A stretch of 53,516 bases of DNA. It comes from Promethearchaeota archaeon. GTDB lineage: Archaea > Asgardarchaeota > Lokiarchaeia > Sigyniarchaeales > SOKP01. The notes beneath the pieces were generated by a model. That model saw only the letters and a list, made by a program, of their open reading frames with translations, was not told the origin of the DNA and made no database searches. Positions 1 to 53,516 of the stretch are shown here, one piece after another. Positions within the stretch are counted from its first letter, which is position 1. Each line of letters starts with the position of its first letter. The stretch is from assembly GCA_048938025.1 (NCBI GenBank), contig JBHLMP010000027.1, positions 1-53,516 on the forward strand. Reading direction: 5' to 3'. The position numbers and the translations under genes are program-made.

Positions 1-380
1 CTATCCCATAAATCTAACATTTTCAAATAATATTCAATTCGCTCCTTCCGTTTATTTTCTGGATATTGATAGAGTTTTGCAATGAAATTTAAATTTTTAT
101 ATGCGGTCATGTCTTCATAAAGACCCACATTTTCAGGTAGAATTCCGATTATTTTACGAATTGCAAGATGATCTTCTTTATTATCAAGGGATAAATCATC
201 TATAATCGCATTACCGCTGGTTTTTGATATGAGGCAACAAAGCATCCTAATTGCAGTTGTTTTACCCGCTCCATTAGGACCAAGCAAGCCAAATACTTCT
301 CCTTCTTCAATTTGCAAAGAAAGATTATCAACAGCTGTCAGATTTCCATATTTCTTGGTTAAATTTTCAAGTTTAATCAT
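1..380 (-). CDS. ABC transporter ATP-binding protein (N-terminal part; runs off the left edge)
   Basis: Hand translation from ATG at 380: MIKLENLTKKYGNLTAVDNLSLQIEEGEVFGLLGPNGAGKTTAIRML..., with Walker A GPNGAGKT. Not in the ORF track because it is truncated. Confidence 0.9.
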   Translation of the reverse strand, partial: MIKLENLTKKYGNLTAVDNLSLQIEEGEVFGLLGPNGAGKTTAIRMLCCLISKTSGNAIIDDLSLDNKEDHLAIRKIIGILPENVGLYEDMTAYKNLNFIAKLYQYPENKRKERIEYYLKMLDLWD

Positions 381-487
381 TATTATGCATCTTTTAAATT
401 TTACATTATAAGTTTAATACTATAATTTTTCCAAATTTTCAAGTAATAATTTAAAATTGTAATTTTCATAATGTCAGAAAAAATCTT

Positions 488-679
488 TCAGTTCGTGCTC
501 TTATCAATGGGTTTTACCTTAAGCTTCCAAATTAACCCGATCACTAATATAATTATTCCCGCGATTATTAATCCAAAGTAAATGACTGATAAACCATGTA
601 CAATGAGCAAAACAACACCTATAATTGTAATAATACATCCCGCTAATATGAGCCTTAATTTCAAGTTAGTCCAAAACAT
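488..679 (-). CDS. Small two-helix membrane protein
   Basis: 63 aa with two hydrophobic segments and a basic C-terminus. Purine-rich GGGAAGGG lies just upstream of the ATG. Confidence 0.65.
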   Translation of the reverse strand: MFWTNLKLRLILAGCIITIIGVVLLIVHGLSVIYFGLIIAGIIILVIGLIWKLKVKPIDKSTN

Positions 680-734
680 GTTTTTCCCTTCCCATTTATA
701 ATTTTAAAAAAAAATGAATATATAAATAGAGTTA

Positions 735-845
735 TTACAACACAAAAATCAAACTTCTTAAGTTTTTAAGTTTAAGAGATGTTGGTTTACTCTTCTTGAT
801 AAAGGCTTTCATGCTTTCACCAAAGTCATGCGTTCTAATATTTTC
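735..845 (-). pseudogene. Possible remnant of an enoyl-CoA hydratase (crotonase) C-terminus
   Basis: A stop-bounded frame reads ENIRTHDFGESMKAFIKKSKPTS, resembling the crotonase tail pattern T.DF.E...AF..K.KP. No N-terminal part is present. Confidence 0.25.
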
Positions 846-1068
846 TCAGAATTTATTATTTCCTCCCTCTTAATTTTTATATCATAAATTATGAATTTCT
901 ACTTTATTTAAAGAATTAGTTTTAGAAATATAAAAAACGGGAAATATCTTCAGATCTTAAAAAAATAATTTTTTAATAAATTTTTAACTGTTAAGTTTAT
1001 ACACCTTGATCTATTGAAAAAAAGTGTAGATAATGGAGTTTATGAATACTCCCTCTATTTTTTTTATA

Positions 1069-1176
1069 GTGGGTTATTTTTCCCGTTTTAGAATTGATAA
1101 TTTTAATAATAAGTCCCAAATTAATTATGATGAACAACTAAAGATTATCATTTGAAGGTTTCTTTGTATGAGAAAA
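1069..1176 (+). repeat. Copy 1 of a 108-bp imperfect direct repeat (duplicate of the upstream region and first codons of the gene at 2029)
   Basis: Ungapped hand alignment with 1930..2037 gives 14 mismatches in 108 nt. Both copies end ...gtATGAGAAAA. Here the ATG (1168) opens only a 14-codon frame. Confidence 0.9.
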
Positions 1177-1242
1177 CCGAGCAGTTGGAATATTTTTCAT
1201 ACTTGTTTCTGAATATCAAATATAAGCATTCTTGCTAAAAAT

Positions 1243-1764
1243 TTAATCTTCCTTCAACTCAACCCTGTATCGACAGCATTTATCACCTTTGGTAAGCAAT
1301 TTTGTGAACCCTTCGGTTTTAAACTTCGGGTTTAGCGCTTTAACAAAACTTCTAAGAGATTCGCCAATTAATACTTCGCAAAGATCAGGTGCTTTCGACC
1401 ATGGTTCCGTAACCGGACAAGTAAAGAGTTCTTTTTCAAAAGCTTTAGGTGTGTTTTCAACATACCCATCCCAGAAATTCGCATATCTATCATCTATGAA
1501 ATCAACCATCTTGGGAATCTTCATGCAATCCTTGAAATCCTCTGGTTTGCAACCTACTATTTTCATTATTGTTGCCGCATCTCTCTTACCCCTTTCTCGA
1601 TTTTCTTCCTTAAGTCTTTCAACGAATTTCTCGCCTCCGACTTCCTTCCCTACTGTATAAAGCAACACTGCCATCCGAGCCAAGGCTTTTGTCCAATTCT
1701 TATAACGCTTTCCCATCTCCTCCTCGCTAACCGGATACTTTTCATAATCAGGTATTTCTTTCAT
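1243..1764 (-). CDS. L-2-amino-thiazoline-4-carboxylate hydrolase-like / V4R-type Cys protein
   Basis: Pattern CP(x)..LC..x..GDxCCRY near the C-terminus and a helical N-terminal half. Confidence 0.65.
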   Translation of the reverse strand: MKEIPDYEKYPVSEEEMGKRYKNWTKALARMAVLLYTVGKEVGGEKFVERLKEENRERGKRDAATIMKIVGCKPEDFKDCMKIPKMVDFIDDRYANFWDGYVENTPKAFEKELFTCPVTEPWSKAPDLCEVLIGESLRSFVKALNPKFKTEGFTKLLTKGDKCCRYRVELKED

Positions 1765-1929
1765 AATATTTCCTCCTAATAAAAATAATAATCACTAAAA
1801 TAATTCTAGTGATTTTCACATCCCTATATTTTGCTAATATATTGTTGTTTAAATTACTTTTTATTTATAGTTAGATTTTAATACCTCCTAATCTATATTA
1901 GTTTTGTATTTTTTAGCTCGAATTTAATG

Positions 1930-2037
1930 GTGGGTCATCATTCCCTTGATAGAATTGATAATCTTAATAATTAGTATCAAATTACTTATGATGAACAACA
2001 AAAGATTATCATTAGAAGGTTTCTTAGTATGAGAAAA
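1930..2037 (+). repeat. Copy 2 of the 108-bp direct repeat; native promoter/leader of the ArcE-like gene
   Basis: Matches 1069..1176 and contains the ATG at 2029. Confidence 0.9.
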
Positions 2038-3369
2038 AAAGTTATTATCATTGGCGCTTTAGGGATGGATTTTCATGTATTTAGTACTGTGTTCAAAGAT
2101 AATGAAGAATATGAAGTAATAGCTTTTACTATTGCTGGCGAACAGAACGTTGGTACCACTGAAGAAGCTGAAAGAAAATTTCCAGCAGAATTAGCAGGGA
2201 AATTATATCCAAATGGAATCCCAATGGTATCAGAAGAGTTGCTTGAAGATTTAATTAAAAAAAACAACGTTGATGAAGTTGTTTTTGCTTACTCAGATGT
2301 ATCTCATGAAGAAGTTATGCATAAAGCATCTCGAGCTTTATCTGCGGGAGCAAATTATCGATTAATTTCAGGGAGATTTACTCAACTCAAAGCTAATAAA
2401 CCTATAATTGCTATATGTGCTGTTAGAACTGGTTGTGGAAAAAGTCAAGTATCTCGAGCAACTTATAGATATCTTAAGAGTAAAGGGTATAATGTTGTAG
2501 CTATTCGTGAACCAATGCCTTATGGTGATTTAGTTCAGCAAAATGTCATGAGATTTGAAAAATATGACGATCTTGATAAATACGATTGCAGTATTGAAGA
2601 ACGTGAAGAATATGAACCTTATATTAGACAGGGATTGGTTATATATTCTGGAGTTGATTACGAGAAGATAATCAGAGAGGCAGAAAAAGAAGCAGATGTT
2701 ATTATTTTTGATGGGGGAAATAATGAGATTTCTTTCTATATTACTGATTTGCTTTTTGTTGTTGTAGATCCGTTAAGACCAGGACATGAAAACAAATATC
2801 ATCCGGGAGAAGTTAATGCTAAATATGCTGACGTTTTTGTAATAAACAAAATGAATAGTGCTAAACCCGAAGATGTAAAAATCGTGGAAAAAAATCTTAA
2901 TGAGCTGAATCCAAATGCAATAAAAGTTTATACAAATTCAGTGGTTAAAGCAGAAGATCCTTTAAAGCTGAAAGGAAAGAAAGTTGTGGTTGTAGAAGAT
3001 GGTCCTACATTAACACATGGAGGAATGTCTATTGGAGCAGCATATGTTGCTGCAAAAAATGCAGAAGCGAAAATTATTGACCCTAGAAAATATTTAGTAG
3101 GGTCTATGAAAGATGTTTTCGAAGATTTCCCTCAAATTACACAAATTGTGCCTGCCATGGGATACACAGACCAACAAATAGATGACTTAGAAAAAACACT
3201 TAATAATGTGAAGGCAGATATAATCTTGAATGGTAGTCCTATAGACTTAACCAAATTGATTAAAGCAAATAAACCAATTGTGAAAGTATCGTATGATATT
3301 GAAGCCATTGGAAGTCCTACAATTGAAGAAGTACTTGATGATTTTATTAATAAATTTCTAAAAAAGTAA
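2029..3369 (+). CDS. arcE: Arginine synthetase (ArcE)-like P-loop enzyme (cyclic 2,3-diphosphoglycerate synthetase-like family)
   Basis: Family motifs AYSDVSH, AVRTGCGKSQ (P-loop), PMPYGDL, IEEREEYEP, GVDY, DGGNN, EDGPTLTHGGM and PAMGY. OTC and carbamate kinase are in the same cluster. Confidence 0.75.
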   Translation: MRKKVIIIGALGMDFHVFSTVFKDNEEYEVIAFTIAGEQNVGTTEEAERKFPAELAGKLYPNGIPMVSEELLEDLIKKNNVDEVVFAYSDVSHEEVMHKASRALSAGANYRLISGRFTQLKANKPIIAICAVRTGCGKSQVSRATYRYLKSKGYNVVAIREPMPYGDLVQQNVMRFEKYDDLDKYDCSIEEREEYEPYIRQGLVIYSGVDYEKIIREAEKEADVIIFDGGNNEISFYITDLLFVVVDPLRPGHENKYHPGEVNAKYADVFVINKMNSAKPEDVKIVEKNLNELNPNAIKVYTNSVVKAEDPLKLKGKKVVVVEDGPTLTHGGMSIGAAYVAAKNAEAKIIDPRKYLVGSMKDVFEDFPQITQIVPAMGYTDQQIDDLEKTLNNVKADIILNGSPIDLTKLIKANKPIVKVSYDIEAIGSPTIEEVLDDFINKFLKK

Positions 3370-3385
3370 TGAATAGGGTGAAAAA

Positions 3386-3949
3386 ATGGAAAAACCTAAA
3401 ATTTTAATTGCTTATGGTACTCGTTATGGGGCGACTGCGAGTACTTCAGCAGAGATTGCCAATGTCCTTCAAAATGAAGGTTTTGAGGTAAGAGTCGTAA
3501 ATCTCAAAGACGAGAAAGTCAAAGATATCTCAGAATTTGATATGATTATAATTGGGAGTGGAATGAAAATGGAAATGTGGACAAGCAAAGCTAAAGCATT
3601 TCTAAAGAAGTTTAGCAATGACCTCAAAAAAAAGAAAGTAGCAATCTTCGTATCTTCAGGTGCACGAGCACTCATGGAATATAAAGGAGAGGATGATGAA
3701 ATCAAGAGAATTACTAAGAAATATCTTGAAGATAAAGCTTCTAAATATGAATTGAATCCAATTTCGATGGAAATGTTTGGAGGTATCTGGGATTATAATC
3801 AGATGGGTAAAATTTTTAGAAAATTCTTAGATGAGGAAAAGGAAAATTTTATTCCAGCAGGTTTTAAAGAAACAGAGCCAGGAGTTTACGATTCAAGAAA
3901 TTGGGATGAGATTCGTAAATGGGCTGAAGAATTAGCTAGAAATATTTAA
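3386..3949 (+). CDS. Flavodoxin-domain protein (HemG/Flavodoxin_5-like)
   Basis: N-terminal ILIAYGTRYGAT FMN-phosphate loop, IIIGS, VAIFVS, and C-terminal DSRNWDEIRKWA. Confidence 0.85.
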   Translation: MEKPKILIAYGTRYGATASTSAEIANVLQNEGFEVRVVNLKDEKVKDISEFDMIIIGSGMKMEMWTSKAKAFLKKFSNDLKKKKVAIFVSSGARALMEYKGEDDEIKRITKKYLEDKASKYELNPISMEMFGGIWDYNQMGKIFRKFLDEEKENFIPAGFKETEPGVYDSRNWDEIRKWAEELARNI

Positions 3950-4114
3950 TTTCTATTTAAATCCAATCAATTAAAAATTTGAATAGTTTGGTTTTTTTTA
4001 AACTTCAATTTTTAATCATATAAATAATATTTAATTCTAAAGTCTCATTAAATCATCCATAGGTTAAACTTATGATTTTAATTTAGTACTCAGAACCTAA
4101 TGGAATGAAACTTT

Positions 4115-6295
4115 ATGATTTTAGCAGAAAAGAAATATGAAATTCACGAAGTTCAAAAGGGTTATGCTAATAGAACTTTATATATTAATCTATCTAAAAA
4201 TGAGATTATTATTAAGCCAGTTACCGATGAAATGAAAGAAAAATTCATTGGCGGTAAAGGTTTTGATTTGTGGCTCATGTGGAATTCTCTTCCAAAAGAA
4301 AAGAAGGTGAAATGGGATGATCCTGAGAATGAAATCTGTATATCATCAGGTCCTTTAGGGGGAAGTATTTTTTATCCAGGTTCTGGAAAATCAATTGTTA
4401 CCTCTATATCACCATTAACAGGGATCATTATTGATAGTAATGTGGGAGGTTATTTTGGACCATTTCTCAAATTTACTGGATTTGACGTTCTTGAAATTCA
4501 AGGGAAGGCAGAAAAAGAAATAATAATCTATATTGATGGAATAGAAGGATTAATCCAGATTCTAGAAGTCAATGAATCTGATGGGCTTTCTGAATATTCC
4601 CATGAACTTGCCCAACAATTAACAGAAAAATATGCTAAAGATGATGCTGAAAAAAGACAAATTTCAGTTGTGACCTCTGGTCCAGCAGCGAAACATTCTA
4701 AATGGGGTATGCTTAACTTTTCGTGGTATACACCAGTAAGAAAACGAGCATCATTTAAACAAGCTGGTAGAGGGGGTATAGGAACTGTTTTTAGTGATAA
4801 GAAAGTCAGAGCATTAGTATGTCGTGCTCCTAAAATTACTGTAAAGTCAAATAATCCTGCTGATTTGGAAACAGCTCGAGAAATAGGAAGAATACATAGT
4901 AAAGAAATTGTAGATCTTGATCCAACGCAAAATGAAATGCGCCGAGTTGGTACAGGTTACCTCCCTGATATTATGAATGTTGTTGATCTCCTTCCTACAG
5001 AGAATTTTCGTTATGGCTCTCATAAAAAAATAAAAGATAAAAACATTCCTTATAATCGCGAAGAGATGCGTAAAGTTTATCATGTTAAAGAGGGTACAGA
5101 TGGTTGCTGGATTGGTTGCACTATGAGTTGTTCACATTATTCAAATCCTCATAAAGTTTTGACTGGTCCATTTAAAGGTCAAGAAGTTATTGTTGAGGGA
5201 CCTGAATACGAAACAATAGCTGGATGTGGACCGAACTGGGACGTTTGGGATCCAAAATGGGTTCTTGAGGTTAACTTTTATTGTGACACATATGGACTTG
5301 ATACAATTTCTATAGGGACTGGTATTGGCTTTGTAATGGAATGTTATGAAGAAGGAATATTAAACAAAGAAATCACTGGAGGTCTTGAACTTAATTTTGG
5401 TAATGCTGAAGCTGCTTTAGAATTAATTCATCAAATGGCTAAAGGAGATGGGTTTGGAGTCATTGTAGGTCAAGGAATAAGAGAAATGAAAAAATATTTT
5501 GTAGAAAATTATGGTGGAGACCCTCAATTTTTACATGATATTGGTATGGAGCATAAAGGTTTAGAATTTTCAGAATATATAACAAAAGAATCACTAGCCC
5601 AACAAGGAGGGTATGGATTAGCACTTAAAGGACCGCAACACGATGAGGCCTGGTTAATTTTTGAAGATATGGTAAGAAATACATTACCTACCTTTGAAGA
5701 TAAAGCAAAAGCATTACGTTGGTTTCCTTATTGGCGCACTTGGTTTGGTTTAAATGGACTCTGCAAGTTACCATGGAATGATGCGATAGGGCCTCAAAAT
5801 AAAGAACTTCCAGTGAAGGATCCTAAAACGGGTGAACTACTCCAAGCAAGGATACCTTATCATGTTGATTGGTATGCCAAATATTTCTCAGCAGTTACGG
5901 GAAGGCAATCTACTCCAGATGATCTTATTAAAATGTCTGAAAGAGTTTACAATTTTCAGAGAATTTTTAATATTCGATTAGGAGAGGGATTACGTGAAGG
6001 TGATTCTAACTTACCATACAGAGCAATGGGTCCAGTAACTCCTTTAGAATATGAAAGTCGCGTTGATAGGTATGATAATCAGCTTAATGAATTAGGATTT
6101 AACATTGAGAGAAAATCAACAGAGGAAAAAATAAAAATACTTCGAAAACATCGAGAAGAACAATATTCCAAACTTCAAGATGTCGTATATAAAGAACGTG
6201 GTTGGAACCAAAAAGGGTGTCCTACTATTAAACTAGTTAAAGAACTAGGAATTGATTACGATGATGTAATTTCTGTAGTTTCTCCTCACCAATAA
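4115..6295 (+). CDS. aor: Tungsten-type aldehyde:ferredoxin oxidoreductase
   Basis: SPLTG...DSNVGG, AGRGGIG, the Fe-S motif CWIGCTMSC, GPEYETI, CDTYGLDTIS, and C-terminal YKERGW. Confidence 0.9.
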   Translation: MILAEKKYEIHEVQKGYANRTLYINLSKNEIIIKPVTDEMKEKFIGGKGFDLWLMWNSLPKEKKVKWDDPENEICISSGPLGGSIFYPGSGKSIVTSISPLTGIIIDSNVGGYFGPFLKFTGFDVLEIQGKAEKEIIIYIDGIEGLIQILEVNESDGLSEYSHELAQQLTEKYAKDDAEKRQISVVTSGPAAKHSKWGMLNFSWYTPVRKRASFKQAGRGGIGTVFSDKKVRALVCRAPKITVKSNNPADLETAREIGRIHSKEIVDLDPTQNEMRRVGTGYLPDIMNVVDLLPTENFRYGSHKKIKDKNIPYNREEMRKVYHVKEGTDGCWIGCTMSCSHYSNPHKVLTGPFKGQEVIVEGPEYETIAGCGPNWDVWDPKWVLEVNFYCDTYGLDTISIGTGIGFVMECYEEGILNKEITGGLELNFGNAEAALELIHQMAKGDGFGVIVGQGIREMKKYFVENYGGDPQFLHDIGMEHKGLEFSEYITKESLAQQGGYGLALKGPQHDEAWLIFEDMVRNTLPTFEDKAKALRWFPYWRTWFGLNGLCKLPWNDAIGPQNKELPVKDPKTGELLQARIPYHVDWYAKYFSAVTGRQSTPDDLIKMSERVYNFQRIFNIRLGEGLREGDSNLPYRAMGPVTPLEYESRVDRYDNQLNELGFNIERKSTEEKIKILRKHREEQYSKLQDVVYKERGWNQKGCPTIKLVKELGIDYDDVISVVSPHQ

Positions 6296-6331
6296 TTAAT
6301 ATCACATTTTAAAAAAAAATAAGGATTCTAA

Positions 6332-8407
6332 ATGGAAAATATAAAAGAACATCCAATTTTAGAGATACCAGAAAGAAAGAAGATATCATTTACTTTTGAC
6401 GGCATTGAATTAATTGGATTTAAAGGAATGGTCATATCTTCGGCTCTTTTTCTCAATAAGATAAAAACTTTCGGTCATCATGTTAAAGATAACAGCCCAC
6501 AAGGTATGTTTTGTGCCAATGGACAGTGTTCCCAATGTAATGTTATAGTAAATGGTATTCCTGTAAAAGCTTGTATGACACCCCTAGATGAGGGTATGAT
6601 TATAGAAAGCTGTAATGGATTGCCAGATTTACCTGCTATTGATAATCCTGTGAAAGTAGGGGATTCAGATATAATTGATACAGAATTGTTAGTTATTGGT
6701 GCTGGTCCAGCTGGACTTTCTGCTACTAAGATATTAGGGGAAAATAATATCAATATTATATTAGTTGATGATAAAAGTAATCTTGGAGGTAAATTAGTAC
6801 TTCAGACACATAAATTTTTTGGTTCACAAAAGGATGTATATGCTGGTACTCGTGGAATCGATATTGCTAAAATTCTTGGTAATATAGTCCAAGAATTACC
6901 TACCGTTGATACTTGGCTCAATAGTGTTTGCTTAGCTGTTTTTAGTGATGGTTTAGTTGGAATTTTAAAGGATAACAAAAATTATGTTTTAGTTAAACCT
7001 ACTTATATTCTCGTTGCTACAGGTGCAAGAGAAAAAATGTTAATTTTTCCGGGGAATACACTTCCAGGAGTATACGGGGCAGGAGCTTTTCAAACTTTAG
7101 TAAATCGTGATTTAATTAGAGCAGCAGAAAAGATTTTTATTGTGGGAGGAGGAAATGTAGGGTTAATTGCTGGTTATCATGCAATCCAAGCAGGAATGGA
7201 ACTTATTGGTTTAATTGAAGCTTTACCTCAATGTGGTGGATATAAAGTACATGAAGATAAACTCAGAAGATTAGGTGTCCCTATTTATACCAACCACACA
7301 ATTTTATCTGCAAATGGGAAAAATAAAGTAGAATCTATAACAATAGGTCAAATTGATAAGAATTTCAATATCATTACAGGTACAGAAAAAACTTATGAAT
7401 GCGATACAATTCTAATTGCTGTTGGCTTAAATCCTGTTGATGAATTTTATTATAAAGCAAAAGAATTTGGATTGCAAGTTTGGGTTGCTGGTGATGCTCA
7501 AGAAATTGCTGAAGCTTCTGCTGCAATTTTTACTGGTAGAATTGAGGCTTTAAAGATATTAAAAGAGATTGGAATCGAAGTTAGAGAAGATATTAATGAA
7601 CTTCAAAATTTTGCTGAGCTAATGAAAGCTAAACCGCCAAATCCAATAAAAACAGAGATAACCTTTAAAGAGGAAGGAATTTATCCCGTTTTTTATTGTA
7701 ATCAAGAAATTCCATGTAATCCATGTACATCAGTTTGTCCGCAGGAACAGATTGAAACTGTGGATGACTTGATTACCCAATTACCCTTTTTTAAAGGCAA
7801 AGAAGATTGTTTGGGCTGTGGAAAATGTGTGGCTGTTTGTCCTGGATTAGCAGTTATTTTGATTGATTTTAGGAAAGATAAAGAAAACCCTCTTGTTACT
7901 TTTCCGCTTGAACTTACTCAGGAAAAATTAGAAAAGGGTAAAAAAGTCACAGTCGTTAGCAATGAAAAAGAATTAGGAGAATTTGAAGTATACAGATCAC
8001 GAATATTACCTGAATTCCCTAAAACTCAATTAATTACTGTTAAATTGCCATCTGAAATAGCAAAACAAGCAATAGCGATTAAGCTGCTAAAAAGTGTTTA
8101 TAATGAGCCCATTGAGGTATATCAACCATCATTTACAGAAGATGATACAATAGTTTGTAGATGTGAGCGTATATCAGTTGGAGAGATAAGGAAATGGATT
8201 CGTGCTGGAGTAAGAGATTTTAATGAATTGAAGGCACTAACTAGAGTAGGTATGGGCGCATGTGGAGGAAAAACGTGTACTCCCCTTATTGAACAGATTT
8301 TTCGAGAGGAAGGTATATCTATAGAGAAAATTACACCCGGTACAAAACGACCATTATTTATTGAAGTACCAATGGGAATTTTTGCTAAAGCACATGATAA
8401 AGAATAA
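6332..8407 (+). CDS. Multidomain FAD/NAD oxidoreductase with N-terminal 2Fe-2S, 4Fe-4S dicluster and C-terminal BFD-like 2Fe-2S domains (proline dehydrogenase/sarcosine oxidase alpha-like fusion)
   Basis: CANGQCSQC...C; GAGPAG; ATGARE; GGGNVG; CNPCTSVCP and CLGCGKCVAVCP; CRCE...GMGACGGKTC. Confidence 0.85.
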   Translation: MENIKEHPILEIPERKKISFTFDGIELIGFKGMVISSALFLNKIKTFGHHVKDNSPQGMFCANGQCSQCNVIVNGIPVKACMTPLDEGMIIESCNGLPDLPAIDNPVKVGDSDIIDTELLVIGAGPAGLSATKILGENNINIILVDDKSNLGGKLVLQTHKFFGSQKDVYAGTRGIDIAKILGNIVQELPTVDTWLNSVCLAVFSDGLVGILKDNKNYVLVKPTYILVATGAREKMLIFPGNTLPGVYGAGAFQTLVNRDLIRAAEKIFIVGGGNVGLIAGYHAIQAGMELIGLIEALPQCGGYKVHEDKLRRLGVPIYTNHTILSANGKNKVESITIGQIDKNFNIITGTEKTYECDTILIAVGLNPVDEFYYKAKEFGLQVWVAGDAQEIAEASAAIFTGRIEALKILKEIGIEVREDINELQNFAELMKAKPPNPIKTEITFKEEGIYPVFYCNQEIPCNPCTSVCPQEQIETVDDLITQLPFFKGKEDCLGCGKCVAVCPGLAVILIDFRKDKENPLVTFPLELTQEKLEKGKKVTVVSNEKELGEFEVYRSRILPEFPKTQLITVKLPSEIAKQAIAIKLLKSVYNEPIEVYQPSFTEDDTIVCRCERISVGEIRKWIRAGVRDFNELKALTRVGMGACGGKTCTPLIEQIFREEGISIEKITPGTKRPLFIEVPMGIFAKAHDKE

Positions 8408-8418
8408 GGAGATTTACT

Positions 8419-9585
8419 ATGGTAGAATATGATGTTATTATTATTGGTGCAGGAAGTGTAGGGGTTCCTACTGCTTTAGCTACAGTAAATGATGGACTTA
8501 AAACGCTCGTTATTGATTCATTCCCTTCAGTTGCTCAAGCAGACAATAAACACGCAATTGGTGGTATCCGAGCCACCCATTCACATAAAGGAAAAATATG
8601 GTTATGCCAGAGATCCATTGAAATTTTCTCTACTTGGGAAGAAAAATATGGGGACGATATTTGGTGGAACCAAGGTGGTTATGCTTTTGTCGCTTATGAA
8701 GAAGAACATGAGAAATTATTAAGAGATACAGTTAAACTCCAAAAAAGTTATGGATTAAACATTAATTATGTAGATACTGAAAAAATAAAGTATATCGTTC
8801 CAGGTATTAATGATAATGGATTATTGGGAGGAAGTTATAGTCCTGAAGATGGTAATGCTTCACCACTATTAGCTTTACATGCCTTTTATCGGCATTCAAA
8901 GAGTAATGGAGCGGAATATCATTTTAATGAAACAGTTTTAGAAATTTTACCCAAAAAGAACCAAGCAATAGAACTCAAAACATCTAAGGGAAGATATAAA
9001 ACTAATTATGTTATTAATGCTGCTGGAGCTTACGCAAAGGATCTCGGTAAAAAAATTGGGATTAATATACCATTAGAACCCGAATCTCATGAGGCAGGGA
9101 TAACAGAACCAGTAAAAAATTTCTTCTCAACTATGGTTGTGGATATTAGACCTTTTACAGATCCTAAATTTGGAGATTCTAAAAATTATTATTTTTATCA
9201 AAATAAAGAAGGAAAGATTTTATTTTGTTTAACACCAAATCCTAATATTCCCGGAATAGATAGGAGAGAAACAAGTTCATTTTTACCGCAAATTTCAAAA
9301 AGAATGATTCAACTTCTACCACGTTTGAGGAACATAAAAGTAAGGCGTACATGGCGTGGTTTATATCCAATGACTCCAGATGGAAATCCAATCGTAGGAA
9401 AAGTTGATGAGATTGAAGGATATATTAATGCAGTTGGAATGTGTGGACAAGGTTTTATGTTAGGACCTGGATTAGGAGAGCTTCTAAGTCGCTTAATAAC
9501 AGAGAAAATCACTTCAAGGGATAAAGAAATTTTAGAATTACTCTCTTTAACTAGGGATTTTAGTATTGAAGAAGAATTAAAATAA
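8419..9585 (+). CDS. DAO-family FAD oxidoreductase (dye-linked proline dehydrogenase/sarcosine oxidase beta-like catalytic subunit)
   Basis: GAGSVG dinucleotide fold, INAAG, WRGLYPMTPDGNPIVG and GMCGQGFMLGPG. Starts 11 nt after the alpha-like gene, with an AAGGAG Shine-Dalgarno-like site. Confidence 0.8.
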   Translation: MVEYDVIIIGAGSVGVPTALATVNDGLKTLVIDSFPSVAQADNKHAIGGIRATHSHKGKIWLCQRSIEIFSTWEEKYGDDIWWNQGGYAFVAYEEEHEKLLRDTVKLQKSYGLNINYVDTEKIKYIVPGINDNGLLGGSYSPEDGNASPLLALHAFYRHSKSNGAEYHFNETVLEILPKKNQAIELKTSKGRYKTNYVINAAGAYAKDLGKKIGINIPLEPESHEAGITEPVKNFFSTMVVDIRPFTDPKFGDSKNYYFYQNKEGKILFCLTPNPNIPGIDRRETSSFLPQISKRMIQLLPRLRNIKVRRTWRGLYPMTPDGNPIVGKVDEIEGYINAVGMCGQGFMLGPGLGELLSRLITEKITSRDKEILELLSLTRDFSIEEELK

Positions 9586-9661
9586 TGTTTTCAAAAAAAA
9601 TTATATAAAAATTAGCCTACATTTAAGATTTTGAAGATAGATTTAATTAAATTAATATATT

Positions 9662-10606
9662 ATGTGGTCTAAAATGATTCGACATCTATTAAAAGTTTCA
9701 GATTTTTCAAAAGAAGAATGTGAGAAGGTTATTAATAAATCAATTGAGATAAAGAGAAATCCTAAGAAATATAGTTCTACTCTAGAAGGAGAAACACTCT
9801 TAATGTTATTTGAAAAACCTTCCTTGAGAACCCGAATATCATTTGAAACTGGAATGCAACAATTAGGTGGACATGCGATTTTTTATTCAATTAAAGATTC
9901 ACCTTTAGGGAAGAAGGAGAATATTAGTGATACAGCTAAAGTTGCTTCTAGGTTTGTAAATATTATTGCTGCTCGTGTTTTCAAACGACAAGATATCTGG
10001 GATCTCGCGAAATATGCAGATGTCCCCGTGATAAATATGCTGGATGATTTCGCTCACCCATGTCAAATTCTAGGAGATTTTCAGACAATAAAAGAGAAAA
10101 AGAACAGCTTGGAGGATATGAAACTCTCTTATTTTGGTGATGCTCATAATAATGTTACTTATGATTTAATGCGGATTTGTACAATGTTTGGCTGGAGAAT
10201 GGATGTTGCCTGTCCTAATGCTCCAGAATATTCACCTGAACGAATAGTATTAGATGAAGTTTCAGAGATCTCCAAAGAAACTGGTGCTAATATAAGAGTA
10301 ATTCATAATGCTATGGAAGCTGCTCAAGAAGCTGATGTGATATATACAGATAGTTGGATGAGTTATGGAATACCAATAGAACAGGAAGAAGAGCGGAAAA
10401 TAGCTTTTATGCCTTATCAAGTTACATCATCAGTTATGAAAGCAGCTAATTTAGACGCGCTTTTTATGAATTGTTTACCAGCAATGAGGGGATATGAACA
10501 AACAGCTGATATAATTGATGGAGCCCAATCAATTGTTTTTGATCAAGCAGAAAATAGATTACATATTCAAAAAGCCATCATGCTCTTTTTACGAGATAAA
10601 TTTTAG
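9662..10606 (+). CDS. arcB: Ornithine carbamoyltransferase (start may be 9674)
   Basis: KPSLRT carbamoyl-phosphate motif, HPCQ, YTDSWMSY, NCLP and QAENR. Confidence 0.93.
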   Translation: MWSKMIRHLLKVSDFSKEECEKVINKSIEIKRNPKKYSSTLEGETLLMLFEKPSLRTRISFETGMQQLGGHAIFYSIKDSPLGKKENISDTAKVASRFVNIIAARVFKRQDIWDLAKYADVPVINMLDDFAHPCQILGDFQTIKEKKNSLEDMKLSYFGDAHNNVTYDLMRICTMFGWRMDVACPNAPEYSPERIVLDEVSEISKETGANIRVIHNAMEAAQEADVIYTDSWMSYGIPIEQEEERKIAFMPYQVTSSVMKAANLDALFMNCLPAMRGYEQTADIIDGAQSIVFDQAENRLHIQKAIMLFLRDKF

Positions 10607-10614
10607 ACTCAAAT

Positions 10615-11589
10615 TTAAATTCGTAAACCATTCAGAATCTGCTCAACTTCTTGATAGAGTCTTGGATAAATTTTCGCAAATAAGCGATACCAATCCACTC
10701 CAATTATTCCACTCGAAAGAATACAAAGAATAAACCCTATAAGAACCACTATTTCATTTTTCAACCCGAAAATCCTTTCTGGTAAAAAGAGTTTTCCATG
10801 CATTAACATATTTACAGAAAAACTATTGATTAGTATTCCCAAAGAATAAATTAATATTTTCGGAGATTTAAAAAAATGAACAGAATCGCCAGCAATTGAA
10901 CCAAATACAGCCGCTGTATCATTATCATTTATAATTTCTCTTCGCTCGATAAATTTAAACTTAATTATATCTTTTCTGTCTCTAAAAATTAGAAAACTTC
11001 CAGTAAATAAGAATAAATATAGTAAAATCATAGTAATTGCTAAGAAGATCCTTAATTCTTCCCTCATCACTTCATATTGAATTAAAAAGTAACGAATCAT
11101 CAATAGGAAAATGGCAATGATAACAAAAATAATGCCTACAAAACCTTCATGGAAGTGATAATTCTTAAAAACCTTTCCCTTTTCATTTTGGTTGGAATGA
11201 TTTTTGATATATTTCATTATGTACAATGTGAATCCGGGAGATATGATACAAATACCTAGTAATGCAGCAATAGTTCTTGAAGTGGACATATTCAAAAATT
11301 CAATATTTATATCAAAAAAATCCAGTAAATAAAGAAGAATCCATAAAAGAGCTCCAGATGTAATAATAAAGATAAAAAAGATACTATAGAACTTGTAATT
11401 AATTAAGAAAAAGAGAATGTAAAAAAAAAAGGTAAAGTATATAATAGTAATCATTCTATTAACTCTAACTTCAGAGGATTCCGAGTCGTATAATTTATTA
11501 TAATAAAAAAAATAATAAAGAACTATAAAACTTAAAATACCTAGACTTACAAGAATCGCCAGCTTAACGATTAATCTTAACTTTTTCAT
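10615..11589 (-). CDS. Hypothetical polytopic membrane protein
   Basis: 324 aa with about 7-8 hydrophobic segments and a YHFHEG motif at the start of one helix. Confidence 0.7.
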   Translation of the reverse strand: MKKLRLIVKLAILVSLGILSFIVLYYFFYYNKLYDSESSEVRVNRMITIIYFTFFFYILFFLINYKFYSIFFIFIITSGALLWILLYLLDFFDINIEFLNMSTSRTIAALLGICIISPGFTLYIMKYIKNHSNQNEKGKVFKNYHFHEGFVGIIFVIIAIFLLMIRYFLIQYEVMREELRIFLAITMILLYLFLFTGSFLIFRDRKDIIKFKFIERREIINDNDTAAVFGSIAGDSVHFFKSPKILIYSLGILINSFSVNMLMHGKLFLPERIFGLKNEIVVLIGFILCILSSGIIGVDWYRLFAKIYPRLYQEVEQILNGLRI

Positions 11590-11725
11590 AATTCCCTTGA
11601 AAATTTCTTCAAATATAGAATAATTAGTTCATTACATATAAATAATCTAATCTCTTTTTATGAGAAAAATTTTAAATAAAAAGTAAAATAATTTTATTTT
11701 TCTATTAAAAATGTGATTAAAATTA

Positions 11726-12643
11726 ATGAAAACTCTTATTGTTGCACTAGGCGGAAATGCTCTTATTAGGCCAGGTGAAGAAGGAACTGTAGAACAAATG
11801 ATGGATAATTTAAGAGCTCCAATTAAACAGATTGCAGAGCTCTCTAATGAGTATAACATCATAATCTCGCATGGTAATGGGCCTCAAGTGGGTCTTCTGT
11901 TACTCCAACAAGAGGCAACAGAGGTAGTTTCAAAGAGACCTTTACAAATATTAGTAGCAGAAACTCAAGGTCAAATTGGTTTCATGATTGAAAGTACTTT
12001 AGATGAGGAGCTGATGAAGATTGGTCTGGATGAACAAAAACTGTTTTTAACTGTTCTTACTTACGTTAAAGTCGATCCTGAGGATCCCGCATTTAAAAAC
12101 CCCACAAAACCAATTGGTCCAGCATATCCGGTTCGTACAAAATCAGGGCAGGTTAAAACGGCTAAGGGATGGCGCCAAGTTGTTCCTTCTCCTAAACCAA
12201 AAAAGATATATCAATGGCGGGAAATAAAAAAGTTAATGGAATTAGGGAGTTGGATTGTAATTGCATGTGGGGGTGGTGGCATTCCAGTTATAAAAGAAAA
12301 CAAGAGACTATATGGCGTTGAAGCGGTTATAGATAAAGATCTTGCGAGTTCTAAATTAGCTGAACAAATTAAGGCGGATATACTTCTTATTGCTACTGAT
12401 GTTGAGAAAGTTGCTCTAAATTATGGCACATCTAATCAAAAAGATCTCGAAAAACTTTCTGTATCTGAAGCAAAAAAATATTTAGAAGAAGGACAATTTC
12501 CTGCAGGGAGTATGGGACCGAAAATTCAAGCAATTATCAATTTTATGGAAGCAGGAGGGGAAAAAGCAATAATAACATCAATTGAAAAAATTAAGACGGC
12601 ATTAGAAGGAAAAGCAGGAACTCATATCTATTTGGATAATTAA
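11726..12643 (+). CDS. arcC: Carbamate kinase
   Basis: VALGGNAL, HGNGPQVG, PTKPIGP, VVPSP, GGGGIPV, EAVIDKD and GSMGPK. Confidence 0.96.
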   Translation: MKTLIVALGGNALIRPGEEGTVEQMMDNLRAPIKQIAELSNEYNIIISHGNGPQVGLLLLQQEATEVVSKRPLQILVAETQGQIGFMIESTLDEELMKIGLDEQKLFLTVLTYVKVDPEDPAFKNPTKPIGPAYPVRTKSGQVKTAKGWRQVVPSPKPKKIYQWREIKKLMELGSWIVIACGGGGIPVIKENKRLYGVEAVIDKDLASSKLAEQIKADILLIATDVEKVALNYGTSNQKDLEKLSVSEAKKYLEEGQFPAGSMGPKIQAIINFMEAGGEKAIITSIEKIKTALEGKAGTHIYLDN

Positions 12644-12683
12644 TAATTATTAAAGGCTATAAATAAAAGTAGAAAATTGAATT

Positions 12684-13946
12684 TTATTGTTTAACTAGCA
12701 CTTTTTCAATAATATCTACAGCCCAATCTATTTGTTCTTTAGTTATTATCAAGGGAGGCGCAAATCGAATAATTGTTGCATGAGTATCTTTAGCTAAAAT
12801 ACCATTTTCCATGAGTTCTTCTACAATTTGTCGAGCATTTTCTTCAAATTCGATGGCTATTAATAATCCTTTACCTCTAACTTCTTTAACTGGAATTTTT
12901 GTTCTTTTTTCAGCAATTTCTTTAAGTCTTTTCATAAAATAAGCACCCATCTTTTTAGCTCGTTCCGGTAAATTTTCGCGTAAATGGACATCTAATGATT
13001 TCATACCGACGGCAGATGCTAAAGGGTTCCCTCCAAAAGTACTTCCATGTGTTCCTGGTTTGATTACATCAGGACCGATAATATCTCGAGTCGTGACTAC
13101 AGCAGAAACAGGATAAACTCCACCTCCAAGAGCTTTTCCGAGTAACATCATATCTGGTTTCACATTTTCATGATCACAAGCAAATAATTCTCCTGTCCTT
13201 CCGAAACCCGTCTGAATTTCATCAACCATCATTAATACATTATATTTTGAACAGATTTCTCTCACTTCTTTTAAAAATCCTTCTGGAGGAACTTTTACGC
13301 CAGCTTCTCCTTGGAGGGGTTCAAACAGAAATGCTGCTATTGTTTCTGGACCAATTTCAAGGATTGTATTTTCTAATTCTTCAACATCTCCATATGGGAT
13401 TGTAATAAATCCAGGAGTATAAGGTCCAAAATTACCATAATAACGAGCTGCTGAAATATCTGTGCTAAAACCAACAATTGTAATAGTTCTTCCATGGAAA
13501 TTATCTCTACATACAATGATTTTTGCTTCTCCTTTGGGAATTTTTTTCTTAATATATCCCCATGCTCTTGCAACTTTCAATCCAGTTGAAACTGCTTCAG
13601 TACCCGTGTTCATTGGGAGTGCCATTATTCCTGAATTTTTAGAATCATTTATATGTGGTCCAACTATCTCACACAATTTCTTTAGAAATGGGCCCATTAC
13701 ATCATTATGAAATGCTCTAGAAGATAAAGTTACTTTATCCGCTTGCTCTTTCAAAGCTTTTATAATTTCAGGGTGGCAATGACCAGTATTTTGACTTGAA
13801 TATGCGGATAAACAATCCAAATACTTTTTATCTTCTGGATCATATACCCAAACACCTTCTGCTCTTGATATAACTACGGGGATTGGATGATAATTATGAG
13901 CACAATATTCATTATCAATTTCAATATAATCTTTCGAACTTGGCAT
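12684..13946 (-). CDS. rocD: Ornithine--oxo-acid aminotransferase
   Basis: AHNYHP, DCLSAYS, SRAF, NFHGRT, EPLQGEAG, DEIQTG, LGKALGGG (PLP Lys) and HGSTFGGNPL. Confidence 0.93.
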   Translation of the reverse strand: MPSSKDYIEIDNEYCAHNYHPIPVVISRAEGVWVYDPEDKKYLDCLSAYSSQNTGHCHPEIIKALKEQADKVTLSSRAFHNDVMGPFLKKLCEIVGPHINDSKNSGIMALPMNTGTEAVSTGLKVARAWGYIKKKIPKGEAKIIVCRDNFHGRTITIVGFSTDISAARYYGNFGPYTPGFITIPYGDVEELENTILEIGPETIAAFLFEPLQGEAGVKVPPEGFLKEVREICSKYNVLMMVDEIQTGFGRTGELFACDHENVKPDMMLLGKALGGGVYPVSAVVTTRDIIGPDVIKPGTHGSTFGGNPLASAVGMKSLDVHLRENLPERAKKMGAYFMKRLKEIAEKRTKIPVKEVRGKGLLIAIEFEENARQIVEELMENGILAKDTHATIIRFAPPLIITKEQIDWAVDIIEKVLVKQ

Positions 13947-14552
13947 ATTAGTTTGTATTTCTTTTGAATGATTATAATACTACTTTTATATATGAACATT
14001 CTCATTAAAATTTAGAGTTTTTTACTTATGATTTAGGGAAAAACTAGGATTAAATTACTGCAAAAAATCATTTATAAAATACTAAATAAAAGTATATAAT
14101 CTTAAAAAATTATATGAAAGATACTACTAAATTAGATATTTGATAAATTACAATCGATTATTTCAGTCGCAGGAAATTTATACAGAGCCTTTAATCAAAT
14201 TATTAAATTAGGAAATGCTCTTGAATTAACTCCCTTTGGAAAAATTCCTTCCATTGCATTTGAAGGTTTTACTGTATCTTGGTAAAGATCTAATAAAGTA
14301 TCTAGTTTGTAATATTAGAAGAAATTGAGCTTACTTTTTCAAATACTTTATCTTATTTGATTGTGGAAGTTTAAAGAAGCGCTATCTTCTAAGACTTCGT
14401 TGGCCATTCTAAAAATATTTATGAAACCAAACTTAAATTCTCAAATTTTGAATATTAATTTTAAAAAAAAGACTTATATATTAATTTGTCACAAGTATTA
14501 TTGAAAAAAATTTATTAAAAAAAGTAGTCCAAATAAAAAGTGATATAGAAAA

Positions 14553-17030
14553 ATGAAAAAAAAATTATTGATTTGTATTTTTTCATTCATGATGGTGCTT
14601 TTAGTTATTCCAATGACACCAGCAACTGCCTGTGGTCACGCTTGGGGTCGAAGAAGAATCACTATAATTAGAGATGACTATGGTGTTCCTCATATATATG
14701 CAAACACAAAAGAAGGATTAGCATTTGGTTGCGGTTATGCAATGGCTCAAGATAGACTTTGGCAAGCAGATTTATATAGGAGAGACTCTTTTGGCAGCCT
14801 TGCCGAATTTGGTTTTAGAACCATTGAGCAAGATTATAACACTAGAAGTATGGGTTATAGTAAAGAAGAATTATTGGAAATATTTGAAAGTTGGGTACCT
14901 TCTAGTCCTAAAGCAAAGCTTAAGGAAATGATGTTAGCTTACGTAGATGGTATAAACCTATATATTTCAGAAGCTTTAGAAGCCTATGCTAATGGCAACC
15001 CTTCTCTTATGCCTATTGAATATCTCCCAGGAGTAATTACTCCCGATGGTCTTCCCCTAGTACCTTTTACCATCGAAGATACCACAGCTATAGTTGTAAT
15101 GATGGCTTGGAGATTTGGCTTATGTGGTGGAAGTGAACTCCAATATGCTGCAGCCCTCCAGGCTTTAAATACCATGTATGATGGAGAAACTGCTTGGGCA
15201 ATTTTTAACGACAATTACCCTCAAGTCGATCCTGGAGCACCAACCACAATACCAAGCTCTGGATGCCATTATCCTGGACCTGGAAGTTGCTGTGCCATAC
15301 CTTCACTTCCAAACAATATTGGTGAGATCTACCAGGAATACGAAACTATCAAGATGGGGCAAGATCAATTATTAGAATCGATGGGTTTACCTACAAAATT
15401 TGGAAGCAATGCATGGATGGTGTCTCCATGGAAATCTGAAACGGGAAATGCAATGCAAGTAGGAGGGCCACAAATGGGGCATTCAACTCCACAGATTGTA
15501 TTGGAGGTAGGGTTACATGGTGCTGGAATTGATGCTGTTGGTATGATGATGCCTCATGCTCCAACCATCTTGATTGGTGTAAGTCAATATGGTGCATGGA
15601 CATCAACCACAGGCTCTTCGGATAATGCTGATACTTACATTGAAGTTTTAAATCCTGACAATCCTTATCAATACCGATATAATGGTGAATGGGTCGATAT
15701 GGAAAAGAGAACAGAGAGAATCTATGGATACAAACAACTCTGGTATGAAGAAAGGGATATTTATCGTACAATACATGGTCCTATTCTTGCTTGGGATTTC
15801 GATAATAACCTTTGTTATACTATGAAAGTACCATTCTATAAGAATGAGTTAGCAGCCGAAGAAGGTTGGTCACTCTTTCAACAAGCAAAAAACATTAAAG
15901 ATATGCAAGATGCTTGTAAACTCGTAGATCTAAGCCATAACTTCTATTGGATAGATAGACGTGGAAATATTGGCTTTTGGCATTCTGGTACTTACCCGAT
16001 TAAACCTACTTATGGATTAGAGGGAAGAATAATTGATGATAGATTTCCTTTATGGGGCACCGGAGAAGAAGAATGGGTTGGTCTAACAGGTTTTAATGAA
16101 ATGCCAAGATGCATAAATCCCACACAAGGGTATCTCGCCAACTGGAACAATAAACCAATAGCGGATTGGCCATATCGAGAGGCAGATTGGGGTGAAGTTC
16201 ATGGCGTTGCATGGATACAGGAACAATTAGCAACAGGGGGTAAAATTTCATTTGAAGAAATGGCAGAAATCAATTTTAATACTGGAGAAAACAATTATGC
16301 TGGAAATGTCTTCCTTGATTTTCTTATAAACGCAGCAAAAACCGATTCTAGTATTCCAACTGAAGTTATAGATGCCCTTGAAGACTGGGATAATCAGTAC
16401 AATGACGTGTTAGATCCGAAATATCCTGATTCTAGCGCAACATATGACGATCCCGGTCTTACAATCTTTAATAGATGGTATAGCAGGATTGATAATGAAG
16501 TATTTGATAATGACCTTCCACCAGGGGTAGGAGGAGGTGCTAGCACACTTCTTCACGTTTTTGATGGAGAAGACTCAAAATTACCTCTTAATTATGATTA
16601 TCTTAATGGAGAAGATCGAGATACTGTAATTGTTCGAGTATTAAAAGATGCTCTTGTTTACTTAGAAACACAATATGGGTCAAGCGATGTATCGGATTGG
16701 CTTACTCCTGTTCGATTAACATATCTTTGGTCGCAAGGAGCTCTACCTACACCAAAAATGCATAGTATGAATCGTGGAACATATAATCACATAGCAGAGA
16801 TGCCAAGGAGAGGAAGATCGTGTTGGTGCTACAAGTCTGACCCGCATGCTGTAAATGTCATTCCTCCTGGGCAAAGTGGATTCATAACTCTAGTAAATGG
16901 TGTGCCTACTATAAGTCCTCATGCATATGATCAACTTGCGTTATATGATACTTGGACATATAAACCTGTACGTTATAGTTATTGGGATAATTGGAAAGTT
17001 CGAGAATCTGTTGAAATTTTATATTATTAG
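14553..17030 (+). CDS. Secreted penicillin acylase family (peptidase S45, Ntn hydrolase) protein
   Basis: Signal peptide MKKK plus a hydrophobic stretch; RDDYGVPHIYA, GYAMAQDRLWQ, GSNAW (nucleophile Ser at the beta-chain start), RTIHGP and ANWNNKP. Confidence 0.92.
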   Translation: MKKKLLICIFSFMMVLLVIPMTPATACGHAWGRRRITIIRDDYGVPHIYANTKEGLAFGCGYAMAQDRLWQADLYRRDSFGSLAEFGFRTIEQDYNTRSMGYSKEELLEIFESWVPSSPKAKLKEMMLAYVDGINLYISEALEAYANGNPSLMPIEYLPGVITPDGLPLVPFTIEDTTAIVVMMAWRFGLCGGSELQYAAALQALNTMYDGETAWAIFNDNYPQVDPGAPTTIPSSGCHYPGPGSCCAIPSLPNNIGEIYQEYETIKMGQDQLLESMGLPTKFGSNAWMVSPWKSETGNAMQVGGPQMGHSTPQIVLEVGLHGAGIDAVGMMMPHAPTILIGVSQYGAWTSTTGSSDNADTYIEVLNPDNPYQYRYNGEWVDMEKRTERIYGYKQLWYEERDIYRTIHGPILAWDFDNNLCYTMKVPFYKNELAAEEGWSLFQQAKNIKDMQDACKLVDLSHNFYWIDRRGNIGFWHSGTYPIKPTYGLEGRIIDDRFPLWGTGEEEWVGLTGFNEMPRCINPTQGYLANWNNKPIADWPYREADWGEVHGVAWIQEQLATGGKISFEEMAEINFNTGENNYAGNVFLDFLINAAKTDSSIPTEVIDALEDWDNQYNDVLDPKYPDSSATYDDPGLTIFNRWYSRIDNEVFDNDLPPGVGGGASTLLHVFDGEDSKLPLNYDYLNGEDRDTVIVRVLKDALVYLETQYGSSDVSDWLTPVRLTYLWSQGALPTPKMHSMNRGTYNHIAEMPRRGRSCWCYKSDPHAVNVIPPGQSGFITLVNGVPTISPHAYDQLALYDTWTYKPVRYSYWDNWKVRESVEILYY

Positions 17031-17048
17031 ATATTCAAATAAATTTTG

Positions 17049-17076
17049 AAAAAAATTAATTAAATTTTTTTTTTTA
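17049..17076 (+). terminator. Oligo-T tract after the acylase gene (archaeal-type terminator candidate)
   Basis: A-run, TTAATTAA, then a T11 run, about 35 nt after the stop and between convergent genes. Confidence 0.35.
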
Positions 17077-17234
17077 ATTATCTGCTTAAATTTTAGTGTA
17101 ATTTCTTCTATAATCACTCTTGGAATATTTAGATTACAAAAGAGATAGGATCTAAGTTATATTTAAAATTTATACCAAAAAAAATGATAATTTCGGATAT
17201 AATTAATCTCATTTATTAGCAATTAGTCTAACCT

Positions 17235-18026
17235 TTATTCTAAACTTTTTCTTCTCATAAGTTCTTTAATAGCAAAAGTTGCTACAATTTCAGCATATGT
17301 ACCTGGCCCAAATCCTGAATCATATCCTAATTCTTTCGCTAATTCATTACTTATTCTGGCACCACCGCAAATCAAAATGATTTGATCTCTTATTCCTTCA
17401 GCTTCTAAAAGTTCTACTAAATTAGTTAAATTTTTCACATGGATATTTTTTTGAGTTACTGTTTGAGATACAAGTAAAACATCAGCTCTTAATTCTATTG
17501 CCTTTTTAACAAATTCTTCATTGGACATTTGACTTCCTAGGTTATAAGTTTTAATCATTTCATATCTTTCTAGACCATAATGTCCAGCATATCCTTTCAT
17601 ATTCATAATAGCGTCAATTCCTACTGTATGCGCATCTGTCCCTGTGGTGGCTCCAAGGATAATAACTTTACGTTTAATGTTTTCTTTTATAAAGTTATTA
17701 ATCTCTTCAACGGACATAGTCTCTACTGTAATAGATTCTGCTTTAATATTAGTATAATCTATAGTGTGAACTATACTCCCATAAATCACAAAAAATGTAA
17801 AACCTTCATCTAAGGGAATATGAAATACTATGGAGGGGTCTTCTAAACCCATTTTCATAGCCAATTGCTTGGCTGCTATGCTTGCTTTTTCTCCATCCAT
17901 AACAGGAAGAGTAAAACTAACCTGTACCTTACCATCATTCATAGTGTCTCCATAAGGTTTGATCCTTTTCAAATCAAGAGTTTTATCAAAATCTTTCTTT
18001 TCTGTTGAGTATAATCCTCCTCTCAT
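17235..18026 (-). CDS. kamE: Lysine 5,6-aminomutase beta subunit (B12-binding)
   Basis: KPYGDTMNDGKVQ, the DAHTVG base-off cobalamin motif, NMKG (PLP Lys) and VSQTVTQKN. Confidence 0.96.
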   Translation of the reverse strand: MRGGLYSTEKKDFDKTLDLKRIKPYGDTMNDGKVQVSFTLPVMDGEKASIAAKQLAMKMGLEDPSIVFHIPLDEGFTFFVIYGSIVHTIDYTNIKAESITVETMSVEEINNFIKENIKRKVIILGATTGTDAHTVGIDAIMNMKGYAGHYGLERYEMIKTYNLGSQMSNEEFVKKAIELRADVLLVSQTVTQKNIHVKNLTNLVELLEAEGIRDQIILICGGARISNELAKELGYDSGFGPGTYAEIVATFAIKELMRRKSLE

Positions 18027-18027
18027 A

Positions 18028-19617
18028 TTAAATCCCTCCCAAAGTTAATTCTTTACTCATAAGTTCTATAAATGGGTTATAATAGATTTTATCCTTCTTA
18101 ATCACACCTTCTAATCCTTTTCCACCATTTATTGGTCTTTTAATATTTGCAAAAATTCCTTTTTCGATTGTTTTAAATAATCCTTCTTTTTCAATCTCTT
18201 TTAATAAATTGAAAGCTTTATTTAATACTTCATTAGCTCTTTTTTCTATTATTCCCCCTTTTTTAAACATAATTTCTTCACTGATAGATTTCAAATTATT
18301 AAAAATGTAACGTGCATTTTCTATTGAAAGTGCTCTATCTGACATAAAGGGAGTATGAATCGCTTCGGTTAACATTCCAAGGAGATGGATTTTTTGGCTC
18401 GTCATGATTGTAATGGTATTGAATAAAGCATCCTGAATATGACCTTTGAATATATTTCCCGTCATATATTTAGTTGGAGGCATATATTTGAGAGGTGCTT
18501 TAGGAAAAATTTCTCGAGTCATTTGAGCTTGTGCGAGCTCATATAAAAATCCATTTTCTAAATCTGGATTCATTTCAAAAGCATGACCTAATCCCATTTG
18601 TTCCTCTTTTAAACCAGTAAAGGAAGCAAATTGCTCATTGATAAATTGAGAAGCAAGTACAGTATGAGCAGCTTCGTAGGCATCTGCTGTTGTTAAATAA
18701 TTATCTTCACCAGTATTGATTATTACACCAGCATATGCATTTATCATTCGAGAAAAATATTGATCGATTATTGTCCTTTTCATGTTTATATCTCGAAATA
18801 GAATTCCGTATAAAGCATCATTTAACATTACATCAAGTCGTTCGAAAGCACCTATAGCAGCAATTTCTGGCATACAAAGTCCAGAACAGTAATTTGTTAA
18901 TCTAATATACCGCCCTAATTCTTCTCCAACTTCATCCAGCGCCTTTCTCATAAGTTTAAAATTCTCCTGGGTTGCATATGTCCCACCATATCCTTCTGTA
19001 GTTGATCCATAAGGTACGTAGTCAAGCAAGCTTTGCCCAGTAGATCTAATCACAGCGATAATATCAGCACCTTGTCTTGCTGCCGCTTGAGCTTGAATAA
19101 TGTCTTCATAGATATTACCAGTGGCTACAATTACGTAAATAAAAGGTCCCTCTTTATCACCATACTTTTTGAGTAATTCTTGTCTTTTTTTTTTGTTTTG
19201 TGAAATTTTAACTAATGTCTCTTGAGCAATAACATTTACAGTGGCTTTAATTTCAGAAGGATCTTTTAATGGAAGCTCTGTTAATTTTAGTTCTTCTTCA
19301 GATACTTTTTCTGCTATTTCTTGGGGAGTCCAATTTGTATGTAATATTGCATTTCCAATAAAAATCGCAGCACCATTTCCAAGTCCATTCCCCTTTCTTA
19401 TATGATCTATAACGATATTTGGTAAAGGCACATCAAATTCATCCACACCATCAATACCAAGCAATCTGCATACAGTTCTCTCAATTGTGGTAGTTGTATG
19501 GCGATCAATAAATTTTTGAGTATCTGAAGCAATATTCCTTGCTGATTTTCTTGCTTTCTCTATTATTGAAAAATCTAAATTTAATTTGCTTTTTTTAAAT
19601 GGTTCTTTCTCGTTCAT
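18028..19617 (-). CDS. kamD: Lysine 5,6-aminomutase alpha subunit
   Basis: YVIVATGNIYED, AVIRSTGQSLLDYVPYG, NYCSGLCMPE, NTGEDNYLTT and KYMPPTK. The ATG at 19617 is preferred over the GTG at 19647. Confidence 0.96.
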   Translation of the reverse strand: MNEKEPFKKSKLNLDFSIIEKARKSARNIASDTQKFIDRHTTTTIERTVCRLLGIDGVDEFDVPLPNIVIDHIRKGNGLGNGAAIFIGNAILHTNWTPQEIAEKVSEEELKLTELPLKDPSEIKATVNVIAQETLVKISQNKKKRQELLKKYGDKEGPFIYVIVATGNIYEDIIQAQAAARQGADIIAVIRSTGQSLLDYVPYGSTTEGYGGTYATQENFKLMRKALDEVGEELGRYIRLTNYCSGLCMPEIAAIGAFERLDVMLNDALYGILFRDINMKRTIIDQYFSRMINAYAGVIINTGEDNYLTTADAYEAAHTVLASQFINEQFASFTGLKEEQMGLGHAFEMNPDLENGFLYELAQAQMTREIFPKAPLKYMPPTKYMTGNIFKGHIQDALFNTITIMTSQKIHLLGMLTEAIHTPFMSDRALSIENARYIFNNLKSISEEIMFKKGGIIEKRANEVLNKAFNLLKEIEKEGLFKTIEKGIFANIKRPINGGKGLEGVIKKDKIYYNPFIELMSKELTLGGI

Positions 19618-19646
19618 TTTATTCACATTTCTTTTAATATAGTACA

Positions 19647-20711
19647 CTAATTATTAGCTCCAAGATCGTAAATTGGAAGCTCTACATTTTCTTTTAATAG
19701 TTTTAAAAATTCTTTCTTATTGAACTCATATCCATTCGGAGAGGTTGGGTTTATTGTAATTGCTATAATATTTATAGGATATAAAACTTTCAAAATTCCA
19801 CCTTTTTTTAGAAACTTTTCCATTGTATTCCTACGTAAAAACAATTTTGTACTATCTTCTACTAAAAAAGTAAGTCCTTTATACCTTTCAGTAGTTTTCA
19901 TTAAGTCTTCTAATAATTTATCGGTAATTGGGCCATTAATTACAACATACTTTGAATTATTGTCTAATTTTTCAACAATTTCCTTAGCTATATCTAAAGA
20001 GGTTAATACATCTAGGATTTCAACTGTGTTATCCAAATTAATAATACCTACTTTTGAATTTTCTATTAAATTTTTTGCGATTTCTGAAATTTCTTCATTT
20101 GTTTCACTTTCCAATGTTAATAATTTAACTGTATGCTTTGTTAAATCAATAACTTCTTTCATGTTTCTTGAAACTGAGGCACCTGTAGAAAGGATCGTAG
20201 CATTAGATATAACAGGAGTTGCATATGATCTCCTATCAAAAGCACCATCAATTAGTATTAAATCACATCCTAAATTTTTTAATTCTAAACATATTTTATA
20301 AAGATATTTGTTTATTGAAGGTCCTGCTAATTCAATTAATCCACTCTCTAATGCTTTTAATATTAAAACTTCACCTAAGGGTGTATTTATTTTAGTATTT
20401 TTTACTAATTCCATTGAAATATTACTATTTTTAAAACTCTCTTTTGCTGTAGCAACATAAATTCCTTTTTCAATAAATATTCGAGGTTTTGGTAGTTGTG
20501 TAATAACATCATATTTCTCTCCATCTCTCCCAATAGATGTAAGGCCCAGTCTATATTTTGATTTAAGTTTTTTTATTAAATAATTTAATGTAGTAGTCTT
20601 GCTAACGTTTTTTGCAAGACCAATTATTGAAATAATTGAATTTTTAGGAATATTTTTAAAAAAATTAGTCATGAAATCCATTTTCCTATCAAAAACTAAT
20701 AACCTATTCAA
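19647..20711 (-). CDS. kamB: KamB-like lysine 5,6-aminomutase reactivase subunit (start may be 20681 or 20672)
   Basis: SIIGLAKNVSKTTTLN (P-loop-like), LTSIGRDGE, TPLG, LIDGAFDR, and position between kamA and kamD. Confidence 0.78.
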   Translation of the reverse strand: MNRLLVFDRKMDFMTNFFKNIPKNSIISIIGLAKNVSKTTTLNYLIKKLKSKYRLGLTSIGRDGEKYDVITQLPKPRIFIEKGIYVATAKESFKNSNISMELVKNTKINTPLGEVLILKALESGLIELAGPSINKYLYKICLELKNLGCDLILIDGAFDRRSYATPVISNATILSTGASVSRNMKEVIDLTKHTVKLLTLESETNEEISEIAKNLIENSKVGIINLDNTVEILDVLTSLDIAKEIVEKLDNNSKYVVINGPITDKLLEDLMKTTERYKGLTFLVEDSTKLFLRRNTMEKFLKKGGILKVLYPINIIAITINPTSPNGYEFNKKEFLKLLKENVELPIYDLGANN

Positions 20712-20750
20712 TAATAACAGAAATAAAACTTAATTATTTAAACTTTAGAA

Positions 20751-21989
20751 TTATTTAGTGAGTTTTTTCCTTCTTAACTTTCTTACCAGATCTTCTGGTT
20801 CAATAGTAGTTTTTTGACCACTTAATAAGGCACTAACACCAATTTGTTTTTCACAGTCTTCACAATGACAATTTGGAGTATAATCTTCTGGTTCCTCATA
20901 AGTTGTAATAACTCCCTCAAAATTTCTCAATACTACGCGTTTGTGTCCTTGAGAAATTGTATAATCTGGCATAACTGGTATTTTTCCACCTCCTCCAGGA
21001 GCATCAACCACAAATGTTGGTACACACAATCCTGAAGTGTGACCTCTTAATCCTTCAATAATTTCGATGCCTTGAGCAACACTTGTCCTAAAATGTGCAA
21101 GTCCTATTGAAAGATCACATTGATAAATATAATAAGGTCTAACTCTTATTTTTACTAATTCCTGTACTAACTTTTTCATCACATGAATACAATCATTTAC
21201 ACCTCTCAATAAAACAGATTGATTACCAAGCGGCATTCCAGCATCGGCAATCATCTCACAAGCTCTTTTTGAATCAACTGTGATTTCATGAGGGTGATTA
21301 AATTGAGTATTAAACCAAATTGGTTGATATTTTTTCAACATTTCACATAATTCTGGTGTAATTCGTTGAGGAACGGTAACTGGGGTTCTTGAACCTATAC
21401 GTATAATTTCCACATGAGGAATTTCCTTCAATTTCCTTAAAATATCCTCCAATTTCTTATCAGATATTAATAGAGCATCTCCACCAGATAAAAGGACATC
21501 CCTAATAGTGGGTGTTTTTTTGATATACTCAATGCAAGCATCTATTTGTGGTTGCGGAGGAGCCATATCATGATGTCCTGCAAACCTTCTTCTTGTACAG
21601 TGTCTGCAATACATCGAACAATTTTCTGTTACTAAAAATAATACTCTATCAGGATAACGATGAGTTAATCCTGGAACAGGAGAATCAATATCTTCACTCA
21701 GTGGATCCTCGAGGTCACTACTTACTCTCTGTAATTCATGAATAGTTGGAATTGCTTGTTTTCTTATGGGATCATAAGGATCATTTGGGTCTATTAAAGA
21801 TAAGTAATAAGGAGTAATAGCCATCCTATACTCTTGTAAGATCCTCGGATCTTCTTCTTCCTTGGTCAATGTTATATATTTTTGAAGTTCTTCTAAAGTT
21901 GTTATTCTATTTTTAACCTGCCAATGCCAATTATTCCAATCCTCATCACTTATATGCCCAAATAACTCCTTTCTTCTATTTACCTTCAT
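20751..21989 (-). CDS. kamA: L-lysine 2,3-aminomutase (radical SAM/PLP)
   Basis: THRYPDR, CSMYCRHCTRRR, LSGGD, GHTSG, DAPGGGGKIP and a C-terminal Zn motif CHCEDC. Confidence 0.97.
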   Translation of the reverse strand: MKVNRRKELFGHISDEDWNNWHWQVKNRITTLEELQKYITLTKEEEDPRILQEYRMAITPYYLSLIDPNDPYDPIRKQAIPTIHELQRVSSDLEDPLSEDIDSPVPGLTHRYPDRVLFLVTENCSMYCRHCTRRRFAGHHDMAPPQPQIDACIEYIKKTPTIRDVLLSGGDALLISDKKLEDILRKLKEIPHVEIIRIGSRTPVTVPQRITPELCEMLKKYQPIWFNTQFNHPHEITVDSKRACEMIADAGMPLGNQSVLLRGVNDCIHVMKKLVQELVKIRVRPYYIYQCDLSIGLAHFRTSVAQGIEIIEGLRGHTSGLCVPTFVVDAPGGGGKIPVMPDYTISQGHKRVVLRNFEGVITTYEEPEDYTPNCHCEDCEKQIGVSALLSGQKTTIEPEDLVRKLRRKKLTK

Positions 21990-22097
21990 TATTATTTTTA
22001 ATAGTAATTAATTTTCTAGCTTAACAAATTATGAAACATACATTTATTCAAATATTTTTCGTAATTTTGAATAAATCTTTAAAATTAAATTATTAAT

Positions 22098-23138
22098 TTA
22101 TTTAATGTATTTCTCTTCAAATATTTTCCGAAGCGTTTGTGATTCTCTTAAAACATCTAAAGCTATATGGGCATGTCCTTTTGTATAACCATTTCCAATT
22201 ATCATTGTCACATCTTTCCCCACTCCTTCAGCTCCTAATGCTGCTTTTGTAAAACTAGTAGCCATAGAAAAGAAGTATACAATCCCACCATCTCTTACAG
22301 GCAATATACTAGACATTTCTGTATTCGGAATACTCAAACAATTAATAGAGATATCTACTTCTTTATCTTCATTAGCTTTTAAGGTTTCTTCTAGTACTTT
22401 TATTGGTTTAAGAACATCAGCAATAATTACTTCATGACAAAAGTTTGTACCCTTAAGATAATTTGCTCGTTCTTTATTCCTTGCTTGGCCGATTACTTTT
22501 CCCATTTTTCCTACCATTTTTTTAGCCATATATGAACACATTAATCCAGATTTTCCAGTTGCTCCTAAAATTAGGACAGAATTCCCTGACTTTACGAGTT
22601 TTTTGATCTGAGCTGGAGCACCAGCAACGTCCAAAATGGCTAATACTAAAGTATCTTCCATATCCTCAGGGATTTTAGCATATATTCCACTTTCAAAAAG
22701 AATTGCTTTGCCTTCAATATCAACGCGATCGATTTCTGGAAAAACATTGAGAATTTTGTCTATTCTAAGAGGAGTTAAAGAAAGTGAAACTAATGAAGCA
22801 ACTTTATCACCAACTTTTAAGTCAATTTTATCCCTCAGATCTTCTCCAATTTGTTCAATTTTACCAATTAGCATTCCACCAGACCCAGTGATCGGATTTT
22901 GCATTTTTCCCCTTTTATTGACAATTTCCAATATTCTTTTCTTTATTTTTTCGATATTGCTATTTGCTTCTTGTTCCAATTGTCTAAAACTAGCTGAATC
23001 AATATTTAAATAATCTACATCGATTAAAATTTCATTATTATAGATTTCCATATCATTGGAGATTTTAACTGCTGGCTGTGGTAAAGCGCCAATCGGTTCA
23101 ATTACTCGGTGAGTACCATATCTATTTCCTTTTTTCAT
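22098..23138 (-). CDS. kdd: L-erythro-3,5-diaminohexanoate dehydrogenase
   Basis: YGTHRVIEP.G.LPQ, LNIDSASF, QNPITGSGGML, SLVSLSLTPL, DVAGAPAQ and FFSMATSFTKAALGAEG. Confidence 0.95.
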   Translation of the reverse strand: MKKGNRYGTHRVIEPIGALPQPAVKISNDMEIYNNEILIDVDYLNIDSASFRQLEQEANSNIEKIKKRILEIVNKRGKMQNPITGSGGMLIGKIEQIGEDLRDKIDLKVGDKVASLVSLSLTPLRIDKILNVFPEIDRVDIEGKAILFESGIYAKIPEDMEDTLVLAILDVAGAPAQIKKLVKSGNSVLILGATGKSGLMCSYMAKKMVGKMGKVIGQARNKERANYLKGTNFCHEVIIADVLKPIKVLEETLKANEDKEVDISINCLSIPNTEMSSILPVRDGGIVYFFSMATSFTKAALGAEGVGKDVTMIIGNGYTKGHAHIALDVLRESQTLRKIFEEKYIK

Positions 23139-23153
23139 ATAATTTACACTTTG

Positions 23154-23990
23154 TTATTCATTTTTATTTAACTCTAATATTTTTCTTGCTTCATCAGGAC
23201 TAGCAATATCTCTTCCTAATTCTCTTGCAATTCTTACAGCTTTTTCAACTAATTCTCCATTTGATTTTGCTAATATGTGTTTAGAGATATAAATATTATC
23301 TTCGAACCCAACTCTTACATGACCACCCATTATCATAGATAAGGTAATCATAGGAAATTCAAATCTACCAATTGCACCAACACAAAATGTAGAATTTTCA
23401 GGAATACTATACACTAAAAAAGTTAAATCTCTTACTGATGCATTTATACCTCCTTTTACTCCTAACATGAAATTAAAGTGCATTGGATCTTTAATATATC
23501 CTTTATCATGTATCCTTAATGCTGTATCTACCATTCCTTTATCAAAGCATTCCAATTCATATTTTATTCCGAGTTTATTCATTTCTTCAACAAAAAAGAG
23601 TATTGTATTCTCTGTATTGACAAAAATTTCATCTCCTCCTAACCAATTCATCGTTCCCATATCCAATGTCGCCATTTCTGGTTTAGGTTCAAGATAAATA
23701 GGTTGAAGTCTTTCCTCATTACTCATACCCACAGCACCTCCAGTAGAAGGTAAAATTATAACATCTGGGCATCGATTTTTTATTTCTTCAATACAGACTC
23801 GAAATCTTTCCTTACTTTGAGTAGGAGTTCCATCATCTTCTCTAACATGTAAATGTATTATGCTAGCCCCAGCTTTGTAAGCTGATTCCGCTTCTTTTCC
23901 AATTTCTTCAATAGTATAAGGTATATTTGGATTATTTCCCTTAATTACTTCGGCGCCACTTATTGCAGCAGTTATAATTAACTTTTCCAT
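23154..23990 (-). CDS. kce: 3-keto-5-aminohexanoate cleavage enzyme
   Basis: IITAA.SGAE, the HLH metal motif (IIHLHVR), STGGAVG and GHVRVGFED; operon context. Confidence 0.93.
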   Translation of the reverse strand: MEKLIITAAISGAEVIKGNNPNIPYTIEEIGKEAESAYKAGASIIHLHVREDDGTPTQSKERFRVCIEEIKNRCPDVIILPSTGGAVGMSNEERLQPIYLEPKPEMATLDMGTMNWLGGDEIFVNTENTILFFVEEMNKLGIKYELECFDKGMVDTALRIHDKGYIKDPMHFNFMLGVKGGINASVRDLTFLVYSIPENSTFCVGAIGRFEFPMITLSMIMGGHVRVGFEDNIYISKHILAKSNGELVEKAVRIARELGRDIASPDEARKILELNKNE

Positions 23991-24007
23991 TATTATTACA
24001 CGCTCCT

Positions 24008-25261
24008 TTATAATAATTTTTTAGTTTCTTTTAGTGATTCTTCAATCATATTAGCTGCATAATCTAATTCTTCCTTTGTATGTCTATAACAAATATAGCC
24101 ATGATGAAATGGTTGTAGGAACACCTTGCGTCTAATTAGTTGCCGATAGAATTCCTCTCTTAATTTTCTATATAGGAAATCAGGATCGGGAGGAAATGTG
24201 ATATAGGGCATCCATGGTTCACCACTATATACACATGGAATACCACTTTCTTCGATAGTTTCCTTTACCCTTTTAGCAAACTGATTCCCTTTCTGATGAA
24301 TATTTGCTAAAACATTTTCACGCTCTAATATTTCAATTGTTTTAAGGGATGCGATCTGAGCAAGACTGTTAGGGAAAAAAGTTGAACTTAAAAATACTTT
24401 TTCTACTAAAATATCCATAAATTCTGATTTACCTACTAGGGTGCTTATAGGGTATCCATTTCCCATTGCTTTACCAAATGCAGCAAGATCAGGAATAACG
24501 CCAAACATTTTTTGTGCTCCTCCCATATCCACTCTAAATCCTGTTCTTATCTCATCATAGATTAATAAAGCATTATATTCGGTGGCTAATTTACGAATAC
24601 TTTCTAAGAAACCGGGTTTTGGCATCTCAACTTCTCGACCACCAGGTGTATGTATTGGATTTATAATAATAGCAGCAACTTCTTCTTTATATTTTTTGAA
24701 TAAATTTTCAGCTTGATCAAGATTATTAAACTCAAATTCATAGAAATCTTCAAATAACTTTTTTGGTATCCCCGCCTCTATTCCATGAACTTCACTGAAA
24801 AGATCATACCACCCATGATATCCACAACTGAGTATCTTTATTTTTTTTGTATATGCTCGTGCAACTCTTATTGCTGCTGTTGTTGCATCAGTACCCATTT
24901 TCATTAATACTAATTTTTCACAACATGGAATTAATTCTTTTAACTTTTTAGCTAAATTATTTTGTACAGGCTGGGTTAGAGACATACAGAAACCCTTTTC
25001 TCTCATTTGTTTAATAACCTCGTTGTCTATTTCTTCTTCTCTATGACCTATAATGATAGGACCATAGGCACAAAGCATATCCACATATTCATTTCCATCA
25101 ACATCAATAACTTTTCCTCCTTTTGCTGTTTTAAAAAATATAGGATATTCACCTTCCACAAAGTTGTAAGGGCGTCTGATTCCTAAAATAGCTCCTGGAA
25201 TCAACTGAAGTGCTTCATTATAGAGTTTAAAGGAATTATCAAGATTTAATTTTTTAGACAA
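24008..25261 (-). CDS. kat: Class III aminotransferase, 3-aminobutyryl-CoA aminotransferase (Kat)-like
   Basis: GIRRPYNFV.GEYPIFF, LCAYGPIIIG, DEIRTGFR, FGKAM (PLP Lys), VFLSSTFFPNS and QPFHHGYICYRHT. First gene of the kce-kdd-kam operon, with a TTG start and GAGGG upstream. Confidence 0.85.
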   Translation of the reverse strand: MSKKLNLDNSFKLYNEALQLIPGAILGIRRPYNFVEGEYPIFFKTAKGGKVIDVDGNEYVDMLCAYGPIIIGHREEEIDNEVIKQMREKGFCMSLTQPVQNNLAKKLKELIPCCEKLVLMKMGTDATTAAIRVARAYTKKIKILSCGYHGWYDLFSEVHGIEAGIPKKLFEDFYEFEFNNLDQAENLFKKYKEEVAAIIINPIHTPGGREVEMPKPGFLESIRKLATEYNALLIYDEIRTGFRVDMGGAQKMFGVIPDLAAFGKAMGNGYPISTLVGKSEFMDILVEKVFLSSTFFPNSLAQIASLKTIEILERENVLANIHQKGNQFAKRVKETIEESGIPCVYSGEPWMPYITFPPDPDFLYRKLREEFYRQLIRRKVFLQPFHHGYICYRHTKEELDYAANMIEESLKETKKLL

Positions 25262-25499
25262 TTTTAATCCCTCGATTATTCTAATTATAGCAATTAATTA
25301 TTTTACATAATTATTGAAGATTTCTAAATCGAGTATTCTTATGAAATATATAATTTTATAATTCGCAAAAATTTTCTTAATTTCACTTTTTCTAATAAAT
25401 CTGTTCTTTTATCTTCGTTATAATATATAATACGAGCATTTTAGTTTTGAAATTATTTTGAAAGAATTAGATTTATTTAACGAATAGGTGGTGTAAATT

Positions 25500-25673
25500 A
25501 TAGGAAAAAAATTAACATGCTCTGTTTGTGGTAGAGAACAAGATGTTCCAACATGTTGTGATAAGTCAATGATAGCAAAAGATGGTTATTTACTTTGCTG
25601 TTGTTCAGAAGACTGTGGTTATCAACCTATTCCTAAATGTTGTGGAAAAACAATGGAATATGTAGATATATGA
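25500..25673 (+). CDS. 57-aa Cys-rich metal-binding protein with a tandem desulforedoxin-like motif; non-canonical ATA start
   Basis: Hand translation: (M)GKKLTCSVCGREQDVPTCCDKSMIAKDGYLLCCCSEDCGYQPIPKCCGKTMEYVDI*. AGGTGGTG Shine-Dalgarno-like site upstream; an in-frame TAA two codons before the ATA excludes an upstream start. Confidence 0.7.
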   Translation: MGKKLTCSVCGREQDVPTCCDKSMIAKDGYLLCCCSEDCGYQPIPKCCGKTMEYVDI

Positions 25674-25710
25674 AATAACAATAAAAAATAAAGTATTTAA
25701 AAAATTATAT

Positions 25711-27291
25711 TTACCACACTAAGTTAGCAATCATATTTTTAGCAGTTTCAGCCTCTCTTTTATTCAAGATCTTTCTGATTCTTAAGTCATTTACAGCATC
25801 TTCAAGTCGTGTATCTAAATTTTTCATCTCCATTAAGTTATTTTTATCACCTTGAGTCTCAACAAGCTCAATCATTGCATTGTCTTTATTCATCAAATCT
25901 CTTAATTTTTGTCTAAAACTCGCTTTAACCTTTGTTCTTACAATTTTACCGTTGTCGATCAGAATTGGTAATACAGGAGCTCTTTCTGTTGTCCTATTTG
26001 TATTAGGATCTAAAAAGTAGAAAATAAAAATTGGAATACCAACTACCACATTTTCAGTTTTAACTTCAATTGTATAATTATTAAAAAAGTTTTGAACATC
26101 TGTCATCTCTTTATCTTTTATTGCTTCAAGGTTAGCTAAACATGATTGCTTTTGTTGCTTTATTAAGGCAACAACGTCTTCAGCTGAAGTTAGATCTTTA
26201 CTTAGACCACTATGTTTTGCATCAATCTGCTTTTGAACTTCGGATATTTTACGTTCCAAATCCCGAATTTTCTGTTGGTGTGTTTTCTCTAGATCAGAGA
26301 TTTCACGTTGCACATTTTTTTTCAATTGTGCAATTTCACTTTTATATCTAGAAAGAGAATTTCCTAAATCATTATATTTTAGATCTAAATCTTTTAAACG
26401 CTCCTCAACTAAGAATAGATCTTTTTTATCAATAGCACTTTTTAATTGATCATTACTATTTTTTATTTGATTTAAATTATTTTGAATCTCTCCCGTCTTA
26501 TCATTAATTTTATATTTACCTGTTTTTACTAACTCTTCTGGTGAGGTTTCGATTTTTTTCTCTTTTTCTTCTCGTAATTCTTTGTTAAGTATCGCCAATT
26601 GCTTTTCTTCTTCACTTGTATCCACTTTAGTCTCTCTGATTTTATCTACTTCTTGACCTCCTCTTTGTATCCATCTCTCACATAACTTTATAATCATATC
26701 CCCATAGCTATCTAGCATTCTTACATCTTTTTGTGAAATAAATTCATGAATTTCTTGAGCAATTTTTGCTTGATTCACACTTTTAGCAATAGGACCTCCT
26801 TCCAGTAAGAAATATGGATTATTAAAAGAACTTATATTATATTGATTTAGGAAAAAATTCTGGAAATATCCAACTTCAGAGGAAGAAAATAACGCTTCTT
26901 GAATTACAGTCCCTCTTTTAAAATTCTTACTTCTTCTTAAATACATATTATTATAAGATTGTAAGGAACTCAAAAATGAGTCTGGATCTGCTCCTTTAAC
27001 TACATTATCAGGTCTAGGAGGTGTCTGCGAGAATTGCCCTACGCTTAATTTCTCCTGTTTGTTGAGTAAATAGCTACATACACAAGCTCTAGTTTCATTT
27101 AAAGGAATTAAACGAACTGGCCAAAAACAGGTTGTTATTTTTGATATTTTTCCCATTTTTTTAAGATTTTTACTATAAATTCCAGTACATTCATTTAAAG
27201 CTAATGCTAATTCATTTAATAACGTAGCTTGGGAGCGAGCGGGGATTACTTCGCCCATATTAATTAAATAAGGAATAACTTTTTGAACCAT
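25711..27291 (-). CDS. Hypothetical protein with a long central coiled coil
   Basis: 526 aa; K/E/Q-rich heptad region at about residues 210-400, flanked by globular N- and C-terminal parts. Confidence 0.8.
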   Translation of the reverse strand: MVQKVIPYLINMGEVIPARSQATLLNELALALNECTGIYSKNLKKMGKISKITTCFWPVRLIPLNETRACVCSYLLNKQEKLSVGQFSQTPPRPDNVVKGADPDSFLSSLQSYNNMYLRRSKNFKRGTVIQEALFSSSEVGYFQNFFLNQYNISSFNNPYFLLEGGPIAKSVNQAKIAQEIHEFISQKDVRMLDSYGDMIIKLCERWIQRGGQEVDKIRETKVDTSEEEKQLAILNKELREEKEKKIETSPEELVKTGKYKINDKTGEIQNNLNQIKNSNDQLKSAIDKKDLFLVEERLKDLDLKYNDLGNSLSRYKSEIAQLKKNVQREISDLEKTHQQKIRDLERKISEVQKQIDAKHSGLSKDLTSAEDVVALIKQQKQSCLANLEAIKDKEMTDVQNFFNNYTIEVKTENVVVGIPIFIFYFLDPNTNRTTERAPVLPILIDNGKIVRTKVKASFRQKLRDLMNKDNAMIELVETQGDKNNLMEMKNLDTRLEDAVNDLRIRKILNKREAETAKNMIANLVW

Positions 27292-27463
27292 ATTTGATTC
27301 ACTTTATTTTCTATATTATTCTTTAATACCAATTAAATAATTAAATTTTTCGTTTTAAGTTATTTTCATAAAGATTTTTTTAAAATCTTAAATATTTTGG
27401 GAGCAAAATTAATATTACTGAAAGTTTTGAATTGAAAAGTTATGACCTTGAGATGCAATCCCT

Positions 27464-28417
27464 ATGGAAAAGAAAGAAAAGATAATTCTTATACAAGGTA
27501 TCAGTTTAATAAGTTGCTTTATTTTAATTTCAATAATATTATTGACACCTCTTTTTTTTGATTTCGCTTGGAACGACGCCTTAAGAGATTTATTACCAGA
27601 AACTAAATATTTCTTTCGTTATATTACTGAACTTGGAGGAACTTTTATTTACTTGATTATATTTTTTATCATTTTTTGGGGCATAAATAAAAAAATGGGC
27701 AAAATTTTACTATTTGTTTATGTATCATCAAATTTCGTGAACTATTATGCTAAAGCAATTATTTCTAATGACCGTCCTCCAGAATCTGATTGGCTATTGA
27801 TAGGAGCTTCTCATCTAAGTACACCAAGTGGACATGCTATGAGTTCAACAGTTTTTTGGGGTATGAACTCGATGAAAATTAAAAGATTGGCTATGTGGAT
27901 AATTTCAATTATAATCATTTTTCTGGTCGGATTATCTAGAATTTATCTTGGAGTTCATTGGCTAGGGGATGTTATAACTGGTTGGTTATTTGGTATAATA
28001 ATTTTACTTTTAGTCTGGATTCTTGAAGAACCATTAAATTCTTTTGTATCTAAATATAACGTTATTTACTTTTATTTAGGGTTGGCTATTTTTGGGCTTA
28101 CTGTCATGATATTTACTGAATTTTTTTATGACTCAACTTATAATTTTGGAGCACCGGGAGGACAGATGATTGGATTAGGTCTAGGTTTCGCTCTTGAACA
28201 TAAATATGTAAATTTTGAAATAGAGTTTAATCCTGGAGAAAAATGGAAGCAAATATTAAGAATTTTATTAGGATTACTTTTTATCGGATTATTGTTTTTA
28301 GGTTTAAATTTAATTCTTGATTCTGATATCGTCTGGTTAAAAGCACTTCATTATATCTTGACTTTATTAATAGGAATCTCTCTTTGGCCCTTTATATTTA
28401 AGAAAATTGGTCTTTAA
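27464..28417 (+). CDS. PAP2-family membrane phosphatase
   Basis: KAIISNDRP, PSGH and SRIYLGVHWLGD catalytic motifs; multiple TM helices. Confidence 0.92.
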   Translation: MEKKEKIILIQGISLISCFILISIILLTPLFFDFAWNDALRDLLPETKYFFRYITELGGTFIYLIIFFIIFWGINKKMGKILLFVYVSSNFVNYYAKAIISNDRPPESDWLLIGASHLSTPSGHAMSSTVFWGMNSMKIKRLAMWIISIIIIFLVGLSRIYLGVHWLGDVITGWLFGIIILLLVWILEEPLNSFVSKYNVIYFYLGLAIFGLTVMIFTEFFYDSTYNFGAPGGQMIGLGLGFALEHKYVNFEIEFNPGEKWKQILRILLGLLFIGLLFLGLNLILDSDIVWLKALHYILTLLIGISLWPFIFKKIGL

Positions 28418-28441
28418 ACAAATAAAAGTAAGGTGAGAAAA

Positions 28442-28648
28442 ATGGAAAATTCAAAAGTAAAATTAGATGATTTTCTTATTCTTTGGGGATTTATTCTTTT
28501 TATCTTTGGTTTTTAAGGAATTGTTCAACTTGGATAAATGGATGGTCTTATTGGGTTTATTCCTGTTGGCTTAATTCTACTAATTATTGGAATGTTGATT
28601 ATAAGTTTCGTATCAGATGTTGATAAAAGGAAAAAATCTTTAGAGTAA
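28442..28648 (+). pseudogene. Degraded small two-helix membrane protein gene
   Basis: AAGGTGA Shine-Dalgarno-like site, then MENSKVKLDDFLILWGFILFIFGF*GIVQLG*MDGLIGFIPVGLILLIIGMLIISFVSDVDKRKKSLE*, with in-frame TAA at 28514 and 28535. Confidence 0.55.
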
Positions 28649-28723
28649 TTTCTTTTTCAGTTTAAAATTTTAAATATATTGCTATCAAAATTATATGTGT
28701 ATATAAGTAAATGTGTATTAACA

Positions 28724-29536
28724 ATGGTTGAAAAATTTCTTGAGGGTAAAGGAGCTCTTATAACTGGTGGAGCTTCTGGTTTTGGAAGAGATGTAGGACT
28801 TGCATTTGCAGAAAGGGGTGCAGATTTAGTCCTTGTTGATATTAATGAAGAAATGTTAGAAGAAACAAGTAAGACAATTGTACAAAAAACTGGACAAAGA
28901 GTTATACCTATAGTTTGTGATGTATCTCAAGCAGACCAAGTAAAAAATATGGCGAAACAAGCCTTTTCAGAATTAAATAATATATATGTATTATTTAATA
29001 ATGCCGGGATATGTCCCGGATATGGAAAAGATATTCTTAAAGTGGATGAGAAGGTTTGGAATATGACTATAGATGTGAATCTTAAGGGACAATGGTTAGT
29101 ATCAAAATTTATTTGTCGAGGGATGAAAAAACAACCATTTAAACCTTTAGCGGGAAAGGTTATTCATACTTCATCAGATTTTGGTATGGTTGTTGAGACC
29201 TCAGTACCAGTCTATAGTATTAGTAAAGCTGCTATTATAGCATTAATGCAAGTATTTGCAAGAACTTTAGCTCCCAATATAACAGTAAACTCTATAGCCC
29301 CTGGATATCACGTAACCGGAATTTATGCGAATAATGAAGATGTAATGATTCAGACTATGAAGATTGGTCATGTCAAAACTCCATTAAATCGAATAGGTAC
29401 TGTAGAGGATATTGTGAATGTAGCAGTATTCTTAGCTTCTCCAGCGTCTAATTTTATAACTGGGCATAATATTGCAGTTGATGGAGGAATTGCCGAAGTA
29501 GGGGTTCCAGCCTATTATTTCAAATCTGATGTTTAA
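28724..29536 (+). CDS. Short-chain dehydrogenase/reductase (FabG-like)
   Basis: TGGASGFG, NNAG, YSISK (YxxxK), VNSIAPG and VDGG. The ATG at 28724 is preferred. Confidence 0.93.
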   Translation: MVEKFLEGKGALITGGASGFGRDVGLAFAERGADLVLVDINEEMLEETSKTIVQKTGQRVIPIVCDVSQADQVKNMAKQAFSELNNIYVLFNNAGICPGYGKDILKVDEKVWNMTIDVNLKGQWLVSKFICRGMKKQPFKPLAGKVIHTSSDFGMVVETSVPVYSISKAAIIALMQVFARTLAPNITVNSIAPGYHVTGIYANNEDVMIQTMKIGHVKTPLNRIGTVEDIVNVAVFLASPASNFITGHNIAVDGGIAEVGVPAYYFKSDV

Positions 29537-29649
29537 TCATTTTTTTAATTTATTTAAGAAATTAGGATGGATTTGCTGTAAAAAATAAAAGATTTATAAA
29601 GAAATTCGAATAAATATTTATTCAATAATCAAAGAGAAACTCTAAAAAT

Positions 29650-30054
29650 ATGGTAAATATGATAAATATTGTCATTGTAATCTTTCAAGCAATTTTTGTA
29701 GTTGGATTTATTGCATTTTGGATTTACTTCTTCTTAGTAGAAAATAAAAATCCAGAAAGAACAGAAGTATATTTAGTATTTGAGAAATCTTTTATTTTAG
29801 CAGATTTAGTTTTTGCTACTCCTGTTTTAATTTTATCGATTTTTGGGATTCTAACTGAGGAAAAATTCGGATTCTTTTTCTCTGTGGTTGCAGGAAGTGC
29901 AATTATTTTTTTATTTTTCATGGATTTATGTTTTAACTTGCAACAAGGAACTTATAAAAAAAGAGATGGCGCAACATTATTAGAGATGGGAATAAACATT
30001 TTGTGTCTCATATTTGGTCCACTCTTCATAATATTTGGTTGGTTTAACTTATAA
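29650..30054 (+). CDS. Hypothetical four-helix membrane protein
   Basis: Four hydrophobic segments; FEKSF.LAD motif. Confidence 0.75.
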   Translation: MVNMINIVIVIFQAIFVVGFIAFWIYFFLVENKNPERTEVYLVFEKSFILADLVFATPVLILSIFGILTEEKFGFFFSVVAGSAIIFLFFMDLCFNLQQGTYKKRDGATLLEMGINILCLIFGPLFIIFGWFNL

Positions 30055-30263
30055 CCATATGCAATTTAAATCTAAATTCTACTTTTTTTTTTAAAAAAAA
30101 CAGGAAAAAAGAAAAAACAAGAATTTATAAAACAATTTGATATATAGTTCTACAGATTATTTTAATACTTCATATAATCTAGCTTAATTTTATAAAATTA
30201 TACATCAAAAATAATATTATACAAATTTTTACTAAATTTGAAAATTTTAGGAGGTTTAAATAA

Positions 30264-32060
30264 ATGGTGAAAGTAAATGGAGCTCAATTAATAATTAGGG
30301 CTTTAGATAATCAAGGAGTTAATGTAATATTTACTCTTTGTGGAGATAATGATTTGATCTATAATTACTGTACAGATAAATCATGTACGGAGTTAGGCAT
30401 AGATATTATTGATTTTCGGCATGAACAAGCTACTGGGCATGCTGCGATTGGATATTATCTTGCCACAGGTGAAGTAGGAGTTTGCTCAGTCCAATCCGGG
30501 CCTGGTATTACAGATTTATATCCAGCTATTCCTATAGCATGGGATGCTAGTATTCCACTGGTTGCTATATGTGCATCAACACCTATGATGGAATTTGAAA
30601 AATTGGCTATGAATGAAATTGATGTTGTACCCTCATTTAGACCAGTAACCAAATGGAGTGGTTATTGTTATGAAACAGCGAGATTACCAGAATATATCAA
30701 CATGGCATTCAGGATCGCGTCTACAGGTCGTCCTGGACCTGTTCTTTTGTTAGTTCCTTTTGATATTTTAGTTAGTGAATGTGATGATGAATTAGATATT
30801 GTGCAACGAGCTTTTCGACCTGTTGAAACCCTAAGAGCATTTTATGGCCCATATGGGAATGAAAAATTAGTAGTTGAAGCTATAGAATTATTGTTGAACG
30901 CTAAACATCCTTTAATAATAGCGGGTACAGGTATAAATTTCTCAGATGGTTCTTCTGAACTCATAGAGTTTGCCGAATTCACAAAAATTCCTGTAGGAAC
31001 ATGGGGATTTGGTAATGGTTCTATTCCAGCAGATCATCCTCTGAATTTTGGATTAGCAAGTCCTTTAGATGGCCCTGGGACAGCATTACTTCAAAAAGTT
31101 GATGTTGCATTGATCCTTGGTTCAAGAATTTCCGCAATGTATAATTTTGGTTATATGCCTTGTTTTTCAGATGATGCAAAATTAATTCAAGTAGATATTG
31201 AAGCAGAAGAAATCGGGAGAAATCGAGGAATTGATATCCCTATAATTGGAGATTGTAAAGGAGTTCTTTCACAGATGATTCAGATTGCTAAAAAGAAATT
31301 AAATAATAAATCAAGATCGGAAATTCCCTGGATTAAAACTGTTAAAGAGCAATTAAACAAATTTTATGAACGAGTCGATAAAGAAGGTGCTTCTGATAAA
31401 ATTCCTATTCAACCTCAGCGATTAGTTAAAGAGATAGGTGATTATATGCCAAAAGATAGCATTATAATTTTAGATGGAGGAGACACAACAGTCTGGGGTT
31501 TGACAATCTTAAGGTCATATTATCCTAAATCTGTATACTTCTCTGGCGGTATGGGAATTCAGCATTTAGGTGGAGGTGTACCTATAGCAATAGCAACGAA
31601 ATATGTCTATCCTGAGAAGAAAATTCTTGTTTTAACTGGGGATGGTTCATTCTTATTCAATGGGAAAGAAATAGACACTGCTCGTAGGCATAATCTCCCT
31701 TTTGTAGTTGTCATAAGTAATGATAGACTTTGGGGGATGGTTGCAAGAGGCCAAAAGATTGCCCATGGCAAGAAATTCTTCGGTCTGGGTTCTTCATTGA
31801 GCGATGAGACTCGTTATGATAAGTATGCTGAAGCATTTAATTGTTATGGAGAATTAGTAACAGATCCAAATGAAATACGCCCAGCATTGGAACGTGCTTT
31901 TGATTCAAACTTACCTGCTGTAATAGATGTTAGGATTAATCCAAAAGTTAATACCGTTATGGATTATCTTGCTCGTGAAGCTTACAATCCAGATAGCTGG
32001 AAAAGAAAGGTGAAAAAGAAAACTGAGATTGTTCTTGAAGTACCAGTGACTAAAAGTTAA
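30264..32060 (+). CDS. Thiamine-diphosphate-dependent enzyme (acetolactate synthase / 2-hydroxyacyl-CoA lyase / benzaldehyde lyase-like)
   Basis: RHEQ catalytic Glu, SGPG, GRPGPV and the ThDP motif GDGS...ND; AGGAGG Shine-Dalgarno-like site. Confidence 0.9.
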   Translation: MVKVNGAQLIIRALDNQGVNVIFTLCGDNDLIYNYCTDKSCTELGIDIIDFRHEQATGHAAIGYYLATGEVGVCSVQSGPGITDLYPAIPIAWDASIPLVAICASTPMMEFEKLAMNEIDVVPSFRPVTKWSGYCYETARLPEYINMAFRIASTGRPGPVLLLVPFDILVSECDDELDIVQRAFRPVETLRAFYGPYGNEKLVVEAIELLLNAKHPLIIAGTGINFSDGSSELIEFAEFTKIPVGTWGFGNGSIPADHPLNFGLASPLDGPGTALLQKVDVALILGSRISAMYNFGYMPCFSDDAKLIQVDIEAEEIGRNRGIDIPIIGDCKGVLSQMIQIAKKKLNNKSRSEIPWIKTVKEQLNKFYERVDKEGASDKIPIQPQRLVKEIGDYMPKDSIIILDGGDTTVWGLTILRSYYPKSVYFSGGMGIQHLGGGVPIAIATKYVYPEKKILVLTGDGSFLFNGKEIDTARRHNLPFVVVISNDRLWGMVARGQKIAHGKKFFGLGSSLSDETRYDKYAEAFNCYGELVTDPNEIRPALERAFDSNLPAVIDVRINPKVNTVMDYLAREAYNPDSWKRKVKKKTEIVLEVPVTKS

Positions 32061-32102
32061 TCAAATTAAACTACAATAAGCTAGTAAAATTAGATGAATT
32101 GA

Positions 32103-33116
32103 ATGAAAGCAGCCAAATACGAAGGGAAAAGAAAAATCACAATTGTAGATATACCTAAGCCAATTCCTAAAAATGACGAAGTATTAGTTCGAGTTAAGTA
32201 TGCAGGCATCTGTGGCTCAGATTTAGAGGCATATAAGACTGGATTATATCCATCTAATATCGTTATGGGTCATGAAATTATAGGTTATATAGCTGAGAAA
32301 GGTTCTGATGTAAAGAAATGGAAGGAAGGAGATCGTGTAGCAGTATTTCCAGGTTTGATTTGTGGTAAATGTCATTTTTGCAGAATAGGTCAGGATAATC
32401 TATGTGTACTTGAAGGGTCTTTAGGTTTTGGACAAAATGGTGGCTTTTCGGAATATATTCATGTAAAAGAAGAAAGTCTTTTTTCAATTCCCGATACTAT
32501 CCCAGATAAACATGGCACGATTTTTGATCAAATTGCTACTGCTTTATTAGCGTTAAGAATATCTAATTTTAAACCTGGAAGTTATTCAGTTATATTAGGG
32601 TGTGGTACAATGGGTCTCTTTTTTCTTCAATATTTAAAAATTGCTGGAGCAAGAACTATTGTCGTTGTTGAAAGGAATCTTTATAGATTAAATATAGCTG
32701 AAAAGTTTAATCCTGATTTAGCACTTAATAAAGTGGCGTTGGTAAAAATCAGAAGATATGCCAAGCGCGAATTTGGAGGAGCAGATTTCGTTTTTGAATG
32801 CACTGGTTTTCCAACTCTAGTAAATGATGCCATTAATATAGCACGAAAAGGTGGAACTGTTGTACAAATTGGTATTTGGGATAAACCAATCGAAATAAAC
32901 CTACTTAAATATGTTATGAATCAAATTCGAATCCAACCTGTTTGGAGTTATACAAAAAATGATTTTAAGAATGCAATAGATATAGTTGCTAAAAAAAAGA
33001 TTGATCCCGAACCAATCGTCACTAAAATAATTTCTTTAGATGACATCGCTAAAGAAGGATTTGAATGCGCAATAGATCCTGAAACAACTGATATTAAAAT
33101 CCTTGTAGAACCATAA
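32103..33116 (+). CDS. Zn-dependent medium-chain dehydrogenase (butanediol/threonine/sorbitol dehydrogenase-like)
   Basis: GICGSD, GHE, structural Zn CGKCHFC...C, and GCGTMG. Confidence 0.92.
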   Translation: MKAAKYEGKRKITIVDIPKPIPKNDEVLVRVKYAGICGSDLEAYKTGLYPSNIVMGHEIIGYIAEKGSDVKKWKEGDRVAVFPGLICGKCHFCRIGQDNLCVLEGSLGFGQNGGFSEYIHVKEESLFSIPDTIPDKHGTIFDQIATALLALRISNFKPGSYSVILGCGTMGLFFLQYLKIAGARTIVVVERNLYRLNIAEKFNPDLALNKVALVKIRRYAKREFGGADFVFECTGFPTLVNDAINIARKGGTVVQIGIWDKPIEINLLKYVMNQIRIQPVWSYTKNDFKNAIDIVAKKKIDPEPIVTKIISLDDIAKEGFECAIDPETTDIKILVEP

Positions 33117-33150
33117 TTATCAAACCAAGATTTAGATAAAGAATATTAGT

Positions 33151-34257
33151 ATGAAAAAAATAGGACTAATTATAAATCCAATAGCTGGAATGGGTGGTAG
33201 TGTCGGGCTAAAAGGCACAGACGGAGATATTTATAAAAAAGCGTTAAAATTGGGTGCCTCACCAGTAGCCCCTAAAAGAATTAGTCAATTCTTATCAAAT
33301 TTAAAAAGTAAAGAGGATCTCTTTTTACTTGTCGCACCTGGAAAAATGGGAGAGGATTATGTTAAAAAAAAAGGTTTTGCATATGAAATCATCGGGGAAA
33401 TTAAGAGAAAAACCACAGCAGATGATACAAAAAGGATTTCAAATCAAATGGTTGAAAAAAGCATTGAATTACTTGTTTTTTGTGGAGGGGATGGTACTGC
33501 CAGAGATATTTATGATGCAATTGGGATGGCAAAGCCGGTAGTCGCCATACCTTCAGGAGTAAAGATGTTCAGTTCTGTTTTTGCTCTTAACCCAAGGGCT
33601 GGTGCTGAAATTATTGATAAATTTTTGAAGGAGGCCATAGAAACATTAGATAAAGAAATTTTAGATATTAATGAAGAATCTTACCAACGTGGGATTTTAG
33701 ATTCGAGATTATATGGATATTTAAAGGTTCCTAAGGTTCAAAATCTAATACAAGCTGGAAAAGATAGTTCAAATGTAGGACGAACCGATGAAGTAAATAA
33801 ATATGAAATCGCCCAACACATGATTGAAAACATGCAAAATGATATTCTTTATTTATTGGGGCCAGGAACAACTATTAAAACTATTGCTGATCATTTAAAG
33901 ATACCTAAAACCCTACTTGGTATTGATGCCATTTATAACAAGGAACTTATTGGGAGAGATCTGAATGAAAAGGGAATTTTAGAACTTCTAAATGAATATA
34001 AAAAAGTTGAAGTAATCTTGACGCCAATAGGGGGCCAAGGGTTCATATTGGGAAGAGGAAATAAGCAAATTACTCCTAAAATTCTCCAAATTATTGGAAA
34101 AAAGAATTTAAAAATTATTGCTACGGAAGAGAAAATGAAAGGATTAAATTGTTTAAGGGTTGATACTGGTGACATTGAAGTTGATAAGATTTTTGAAGGT
34201 CCTACAAAAGTAATTGTTGGATATAAACAAGAATTAGTAGTAGAAATTTTAATTTAA
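33151..34257 (+). CDS. ATP-NAD kinase-family / AcoX-like protein
   Basis: INPIAGMGG, GGDGTARD, IPSGVKM, GPGTT, GQGFILGRGN and VDTGD. Confidence 0.85.
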   Translation: MKKIGLIINPIAGMGGSVGLKGTDGDIYKKALKLGASPVAPKRISQFLSNLKSKEDLFLLVAPGKMGEDYVKKKGFAYEIIGEIKRKTTADDTKRISNQMVEKSIELLVFCGGDGTARDIYDAIGMAKPVVAIPSGVKMFSSVFALNPRAGAEIIDKFLKEAIETLDKEILDINEESYQRGILDSRLYGYLKVPKVQNLIQAGKDSSNVGRTDEVNKYEIAQHMIENMQNDILYLLGPGTTIKTIADHLKIPKTLLGIDAIYNKELIGRDLNEKGILELLNEYKKVEVILTPIGGQGFILGRGNKQITPKILQIIGKKNLKIIATEEKMKGLNCLRVDTGDIEVDKIFEGPTKVIVGYKQELVVEILI

Positions 34258-34314
34258 AAATAATTTAATTAACTAAATGGGTTTAGTGATCTTAGTATTA
34301 CTAGAGGAGAGCAT

Positions 34315-35136
34315 ATGGTTAGAGAAATCAATAATATTTCTGTAATTGGAGCAGGATATATGGGTAAGCAGATAATTGAGAGATCTGCTTTATGTGGTTA
34401 TAATGTCCATGCTTATGATGTAAATTTTGATAAATTAAATGAGTTTATCTCTGAGTTAAAAAGTTCAAAAGATATAAAGGGAGAGATTATACAACATACT
34501 AATCTTTCGGCTGCAGTGAGGAATGCTGACTTAATTATTGAAGCAATATCTGAAAAAATTGAATTAAAAAGAGAGATTTTTTCACAGATTGATAAAGCAG
34601 CCCCACCTCATGCTATTATAGCTACAAATAGTTCATCAATTCCGATTTCGAAATTAGAGGATGTAGTTAAACGGAAAGATAAAGTTATGAACATTCATTT
34701 TTATCATCTTGTTAACTGGCCAATGGCAGACCTAATGAGAGGTACTCAAACTAATGATGAAACATTTGAGAAAGGAAAAAAATGGGTTGAAAGTATCGAT
34801 ATAACTCCCCTTATTGTAAAAAAAGAATGCTATGGTTTTGTCTTTAACAGAATTTGGCGCGCAGTAAAAAAAGATTGCTTAAAAATTTGGGGTAATGGGC
34901 ATGCCGATGTTGAAGATGTTGATAAAGCATGGAAAATATTTACTGGCTCTGATGAAGGTCCATTTGAAATGATGGATAAAATCGGGTTGGATGTTATATA
35001 TGATATTGAAATGTCTTATTTCAAAAAGAGTGGTGATCAGGATGATAAACCACCTAAAGCCCTTAAAGAAATGGTCGATAAAAACCAATTAGGAAGAAAA
35101 ACTGGAAAAGGCTTTTACAATTATGAAATAAAATAA
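34315..35136 (+). CDS. 3-hydroxyacyl-CoA dehydrogenase family protein
   Basis: GAGYMG, IIEA..E, ATNSSS, GFVFNR, GPFEMMD.IGLD and GRKTGKGFY. Confidence 0.92.
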   Translation: MVREINNISVIGAGYMGKQIIERSALCGYNVHAYDVNFDKLNEFISELKSSKDIKGEIIQHTNLSAAVRNADLIIEAISEKIELKREIFSQIDKAAPPHAIIATNSSSIPISKLEDVVKRKDKVMNIHFYHLVNWPMADLMRGTQTNDETFEKGKKWVESIDITPLIVKKECYGFVFNRIWRAVKKDCLKIWGNGHADVEDVDKAWKIFTGSDEGPFEMMDKIGLDVIYDIEMSYFKKSGDQDDKPPKALKEMVDKNQLGRKTGKGFYNYEIK

Positions 35137-35191
35137 AATTTTTTTTCAATCCTTAATTATATTTTATTTATTCTAAGAGGCCCTTATTTAA

Positions 35192-35908
35192 ATGCCAGAA
35201 AAAGAAGATCAAAATATTCAACGGATTAAAGAACTGGAAAGTTTAAATTTAGCTAGAGATGAGATTAGAGATCTTGTAGTTCAAACTAAGGAAGAGGTTG
35301 AGAAAGATAATGAGTTATTAGCTTTGCAAATAAATCAAGAATTAAGAAGTTATAATATAAAATCTGTTGATGTTGTGGGAGCAATTGGCGCGGGTAAAAC
35401 CGCAATATTGGAAAAAATAGTTGAAATTCTCTCTTCTAAATATAGAATTTTAGTTATTTGCGGAGATATTACTACAAGAGTTGATGCTGATAGAATACAA
35501 TCTCATAATGCTGAAACGATACAGATAAATACTGGTCGTGAATGTGCTTTAAATGCGTATCATATATATCAAATAATAAAAAATAAAGATCTTAATGATT
35601 ATGATCTAATCTTTATAGAAAATGTAGGGAATTTGATATGCCCTTCAGATTTCATTCTTGGAACAGATAAGAGAATTACTATTGTATCTATAACAGAAGG
35701 AGAATGGGTTATTGAAAAACATCCGATGTTATTTAAAATGTCTCAAATTGCGGTAATAAATAAAATTGACCTTGTTGAGAGATTAGGCACAAATATAGAT
35801 AAAATGATTGATGATGCAAAAAGAATTAATCCTAATATTGAAGTTATAACCACTAGTGCTAAAACAGGAGAAAATATAGATAATTTAATTGAAAAATTAG
35901 AATTGTAA
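35192..35908 (+). CDS. hypB: Hydrogenase nickel-incorporation GTPase HypB
   Basis: GAIGAGKT, QINTGREC, ENVGNLICP, SITEG, INKID and SAKTG. Confidence 0.88.
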   Translation: MPEKEDQNIQRIKELESLNLARDEIRDLVVQTKEEVEKDNELLALQINQELRSYNIKSVDVVGAIGAGKTAILEKIVEILSSKYRILVICGDITTRVDADRIQSHNAETIQINTGRECALNAYHIYQIIKNKDLNDYDLIFIENVGNLICPSDFILGTDKRITIVSITEGEWVIEKHPMLFKMSQIAVINKIDLVERLGTNIDKMIDDAKRINPNIEVITTSAKTGENIDNLIEKLEL

Positions 35909-35920
35909 AATGATAAAAAA

Positions 35921-36343
35921 ATGATGAAAGAATTAGAAGAAATAGAATTATTGGTTAATGAAATAGAAGTAGACATTATTAAACTCCAGAATTTATTTTC
36001 TAATTTTATAAAACAACATTTAAAAGGGCTAATCATTGAAAACTATATTGGAGAATACCCAACATTTATGGAACCTGTAATTCTTGGAGAAAAAGTCGCA
36101 ATTGGAGATGATGTACTTATTGGCCCTTATGTTTATATTGGTAAAAATTCAAAAATTGGTAATTATGTAGAAATTTCTAACACAATTATATTTGATAACG
36201 TTAAGATAGGAGAAAACATTAAATTGGATAATTGTATTATTGCTAAAAACTGTAAACTTAATTTTAATAATTCGAATATAAAGAATTGCATATTAAAAGG
36301 AATTGCTACTTCAGAGAAAGAAATATTGAAAATTTATTTTTAA
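35921..36343 (+). CDS. Left-handed beta-helix (hexapeptide repeat) protein
   Basis: Repeated [LIV]G/x hexapeptides (LGEKVAIGDDVLIGPYVYIGKNSKIG), similar to NDP-sugar pyrophosphorylase C-terminal domains. Confidence 0.8.
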   Translation: MMKELEEIELLVNEIEVDIIKLQNLFSNFIKQHLKGLIIENYIGEYPTFMEPVILGEKVAIGDDVLIGPYVYIGKNSKIGNYVEISNTIIFDNVKIGENIKLDNCIIAKNCKLNFNNSNIKNCILKGIATSEKEILKIYF

Positions 36344-36367
36344 ATTATAGTTTCATGGATATATAAC

Positions 36368-37183
36368 GTGAAGAATAAAAAATATTTTGAAGCAAACTTA
36401 AAAAGATGGAACGAGCTAGTTGATATAAATCTTGAATCAGAATGGTATGATTTAAAAGGATTTATGGAAGGCAAAACATCCCTGCTTCCGATAGAAATTA
36501 AGGAACTTGGAGACGTAAATGGAAAATCACTGCTTCATTTACAATGCCATTTTGGAATGGATACTCTTTCGTGGGCAAGGAAGGGAGCAAAGGTAACTGG
36601 TGTTGATTTTTCAGATAAAGCTATCGAATTAGCAAAACAATTAAGTAAAGAATTAAACATACCAGCAAGATTTTTACAATCAAATGTTTATAATATACCA
36701 AATATACTAAATGAGAAGTTTGATATTGTTTTTACCTCTTATGGAGTTCTTTGTTGGCTACCAAATTTAATTAAATGGGCAGAAGTTATAAAATTTTGCC
36801 TAAAACTCGGTGGTACATTCTATATTATTGAAGGACATCCTTTTGGAGCATTGATTGATGAAAAATTTGAAAGAAGGTTCCAAGTGGGTTTCAATTATTT
36901 TACAGAGGGAAGACCAACTCAATGGAAGGAGGAAGGAACTTATGCTGATCTTAATGCCAAGTTAGAAAATAGAACTAATTATCAGTGGGATCACACGATG
37001 AGTGATATTATAAATGCACTAATAAGTATAGATTTAGAAATTGAATTTTTTCATGAATTTCCGTTTACTTTTCATAGTTTTCATCCAGATTTGAAACGAA
37101 GGGATGATGGTTATTGGGAGTTCGAAAATTTAGGATTTTCAGTTCCTATGATGTTTTCAATTAAAGCACAAAAGAAATTATGA
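36368..37183 (+). CDS. Class I SAM-dependent methyltransferase
   Basis: LLHLQCHFGMDT, GVDFS and FDIVFTSYGVL; GTG start. Confidence 0.9.
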   Translation: MKNKKYFEANLKRWNELVDINLESEWYDLKGFMEGKTSLLPIEIKELGDVNGKSLLHLQCHFGMDTLSWARKGAKVTGVDFSDKAIELAKQLSKELNIPARFLQSNVYNIPNILNEKFDIVFTSYGVLCWLPNLIKWAEVIKFCLKLGGTFYIIEGHPFGALIDEKFERRFQVGFNYFTEGRPTQWKEEGTYADLNAKLENRTNYQWDHTMSDIINALISIDLEIEFFHEFPFTFHSFHPDLKRRDDGYWEFENLGFSVPMMFSIKAQKKL

Positions 37184-37199
37184 AATAATACCTTTATAT

Positions 37200-38006
37200 T
37201 TACGATTTTTTTGCCTTAAATAATCCAGTTATCCCAGTTATATTGAATTTAGAATTTTTTTCAAGAATATTTATTATACCTTCCTTAATTTCAAGTTTTT
37301 TTTCTTGAAAGTCAGGATATTGTTCCTTTGGGAACATAGATTCAATATATCTCATTAATGGATCAACTGATGTAATCGATACATGATTGATATATTCATA
37401 TAACTCAATTTCTTCAAAATAAGATTTTAAGGTTTTCATTCCAGTTTCATTTCTAAATTCACTGAATAAATCCATCCTTACTTCGGAATATAATTCAAAT
37501 TCCGAGAGAAAATCCTTCAATTCTCTCATATGTTGTTGACTAACTGTTGTTGAAATAAATTTACCACCTGGCTTCAATACACGATTTATTGATTTAAGGG
37601 CTTTTTGAATATTCGGAACGTGATATAACATATGACATCCTAATACCACATCAAAAATATCATTTGGATAAGGGATTTTTTCTGCGTTAATGAGTTTAAA
37701 TTTTATAGGGAGATTAAGAGGTTTCACGTTTTCTTCGGCTTTATTCAACATTTCTTCTGAAAAATCTGATAAAATAATTGAACACGTTGGAGGAACATTT
37801 TTAAAATTTTCAAGCCATAATTGCCCTGTTCCACAGCCTAGTTCTAATACTTGTTCATATTCTTGAATTTGAATTTTAGAAAAAATCCACTTCTCCAAGG
37901 ATTCTGGATTTGATCCGTAGGACCAAAGATTCATCCGGTTAATCAAGTTTTGATGGTTTTTATACTGCAGTTCAGCAAATTCTTTAACAGTTCTGTTATT
38001 TTTCAT
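37200..38006 (-). CDS. Class I SAM-dependent methyltransferase
   Basis: VLELGCGTG, SDFS, FDVV...HMLYHV and RVLKPGG. Confidence 0.92.
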   Translation of the reverse strand: MKNNRTVKEFAELQYKNHQNLINRMNLWSYGSNPESLEKWIFSKIQIQEYEQVLELGCGTGQLWLENFKNVPPTCSIILSDFSEEMLNKAEENVKPLNLPIKFKLINAEKIPYPNDIFDVVLGCHMLYHVPNIQKALKSINRVLKPGGKFISTTVSQQHMRELKDFLSEFELYSEVRMDLFSEFRNETGMKTLKSYFEEIELYEYINHVSITSVDPLMRYIESMFPKEQYPDFQEKKLEIKEGIINILEKNSKFNITGITGLFKAKKS

Positions 38007-38089
38007 ATATATAGAAGAAAGAATACGTTCATCTATTATAAATTTAGTATTCTAAACACTTTTTTTTACTAATAACATTATAATACAAG

Positions 38090-38178
38090 GATGTTCGGAA
38101 ATGATGATTACTGTGGTTTGAGGAAAAAAATAGTTGTTTTTTCTATAACTTTGGAGCAGAGATCTGAATTCGAGCATC
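38090..38178 (+). ncRNA. Candidate box C/D guide sRNA
   Basis: Box C ATGATGA (38101-38107) and box D CTGA (38164-38167), closed by a 10-bp terminal stem GATGTTCGGA/TTCGAGCATC with two G-U pairs. Internal hairpin GAAAAAA...TTTTTTC. Intergenic. C' box not recognisable. Confidence 0.4.
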
Positions 38179-38338
38179 TATAATTCTTGGTTTAGATTAG
38201 AATCTTCGTGAAAGCACACTTTTACGATCATTCATGTCATGGGCGTAATATCACAATAATCTCTAAATTTTACAAAATCAAGTGGATCAAGGGTGTTAAA
38301 CGAAAAAAAAACAAGTAGAATTCTTTATATAACAAAGA

Positions 38339-39187
38339 TTATTTGTTTTGAATATCTTTTCTTTCAAAAATAAATATTGAGAGTAAAATAGGCATAATCG
38401 AGAGTATAAAAAGAATTACTGAAAAGGAATAGATAAATGTCCCAATATCAGGATCTTTAGGAATTCCTCCTTTTACAAATATTCCTGCTTCTCCTCCTGA
38501 AATAAATCCAAGAACTATATTAATATGATTGGACAAAGAGATATTATTAAGAAAGTCAGCAACATTTTTTGGTAGATAAATAGTTAAGAAATCAAGAATC
38601 ATCCATAAAATAAGAAAGATAATCGTTCCAAGACTAGCCATTGATGACTTTTTACTAAGAACAGAAAAAAGTACTGCTATTGAAGTATAGACAATCGCAT
38701 AAAATAGTATAACAACAAGATAACCCAATAAAATATTTAAGTCAGGCATCCCGATACCAATAAAAATTAAAGATAACGCCATAATAAGAAAATTTAGGGT
38801 TAAAAGTGGGATAAATACGATCATAGATGAGAATAATTTTCCCATTATTATTTCCCATCGGTGTAAAGGCTTTGAAACTAAAAGTGTAAGCATTCCTCTC
38901 TCTTTTTCTCCAGCTATAAAATCGCTACTGTGTAATACAGCTATTAATGCTATTGGAAAGGTTATAATATCAATGTAGGACATCAAGCAGATCGTTGGAT
39001 TAACTTCGGTAAGTGGTTCTGGAAACATGGCGGTCATCTGTTCAAGAATACTTGGATCTTCATACATCATCCAACAAAACCATATATTTAGTACAAGGGG
39101 TAATAATAATAAAATAAGGTATATTATGAATCTCCTTGATAATACAGTATCTCTTGTCTCCCGCTTAACGATTGTTTCTAATGCCAT
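38339..39187 (-). CDS. ABC-2 type transporter permease
   Basis: About six TM segments and the IAGEKERG.L.LL.SKP..R...GK motif; abuts the ATPase gene. Confidence 0.88.
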   Translation of the reverse strand: MALETIVKRETRDTVLSRRFIIYLILLLLPLVLNIWFCWMMYEDPSILEQMTAMFPEPLTEVNPTICLMSYIDIITFPIALIAVLHSSDFIAGEKERGMLTLLVSKPLHRWEIIMGKLFSSMIVFIPLLTLNFLIMALSLIFIGIGMPDLNILLGYLVVILFYAIVYTSIAVLFSVLSKKSSMASLGTIIFLILWMILDFLTIYLPKNVADFLNNISLSNHINIVLGFISGGEAGIFVKGGIPKDPDIGTFIYSFSVILFILSIMPILLSIFIFERKDIQNK

Positions 39188-39188
39188 A

Positions 39189-39917
39189 TTAGTTCCAATC
39201 ACCTTTAATTGTATTTTTATAGATTACTTCCAAACTTTCTGTGATCTCTTTCAAAGCAAGTTCGGTTATTATTTTACCTTTTTCGATAATAGCAACAACA
39301 TCACTAATTTTTTCAGTTATAGGAAGAACGTGAGTTGTAATTAAAATTGTATTTCCGTTTCTTGCATAATCAGAAATCATTTCTAAGACTTTTTCACGGG
39401 CTAGAGGATCTAAATCAGCCGTAGGCTCATCTAAAAATACAACTTCTGGATCCGCAACAAAAGCTTGGGCAATTGCTAATCGTTGCTTCATTCCTGCGGA
39501 ATAGGTTTCTATCTTTGAATTACCTCTCTCTGACAACCCAACCTTATTAAGAAAAATGCTAGCTTTCTTTTTAGCTTCAGATTTTTCAATACCGCCAAGT
39601 TCTGCCATATATTCCAAAAATCTAAATCCACTCATATTTTTATAAAAACCAGGGTCTTCAGGTAAATATCCTATTTTTTCACGTGCTTTTAGAGGATTTT
39701 TTTTGATATCATTACCTAAAATCTGAGCTGAGCCAGATGTTGGTTTTAAAGCACAAATTAACATCTCAATTAATGTAGTTTTTCCAGCTCCATTTGGTCC
39801 AACTAGACCACATATTTCTCCTTTCTTTACTTTTAAATTCAAATTATTAACAGCAATAAAATCGTTGAATTTTTTAGTTAAGTTTTCAGTTATTATCGCA
39901 TATTCTATTTTAGACAT
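39189..39917 (-). CDS. ABC transporter ATP-binding protein
   Basis: GPNGAGKT, the YSAGMKQR signature, FLDEP and the TTH H-loop. Confidence 0.95.
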   Translation of the reverse strand: MSKIEYAIITENLTKKFNDFIAVNNLNLKVKKGEICGLVGPNGAGKTTLIEMLICALKPTSGSAQILGNDIKKNPLKAREKIGYLPEDPGFYKNMSGFRFLEYMAELGGIEKSEAKKKASIFLNKVGLSERGNSKIETYSAGMKQRLAIAQAFVADPEVVFLDEPTADLDPLAREKVLEMISDYARNGNTILITTHVLPITEKISDVVAIIEKGKIITELALKEITESLEVIYKNTIKGDWN

Positions 39918-39991
39918 TTAAATAAGATATGATACCACATTTTATAAATTTTGATAGATCGCTTAGATTTTGACTAAAAAGTAGAAGTAAG

Positions 39992-40849
39992 TTAATTCCT
40001 CTTTTTCTCTTTTTCAATCTTAATTAATAATTTTCCTACTGCCTTATGACTCATTACTTGTAGATATGATAATAACCACCACCATCGTGGTACAAAAACT
40101 TCTCTTTTATATTTGCGTGATGCTTTCATAATACGTTCAGCAACATTCTTAGCTTCAACGAATTTATATAAAAAACCTCTTTTTTGATACTTATTTGCCC
40201 ATTCGCTCATTTCTGGTGTGGAATCCCAAAATTTAGTTTTAGCAGGAGCAGAACAGATGGTTATTACTTGAATATTATGATTTTGCATTCGATATTCTAA
40301 TCGAACTGAATCTGCTAAACCTACTACAGCATGTTTACTCATGCTATATGCTGCTAAATTGGGAATTCCCGTTTTTCCTGCGGAACTTGCTGAGAAAATC
40401 AATTGAGCTTCACGTCTTTCAGGATACTTTTTTATCGGTGAAGGTCGCCCAATATAAGGAAGTGCAGCTTGAAGAACCAACCATATGCCATCTGTATTGA
40501 TAGACATTATTTTGCGATACTCTTCAAAAGAGCCTTGATTTATAATTGAACAGGTACTTCCTATTCCAGCATTATTAAATAAAATGTCAATATATTTTTC
40601 CTTTTCTCCAATTTTTTTAATTCCAGACTCTATTTGTTCTCTATTAGTGACATCAAATACCATCTTTTCGACGTATTCAGCACCTAAATTTTTAATTTCT
40701 TCTTCTAATGCATCTAATGCAGGACCAGGAAGATCTAATAAATACATCTTCATTCCTAAGGGTGCAAAAAGTCTACATACTTCACTACCAATATCACCAC
40801 TCGCTCCTGTTATCACGAATACTTTTCCTTTATACCATCTCTTTTTCAT
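39992..40849 (-). CDS. Short-chain dehydrogenase/reductase
   Basis: TGASGDIG, NNAG and YSMSK. Confidence 0.92.
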   Translation of the reverse strand: MKKRWYKGKVFVITGASGDIGSEVCRLFAPLGMKMYLLDLPGPALDALEEEIKNLGAEYVEKMVFDVTNREQIESGIKKIGEKEKYIDILFNNAGIGSTCSIINQGSFEEYRKIMSINTDGIWLVLQAALPYIGRPSPIKKYPERREAQLIFSASSAGKTGIPNLAAYSMSKHAVVGLADSVRLEYRMQNHNIQVITICSAPAKTKFWDSTPEMSEWANKYQKRGFLYKFVEAKNVAERIMKASRKYKREVFVPRWWWLLSYLQVMSHKAVGKLLIKIEKEKKRN

Positions 40850-40867
40850 ATTTAGAATTCTTCCTCG

Positions 40868-41260
40868 TTAATCGCCTTTTTTTACTATACCTGAAAATGA
40901 AGAGAATTGTTTAAAAACACTGGCATCTCCTTCTATTTTAGCAAAAATATTTACAGCAGAGGCTGCTTTTGGTTTATCAGATGTACTTGCTGGAGTCCTT
41001 CCAAAGAAAATACAAAAACCAGTTCCATTTGGCCAATATCCAATGTCTCCAATTTCACATTCAACTTGAGAGTTTTCCACTTCAAGTTTTACTGGAATCG
41101 AACCATATAATTCTTCACCCCATCTTGTTAAATCTAATTCTAAGGGAAGACTATCCCAGATTGCTTTACATGTTTCAGGGTTCTTTTCAAGTAATAATTT
41201 AGCTTTTATTTTTCCTATTTTTGCATTTTCAATGATTATATAATCCATAATGCTAATCAT
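40868..41260 (-). CDS. Cyclophilin-like fold protein (DUF369/TM1367-like)
   Basis: PET..AI...LP, WGEELY and GDIGYWP.G..FCIFFG.TP. Confidence 0.82.
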   Translation of the reverse strand: MISIMDYIIIENAKIGKIKAKLLLEKNPETCKAIWDSLPLELDLTRWGEELYGSIPVKLEVENSQVECEIGDIGYWPNGTGFCIFFGRTPASTSDKPKAASAVNIFAKIEGDASVFKQFSSFSGIVKKGD

Positions 41261-41363
41261 ATTTTTAATTGAATCATACTAACTTTTATTGATTTTAAAG
41301 ATTTAATTATCAAAGATATAAAAATTTTTATTCTTATGAAAAACATTTAAGATCCTTAGCTCA

Positions 41364-42194
41364 ATGATTTTAGAAAAAACTGTAGAATTAGTAAAAAAAA
41401 TCTATAAATATCATAAGATTGTCCCTCCTAAAATCACAAAAGTAATTATTGGATTAGGATATACAGGAGTAGAAGCAACAACTTATTCTTATGAACCATT
41501 CTTAGGTTTAGCTTATACTTTACCAGATGTTATTAAAAAAACTGATTGTAATAAAATTAGTTTTGCGGGATCTCTAACAGATAGATCTTTACTAGAAGTT
41601 TTACAATGGTCATATGAGGCACCAAGCTTAAAAAAAATTATTGGAATAGCTACATTGAACGCCGTGTCTCAACATATATTTCAAATTGCTAAGGATAATG
41701 ATTGGGGTAATCCATATATTAGAATCAAAGAAAATCTTATAGACTTTCTGAAAATCGAAAAAAACACAAAAGTAACATTTATAGGGTTTGTAAAGCCGAT
41801 GATCCAGAAGATAAGGAGACTTACCCAAAAGATCCTAATTATTGAAGATAATCCTTCTATCTCTAAAAGTTTTAATAATTGCATTATCAAGAATGATATT
41901 AAGCAGTTAGAAAAAAAGGAATTATCCACAGATGTTCTATTTTGTACCGGTACAGCGTTAATAAATGATACGTTTGAGGAGATCTTAGAATTATTTAAAA
42001 AAAATGTTCATTATATCGCAATTATTGGTCCTAGCGCCAGTATGATTCCTGATATCTTATTTGATTATGGCGTTGATATTGTAGGAGGAATGAAAATTAT
42101 AGATTCAGAGGCTACTATGAAGGTTATCCAAGAAGGTGGAGGAACAAAATTATTTAAAAAATTTGGAATTAAATATAACCTAATTCCAGAATAA
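41364..42194 (+). CDS. DUF364 / Rossmann-like domain protein
   Basis: IGIATLNA, CTGTALINDT, IIGPSAS and GVDIVGG. Confidence 0.8.
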   Translation: MILEKTVELVKKIYKYHKIVPPKITKVIIGLGYTGVEATTYSYEPFLGLAYTLPDVIKKTDCNKISFAGSLTDRSLLEVLQWSYEAPSLKKIIGIATLNAVSQHIFQIAKDNDWGNPYIRIKENLIDFLKIEKNTKVTFIGFVKPMIQKIRRLTQKILIIEDNPSISKSFNNCIIKNDIKQLEKKELSTDVLFCTGTALINDTFEEILELFKKNVHYIAIIGPSASMIPDILFDYGVDIVGGMKIIDSEATMKVIQEGGGTKLFKKFGIKYNLIPE

Positions 42195-42334
42195 AGGTTT
42201 CCTTTAAATGAAAAAAACGATTTTACGATACGTAAATTTTAAAAATTAAATAACTGAAAACTAATTAATTAAAGAAATTTAAAATATATTGATAAAAAAT
42301 AAGATATTTAGCTCATTTTATCAAATTGGTTAAA

Positions 42335-42859
42335 ATGTCTGATATAGTGTACGCTTTTAAAGTCATAGTTATTGGTCCTGGTGCTGTAGGAAAAACAAGC
42401 ATTATAAATAGATTTGTAAAGGATGAATTTGTTTTAAAATATAAATTAACTATTGGTACAGATTTTCTATCAAAAACCATTGAATACAAAACGAATAAAA
42501 AAGTAAAACTGCAAATTTGGGATATTGGGGGTCAAGAACGATTTAAATTCTTGCGTAAAAGTTTTTATGATGGTGCTAATGGTGCATTTTTGGTTTTTGA
42601 TCTTTCAAGAGGACATACATATAAAGAAATAAAGACATGGCTTTCTGAAATGAATCAAATTATGGAAAAGAAAATACCCTTTATATTAGTAGGAAATAAA
42701 GCTGATTTAATTGATGAAATTGGAGAATTAATCGATCGAAATGAAGTAGAAAGGTTTGCCAAAACAGAAAAAAGTATTTATATCGAAACTTCAGCAAAGA
42801 CAGGTGATAATGTTGAACAGGCCTTCATTGAATTAACTCATAGAATGATAAGAAAATAA
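42335..42859 (+). CDS. Rab-like small GTPase
   Basis: G1 GPGAVGKTS, G2 TIG, G3 WDIGGQE, G4 NKAD, G5 ETSAK; no C-terminal Cys. Confidence 0.93.
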   Translation: MSDIVYAFKVIVIGPGAVGKTSIINRFVKDEFVLKYKLTIGTDFLSKTIEYKTNKKVKLQIWDIGGQERFKFLRKSFYDGANGAFLVFDLSRGHTYKEIKTWLSEMNQIMEKKIPFILVGNKADLIDEIGELIDRNEVERFAKTEKSIYIETSAKTGDNVEQAFIELTHRMIRK

Positions 42860-42880
42860 AATTTATCTCCGGAATTAATT

Positions 42881-43393
42881 ATGTACAAGTTTAAAGTTAT
42901 TATAATCGGTCCTTCAGCTGTAGGAAAAACAAGTTTATTATATAGATTTGTTAAAAATGAATTCCAATTGCAGTATAAACTAACTCTCGGAGCAAATTTT
43001 TTATCAAAAACCTTGGAAATTAAACCAAATAAGGCAGTCTATCTACAAATATGGGATATTGGGGGTCAAGAAAAATTTAAAATTTTATATAAAAATTTCT
43101 ATGAGGGCGCAAATGGGGCGTTGTTAGTTTTTGATCTTTCGAGAGAAAGTACCTTTAAAAAGATGAGTACTTGGCTTTTTGAAATGTATATAATTATGGG
43201 AACAAAAATACCTTTTATATTAGTTGGTAATAAAGTTGATTTATTTTCAGAAATTGGAGAAATAGTTAATAGAAATGCTGCCGAATGGTTTGCCAAACAA
43301 GAAAATGCTTCATATATTGAAACTTCAGCAAAAACAGGTGATAATGTTGAACAAGCTTTCATTAAGTTGGTTAATCAAATGATAAAGGATTAA
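42881..43393 (+). CDS. Rab-like small GTPase (tandem paralogue)
   Basis: G1 GPSAVGKTS, TLG, WDIGGQE, NKVD and ETSAK; no C-terminal Cys. Confidence 0.93.
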   Translation: MYKFKVIIIGPSAVGKTSLLYRFVKNEFQLQYKLTLGANFLSKTLEIKPNKAVYLQIWDIGGQEKFKILYKNFYEGANGALLVFDLSRESTFKKMSTWLFEMYIIMGTKIPFILVGNKVDLFSEIGEIVNRNAAEWFAKQENASYIETSAKTGDNVEQAFIKLVNQMIKD

Positions 43394-43395
43394 GG

Positions 43396-46300
43396 CTAAG
43401 TCAGTTTAATTACAGCAAATGATAATAAGTTTGTGTAAAATTTAGCTAAATTTCTTTTAATCATTTCTTGTTTGAGATCTTCATATTCAAAGGATAAATC
43501 ATCTAATTTTTTTTCAACATTATGTATATCTCTTTCAATAAATTTTATTTCTTCTTCTAATTTTTGAATTTTATCTAACCTTTCTTGCTTTTTAGTTTCA
43601 TCAGGCATTTTATTAATATTTTTTAGCTGTCTTTCTGAGGGCCTATTAGTTTCTTTTCTCTCTAATCTTTGTTTTAAAGAGTTAAGTTTGAAAAATAGGA
43701 AATTTCTTTTATGTGCATATATTTTTTCCTTTTTACTTTTCTCTAATTCAAATATTTTGTCATTTAAGGTTTTTATTTCATTTTTCCATATAGAAATTTT
43801 TGATTTTACAATTTTTTTAGCAATTTTAGAAAGAGCGTCAATATCTTTATAATGTAGCTCAATAGAATTCACTTTGTCGAAATTAAAAATTTTGTCAAAA
43901 TTTTCAATATTTAAAATAAAATCTGCTAATTTCTCAACCTCATTCCCATTCTGATCAAATAATACTGCAGAAATCTGATTTTCAATTATATATCCTTGAA
44001 ATTTAATTGTAAAAATAAATAAGTAGAGTTCCTTATATTGATAATTGATCAAATCGAGATTTTCTGGTAATGCATCTCTTTTCAATAATAGCACAGTAAA
44101 AGAACCTGGAAATAGATTCCCCATTGTATAATCTAATATTGAATTAATCAATGGATGCCCTAAGGCAAAAAAGTCAATTTCTTCTTTTTTTCGGGCGTAT
44201 TCTAAATTAAACGTACCTAAGTAATCTTTTGAAAGGCGATATTTAGCATTTCTGGACAAAATTTCAGTTAGTAAAATTTTTGTTTCAGTAGATGATTTAG
44301 AACCTTCTTCGCTAATGCTTAAAGATCCATATTTACTATTATCAACATTAAAGAAATATTTCATCAATAGAAATAACTCATTATGACTAAGCTTAACATC
44401 GATACATGATGCTAAAGAAGTAATGAGTCCCTCCATCTGAAAAGATTTTTTATCAATCATTAAATCATCTAATTGCATTTCAATTTCTTTTGCTTTCTGA
44501 ATCTCTTCATCAAGAGTTCTATAAAATTCATTTAATCTATTTCTCTTTTTCTTCTCATCTTCAATGAAAATTAAGTTTTTAAAATCTTTTTCAATTTTGC
44601 CTATTATTGGTTCTAAAATTCCTATGGATTCCTCAAACAAGTTAATTCTTTTCAGTAAAGCGGAAATTACATCTGTTTCGATTGTACCTTCCATAAATAA
44701 ATTGTAAATATATATTTCGCGAGATTCTTGTCCTATTCGATCAAGTCTCCCTATTCTCTGTTCTAGTTTCATAGGATTCCATGGAAGATCATAATTTATG
44801 AGGATTCTACAAAATTGGAAATTACGGCCCTCTCCTCCTATTTCCGTTGAAATAAGTATTGAAAAGGTTTTATTATTACGAAATCGTTCAACAGCTAAAT
44901 CTTTTTGATTTTTATCCAACCCTCCGTAGAAAACTTCAACTAAGTAACTTTCATTTTGTTTCTCTATTAGATCCTTTAGATGAAGGAGAGTATCTACGAA
45001 TTGAGTAAATATAATAATTTTTTCATTTGGATTTTGAGAATAAATCTTGTTGATAATCTCAATTAATTTATCTGCTTTTGAATCATATGGCAAATTCTTT
45101 AACTTTTCATAAAACTCTTTTAAAATTTTTTCTTGATTTATAATATTAAATGATTCATCTGGTTGTTCTTGGGATAACGATTCTTTAAATCCAATAATTT
45201 CAGAATCTAAGGTTTGATCTTCTAGTTCTAATTCATAAAATTCAGGATCTTCTTCTTTCATCACGTCAAATTTCAGAAAAATATCCTTAAATCGATTAAT
45301 TTGTTCTAATCTGCGCTCAAGACTTTTTAAGAAAGCATATTTTGAACTGGTTAATAATTTCTGTAAGGTTGTAACTACAAATCCTATTCCAGCATTTTCC
45401 TTACTTATCGAAGCATTATAAATTTGAGCAAGATATAATCGGATTTCATTATAAAGGTCTAGTTCTTGCTTAGTTGGGTATACCATTATTGTTTTTACAA
45501 CCCTCTTATTCAAAAATTCTTTAAAAAATACATTTTTCTTACGATTTCTAATTAAGAACTTCGATAATGTATGGTCTTTTTCAATTTTATTCGTTAAGTC
45601 TAATTTAAAAGAATCATCTTTAATCTGTAGTAAAACTTGTTCACTATTTTTATCTTTATCAACGTATCGAAGATTTTTAAGAAGTTTGATAGCGTTTTTT
45701 ACTTCAAAATTATTTAATTTTTCAATCTGGTTAAGATTTGTCACTAATAAATTGATAAAGGGCATATTTTTCCTAAAATGTTCGAAATCACTAAAATTTT
45801 CAAAAATTTCCGGATGTATTAGCTCAATTAAGGAGTATAATTCGAAAGAATGAAGTTGTAATGGAGTTGCTGTTAATAAAAGTAAACTTTCGGCATTTTG
45901 ACTTAGGTTACGAGCTAATTTATAATTGAGTGTTTCTCTATAATAACCTGTTATAGCATTGAGTAAGTAACGTCTTAAATGATGAGCCTCGTCAAATATC
46001 ACGATATCCCATGAAACCTGGGATAATAGTTCTATATACTTTCGATTCCTGGCAAATTGCAGTGAACAGATAATTAAATTATCATAATAAAAAAGATTAC
46101 TTAAAAGATTAGCACTTTTATAGCTCCTTTTTTTTTTAAGTTCTTTTATCTTTTTTCCATCATAGATTGTAAAACGGATATTAAACTTATTTTGCATTTC
46201 AAATTGCCACTGATTTAGCAATGATGCTGGAACTATAATTAAAATCCTCTCTGCTAAATTTCTTGCCATCATTTCCTTAATATAAATTCCCGCTTCAATT

Positions 46301-46980
46301 GTTTTCCCTAGACCCACCTCATCAGCTAAAATAACTCTTGGAAAATATTCCTCAGATAAACGGTGAGCGACATTGATTTGGTGGGGCATTAATGAAAGTC
46401 TTGAGTTTGTTATGCATTTTATTTGATATGAAGTATAGTAAGAATGAAATAAGTTAGCCCAATATTTAATTAAGAAATTCTGTGGGGGATCAAATTCTTT
46501 ACTTTTAATTAAAGCTTCTAATGGTCTTTCATATTTTGAATAAATATCAGGTTCGAATACTTGAGTAATTTTACCATTTGGTAATAAAAATTCATAAGAT
46601 ACTAAACCATCTTTAATTAAGAAATCATCAGAATTGATAACTCCTGTTCCTTGTTTTGTAATAAGTCTTTCATTTAGTTCAAAGATATAATGAACTAGAT
46701 CAATTGGATGGATAATTTTAATGATATTATCCTTAAATATAACTTTAAATTTCTTGATAAAAAATGTATCCTCATCATCAAGAGATTTTGAAGCAGGGAT
46801 ATCTAACTTCTTTACAACTCTACCTATTCCAAATTCAGGATTTAATCTATATATGACTAAATTTCCCTTATTAAACTTCTGTCCTTGACAATATAAATTA
46901 AAGCATTTAGAAAATTTTGATTCTAACTCTTTTCCACAGAAAGGGCAATTATACCGATGAGGATTTATCTTAAAAACCAT
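43396..46980 (-). CDS. SNF2-family (RapA/HepA-like) helicase/ATPase with N-terminal Zn-ribbon and C-terminal coiled coil
   Basis: CPFC...C.NLYC; LADEVGLGKT, DEAH, TATP, GGEGRNFQ, EQRIGRLDRIGQ and GHPLI. Confidence 0.92.
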   Translation of the reverse strand: MVFKINPHRYNCPFCGKELESKFSKCFNLYCQGQKFNKGNLVIYRLNPEFGIGRVVKKLDIPASKSLDDEDTFFIKKFKVIFKDNIIKIIHPIDLVHYIFELNERLITKQGTGVINSDDFLIKDGLVSYEFLLPNGKITQVFEPDIYSKYERPLEALIKSKEFDPPQNFLIKYWANLFHSYYTSYQIKCITNSRLSLMPHQINVAHRLSEEYFPRVILADEVGLGKTIEAGIYIKEMMARNLAERILIIVPASLLNQWQFEMQNKFNIRFTIYDGKKIKELKKKRSYKSANLLSNLFYYDNLIICSLQFARNRKYIELLSQVSWDIVIFDEAHHLRRYLLNAITGYYRETLNYKLARNLSQNAESLLLLTATPLQLHSFELYSLIELIHPEIFENFSDFEHFRKNMPFINLLVTNLNQIEKLNNFEVKNAIKLLKNLRYVDKDKNSEQVLLQIKDDSFKLDLTNKIEKDHTLSKFLIRNRKKNVFFKEFLNKRVVKTIMVYPTKQELDLYNEIRLYLAQIYNASISKENAGIGFVVTTLQKLLTSSKYAFLKSLERRLEQINRFKDIFLKFDVMKEEDPEFYELELEDQTLDSEIIGFKESLSQEQPDESFNIINQEKILKEFYEKLKNLPYDSKADKLIEIINKIYSQNPNEKIIIFTQFVDTLLHLKDLIEKQNESYLVEVFYGGLDKNQKDLAVERFRNNKTFSILISTEIGGEGRNFQFCRILINYDLPWNPMKLEQRIGRLDRIGQESREIYIYNLFMEGTIETDVISALLKRINLFEESIGILEPIIGKIEKDFKNLIFIEDEKKKRNRLNEFYRTLDEEIQKAKEIEMQLDDLMIDKKSFQMEGLITSLASCIDVKLSHNELFLLMKYFFNVDNSKYGSLSISEEGSKSSTETKILLTEILSRNAKYRLSKDYLGTFNLEYARKKEEIDFFALGHPLINSILDYTMGNLFPGSFTVLLLKRDALPENLDLINYQYKELYLFIFTIKFQGYIIENQISAVLFDQNGNEVEKLADFILNIENFDKIFNFDKVNSIELHYKDIDALSKIAKKIVKSKISIWKNEIKTLNDKIFELEKSKKEKIYAHKRNFLFFKLNSLKQRLERKETNRPSERQLKNINKMPDETKKQERLDKIQKLEEEIKFIERDIHNVEKKLDDLSFEYEDLKQEMIKRNLAKFYTNLLSFAVIKLT

Positions 46981-47187
46981 TATTTTTTTATTACATTTAA
47001 TTTAAATAAAAGTAAAAATTTTCGTATTTTAAATCAAATTAAGCAGGAATATCTTTAAAAGTGGGATTGAAATCTTAGATTTTCGATACAAGAAACATTC
47101 TATGATACAAATAACTTTTTATTTAAACACTAATATGTGATTATATCAAAATTCATATATATCGAGCTTTGCTAAGGTAAAAATACA

Positions 47188-47952
47188 ATGAGTGAAAGAA
47201 CTTCAGATATATTAAAACAGAAAAAAAAGGCTAATTTTTGGTACAAACAGAAGAAAAGTAAGTTCATAAGAGATATATACAAAAAAATTTATGGCAATGA
47301 TTATCCAGAAGAAGCAGATCCCGATAGTTTTGTAACAATGACAGATCTGCACAATATCGTCAAGTTTCTCAATGTTAAACCGGGCGAGACTTTCGTTGAT
47401 ATAGGATGTGGCAAAGCGGGACCAGGAATGTGGATAGCACGTGAAATGAATGCGAAATATGTAGGTATTGATATCTCAGAAATTGCTATTGAATTAGCTT
47501 CACAACGAATAGTAGATTTTGGACTGAAAGATAAGGCTAAATTTCAAGTTGCAAATATTTGTGCAACTAATTTCTCTGATAATTATTATAATGGCGCAAT
47601 TAGTATTGATACATTAACGTATATACCAGATAAGATGAAGGCTATATGTGAAATTGCAAGAATTTTACAATCGGTTGCGTCATTTGTGTTTACTACTTGG
47701 GAAACACCAGCTACAGTGAGCGATTATCGACCCTTACTGCGCAAAGCAGGGTTCAAAATTGTGATTTACAATGAGATTTCAAATTGGGAACGACGTCAGC
47801 ATGATTTTTATGAGAAAATAATTGAATTTAGAGATATTTTAATCAGAGATATGGGGAAGGATGGATCGCTTCCATGGATTAAAGAAGCAAAAGAAAATCT
47901 GCCCTATTTAAAAGATTGGAGACGAATTTTTGGTGTTGCCAAGAAAAAATGA
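47188..47952 (+). CDS. Class I SAM-dependent methyltransferase
   Basis: VDIGCGKAG and GIDIS. Confidence 0.88.
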   Translation: MSERTSDILKQKKKANFWYKQKKSKFIRDIYKKIYGNDYPEEADPDSFVTMTDLHNIVKFLNVKPGETFVDIGCGKAGPGMWIAREMNAKYVGIDISEIAIELASQRIVDFGLKDKAKFQVANICATNFSDNYYNGAISIDTLTYIPDKMKAICEIARILQSVASFVFTTWETPATVSDYRPLLRKAGFKIVIYNEISNWERRQHDFYEKIIEFRDILIRDMGKDGSLPWIKEAKENLPYLKDWRRIFGVAKKK

Positions 47953-48120
47953 TAGTGTTCATATATTTATTTAAAATCTTGAACAAAATCTTGATTCTAA
48001 TTCATTACCACAGTGATAATTATACATAGAAGGATTATTTCTATAACAGTTATCTTTATATTCTGTTAAATATGAATTAAAGTAAAAATTTTAGTATTTC
48101 AATTTATAAAGGAGTTAAGT

Positions 48121-48981
48121 ATGTCAGAAGTAGGAATAGAACCTACATATGTAGGGAAAAATGAAAATTTAGTGTTTGAAATCCCTCAAGAATTATTTAA
48201 TCTGAACTTAGGTCCCGCAGATGTATTTGATCGTGAAAGTGCAAAATTATTTAGTAAATATTTAAGGGGAACCTTTAAGGGCTTTCAAAATGCAAGAAAA
48301 ACTAAGTATGGAAATGAGAATAATACAAAGACAAAAGTTTCACCTGATTTTTGGTCTGAATTTGAAAAGAAGGCAAAAAACTTAGATGTAGATTTTATAG
48401 GATATACTCCTGTTAATGAAAATTATATCTTTAAAGGTCTTAAAGTATATGGAAAAAATGCTATAATTCTTGGTATGGAATTGAAGTGGGATAAAGTTAA
48501 AACAGCACCAAGCGGAAATTGTGAAATTGAAAGTTTCCGGGTATATAAAGTACTGGGAGATATTACAACTGAATTAACCGAATACTTAAAGGAACAAGGA
48601 TATAAAAGCGAGGCACACCATCCTTTTGGAGGAAAACTTTTAGATGGTCCTCACGTTGTAGCCGCGAACTTAGGGGTAATGGGACAAAATGGTTTAATAA
48701 TCACTCCTGAATTTGGACCAAGACAGAGATGGAGCATGATTACAACTGATGCTGAGATACCTAAAACCAAAAAGAGAGATTTTAGTGAATTGGAAGAATT
48801 TTGCAAAGGATGTGGAGCTTGTGTAAAAAATTGTAAAGGTGGAGCAATATATGAAGAACCAATTAAAAAAAATTCAGGGGTAATTACCCACATTGATCGC
48901 TCAAAATGCATTGAGAGTTTATTAAGCAATAATTATTGTAGTTATTGCCTTAAAATATGTCCTTTAGGACATAAAAAATAA
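48121..48981 (+). CDS. Reductive dehalogenase / epoxyqueuosine reductase-like cobalamin and 2x[4Fe-4S] protein
   Basis: AANLG.MGQNGLIITPEFGPRQR...ITTD followed by CKGCGACVKNC and C...CSYCLKICP; no Tat signal. Confidence 0.75.
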   Translation: MSEVGIEPTYVGKNENLVFEIPQELFNLNLGPADVFDRESAKLFSKYLRGTFKGFQNARKTKYGNENNTKTKVSPDFWSEFEKKAKNLDVDFIGYTPVNENYIFKGLKVYGKNAIILGMELKWDKVKTAPSGNCEIESFRVYKVLGDITTELTEYLKEQGYKSEAHHPFGGKLLDGPHVVAANLGVMGQNGLIITPEFGPRQRWSMITTDAEIPKTKKRDFSELEEFCKGCGACVKNCKGGAIYEEPIKKNSGVITHIDRSKCIESLLSNNYCSYCLKICPLGHKK

Positions 48982-49093
48982 TTTTTCTTTTTATAATATA
49001 TTTTTAATTAAAGCCTTAAAAATCTTAATGAAGTTATCTAATATTACTAAAAATGATGTTAAAAAACTAAAGATCATTTTTAAAGTAAAGGAA

Positions 49094-49723
49094 CTAATCC
49101 AAATTCTTTTCTTTTCTAATTTGGTTGATTCTAAAAACAATAGATCCATGAGTTAGTATTGAAATTGTAATTAAGCATATTGGAATCGCCCAATTTGTAA
49201 AGATTGCAAAAATTCCTCCTAAAAACACAAGAAAAAGCCTTGTATCACGTCCTTGAATAGTTCTAGAAAAACTAATATCTTTTTTTAACTCAACTTTAGC
49301 AGCTGTATAACTTATTGAATAAGCACCTGTAATAGTTATTATTCCTAATAAAAATGCATGTTTAATCAAAAGAACATTAAAAGAATAAAAAATAAGACTT
49401 ACAAATATGAAAACGTCAACATAACGATCAATCACAGAGTCAAAGAAACCTCCAAAAAAAGAAGTTCTGCCATTGGCACGTGCTACTTCACCATCAGAAC
49501 CATCAATTATACTTGATACTTGAACAAGAATACCTCCCAAAAGAGGATAATTCATAAAAAAAAATATTGAACCAATAATTCCAGATAGCGCTGATATAAC
49601 AGATATTAAATTTGGGTTACAATTTGGCCAAAAATGCAAAATTAGTTTAGTTAATGGCCGAGAAAAATGTCTATTTATATATTTCGAAACCAAGCCATCT
49701 CCTTTTGCCGGTATTTTTATCAA
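49094..49723 (-). CDS. CDP-alcohol phosphotransferase, di-myo-inositol-phosphate-phosphate synthase (DIPPS)-like
   Basis: Signature DGSDGEVAR......FGGFFDSVIDRYVD; N-terminal DGLVSKYINR..SR and a late GRDTR motif as in DIPPS domains; TTG start. Confidence 0.8.
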   Translation of the reverse strand: MIKIPAKGDGLVSKYINRHFSRPLTKLILHFWPNCNPNLISVISALSGIIGSIFFFMNYPLLGGILVQVSSIIDGSDGEVARANGRTSFFGGFFDSVIDRYVDVFIFVSLIFYSFNVLLIKHAFLLGIITITGAYSISYTAAKVELKKDISFSRTIQGRDTRLFLVFLGGIFAIFTNWAIPICLITISILTHGSIVFRINQIRKEKNLD

Positions 49724-49793
49724 CTATTTACTTTTAAAATTAGTTACTAATAATCACTAAAATTTTATAGGATTTAATATCTTTTATGAGAAT

Positions 49794-50600
49794 GTGATAG
49801 GAATTTCAATTCGTTCTAATTGGGATTTTAAGAAAGAGTTAAATTCAATACTTGATTTAAATCTCGATTTATGTGAAATTCAGTTAGATAATCCTATATT
49901 TAAATTTCAAGAGCATCGAAGCAAAGCAATAAAACTTCTTAATAAATTGTACTCAACAGGCTTACAACTATCTTTCCACTTATCTTTTATTGATGTAAAT
50001 ATTGCCTCATTAGATAATAGTATACGTGATTACTCAAGTAGATTACTTAGCAAGGAGATAAAATTTGTAAAAAAGTGGAAACCTCTTTATATTGTTGTAC
50101 ATACAGGAAAAATAAGTGAAACTTTTTATAATATTCATTCTATAAAGGAAAGGGCTCATAAACAACAATTTAAAACATTATCAGAATTAATGCAAATTAC
50201 GAACTCTTATTCAATTCCATTGGCTATTGAAAATCGTCAAAAATCGATGACTGTGGGTTTGATTGAAAATGTAAACGATATCCATTATTATAATCGTTTA
50301 TTCCCTCCTTTGTACTTTTTACTTGACTTAGGACATCTTAATACATTTTATTCTAATTCTAACAAATTAATTGAAGATATTGAGTCTATCTGTGATCTTC
50401 CTATAATTGCAATTCATTTATCTAATAATTTTGGAAAAGATACACATGAAAGTTTAGAAACAGGAACAATTCTTATTAAAGAATTATTTTCAAAAGTCCA
50501 ATGGTTAAGAAAAAAATATCTAATTATTGAAAATAATTCACTAAAAGATACTATGCAAAGTTTAGATTTTTTATATAATAAGATTATAGGAAAAACATAA
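49794..50600 (+). CDS. Sugar phosphate isomerase/epimerase (AP-endonuclease-2 TIM-barrel family)
   Basis: Metal-ligand pattern FHL..D.N.AS, VVHTG, IEN, DLGH, IHLSNN...DTH and IIE. Confidence 0.8.
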   Translation: MIGISIRSNWDFKKELNSILDLNLDLCEIQLDNPIFKFQEHRSKAIKLLNKLYSTGLQLSFHLSFIDVNIASLDNSIRDYSSRLLSKEIKFVKKWKPLYIVVHTGKISETFYNIHSIKERAHKQQFKTLSELMQITNSYSIPLAIENRQKSMTVGLIENVNDIHYYNRLFPPLYFLLDLGHLNTFYSNSNKLIEDIESICDLPIIAIHLSNNFGKDTHESLETGTILIKELFSKVQWLRKKYLIIENNSLKDTMQSLDFLYNKIIGKT

Positions 50601-51074
50601 AATATTCTAAAAAGAATTAATAATAAACCCATTGGAAATTTTTATTAGAATAATCCAGTATTATTTCAAGCTTTTTTATTGATTTGGTTAGCTCTAAATT
50701 CTTATGAAATCATTGTTTATTAAAATAACTCTTTATATAATTAAAAAAAGATCTATCTTTTTAATTAAAAGCTAAAACTTTTATAATTGTTGGTAATATT
50801 AATACAATAATTGATAAAGAATTTTAATTATGATAGAAATTCAAAAATTTCTTTGTAGCTTTTTAGAAATCAAAAAATCAACTTTTTATGGATACATTAA
50901 ACTATTAGAGTTTAAGAAAACATTACACGAAAATTAAATTTTTTAAATTTAGTGATCTTGATCATTTCCCCTATAATATTTTAGAGTTGATTAAAAGCTC
51001 AAAAATAATTAAATTATGTTCGAGATTAGAAATTCACGATTTAGAAATACTAATGAAAGAGGCGAATTAAATTA

Positions 51075-51911
51075 ATGGCTAGAAAAGAATTCCAAGGTTT
51101 AATTCTAGCTGCAGGTCTTTCAAGTCGATTTAATTTCATGGATAGAAGATTTAAAAAGTATTTTTTGAAATTAAAGAACTCGAGTATTTTAGGATATATT
51201 ATTGTTGGAATGATTAAAGCAGGAATAAGAGAAATAAAGATAGTTTCTAGTAAAATTTATAATAAAATGAAATACAAAACAAGAATTTTAAAATCTATAG
51301 GACCATCATGGATAGATCTAAAAAATTTTGAATTAGAGATTATTGATAATAAGATTCCAGATAGAGAAAATGGATATAGCCTTCTTTTAGGTCTTAATAA
51401 AATTTCTTCCAAATGTACTTTATTAACTATGGCTGATCATATTTTTTCAAAAAATGTATTTTCTCAGATGATAAAAAACTATAGAAGAGAAGATATTCTT
51501 TTAGCTACAGATCCTATGTATATCAAAGGTTATTATGACCGAAAGGATGCAACAAAAGTATATGGAAAAAAATGTTTTATTATTGATATTGGAAAGGATT
51601 TGACACATTATAATCGATTAGACATGGGAGTATTTATATTAAAAACTGAAATTATTAAGAATATTTGCCAATATGTTGAATCAGATTTTGATAAATTTGG
51701 GGTTTCACATGTTATCTTATCAGCTCTTAATTCAGATTTAAACGTTGGCTATTATGACTTTCCAAATATTATTTGGTTAGATATCGATAATTATCAAAAA
51801 TATCGTCAATTAATAAGACTTTTTAATAAATCTTCTAACTTTTCTCCTTTTGGTCTTTCTAAAACTGAATACTTTGATTATTCAAATAATAAGAAGAAAA
51901 TACAGATTTAA
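51075..51911 (+). CDS. NTP-transferase, CTP:inositol-1-phosphate cytidylyltransferase-like
   Basis: ILAAGLSSRF, RENGYSL, MADH, DATKV, IGK.L..Y..LDMGVF and WLDID. Confidence 0.78.
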   Translation: MARKEFQGLILAAGLSSRFNFMDRRFKKYFLKLKNSSILGYIIVGMIKAGIREIKIVSSKIYNKMKYKTRILKSIGPSWIDLKNFELEIIDNKIPDRENGYSLLLGLNKISSKCTLLTMADHIFSKNVFSQMIKNYRREDILLATDPMYIKGYYDRKDATKVYGKKCFIIDIGKDLTHYNRLDMGVFILKTEIIKNICQYVESDFDKFGVSHVILSALNSDLNVGYYDFPNIIWLDIDNYQKYRQLIRLFNKSSNFSPFGLSKTEYFDYSNNKKKIQI

Positions 51912-51946
51912 AAATGCCAATTCAAAAATCATAAAAGTGAGAAATT

Positions 51947-53095
51947 ATGAGTAATATAAAAATAGCCATTATAGGCTTAGGTAATTGTGCTAGTGCTTTG
52001 ATTCAAGGAATCCAATATTATAAAAATAAGAAAAAAAAGGATGCTATTGGTTTAATGCATTGGGATATTGGAGGTTATAACCCCGGTAATATTAAAGTAG
52101 TTGCTGCTTTCGATATAGATTACAGAAAAGTAGGCAAAGATGTTGCGGATGCTATTTTCCAATTACCTAACTGTACCAAAAATTTTTATAGAAATGTACC
52201 TAAAACAAATGTTATTGTTAAAATGGGTCGAGTATTGGATAGTTTTCCAGCGCATATGCAAAATTATGATGAAAAATATTCCTTTGTGTTATCTGATCAA
52301 AAGCAATTAACACAAGAAGAAATAATACAAGAAATTAAAACATCAAAAGCAGATATGGTAATAAATTATCTTCCAGTAGGGTCTGAAAAAGCAGTAAAGT
52401 TTTATACAGAATGTGTATTAAAAGCAAAAGTAGGTTTCATAAACTGTATGCCTGTTTTTATAGCAAGTAATTCAGAATGGGCTCGAAAATTTAAAGAAAA
52501 TAACATACCAATTATAGGAGACGATATTAAATCTCAATTAGGAGCGACAATCGTACATCGGATATTAACAAACCTTTTTAAAAAAAGAGGTGTAAGACTT
52601 ACACGTACGTATCAGCTTAATACAGGGGGGAATACAGACTTTCTTAATATGATTGATAGAACTCGATTAGTATCTAAAAAACAATCAAAGACAGAAGCAG
52701 TTCAGTCTCAAGCAGCAATCCGATTAAAAAATGAAAACATTCATATTGGACCAAGTGATTGGGTGCCTTGGCAAAAAGATAATAAAGTTTGTTTTATTCG
52801 AATGGAAGGAAATATTTTTGGAGATATACCTATAAACTTAGAATTACGCCTTTCAGTAGAGGATTCTCCGAATTCTGCTGGAGTTGTAATTGATGCAATA
52901 AGATGTTTAAGGTTGGCACTTGATAGAAATAAAGGTGGTATTTTATACCAACCTTCAGCTTACTTTATGAAACATCCTCCTATTCAATACACAGATGACA
53001 AAGCCTATCAATTAACTGAAGATTTTATTCAAAATAAAATATATGAAGAAGTTTCTGGCGAAAAAAGTATCATCGAGACAATGGGTCTCGAATAA
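51947..53095 (+). CDS. ino1: myo-Inositol-1-phosphate synthase
   Basis: GLGNCASAL.QG, NYLPVGS, GDDIKSQLGAT, YQLNTGGNTDFLNM, SKT.AV, VEDSPNSAG and MKHPP. Confidence 0.96.
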   Translation: MSNIKIAIIGLGNCASALIQGIQYYKNKKKKDAIGLMHWDIGGYNPGNIKVVAAFDIDYRKVGKDVADAIFQLPNCTKNFYRNVPKTNVIVKMGRVLDSFPAHMQNYDEKYSFVLSDQKQLTQEEIIQEIKTSKADMVINYLPVGSEKAVKFYTECVLKAKVGFINCMPVFIASNSEWARKFKENNIPIIGDDIKSQLGATIVHRILTNLFKKRGVRLTRTYQLNTGGNTDFLNMIDRTRLVSKKQSKTEAVQSQAAIRLKNENIHIGPSDWVPWQKDNKVCFIRMEGNIFGDIPINLELRLSVEDSPNSAGVVIDAIRCLRLALDRNKGGILYQPSAYFMKHPPIQYTDDKAYQLTEDFIQNKIYEEVSGEKSIIETMGLE

Positions 53096-53150
53096 CAATT
53101 CTCATAAAAATGATTGAGATTACCTTAACATGTATTAGAAACGAGTTATT

Positions 53151-53516
53151 CTACCTTTTTAATTCATAAATAGTATCACAATAAGGATCTCCCGCAGCTA
53201 CAGTTTTTAGAATTTTCAATTTAATTTTTTCATTTACTGCAGTTCGAAAGTATTCATGATCAATTGTCATGGTTGCTTCACATAATTCTCTTGACGTATT
53301 TTCCAAACAGAAAGGACACTTAGTTCCTTGAATCTGGAATTTTTCATCGGAAAGAAAAATGATCTTAACAAATTTTGGATCAAGACTCTTTGAAAATGCC
53401 TCGCCAACGGTGGTCAATCTATAATTAGGTAATTTCTTGATAATTTTTAACCCTAACGCTCGCCCTTGTATTCTACAAACATCTTTAATAACAGATAATG
53501 ATTCTTTTCCAAATTT
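53151..53516 (-). CDS. ATC-hydrolase-like / V4R-type Cys protein (C-terminal part; 5' end beyond the window)
   Basis: The frame is open to the window edge (KFGKESLSVIKDVCRIQGRALG...); KCPF...LCEA...D...GDPYCD pattern as in 1243..1764. Confidence 0.7.
   Translation of the reverse strand, partial: KFGKESLSVIKDVCRIQGRALGLKIIKKLPNYRLTTVGEAFSKSLDPKFVKIIFLSDEKFQIQGTKCPFCLENTSRELCEATMTIDHEYFRTAVNEKIKLKILKTVAAGDPYCDTIYELKR

Follow-up and report, generated by a model that had tools for sequence, protein, structure and literature searches.

The genes at positions 2029 to 13946 of the analysed stretch of DNA (the window, 53,516 nucleotides of a Promethearchaeota contig) appear to form a cluster for the ArcE arginine synthetase pathway that works mainly in the catabolic direction and extends to glutamate; we put the probability of this reading at about 0.7. 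ArcE would convert arginine, ADP and Pi to citrulline, NH3 and ATP, ornithine carbamoyltransferase (OTC) would phosphorolyse citrulline to ornithine and carbamoyl phosphate, and carbamate kinase (CK) would yield a second ATP. Ornithine aminotransferase (OAT) would then form glutamate-5-semialdehyde/P5C, into which, in the source genus and several sister genera, a proline-dehydrogenase-like flavoenzyme would also feed proline. An aldehyde:ferredoxin oxidoreductase (AOR) family enzyme and a flavodoxin-like protein are placed in the same putative operon. The net yield would be glutamate, two ATP per arginine and reducing equivalents, and proline is probably also broken down to glutamate by the cluster. 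Given that ArcE catalyses a reaction close to equilibrium (K about 10 at 80 °C, according to the available text of PMC11032458) and that the genome encodes a CPS, the net direction is something we infer.

Table 1. Genes of the arginine cluster, with coordinates in the window
Gene or product	Coordinates	Strand	Remarks
arcE-like, ArcE-family P-loop protein, 446 aa	2029..3369	+	single copy in genome; homology to Caldisericum/Hyperthermus/Pyrodictium proteins
flavodoxin-like protein, 187 aa	3386..3949	+	PF12724 Flavodoxin_5, 66.9 bits; 16 bp after arcE
AOR family protein, 726 aa	4115..6295	+	AFOR_N 155.7, AFOR_C 316.8 bits
SoxA/L-proline-dehydrogenase-type alpha-like subunit, 691 aa	6332..8407	+	Fer2_4, Pyr_redox_2, 4Fe-4S and BFD 2Fe-2S domains
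DAO-family beta-like subunit, 388 aa	8419..9585	+	PF01266, 199.7 bits
arcB/argF, OTC, 314 aa	9662..10606	+	TIGR00658 356.5 bits (cut-off 280.85); NF001986 366.6 (306)
multi-pass membrane protein, 324 aa	10615..11589	-	between arcB and arcC; matches no known family
arcC, CK, 305 aa	11726..12643	+	TIGR00746 378.3 bits (cut-off 358.25)
rocD, ornithine-oxo-acid (delta) aminotransferase, 420 aa	12684..13946	-	TIGR01885 533.8 bits (cut-off 378.4)

The source genome is a 3.52-Mb MAG (96.7% complete, 5.1% estimated contamination). Its Asgard affiliation, presumed in the preliminary description, is based on the source labels of 83-95% identical homologues and on a tandem pair of Ras-family GTPases encoded in the window. 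That description had also placed arcE-like, OTC, CK and OAT genes in this region, and all four lie where it put them; in a profile search OTC, CK and OAT exceeded their NCBIfam equivalog cut-offs. Five genes that it did not mention intervene among them, encoding the flavodoxin-like protein, the AOR, the two proline-dehydrogenase-like subunits and the membrane protein.

The ArcE-like protein carries the P-loop RTGCGKS and has no Pfam or NCBIfam match at E<=1e-3. Its homologues number more than 8000 and go by the names 'predicted GTPase' or 'cyclic 2,3-diphosphoglycerate synthase'; members of the family match it at E<1e-100 with 40-57% identity. A Caldisericum exile protein shares 53% identity with it across 436 aa (E 3e-170), and proteins of Hyperthermus butylicus and Pyrodictium occultum are 46% and 45% identical over their full length. 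The available text of PMC11032458 lists all three genera as carrying arcE; it describes arcE homologues as 'GTPase', matching the source names found here, and likewise calls cDPGS remote from ArcE. No Thermococcales protein occurred among the best 80 genome loci, the named members of 30 clusters or three lists of 120 homologues. Identity to the Thermococcus kodakarensis protein TK2200 may thus be below 40%, and the ArcE assignment runs via the other genera named as arcE holders. The protein belongs to the ArcE family, and its reaction would, by analogy, be that of TK2200. In a public 766-aa protein, a CK domain (NF009007 313.8, cut-off 266) is fused with an ArcE domain that shares 45% identity with the protein of the window.

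The preliminary description had allowed that the protein might group with the cyclic-DPG synthetases. These are remote homologues of similar length (PDB 9sxb, 8oru, 8ork) and the best solved relatives of the ArcE family profile (E 1.1e-19, 2.3e-14). Against the single sequence, however, solved chains reach only 23.7 bits, whereas family members exceed 400 bits, and the ArcE-like gene stands in a context of arginine metabolism. By these scores the protein does not belong with the cDPG synthetases. Many ArcE family members are named after cDPG synthetase in NCBI annotation, which is probably a misnomer.

For the beta-like subunit, 1y56_B is by far the closest solved structure (1e-51; next 8.7e-22), and the alpha-like subunit matches both SoxA (2gag_A, 1.1e-21) and PH1363 (1y56_A, 3.3e-18). 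PH1363 and PH1364 form an alpha4beta4 L-proline dehydrogenase in Pyrococcus horikoshii (PMC4364671, available in part). Both subunits are matched in the cluster by two adjacent genes; compared with PH1363, the 691-aa alpha-like protein has extra N-terminal 2Fe-2S, 4Fe-4S and BFD domains. Judged by this similarity, the DAO-family protein is probably the catalytic subunit of an L-proline dehydrogenase, with proline as its predicted substrate. Sarcosine-, opine- and glycine-oxidising enzymes have the same architecture. The flavodoxin-like protein, whose gene holds the same position in three relatives (G132, G113 and G202), is a candidate electron carrier.

The AOR-family protein is most closely related, among solved structures, to P. 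furiosus AOR (1aor, 8.6e-49) and FOR (1b25, 1.5e-46), with which it shares the AFOR_N and AFOR_C domains at similar scores; it is longer (726 aa versus about 605-620 aa), and its scores stay well under the NCBIfam AOR and GAPOR equivalog cut-offs. According to a 2025 review (PMC12096430, available in part), glutaric dialdehyde is the substrate for which FOR shows its lowest Km, and the enzyme also binds glutarate; these properties suggest that its native substrate is a C5 acid semialdehyde. As a point against the main reading, glutamate semialdehyde could be oxidised by two generic aldehyde dehydrogenases encoded at other sites in the genome. Orthologues occur in 32 of 40 family genomes, 14 of which have no other cluster genes and carry the AOR in other contexts; these stand-alone orthologues are 69-73% identical to the cluster AOR. 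Considering them, and the position of the AOR outside the operon of two relatives described below, its presence in the cluster may not be functional, and any role ascribed to it would be conditional.

The preliminary description found no arginine deiminase, arginase, argG or argH in the window, and they are missing from the whole 96.7%-complete genome as well. The genome search that it proposed returned no match for arginine deiminase (ADI, arcA) and a best argG score of 22.2 bits, below the cut-off of 27. The argH-like matches proved to be purB and a fumarase/aspartase, and the sole arginase-family match is by score an agmatinase (171.7) rather than an arginase (99.6, cut-off 227.6). Full-length ADI-family matches came from just 2 of the 151 phylum genomes and from none of 25 family genomes. 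As no argC, argJ, proA, proC (P5C reductase) or OCD was found in the genome either, the cell has no classical route to ornithine, arginine or proline.

Linkage of arcE to arcB and arcC, which the preliminary description expected in relatives, is kept within the family but not in the phylum's other families. The order arcE-AOR-PDHalpha-PDHbeta-OTC recurs in all eight same-family loci examined, with CK adjacent in six of these stretches and OAT in five. ArcE occurs in 16 of 40 further genomes of the family; OTC accompanies it in 16/16, CK in 15/16, OAT in 15/16 and both proline dehydrogenase subunits in 14/16. The recurring order and this co-occurrence show that the grouping is more than chance. 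In two genomes from two genera (G157 and G171), arcE, arcB, arcC and rocD follow one another in the same direction as a compact operon (spacing of 29-82 bp in G157) that lacks proline dehydrogenase; rocD, convergent with arcC in the window, is co-directional there. In other families of the phylum, CK was adjacent at 1 of 12 loci, and the only other trace of a cluster neighbour was a 28%-identical carbamoyltransferase match 5 kb off. The membrane-protein gene belongs to the cluster in some congeners only; it is missing at that position in G202 and the other genera, and the cluster-less congener G049 has a copy at another site. The congeners G008 and G049 (99% complete) lack the whole cluster and also argG, so the cluster is not required for arginine supply in the genus.

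A lysine-fermentation set lies 3 kb downstream of the cluster (KamA, KamB with 405 bits against a cut-off of 210, KamD, KamE, Kdd with 269 against 200, and Kce). Among the matches listed, 22 congeners carry this set on one contig with the cluster, and in G202 the two directly adjoin. We count these neighbours as a catabolic context in favour of the catabolic reading. Together, family membership, linkage and missing alternatives support the earlier proposal that energy is conserved from arginine via ArcE, OTC and CK, the enzyme's activity and the net direction being its conditional parts.

The same enzymes could instead run mainly toward arginine, from proline or glutamate semialdehyde through ornithine (OAT) and citrulline (OTC) to arginine (ArcE, with ATP and ammonia). 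Carbamoyl phosphate would come from CPS or CK, and the route would stand in for ArgG/ArgH and for the acetylated ornithine pathway, which are missing. The cluster encodes every enzyme needed from proline to arginine, and the genome has a CPS yet none of argG, argH, argC, argJ or proA was found in it. Across the phylum sample, ArcE was present in 127/151 genomes and argG in 30/151; most often (109/151) ArcE is present and argG is not, which fits biosynthetic replacement of ArgG/ArgH. In the family (its phylum-sample genomes plus that of the window), 14 genomes have ArcE without argG, five argG without ArcE and two both, and its argG-bearing genera (g2 and g6) are those without the cluster, which fits such a replacement as well. 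The available text of PMC11032458 also raises the possibility of arginine synthesis in bacteria where CPS, ornithine synthesis, ArcB and ArcE are present and ArgG/ArgH are lacking, and reports that TK2200 supports growth on citrulline. We nevertheless consider synthesis unlikely as the main function: the genus lives without either system, CK and OAT typically act as partners in catabolism, the compact operon dispenses with proline dehydrogenase, the cluster is set beside lysine-fermentation genes, and the AOR would be left without a role.

It is more doubtful still that arcE and arcB serve mainly, as was reported for T. kodakarensis in 2026, to turn imported arginine into ornithine and into carbamoyl phosphate for pyrimidines and [NiFe]-hydrogenase maturation, with ATP secondary. 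The full-length CPS large subunit of this genome (1462 bits, cut-off 1027) speaks against it, and the tight linkage of arcC and rocD to arcE and arcB is what one would expect if carbamoyl phosphate and ornithine were disposed of and not used in synthesis. However, pyrimidine-free growth of Thermococcus needs arcE and arcB but not arcC (T. kodakarensis, 2026; PMC13260591, available in part), and at E<=1e-60 no CK was seen in 16 of the 127 ArcE-bearing phylum genomes (n=151: both 111, ArcE only 16, CK only 4, neither 20). Highly improbable, finally, is another ATP-dependent activity of the ArcE-like protein, on a different ureido or guanidino compound or resembling cDPGS, with incidental adjacency of arcB and arcC. 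The family comprises 2882 clusters at 50% identity with a single assayed member, its tree is patchy across phyla, and the assignment passes through the Caldisericum, Hyperthermus and Pyrodictium proteins, not directly through the assayed TK2200. Yet several genera keep the ArcE gene linked to those of OTC, CK and OAT, CK and ArcE are fused in one natural protein, CK occurs in 111 of the 127 ArcE-bearing genomes, and no alternative arginine-citrulline enzyme was found in the genome.

The catabolic reading has its closest counterpart in the T. kodakarensis pathway of TK2200, ArcB and ArcC (Michimori et al. 2024, PMC11032458, available in part). The three enzyme families are common to both, as is CK without arginine deiminase. 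In contrast to T. kodakarensis, the Asgard genes form one conserved cluster that includes rocD, the proline-dehydrogenase-like pair, the AOR and the flavodoxin-like gene, and unlike most Thermococcales the genome has a CPS. Since OCD was not found in the Asgard genome, ornithine would proceed to glutamate semialdehyde, not to proline. The arginine deiminase pathway (arcABC, often with arcD) shares the OTC and CK steps, the ornithine product and gene clustering, whereas the Asgard cluster has no ArcA, and its first step would conserve a second ATP; nor does it contain a recognisable ArcD antiporter, its membrane protein matching no family. Homologues of arcE in Lokiarchaeota, and their proximity to arcB/arcC in some genomes, are already known from the available text of the 2024 study. 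The Asgard cluster is thus a good further example of the ArcE pathway described in 2024 rather than a novel type of system.

The source genome comprises 3.52 Mb in 88 contigs and is estimated to be 96.7% complete and 5.1% contaminated; the GC content of the window is 24-35%. Nine open reading frames lie between positions 2029 and 13946. The four genes recognised in the preliminary description (arcE-like, arcB, arcC and rocD) are real: each corresponds to one of these open reading frames, and the products of the last three, ornithine transcarbamoylase (OTC), carbamate kinase (CK) and ornithine aminotransferase (OAT), each exceed the cut-off of an NCBIfam equivalog model. OTC scored 288.5 with the putrescine carbamoyltransferase model, under the cut-off of 500, and OAT scored 538.9 with the stricter model NF003145, under the cut-off of 656. 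Five further genes belong to the cluster, encoding a flavodoxin-like protein, a homologue of aldehyde:ferredoxin oxidoreductase (AOR), the alpha-like and beta-like subunits of a proline-dehydrogenase-like flavoenzyme (PDH), and a membrane protein. The latter, which could be a candidate transporter, occupies the arcB-arcC position in some congeners only, and a copy sits elsewhere in a congener that lacks the cluster (G049). Every one of the closest homologues of the 446-aa ArcE-like protein, at 83-95% identity, is labelled at source as Asgard (MAGs of Promethearchaeota, Lokiarchaeota, and Thor-, Odin-, Hod- and Hermodarchaeota), and the window encodes two tandem Ras-family small GTPases, a typical Asgard signature. 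Given both observations, assigning the window to an Asgard archaeon is reasonable. No tRNA genes or Rfam families were found within the window.

Features of the arginine cluster and of its surroundings in the window, with supporting matches
Feature	Coordinates	Strand	Supporting matches
ArcE-family protein, 446 aa	2029-3369	+	no Pfam/NCBIfam family at E<=1e-3
Flavodoxin-like protein	3386-3949	+	Flavodoxin_5
AOR family, 726 aa	4115-6295	+	AFOR_N 155.7 bits, AFOR_C 316.8 bits
Alpha-like flavoenzyme subunit, 691 aa	6332-8407	+	Fer2_4, Pyr_redox_2, 4Fe-4S, BFD domains
Beta-like flavoenzyme subunit, DAO family	8419-9585	+	best solved relative 1y56_B
OTC	9662-10606	+	TIGR00658 356.5 bits (cut-off 280.85); PF02729 and PF00185
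Multi-pass membrane protein, 324 aa, between arcB and arcC	10615-11589	-	no family
CK	11726-12643	+	TIGR00746 378.3 bits (cut-off 358.25)
OAT (ornithine-oxo-acid transaminase)	12684-13946	-	TIGR01885 533.8 bits (cut-off 378.4)
Penicillin-amidase-family (Ntn hydrolase) protein, 825 aa	14553-17030	+	PF01804 413.8 bits
Lysine fermentation gene set, whole	17235-25261	-	
KamE-like B12-binding subunit	17235-18026	-	
KamD	18028-19647	-	Lys-AminoMut_A 914 bits
KamB reactivase	19647-20711	-	405 bits (cut-off 210)
Lysine 2,3-aminomutase KamA	20751-21989	-	
3,5-Diaminohexanoate dehydrogenase Kdd	22098-23138	-	269 bits (cut-off 200)
BKACE cleavage enzyme (Kce)	23154-23990	-	
Class-III aminotransferase	24008-25261	-	
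Gene run: TPP-dependent enzyme, zinc alcohol dehydrogenase, NAD-kinase-like protein, 3-hydroxyacyl-CoA dehydrogenase, CobW/MeaB-type GTPase	30264-35908	+	
Ras-family small GTPase	42326-42859	+	173 bits
Ras-family small GTPase	42881-43393	+	166 bits

TK2200 of Thermococcus kodakarensis, the sole member of the ArcE family to have been characterised, is an arginine synthetase that catalyses the reaction Arg + ADP + Pi <-> Cit + NH3 + ATP (PMC11032458); for the 446-aa protein this reaction is predicted from family membership. TK2200 has a predicted P-loop NTPase-like fold, and arcE homologues, which resemble cDPG synthase only slightly, are described as 'putative GTPases' or as hypothetical proteins; they occur in Desulfurococcales (including Hyperthermus and Pyrodictium), Thermoproteales, Lokiarchaeota, many bacteria including Caldisericum, and a few eukaryotes (PMC11032458). 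No Thermococcales ArcE occurred among three lists of 120 homologues, the 150 best representatives, the cluster members of 30 representatives or the best 80 genome loci. The predicted membership of the 446-aa protein in the ArcE family is linked to TK2200 indirectly, through the genera named in that paper, and rests on several further lines. Its identity is 53% over 436 residues to a Caldisericum exile protein, and 46%, 45% and 44% to those of Hyperthermus butylicus, Pyrodictium occultum and Ignisphaera aggregans. It shares with ArcE a P-loop, low similarity to cDPG synthetases, a gene near arcB and arcC, and a setting in which arcC is present and arcA absent. The P-loop, RTGCGKS at residues 133-139, is conserved across 35 diverse homologues, with G137 invariant and R133, T134, G135 and K138 nearly so.

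Grouping with cyclic 2,3-diphosphoglycerate synthetases (cDPGS), the outcome that the preliminary description had named as fatal to its proposal, was not seen. Solved cDPGS are remote relatives only, matching the single 446-aa sequence with 23.7 bits (E 1.9e-4) and a 24-sequence family profile with E-values of 1.1e-19 and 2.3e-14, and HypB, BioD (dethiobiotin synthetase) and MinD-type P-loop proteins rank next with the profile. A cDPGS identity for the protein is thus unlikely. The names given at source to its homologues are 'predicted GTPase' or 'cDPG synthase', and the Atlas gives generic names only. The NCBI label 'cyclic 2,3-diphosphoglycerate synthase' on many family members is probably a systematic misannotation, since the labelled members are only remotely similar to solved cDPGS. 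Clustered at 50% identity, the family runs to 2882 clusters at E<=1e-3, 401 of them at E<=1e-30. One public homologue of 806 aa (P0186) is split by an intein that contains a LAGLIDADG endonuclease domain.

Eukaryotic family members are proteins of Creolimax, Pycnococcus and Pseudoscourfieldia. Two trees of the ArcE family were built, both unrooted and displayed with a midpoint only. The FastTree analysis covered 170 members, namely 117 of 121 locus translations (four were excluded for stops, X residues or short length), 44 full-length representatives and 9 others. All 19 rows from the window's own family (f1) and its sister family (f2) fell into one clade, and the other 25 Asgard rows need at least nine changes. 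The IQ-TREE quick search used 53 hand-chosen rows, without locus L066, and gave an SH-aLRT value of 99 to a group of six f1/f2 rows, two metagenomic proteins (P0123 and P0124) and the Creolimax protein, which is 44% identical to the ArcE of the window. In the alignment, the f1/f2, metagenomic and Creolimax rows have a common insertion after the first beta-alpha unit; the Creolimax fragrantissima protein (P0133) also bears an extension at its N-terminus with many basic residues. The green-algal homologues (P0407-P0409, Pseudoscourfieldia and Pycnococcus) are placed elsewhere in the tree. With a single eukaryote in the clade of an unrooted, non-bootstrapped tree, the grouping could reflect gene transfer or shared descent, and we take it as a lead only, on the origin of the few eukaryotic ArcE genes.

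Linkage of arcE to arcB and arcC in relatives, which the preliminary description had taken as decisive, held within the window's family and largely failed beyond it. We mapped the proteins of the window onto 20 ArcE-homologue loci taken from genomes of the phylum sample. In f1, 8/8 loci showed the order arcE-(flavodoxin)-AOR-alpha-beta-OTC, with CK next in 6/8 and OAT in 5/8 within the fetched stretches; one contig stops after OTC (G113), and one genome has CK on a separate contig (G109). Outside f1, ArcE stood without these neighbours in the 12 remaining loci, except for an adjoining CK in one genome (G041) and a 28%-identical carbamoyltransferase-family match 5 kb away in another (G054). When the whole cluster was searched as DNA against the 40 other genomes of the family, an AOR orthologue was found in 32, OAT in 18, OTC in 17, ArcE, PDH-beta and CK in 16 each, and PDH-alpha in 15. 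Among the 16 ArcE-bearing genomes, OTC was present in 16, CK and OAT each in 15, and both flavoenzyme subunits in 14. At the level of the genus, the first 20 kb of the window were matched by 49 of 54 genomes, and the whole cluster is absent from two 99%-complete congeners (G008 and G049).

Two other genera of the family (G157 and G171) carry arcE-arcB-arcC-rocD as a compact operon read in one direction, free of AOR and PDH and with gaps of 82, 29 and 48 bp in G157. This operon holds exactly the four genes first recognised in the window and marks them as the core unit. A shared pathway is independently supported, in 'Rosetta stone' fashion, by a natural fusion in a 766-aa public protein from a Logan assembly (P0130), which joins a CK domain (residues 3-309) to an ArcE-family domain (residues 328-731; 45% identity to the protein of the window). 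Its CK domain scores 313.8 with NF009007, above the cut-off of 266, and 336.9 with TIGR00746, slightly under the cut-off of 358.25.

The absence of arginine deiminase (ADI), arginase, argG and argH, initially noted for the window, extends to the whole 96.7%-complete genome: we obtained no ADI match and no argG above cut-off, the two argH-like lyases are purB (443.8, cut-off 326.2) and fumarase/aspartase, and the single ureohydrolase scores as agmatinase. Searches of the same genome found no argC, ArgJ, proA, pyrroline-5-carboxylate (P5C) reductase dimer domain or ornithine cyclodeaminase; a carbamoyl phosphate synthetase (CPS) large subunit and two generic aldehyde dehydrogenases are present. 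Among 151 phylum genomes sampled evenly (72 of high quality), ArcE occurred in 127 (60 of the 72) and argG (PF00764) in 30 (15 of the 72). CK was above cut-off in 103 and reached E<=1e-60 in 115. ADI-family matches at E<=1e-10 were found in 20 genomes; only two of them span the model (positions 4-377), each beside a CK gene. ArcE and CK occurred together in 111 genomes, ArcE only in 16, CK only in 4 and neither in 20; for ArcE and argG the tallies were 18 with both, 109 with ArcE only, 12 with argG only and 12 with neither. These cross-tallies were transcribed by hand from tables and cover related, non-independent genomes, and are thus descriptions, not tests. With argG in only 30 genomes and ArcE in 127, most sampled Asgard genomes are without the classical final reactions that make arginine. 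Considering in addition that full-length ADI occurs in only two genomes, the gene counts suggest that arginine-citrulline conversion in the phylum usually proceeds via ArcE.

The flavoenzyme pair resembles the archaeal two-subunit L-proline dehydrogenase, in that the beta-like protein is homologous to the PH1364-type DAO protein and the alpha-like gene adjoins it, 11 bp apart; a proline substrate is predicted. The beta-like protein matched chain B of 1y56 at 1e-51 (next solved protein, 8.7e-22), and the alpha-like protein matched SoxA and 1y56 chain A (PH1363), the latter at 3.3e-18. The L-proline dehydrogenase of P. horikoshii is an alpha4beta4 assembly of PH1363 and PH1364 (PMC4364671). Oxidation of proline to P5C by this flavoenzyme would join the product of OAT, and such an entry point would make biochemical sense.

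In sequence, the AOR homologue is as close to the AOR of P. furiosus as to its FOR. Roy et al. reportedly proposed in 1999 that FOR acts in the catabolism of basic amino acids. The homologue in the window contains both AFOR_N and AFOR_C, and scores 98.7 with the NCBIfam AOR model (cut-off 868) and 45.6 with the GAPOR model (cut-off 1300). A review points out that the true substrate of FOR may be a C5 acid semialdehyde (PMC12096430). In the present cluster, AOR would oxidise glutamate semialdehyde to glutamate, with the flavodoxin-like neighbour as acceptor, completing the pathway without a P5C dehydrogenase. We regard this role as a tentative and rather doubtful hypothesis. The orthologue is full-length with 69-73% identity in 8/8 fetched loci; counting against the role, it occurs without the cluster in 14/40 family genomes, in unrelated contexts, and is not part of the compact operon in G157 and G171. 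A dedicated functional coupling of AOR to the cluster was not established, AOR being a family-wide gene. In a genus without the arginine cluster (L143, G144:C15:1-16000), the orthologue is embedded among molybdopterin/tungsten cofactor genes (MoaC, MoaA, MoaE, two MoeA and a MogA-like gene, with a TOBE-domain ABC ATPase), which suggests that AOR is a main pterin enzyme of such cells. It lies among EamA, ABC and FeoB genes in G165 and G019, and in G162 near kinase genes, with P5C reductase two genes away and a Ras-family-like gene close by. Proline biosynthesis was rejected as an explanation for the AA_kinase and GHMP-kinase genes of G162, which look like isopentenyl phosphate kinase and mevalonate kinase. 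The conserved operon position of AOR with the predicted proline dehydrogenase offers a concrete, testable candidate substrate for one of many orphan AOR-family enzymes.

Directly downstream of the arginine cluster lies a complete-looking lysine fermentation gene set, an adjacency that is kept in congeners. The penicillin-amidase-family gene between the two has the same place in genome G202. The gene run that begins at 30264 may encode further fermentation functions.

With a probability of about 0.7, the ArcE pathway at this locus is used for catabolism. This direction is favoured by the presence of CK and OAT, which commonly accompany catabolism, by the lack of a classical route to ornithine, arginine and proline in this cell, by the lack of both the cluster and argG in close relatives, and by the lysine fermentation genes conserved 3 kb away. 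Mainly biosynthetic or truly bidirectional use is unlikely. Synthesis is nonetheless favoured, or at any rate allowed, by the presence of CPS, by ArcE without argG being the majority state in the phylum (109/151), by the argG-bearing genera of the family (g2 and g6) being those that lack the cluster, by every step from proline to arginine being encoded in the cluster, and by an ArcE reaction that is near equilibrium (PMC11032458).

An extended form of reversible use would make the operon a self-contained arginine/proline/glutamate hub, in which AOR and its flavodoxin-like partner replace P5C dehydrogenase and, in reverse, gamma-glutamyl-phosphate reductase. By extension, most Asgard archaea would normally interconvert arginine and citrulline by ArcE instead of ArgG/ArgH. 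Run catabolically, AOR would oxidise glutamate-5-semialdehyde to glutamate and yield low-potential electrons; in reverse, AOR driven by reduced ferredoxin would feed OAT, OTC and ArcE. If true, reverse AOR would be the sole route to ornithine and arginine in an organism without argBCDJ, argGH and proA. Taken jointly, these claims are improbable, and we retain catabolism as the preferred reading of the locus.

The core of the cluster matches the T. kodakarensis arginine synthetase pathway published in 2024, with ArcE, OTC and CK and no ADI, and arcE in Lokiarchaeota as well as arcE near arcB/arcC have already been mentioned (PMC11032458). Our literature searches found no paper on arginine catabolism in Asgard archaea or Lokiarchaeota. 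Neither the conserved extension with rocD, the proline-dehydrogenase-like enzyme, AOR and the flavodoxin-like gene nor the phylum-wide counts were found in print, a statement whose scope stops short of the supplement of PMC11032458, which may show Lokiarchaeal arcE clusters or eukaryotic homologues. Because Asgard MAGs commonly carry ArcE under the name 'GTPase' or 'cyclic 2,3-diphosphoglycerate synthase', published metabolic reconstructions of these archaea may miss the pathway. Asgard archaea are believed to subsist on narrow energetic margins through amino-acid fermentation, and a pathway giving twice the ATP per arginine degraded would be important to the energy economy of such cells.

What the first reader, a model, noticed from the sequence alone, without database searches (positions are those of the whole stretch)
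17235..25261. Lysine fermentation operon of the rare transaminase (Kat) type in a probable Asgard archaeon
Seen: kat-kce-kdd-kamA-kamB-kamD-kamE are co-oriented with intact catalytic motifs, and there is no kal (3-aminobutyryl-CoA ammonia lyase) or CoA-transferase in the window. Established: this radical-SAM plus B12 pathway is characterised in anaerobic bacteria (Clostridium, Fusobacterium). The variant in which an acyl-CoA beta-transaminase converts 3-aminobutyryl-CoA to acetoacetyl-CoA was described from Candidatus Cloacimonas acidaminovorans. Inference: an archaeon fermenting lysine to acetoacetate/acetyl-CoA without the crotonyl-CoA step, probably acquired as a block from bacteria. It implies adenosylcobalamin use and a need to dispose of electrons, for example as H2.
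Basis: partly seen in the sequence, partly recalled or inferred. Interest (0 to 1): 0.85.

Follow-up and report, generated by a model that had tools for sequence, protein, structure and literature searches.

The report
Kat-type lysine fermentation operon, Asgard archaeon
An uncultured Asgard archaeon carries a complete lysine-fermenting gene set of bacterial type that uses a transaminase instead of the usual ammonia lyase, and its close relatives have swapped these two genes at the same spot several times.

Summary
Window 17235-25261 (- strand) holds seven co-oriented genes, kat-kce-kdd-kamA-kamB-kamD-kamE. Six pass curated NCBIfam cut-offs, and five match solved enzymes of the same name. The seventh is a HemL-like class III aminotransferase. 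It fails every HemL model. In a tree it sits among Kat proteins of lysine operons, near Cloacimonadota and Bacteroidota, the two phyla whose Kat was assayed.

Kal gives no match in the 96.7%-complete genome. The contig is archaeal and not chimeric: the locus is syntenic in about 50 Asgard genomes.

The pathway is known. A lysine route seems already drawn for the cultured Asgard archaeon MK-D1 (Imachi 2020, figure legend only). So this is a new member of a known kind, and "rare" overstates it.

- Among 301 Asgard genomes the pathway occurs in one order only.
- There 32 genomes carry kat and 17 carry kal, never both intact. The state changes at least 9 times on the operon tree, and kat remnants lie beside kal.
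- The window's family has also lost kamC and the atoAD CoA-transferase.

The parts
24008..25261 (-). kat: HemL-like class III aminotransferase, inferred 3-aminobutyryl-CoA:2-oxoglutarate transaminase (TTG start, 417 aa)
   Evidence: PF00202 185 bits. All HemL models score below their cut-offs, for example TIGR00713 271/527. Lies inside the Kat clade of lysine operons. 60% identical to a Ca. Cloacimonas sp. homologue and 63% to a Bacteroidetes operon homologue. The PLP-lysine motif aligns with GSAM 3bs8.
23154..23990 (-). [quoted passage not shown]
   Evidence: NF052387 411.7 bits against a cut-off of 382. PDB 2y7d 255.8 bits over the full length.
22098..23138 (-). kdd: L-erythro-3,5-diaminohexanoate dehydrogenase
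   Evidence: NF052381 269 bits against a cut-off of 200. PDB 7dl3_A 371.1 bits over residues 3-345.
20751..21989 (-). kamA: radical-SAM/PLP lysine 2,3-aminomutase
   Evidence: TIGR03820 608.6 bits against a cut-off of 525.4. PDB 2a5h 676.7 bits with the CxxxCxxC block identical.
19647..20711 (-). kamB: reactivase subunit of lysine 5,6-aminomutase. The model match begins at residue 27, so the true start is probably downstream of the TTG listed.
   Evidence: NF052386 405.2 bits against a cut-off of 210. No kamC follows it.
18028..19647 (-). [quoted passage not shown]
   Evidence: NF052384 937.5 bits against a cut-off of 600. PDB 8t0v_A 900.6 bits.
17235..18026 (-). [quoted passage not shown]
   Evidence: NF052385 394.6 bits against a cut-off of 280. 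PDB 8t0v_C 418.5 bits and 1xrs_B 412 bits, with DAHTVG kept.
23991..25541 (.). Replaceable cassette: kat plus about 280 bp upstream. In the colinear contig of a same-genus genome (G171:C14 19801-20535) this stretch is replaced by kal plus its own upstream DNA.
   Evidence: The blastn alignment of the window with G171:C14 breaks at the kce start and resumes at window 25542. The same sharp limit at the kce start is seen in the pairs G252/G177 and G040/G147.

Best explanation
This is a working seven-gene operon for the anaerobic 3,5-diaminohexanoate route of lysine fermentation, in its transaminase (Kat) form. It lies in the chromosome of an Asgard archaeon.

Steps shown by family membership:
- KamA turns L-lysine into beta-lysine.
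- KamDE, with adenosylcobalamin and PLP, turns beta-lysine into 3,5-diaminohexanoate. KamB is its helper.
- Kdd oxidises and deaminates 3,5-diaminohexanoate to 3-keto-5-aminohexanoate.
- Kce, with acetyl-CoA, cleaves that into acetoacetate and 3-aminobutyryl-CoA.

Inferred step: Kat passes the amino group of 3-aminobutyryl-CoA to 2-oxoglutarate and gives acetoacetyl-CoA plus glutamate. One of four glutamate dehydrogenases regenerates 2-oxoglutarate. Thiolases split acetoacetyl-CoA. ADP-forming acyl-CoA synthetases make ATP.

Acetoacetate is probably activated by an acetoacetyl-CoA synthetase, because no atoAD is found. The two extra reducing equivalents leave as H2 or formate, or are used to reduce acetoacetyl-CoA to butyrate.

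The operon core reached an ancestor of one Asgard order once, from bacteria. Since then its first gene has been exchanged repeatedly between kat and kal.
For: Six genes pass curated equivalog cut-offs. Five match solved enzymes of the same name at 256-901 bits.

Kat:
- The family is sharply set apart. The best 50%-cluster representative scores 512 bits at 54% identity and JGI names it 3-aminobutanoyl-CoA transaminase. The next full-length representative scores 322 bits.
- In a 118-row tree the window's protein lies in a starred clade of 39 rows: 37 Asgard rows plus 2 bacterial rows from lysine operons. That clade lies inside a 64-row clade (support 92) with Cloacimonadota and Bacteroidota Kats.
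- It is apart from a 29-row Desulfobacterota-type clade in which 0 of 29 loci have lysine genes nearby.

Not HemL: 271 bits against a cut-off of 527, and no hemB (PF00490) in the genome.

Kal: 0 matches in the genome.

The rest of the route is present in the genome: 4 GDH, 15 matches to the thiolase model, 3 ACD, a CobA adenosyltransferase and 2 hydrogenase large-subunit-like ORFs. An acetoacetyl-CoA synthetase-like ORF cut by a contig end scores 509.8 bits over 2/3 of the model.

Archaeal context:
- GC is 0.24-0.35 across the contig.
- Two Ras-family GTPases lie on the same contig.
- The locus order is conserved in about 50 Asgard loci, including single-contig genomes.

Origin: in a concatenated Kce+Kdd+KamA+KamD+KamE tree of 60 rows, all 43 Asgard rows form one clade (99*) nested among bacterial operons of the same gene order.
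Against: - No enzyme here has been assayed, and no curated model exists for Kat. I could not obtain the two assayed Kat sequences themselves, only congeners (L112 Ca. Cloacimonas sp., Bacteroidota loci).
- Perret 2011 (PMC3149608, section 9) warns that a 60%-identical homologue occurs in a bacterium without lysine genes. Identity alone therefore does not fix the substrate.
- No RNA evidence is at hand.
- The ATPase KamC and the CoA-transferase AtoAD, both present in the bacterial operons I examined, are missing. Part of the route therefore rests on untested substitutes.
- The bin has 5.14% contamination.
- The root of the operon tree is not inferred, so the direction of transfer rests on the wider bacterial spread.
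Confidence: 0.85

Rival explanations
1. The aminotransferase is not a 3-aminobutyryl-CoA transaminase. It would act on another amine, such as another beta-aminoacyl-CoA or glutamate-1-semialdehyde. 3-Aminobutyryl-CoA would then be handled by an unrecognised enzyme.
For: The best curated and solved matches are GSAM (277 bits, 210 bits). Kat-family members occur without lysine genes in 29 of 29 Desulfobacterota-type loci and in NaphS2 (PMC3149608, section 9). A second HemL-like paralogue exists on contig C45.
Against: All HemL models score below their cut-offs, and there is no hemB. The gene starts 17 bp upstream of kce. It occupies the exact slot that kal holds in relatives, and the two never occur intact together: 0 of 51 Kce-positive genomes. 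It groups with operon-linked Kats and not with the Desulfobacterota clade.
Confidence: 0.07
2. The operon is as described, but electrons are not released as H2. Acetoacetyl-CoA is reduced through 3-hydroxybutyryl-CoA and crotonyl-CoA to butyrate. The products would then match the classical pathway, and Kat changes only the nitrogen chemistry.
For: There is an Hbd-like gene in the window at 34315-35136. The genome has 15 enoyl-CoA hydratases, 14 matches to the acyl-CoA dehydrogenase model and two EtfAB pairs next to acyl-CoA dehydrogenases. Perret 2011, section 8, proposes the same option. The Imachi 2020 figure legend lists butyryl-CoA.
Against: Nothing excludes it. Hydrogenase-like genes and ACDs are equally present. 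The two outlets are not mutually exclusive.
Confidence: 0.35
3. kamA serves to make the osmolyte N-epsilon-acetyl-beta-lysine, as in methanogens, and not fermentation.
For: The best KamA model is named lys_2_3_AblA (TIGR03820).
Against: kamA sits inside an operon with KamDE, Kdd and Kce, which consume beta-lysine. No acetyltransferase gene lies in the operon.
Confidence: 0.02
4. The operon is a bacterial fragment wrongly joined or binned with an archaeal contig.
For: The genes are of bacterial type (65-73% identical to bacterial operons). The bin has 5.14% contamination.
Against: The same order, native archaeal flanks - operon - orf526 - SDR, recurs in about 50 Asgard loci. These include a 4.36-Mb single-contig genome and contigs of 0.5-0.9 Mb. 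A same-genus contig is colinear over about 40 kb. GC is even. Unitigs of other studies bridge the junctions at 16928-17348 and 25299-26233.
Confidence: 0.01

Closest known systems
Kat-variant lysine fermentation of 'Candidatus Cloacimonas acidaminovorans' and a digester Bacteroidetes genome (Perret et al. 2011, PMC3149608; sections 5, 8 and 9 read)
   Same: A HemL-like class III aminotransferase stands at the kal position next to kce. Kal is absent from the genome. There is no tetrapyrrole pathway. KamA, KamDE, Kdd and Kce are the same. The gene order kat-kce-kdd-kamA-kamB-kamD-kamE is that of the bacterial operons found here (L098, L110, L126, L083).
   Different: The host is an archaeon. Kat is only about 60-63% identical to Cloacimonas and Bacteroidota congeners. 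There is no atoAD CoA-transferase in the operon or the genome. There is no kamC. Nothing has been assayed.
Canonical Kal-type cluster kal-kce-(atoDA)-kdd-kamA-kamB-kamC-kamD-kamE of Clostridia and Fusobacteria. An example held here is L176 in a genome of the class of L126. The Fusobacterium example comes from the PMC3149608 Fig. 2 legend.
   Same: The five core enzymes are 66-72% identical to the window's, and the order is the same.
   Different: The window has kat where kal stands. 17 of 301 sampled Asgard genomes do have this kal form at the same locus.
Lysine catabolism drawn for the cultured Asgard archaeon MK-D1 (Imachi et al. 2020, PMC7015854; passages and figure legends seen, figure and supplements not seen)
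   Same: An Asgard archaeon that degrades amino acids syntrophically. The Fig. 2a legend lists acetoacetate, 'gamma-amino-butyryl-CoA' and butyryl-CoA, the intermediates of this route.
   Different: The main text never says lysine, aminomutase or aminobutyryl outside that legend. Whether Kat or Kal was assigned is not visible to me.
Glutamate-1-semialdehyde 2,1-aminomutase (HemL/GSAM)
   Same: The fold type is the same. It gives the best solved match (3bs8, 210 bits), with the PLP-lysine region conserved.
   Different: It fails all HemL cut-offs. No hemB is found in the genome. The operon context is lysine fermentation.

Membership tests
Lysine fermentation via 3,5-diaminohexanoate (core pathway) | Lysine 2,3-aminomutase KamA (radical SAM, PLP) | tested here: met
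   TIGR03820 608.6 bits against 525.4. 2a5h 676.7 bits, with the CxxxCxxC block and GGGGK conserved.
Lysine fermentation via 3,5-diaminohexanoate (core pathway) | B12/PLP lysine 5,6-aminomutase KamD + KamE | tested here: met
   NF052384 937.5 against 600 and NF052385 394.6 against 280. 8t0v_A 900.6 bits and 8t0v_C 418.5 bits.
Lysine fermentation via 3,5-diaminohexanoate (core pathway) | 3,5-diaminohexanoate dehydrogenase Kdd | tested here: met
   NF052381 269 against 200. 7dl3_A 371.1 bits.
Lysine fermentation via 3,5-diaminohexanoate (core pathway) | [quoted passage not shown] | tested here: met
   NF052387 411.7 against 382. 2y7d 255.8 bits.
Lysine fermentation via 3,5-diaminohexanoate (core pathway) | Reactivase pair KamB + KamC beside KamDE | tested here: not met
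   KamB is present (405.2 against 210). KamC is missing: the only genome match is a 982-aa MutS-like ORF at 216 bits, below the cut-off of 300. KamC passes its cut-off in 1 of 82 genomes of the window's family, against 8 of 14 in the sister family.
Kat variant (Perret 2011) | Kat-family aminotransferase at the kal position, grouping with assayed Kat lineages | tested here: met
   The gene starts 17 bp upstream of kce. Tree placement is with operon-linked Kats next to Cloacimonadota and Bacteroidota. The assayed sequences themselves were not available; congeners were used.
Kat variant (Perret 2011) | Kal absent from the genome | tested here: met
   NF052388 gives 0 matches in a bin that is 96.69% complete.
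Kat variant (Perret 2011) | Transaminase activity on 3-aminobutyryl-CoA with 2-oxoglutarate | not testable with these tools
   This needs an enzyme assay.
Kat variant (Perret 2011) | AtoA/AtoD CoA-transferase to activate acetoacetate | tested here: not met
   tblastn with AtoD and AtoA of L126 finds nothing in the genome at E <= 1e-3. Only two weak PF01144 ORFs exist (57.6 and 37.1 bits), and neither matches an NCBIfam family. A likely substitute is an acetoacetyl-CoA synthetase-like ORF at 509.8 bits, cut by a contig end.
Kat variant (Perret 2011) | Glutamate dehydrogenase to regenerate 2-oxoglutarate | tested here: met
   Four PF00208 ORFs at 241-267 bits.
HemL / glutamate-1-semialdehyde aminomutase | Score over the HemL equivalog cut-off | tested here: not met
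   TIGR00713 271.4 against 527.3. All other HemL models are also below their cut-offs.
HemL / glutamate-1-semialdehyde aminomutase | A tetrapyrrole pathway in the genome (hemB) | tested here: not met
   PF00490 gives 0 matches, while the control rings in 11 of 14 known genomes.
Canonical Kal-type lysine fermentation | [quoted passage not shown] | tested here: not met
   0 matches in the genome. Kal is present at this slot in 17 of 301 sampled Asgard genomes.

The most novel reading that the evidence does not exclude
kat and kal are alternative cassettes at one chromosomal site, exchanged by recombination within an Asgard order. Which one a strain carries would set how it ferments lysine.
- With kat: all carbon goes to acetate, with two extra reducing equivalents that must leave as H2 or formate. 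This pays only with a hydrogen-consuming partner.
- With kal: a self-balanced acetate plus butyrate fermentation.

The switch would then be a heritable dial for the degree of syntrophic dependence in the closest archaeal relatives of eukaryotes.

Shown: mutual exclusion, at least 9 state changes, sharp limits, and kat remnants beside kal. Inferred: the physiological meaning and selection.
Probability: 0.35. Interest if true: 0.7.

Novelty: new member of a known kind. Interest (0 to 1): 0.45.

Why it matters
Asgard archaea are the nearest known relatives of the eukaryotic host lineage. Models of eukaryote origin lean on their hydrogen-releasing, partner-dependent breakdown of amino acids. This locus gives a concrete, nearly complete and testable route for one amino acid.

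It also shows three things:
- The route came from bacteria, once.
- It is confined to one order among the genomes sampled.
- It has since been trimmed (no atoAD, no kamC) and repeatedly re-fitted at its nitrogen-removing step.

The kat/kal alternation among close relatives is a natural experiment. It can test whether the electron balance of a fermentation is tuned to syntrophy.

For enzymology, it offers archaeal versions of Kat and of a KamC-less 5,6-aminomutase system.

Tried and rejected
- **RNA evidence.** No RNA holder was listed among 20 runs. Laying 4 DNA runs gave only short unitigs, with no contig spanning the locus.
- **RNA genes.** Rfam gave 0 matches in the window and no tRNA was found. 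There is no riboswitch lead.
- **Whole-operon replacement.** I asked whether the whole operon, and not just the first gene, was swapped between the window and G171. The operon is only modestly more divergent than its flanks: nucleotide identity is 79-83% against mostly 84-92% in the flanks, with two stretches next to the SDR genes at 72-76%. I do not claim operon replacement.
- **orf526 as a KamC substitute.** It has no ATPase family match beyond a weak hit at E 2e-4. It is a coiled-coil archaeal hypothetical protein. Rejected.
- **Other searches with no match.** PduO-type adenosyltransferase gave 0 matches; CobA was found instead. AtoAD by tblastn gave nothing.
- **Kal tree.** The tree (24 rows, 127 columns) is too poorly resolved to say whether Asgard kal entered once. 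Asgard rows form one side of a branch at only 67/74 support.
- **Literature.**
  - 0 papers hold Asgard + lysine + 3-aminobutyryl-CoA.
  - 0 papers hold Asgard + 'lysine fermentation'.
  - The enzyme's names occur in 3 papers, none on Asgard.
  - Broader listings showed no Asgard lysine paper among the rows listed. These are not clean negatives.
  - Three recent Asgard papers hold none of 'lysine', 'aminomutase' or a third pathway word ('fermentation', 'aminobutyryl').
  - Supplements, notably Supplementary Table 4 of Imachi 2020, are closed and may name the genes.
- **Not used.** Structure prediction, fold search and complex prediction: no claim here depends on them.


Full report
**What is there.** The window is one whole contig (C16, 53,516 bp) of a 3.52-Mb bin with 88 contigs, 96.69% complete and 5.14% contaminated. 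In order of transcription they are a class III aminotransferase (24008-25261), kce, kdd, kamA, kamB, kamD and kamE.

Six of them pass NCBIfam equivalog cut-offs: KamE 394.6/280, KamD 937.5/600, KamB 405.2/210, KamA 608.6/525.4, Kdd 269/200, Kce 411.7/382. Five match solved enzymes of the same name: 2a5h 676.7 bits, 8t0v_A 900.6, 8t0v_C 418.5, 7dl3_A 371.1 and 2y7d 255.8. The alignments keep the radical-SAM cysteine block and GGGGK of KamA, DAHTVG and NMKGYAGHYG of KamE, and HLH and GFEDNI of Kce. Which residue does what is recalled, not taken from a call.

**The aminotransferase.** Its best curated matches are HemL models, all far below their cut-offs (TIGR00713 271/527). The best solved match is GSAM 3bs8 at 210 bits, with the PLP-lysine stretch aligned. 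The genome has no hemB (0 matches for PF00490). This is the same argument Perret et al. used for Cloacimonas (PMC3149608, section 5).

- Against 1.84 billion cluster representatives, one full-length protein stands out: P0121, 54% identity and 512 bits, named 3-aminobutanoyl-CoA transaminase by JGI. The next full-length representative scores 322 bits.
- A scan of one genome per species found 553 stretches that encode relatives. The best 80 were kept.
- Among the 73 bacterial loci of those 80, 23 have lysine-fermentation genes beside the gene, several in the window's order kat-kce-kdd-kamA-kamB-kamD-kamE.
- I built a 118-row tree: 110 Kat-family rows with at least 90% coverage plus 8 outgroup representatives, by the quick method. 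All 37 Asgard rows plus two bacterial operon-linked rows form a starred clade. It lies inside a 64-row clade (support 92) with 14 Cloacimonadota rows and the Bacteroidota operon rows, the two phyla whose Kat was assayed.
- A separate 29-row Desulfobacterota-type clade has no lysine genes nearby in any locus.
- The window's protein is 60% identical to a Ca. Cloacimonas sp. homologue and 63% to a Bacteroidetes operon homologue.

I could not obtain the assayed sequences themselves.

**Kal and the rest of the route.**
- Kal (NF052388) has no match in the genome.
- Four bacterial Kat-bearing genomes also lack it.
- The genome encodes four glutamate dehydrogenases and gives 15 matches to the thiolase model.
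- It has three ADP-forming acyl-CoA synthetase homologues, a CobA-type adenosyltransferase and two NiFe-hydrogenase large-subunit-like ORFs.
- For a butyrate outlet there is an Hbd-like gene in the window, 15 enoyl-CoA hydratases, 14 matches to the acyl-CoA dehydrogenase model and two EtfAB pairs.

From established biochemistry (Perret 2011, section 8; inference here), the Kat route yields two reducing equivalents per lysine, one from Kdd and one from GDH. They must leave as H2 or formate, or be spent on butyrate.

**What is missing.** Bacterial operons of both types carry the 3-oxoacid CoA-transferase subunits A and B between kce and kdd, and KamC between kamB and kamD (L126, L176).

- The window has neither. 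tblastn with those AtoD and AtoA proteins finds nothing in the genome.
- The only PF01144 ORFs are weak.
- A likely substitute is an acetoacetyl-CoA synthetase-like ORF cut by a contig end: 509.8 bits over model positions 4-423 of 652, against a cut-off of 520.9. Two PF13336 CoA-transferase-family ORFs also exist.
- KamC passes its cut-off in 1 of 82 genomes of the window's family (f1, G000 included) but in 8 of 14 of the sister family f2. An f2 operon has kamA-kamB-kamC-kamD, with KamC at 484 bits.

How the B12 enzyme is reactivated without the ATPase is unexplained.

**Whose DNA it is.**
- GC is even, 0.24-0.35 per 2 kb.
- The contig carries two tandem Ras-family GTPases at 173 and 166 bits.
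- The 120 closest Kat clusters (73-94% identical) that carry names are called Promethearchaeota, Lokiarchaeota and other Asgard groups.
- Fifty further Asgard loci show the same order: ornithine aminotransferase - kamE-kamD-kamB-kamA-kdd-kce - kat or kal - orf526 - SDR. They include a 4.36-Mb single-contig genome and contigs of 0.5-0.9 Mb.
- A same-genus contig (G171:C14) is colinear with the window over about 40 kb.
- Unitigs from other studies bridge both operon borders.

A chimera is excluded for practical purposes.

**Distribution.** In a sample of 301 Asgard genomes:
- Kce passes its cut-off in 51.
- KamD gives a match at E <= 1e-100 in 46.
- Kat (E <= 1e-100) occurs in 33.
- Kal passes its cut-off in 17.

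All of these genomes lie in two families of one order: KamD is found in 0 of the 225 genomes of the other 28 families.

Set arithmetic on the handle lists gives Kal with Kce in 17 of 17 genomes, Kat with Kce in 31 of 33, and Kal with Kat in 0. Three Kce genomes have neither gene listed. In one of them (G125) kat is cut by the contig end, which makes 32 kat genomes against 17 kal genomes. In another (G300) the upstream side is missing. NCBI labels of some close homologues (Thor-, Heimdall-, Odin-, Hodarchaeota) do not fit this restriction, and I take them as submitter labels.

**Origin and the kat/kal switch.** I built a concatenated Kce+Kdd+KamA+KamD+KamE tree of 60 rows by the quick method. 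Ten Asgard genome loci with fewer than two of the genes at 80% coverage were left out, as were bacterial loci with fewer than three.

- All 43 Asgard rows form one clade (99*). The nearest rows are a Clostridia-class kal-type operon and a Clostridiaceae kat-type operon. Riflebacteria and Bacteroidota operons come next. This fits one entry from bacteria. The root is not inferred.
- Within the clade the kat/kal state needs at least 9 changes among 41 labelled rows (28 kat, 13 kal).
- Holding the 13 kal rows together costs 1308 log-likelihood units (AU p = 2e-51).
- All four deep-branching f2 rows are kat.
- In three close pairs the DNA alignment breaks exactly at the kce start codon and resumes upstream of the cassette. 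The pairs are window/G171, G252/G177 (89.8% and 93.3% identical on the two sides) and G040/G147.
- Two kal loci keep the last 43-49 codons of kat between kal and kce (G273 at 88% identity, G246 at 72%). In G252 the alignment resumes 41 nt inside the kat frame of G177. None of the 31 complete or near-complete kat loci shows a kal remnant.

So at least some replacements went from kat to kal. I did not test that note.

**Comparison with what is known.** The pathway and the Kat variant are established (Perret 2011).

- A putative Kat and Kal without the core pathway were noted in Thaumarchaeota (PMC8397731, passages seen).
- For Asgard archaea, the Fig. 2a legend of Imachi 2020 lists acetoacetate, an aminobutyryl-CoA and butyryl-CoA. 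The lysine route was therefore apparently drawn for MK-D1, but the text holds neither 'lysine' nor 'aminomutase'. I could not see the figure or the supplements.
- My searches found no paper that joins Asgard with this enzyme or pathway by name.

I rate the given finding as a new member of a known kind. Three points appear not to be in print as far as these searches reach: the restriction to one order, the loss of atoAD and kamC, and the repeated kat/kal exchange. They raise the interest to moderate.

Noticed in passing
window 25497-25673 (+): A 58-codon cysteine-rich frame (12 Cys) lies between orf526 and kat, divergent to kat. In the window it has no ATG, GTG or TTG at its head. It is conserved as a protein (57-77% identical) in 28 of the 50 other Asgard loci, several of which begin MSNKL. 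Two tandem paralogues lie on own contig C9. The upstream limit of the kat/kal cassette falls at its 5' end.
   Followed up: partly
window 25711-27291 (-): orf526 is a coiled-coil protein with no Pfam family. It is the conserved upstream neighbour of kat or kal in most loci of the window's family. The Atlas places it with archaeal hypothetical proteins.
   Followed up: partly
L037:9373-9906 (G171), and the ~770-bp kdd-kce gap in many relatives: In G171 a 177-aa flavodoxin gene sits between kdd and kce. In G132 a methyltransferase fills the same gap. The window has only 15 bp there, so it holds the most compact form of the operon.
   Followed up: partly
window 14553-17030 (+) and 27464-28417 (+): A penicillin-amidase-family gene lies between the ornithine aminotransferase and kamE. 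It is also present in G156, but it is absent from the colinear G171 contig. The PAP2 gene after orf526 is also absent from G171.
   Followed up: no
window 3386-13946: The left flank is rich in amino-acid catabolism genes. They are flavodoxin, aldehyde:ferredoxin oxidoreductase, an Fe-S flavoprotein, a DAO-family oxidase, ornithine carbamoyltransferase, an amino-acid (carbamate-type) kinase, and ornithine aminotransferase (TIGR01885 533.8 against 378.4).
   Followed up: no
window 42326-42859 and 42881-43393 (+): Two tandem Ras-family small GTPases score 173 and 166 bits. Both are conserved in the colinear G171 contig.
   Followed up: partly
G000:C45:13713-15122 (-) (L031:6714-8123): A second HemL-like class III aminotransferase (469 aa) scores the same as kat on the hemL model (271.9 bits). 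It lies in an unrelated context with a hydrolase, Sir2 and an ion exchanger.
   Followed up: partly
G000:C51:53581-55464 and G455:C424:1917-3908: Two matches to the acetoacetyl-CoA synthetase model each contain one in-frame TAA. I did not look into whether these are two genes, a frameshift or something else.
   Followed up: no
protein clusters P0019, P0027, P0029, P0069: Kat homologues 77-84% identical to the window's are labelled Thor-, Odin-, Heimdall- and Hodarchaeota by NCBI. In the GTDB-based sample, Kat, KamD and Kce above its cut-off occur in only one order. The labels are probably those of the submitters.
   Followed up: no
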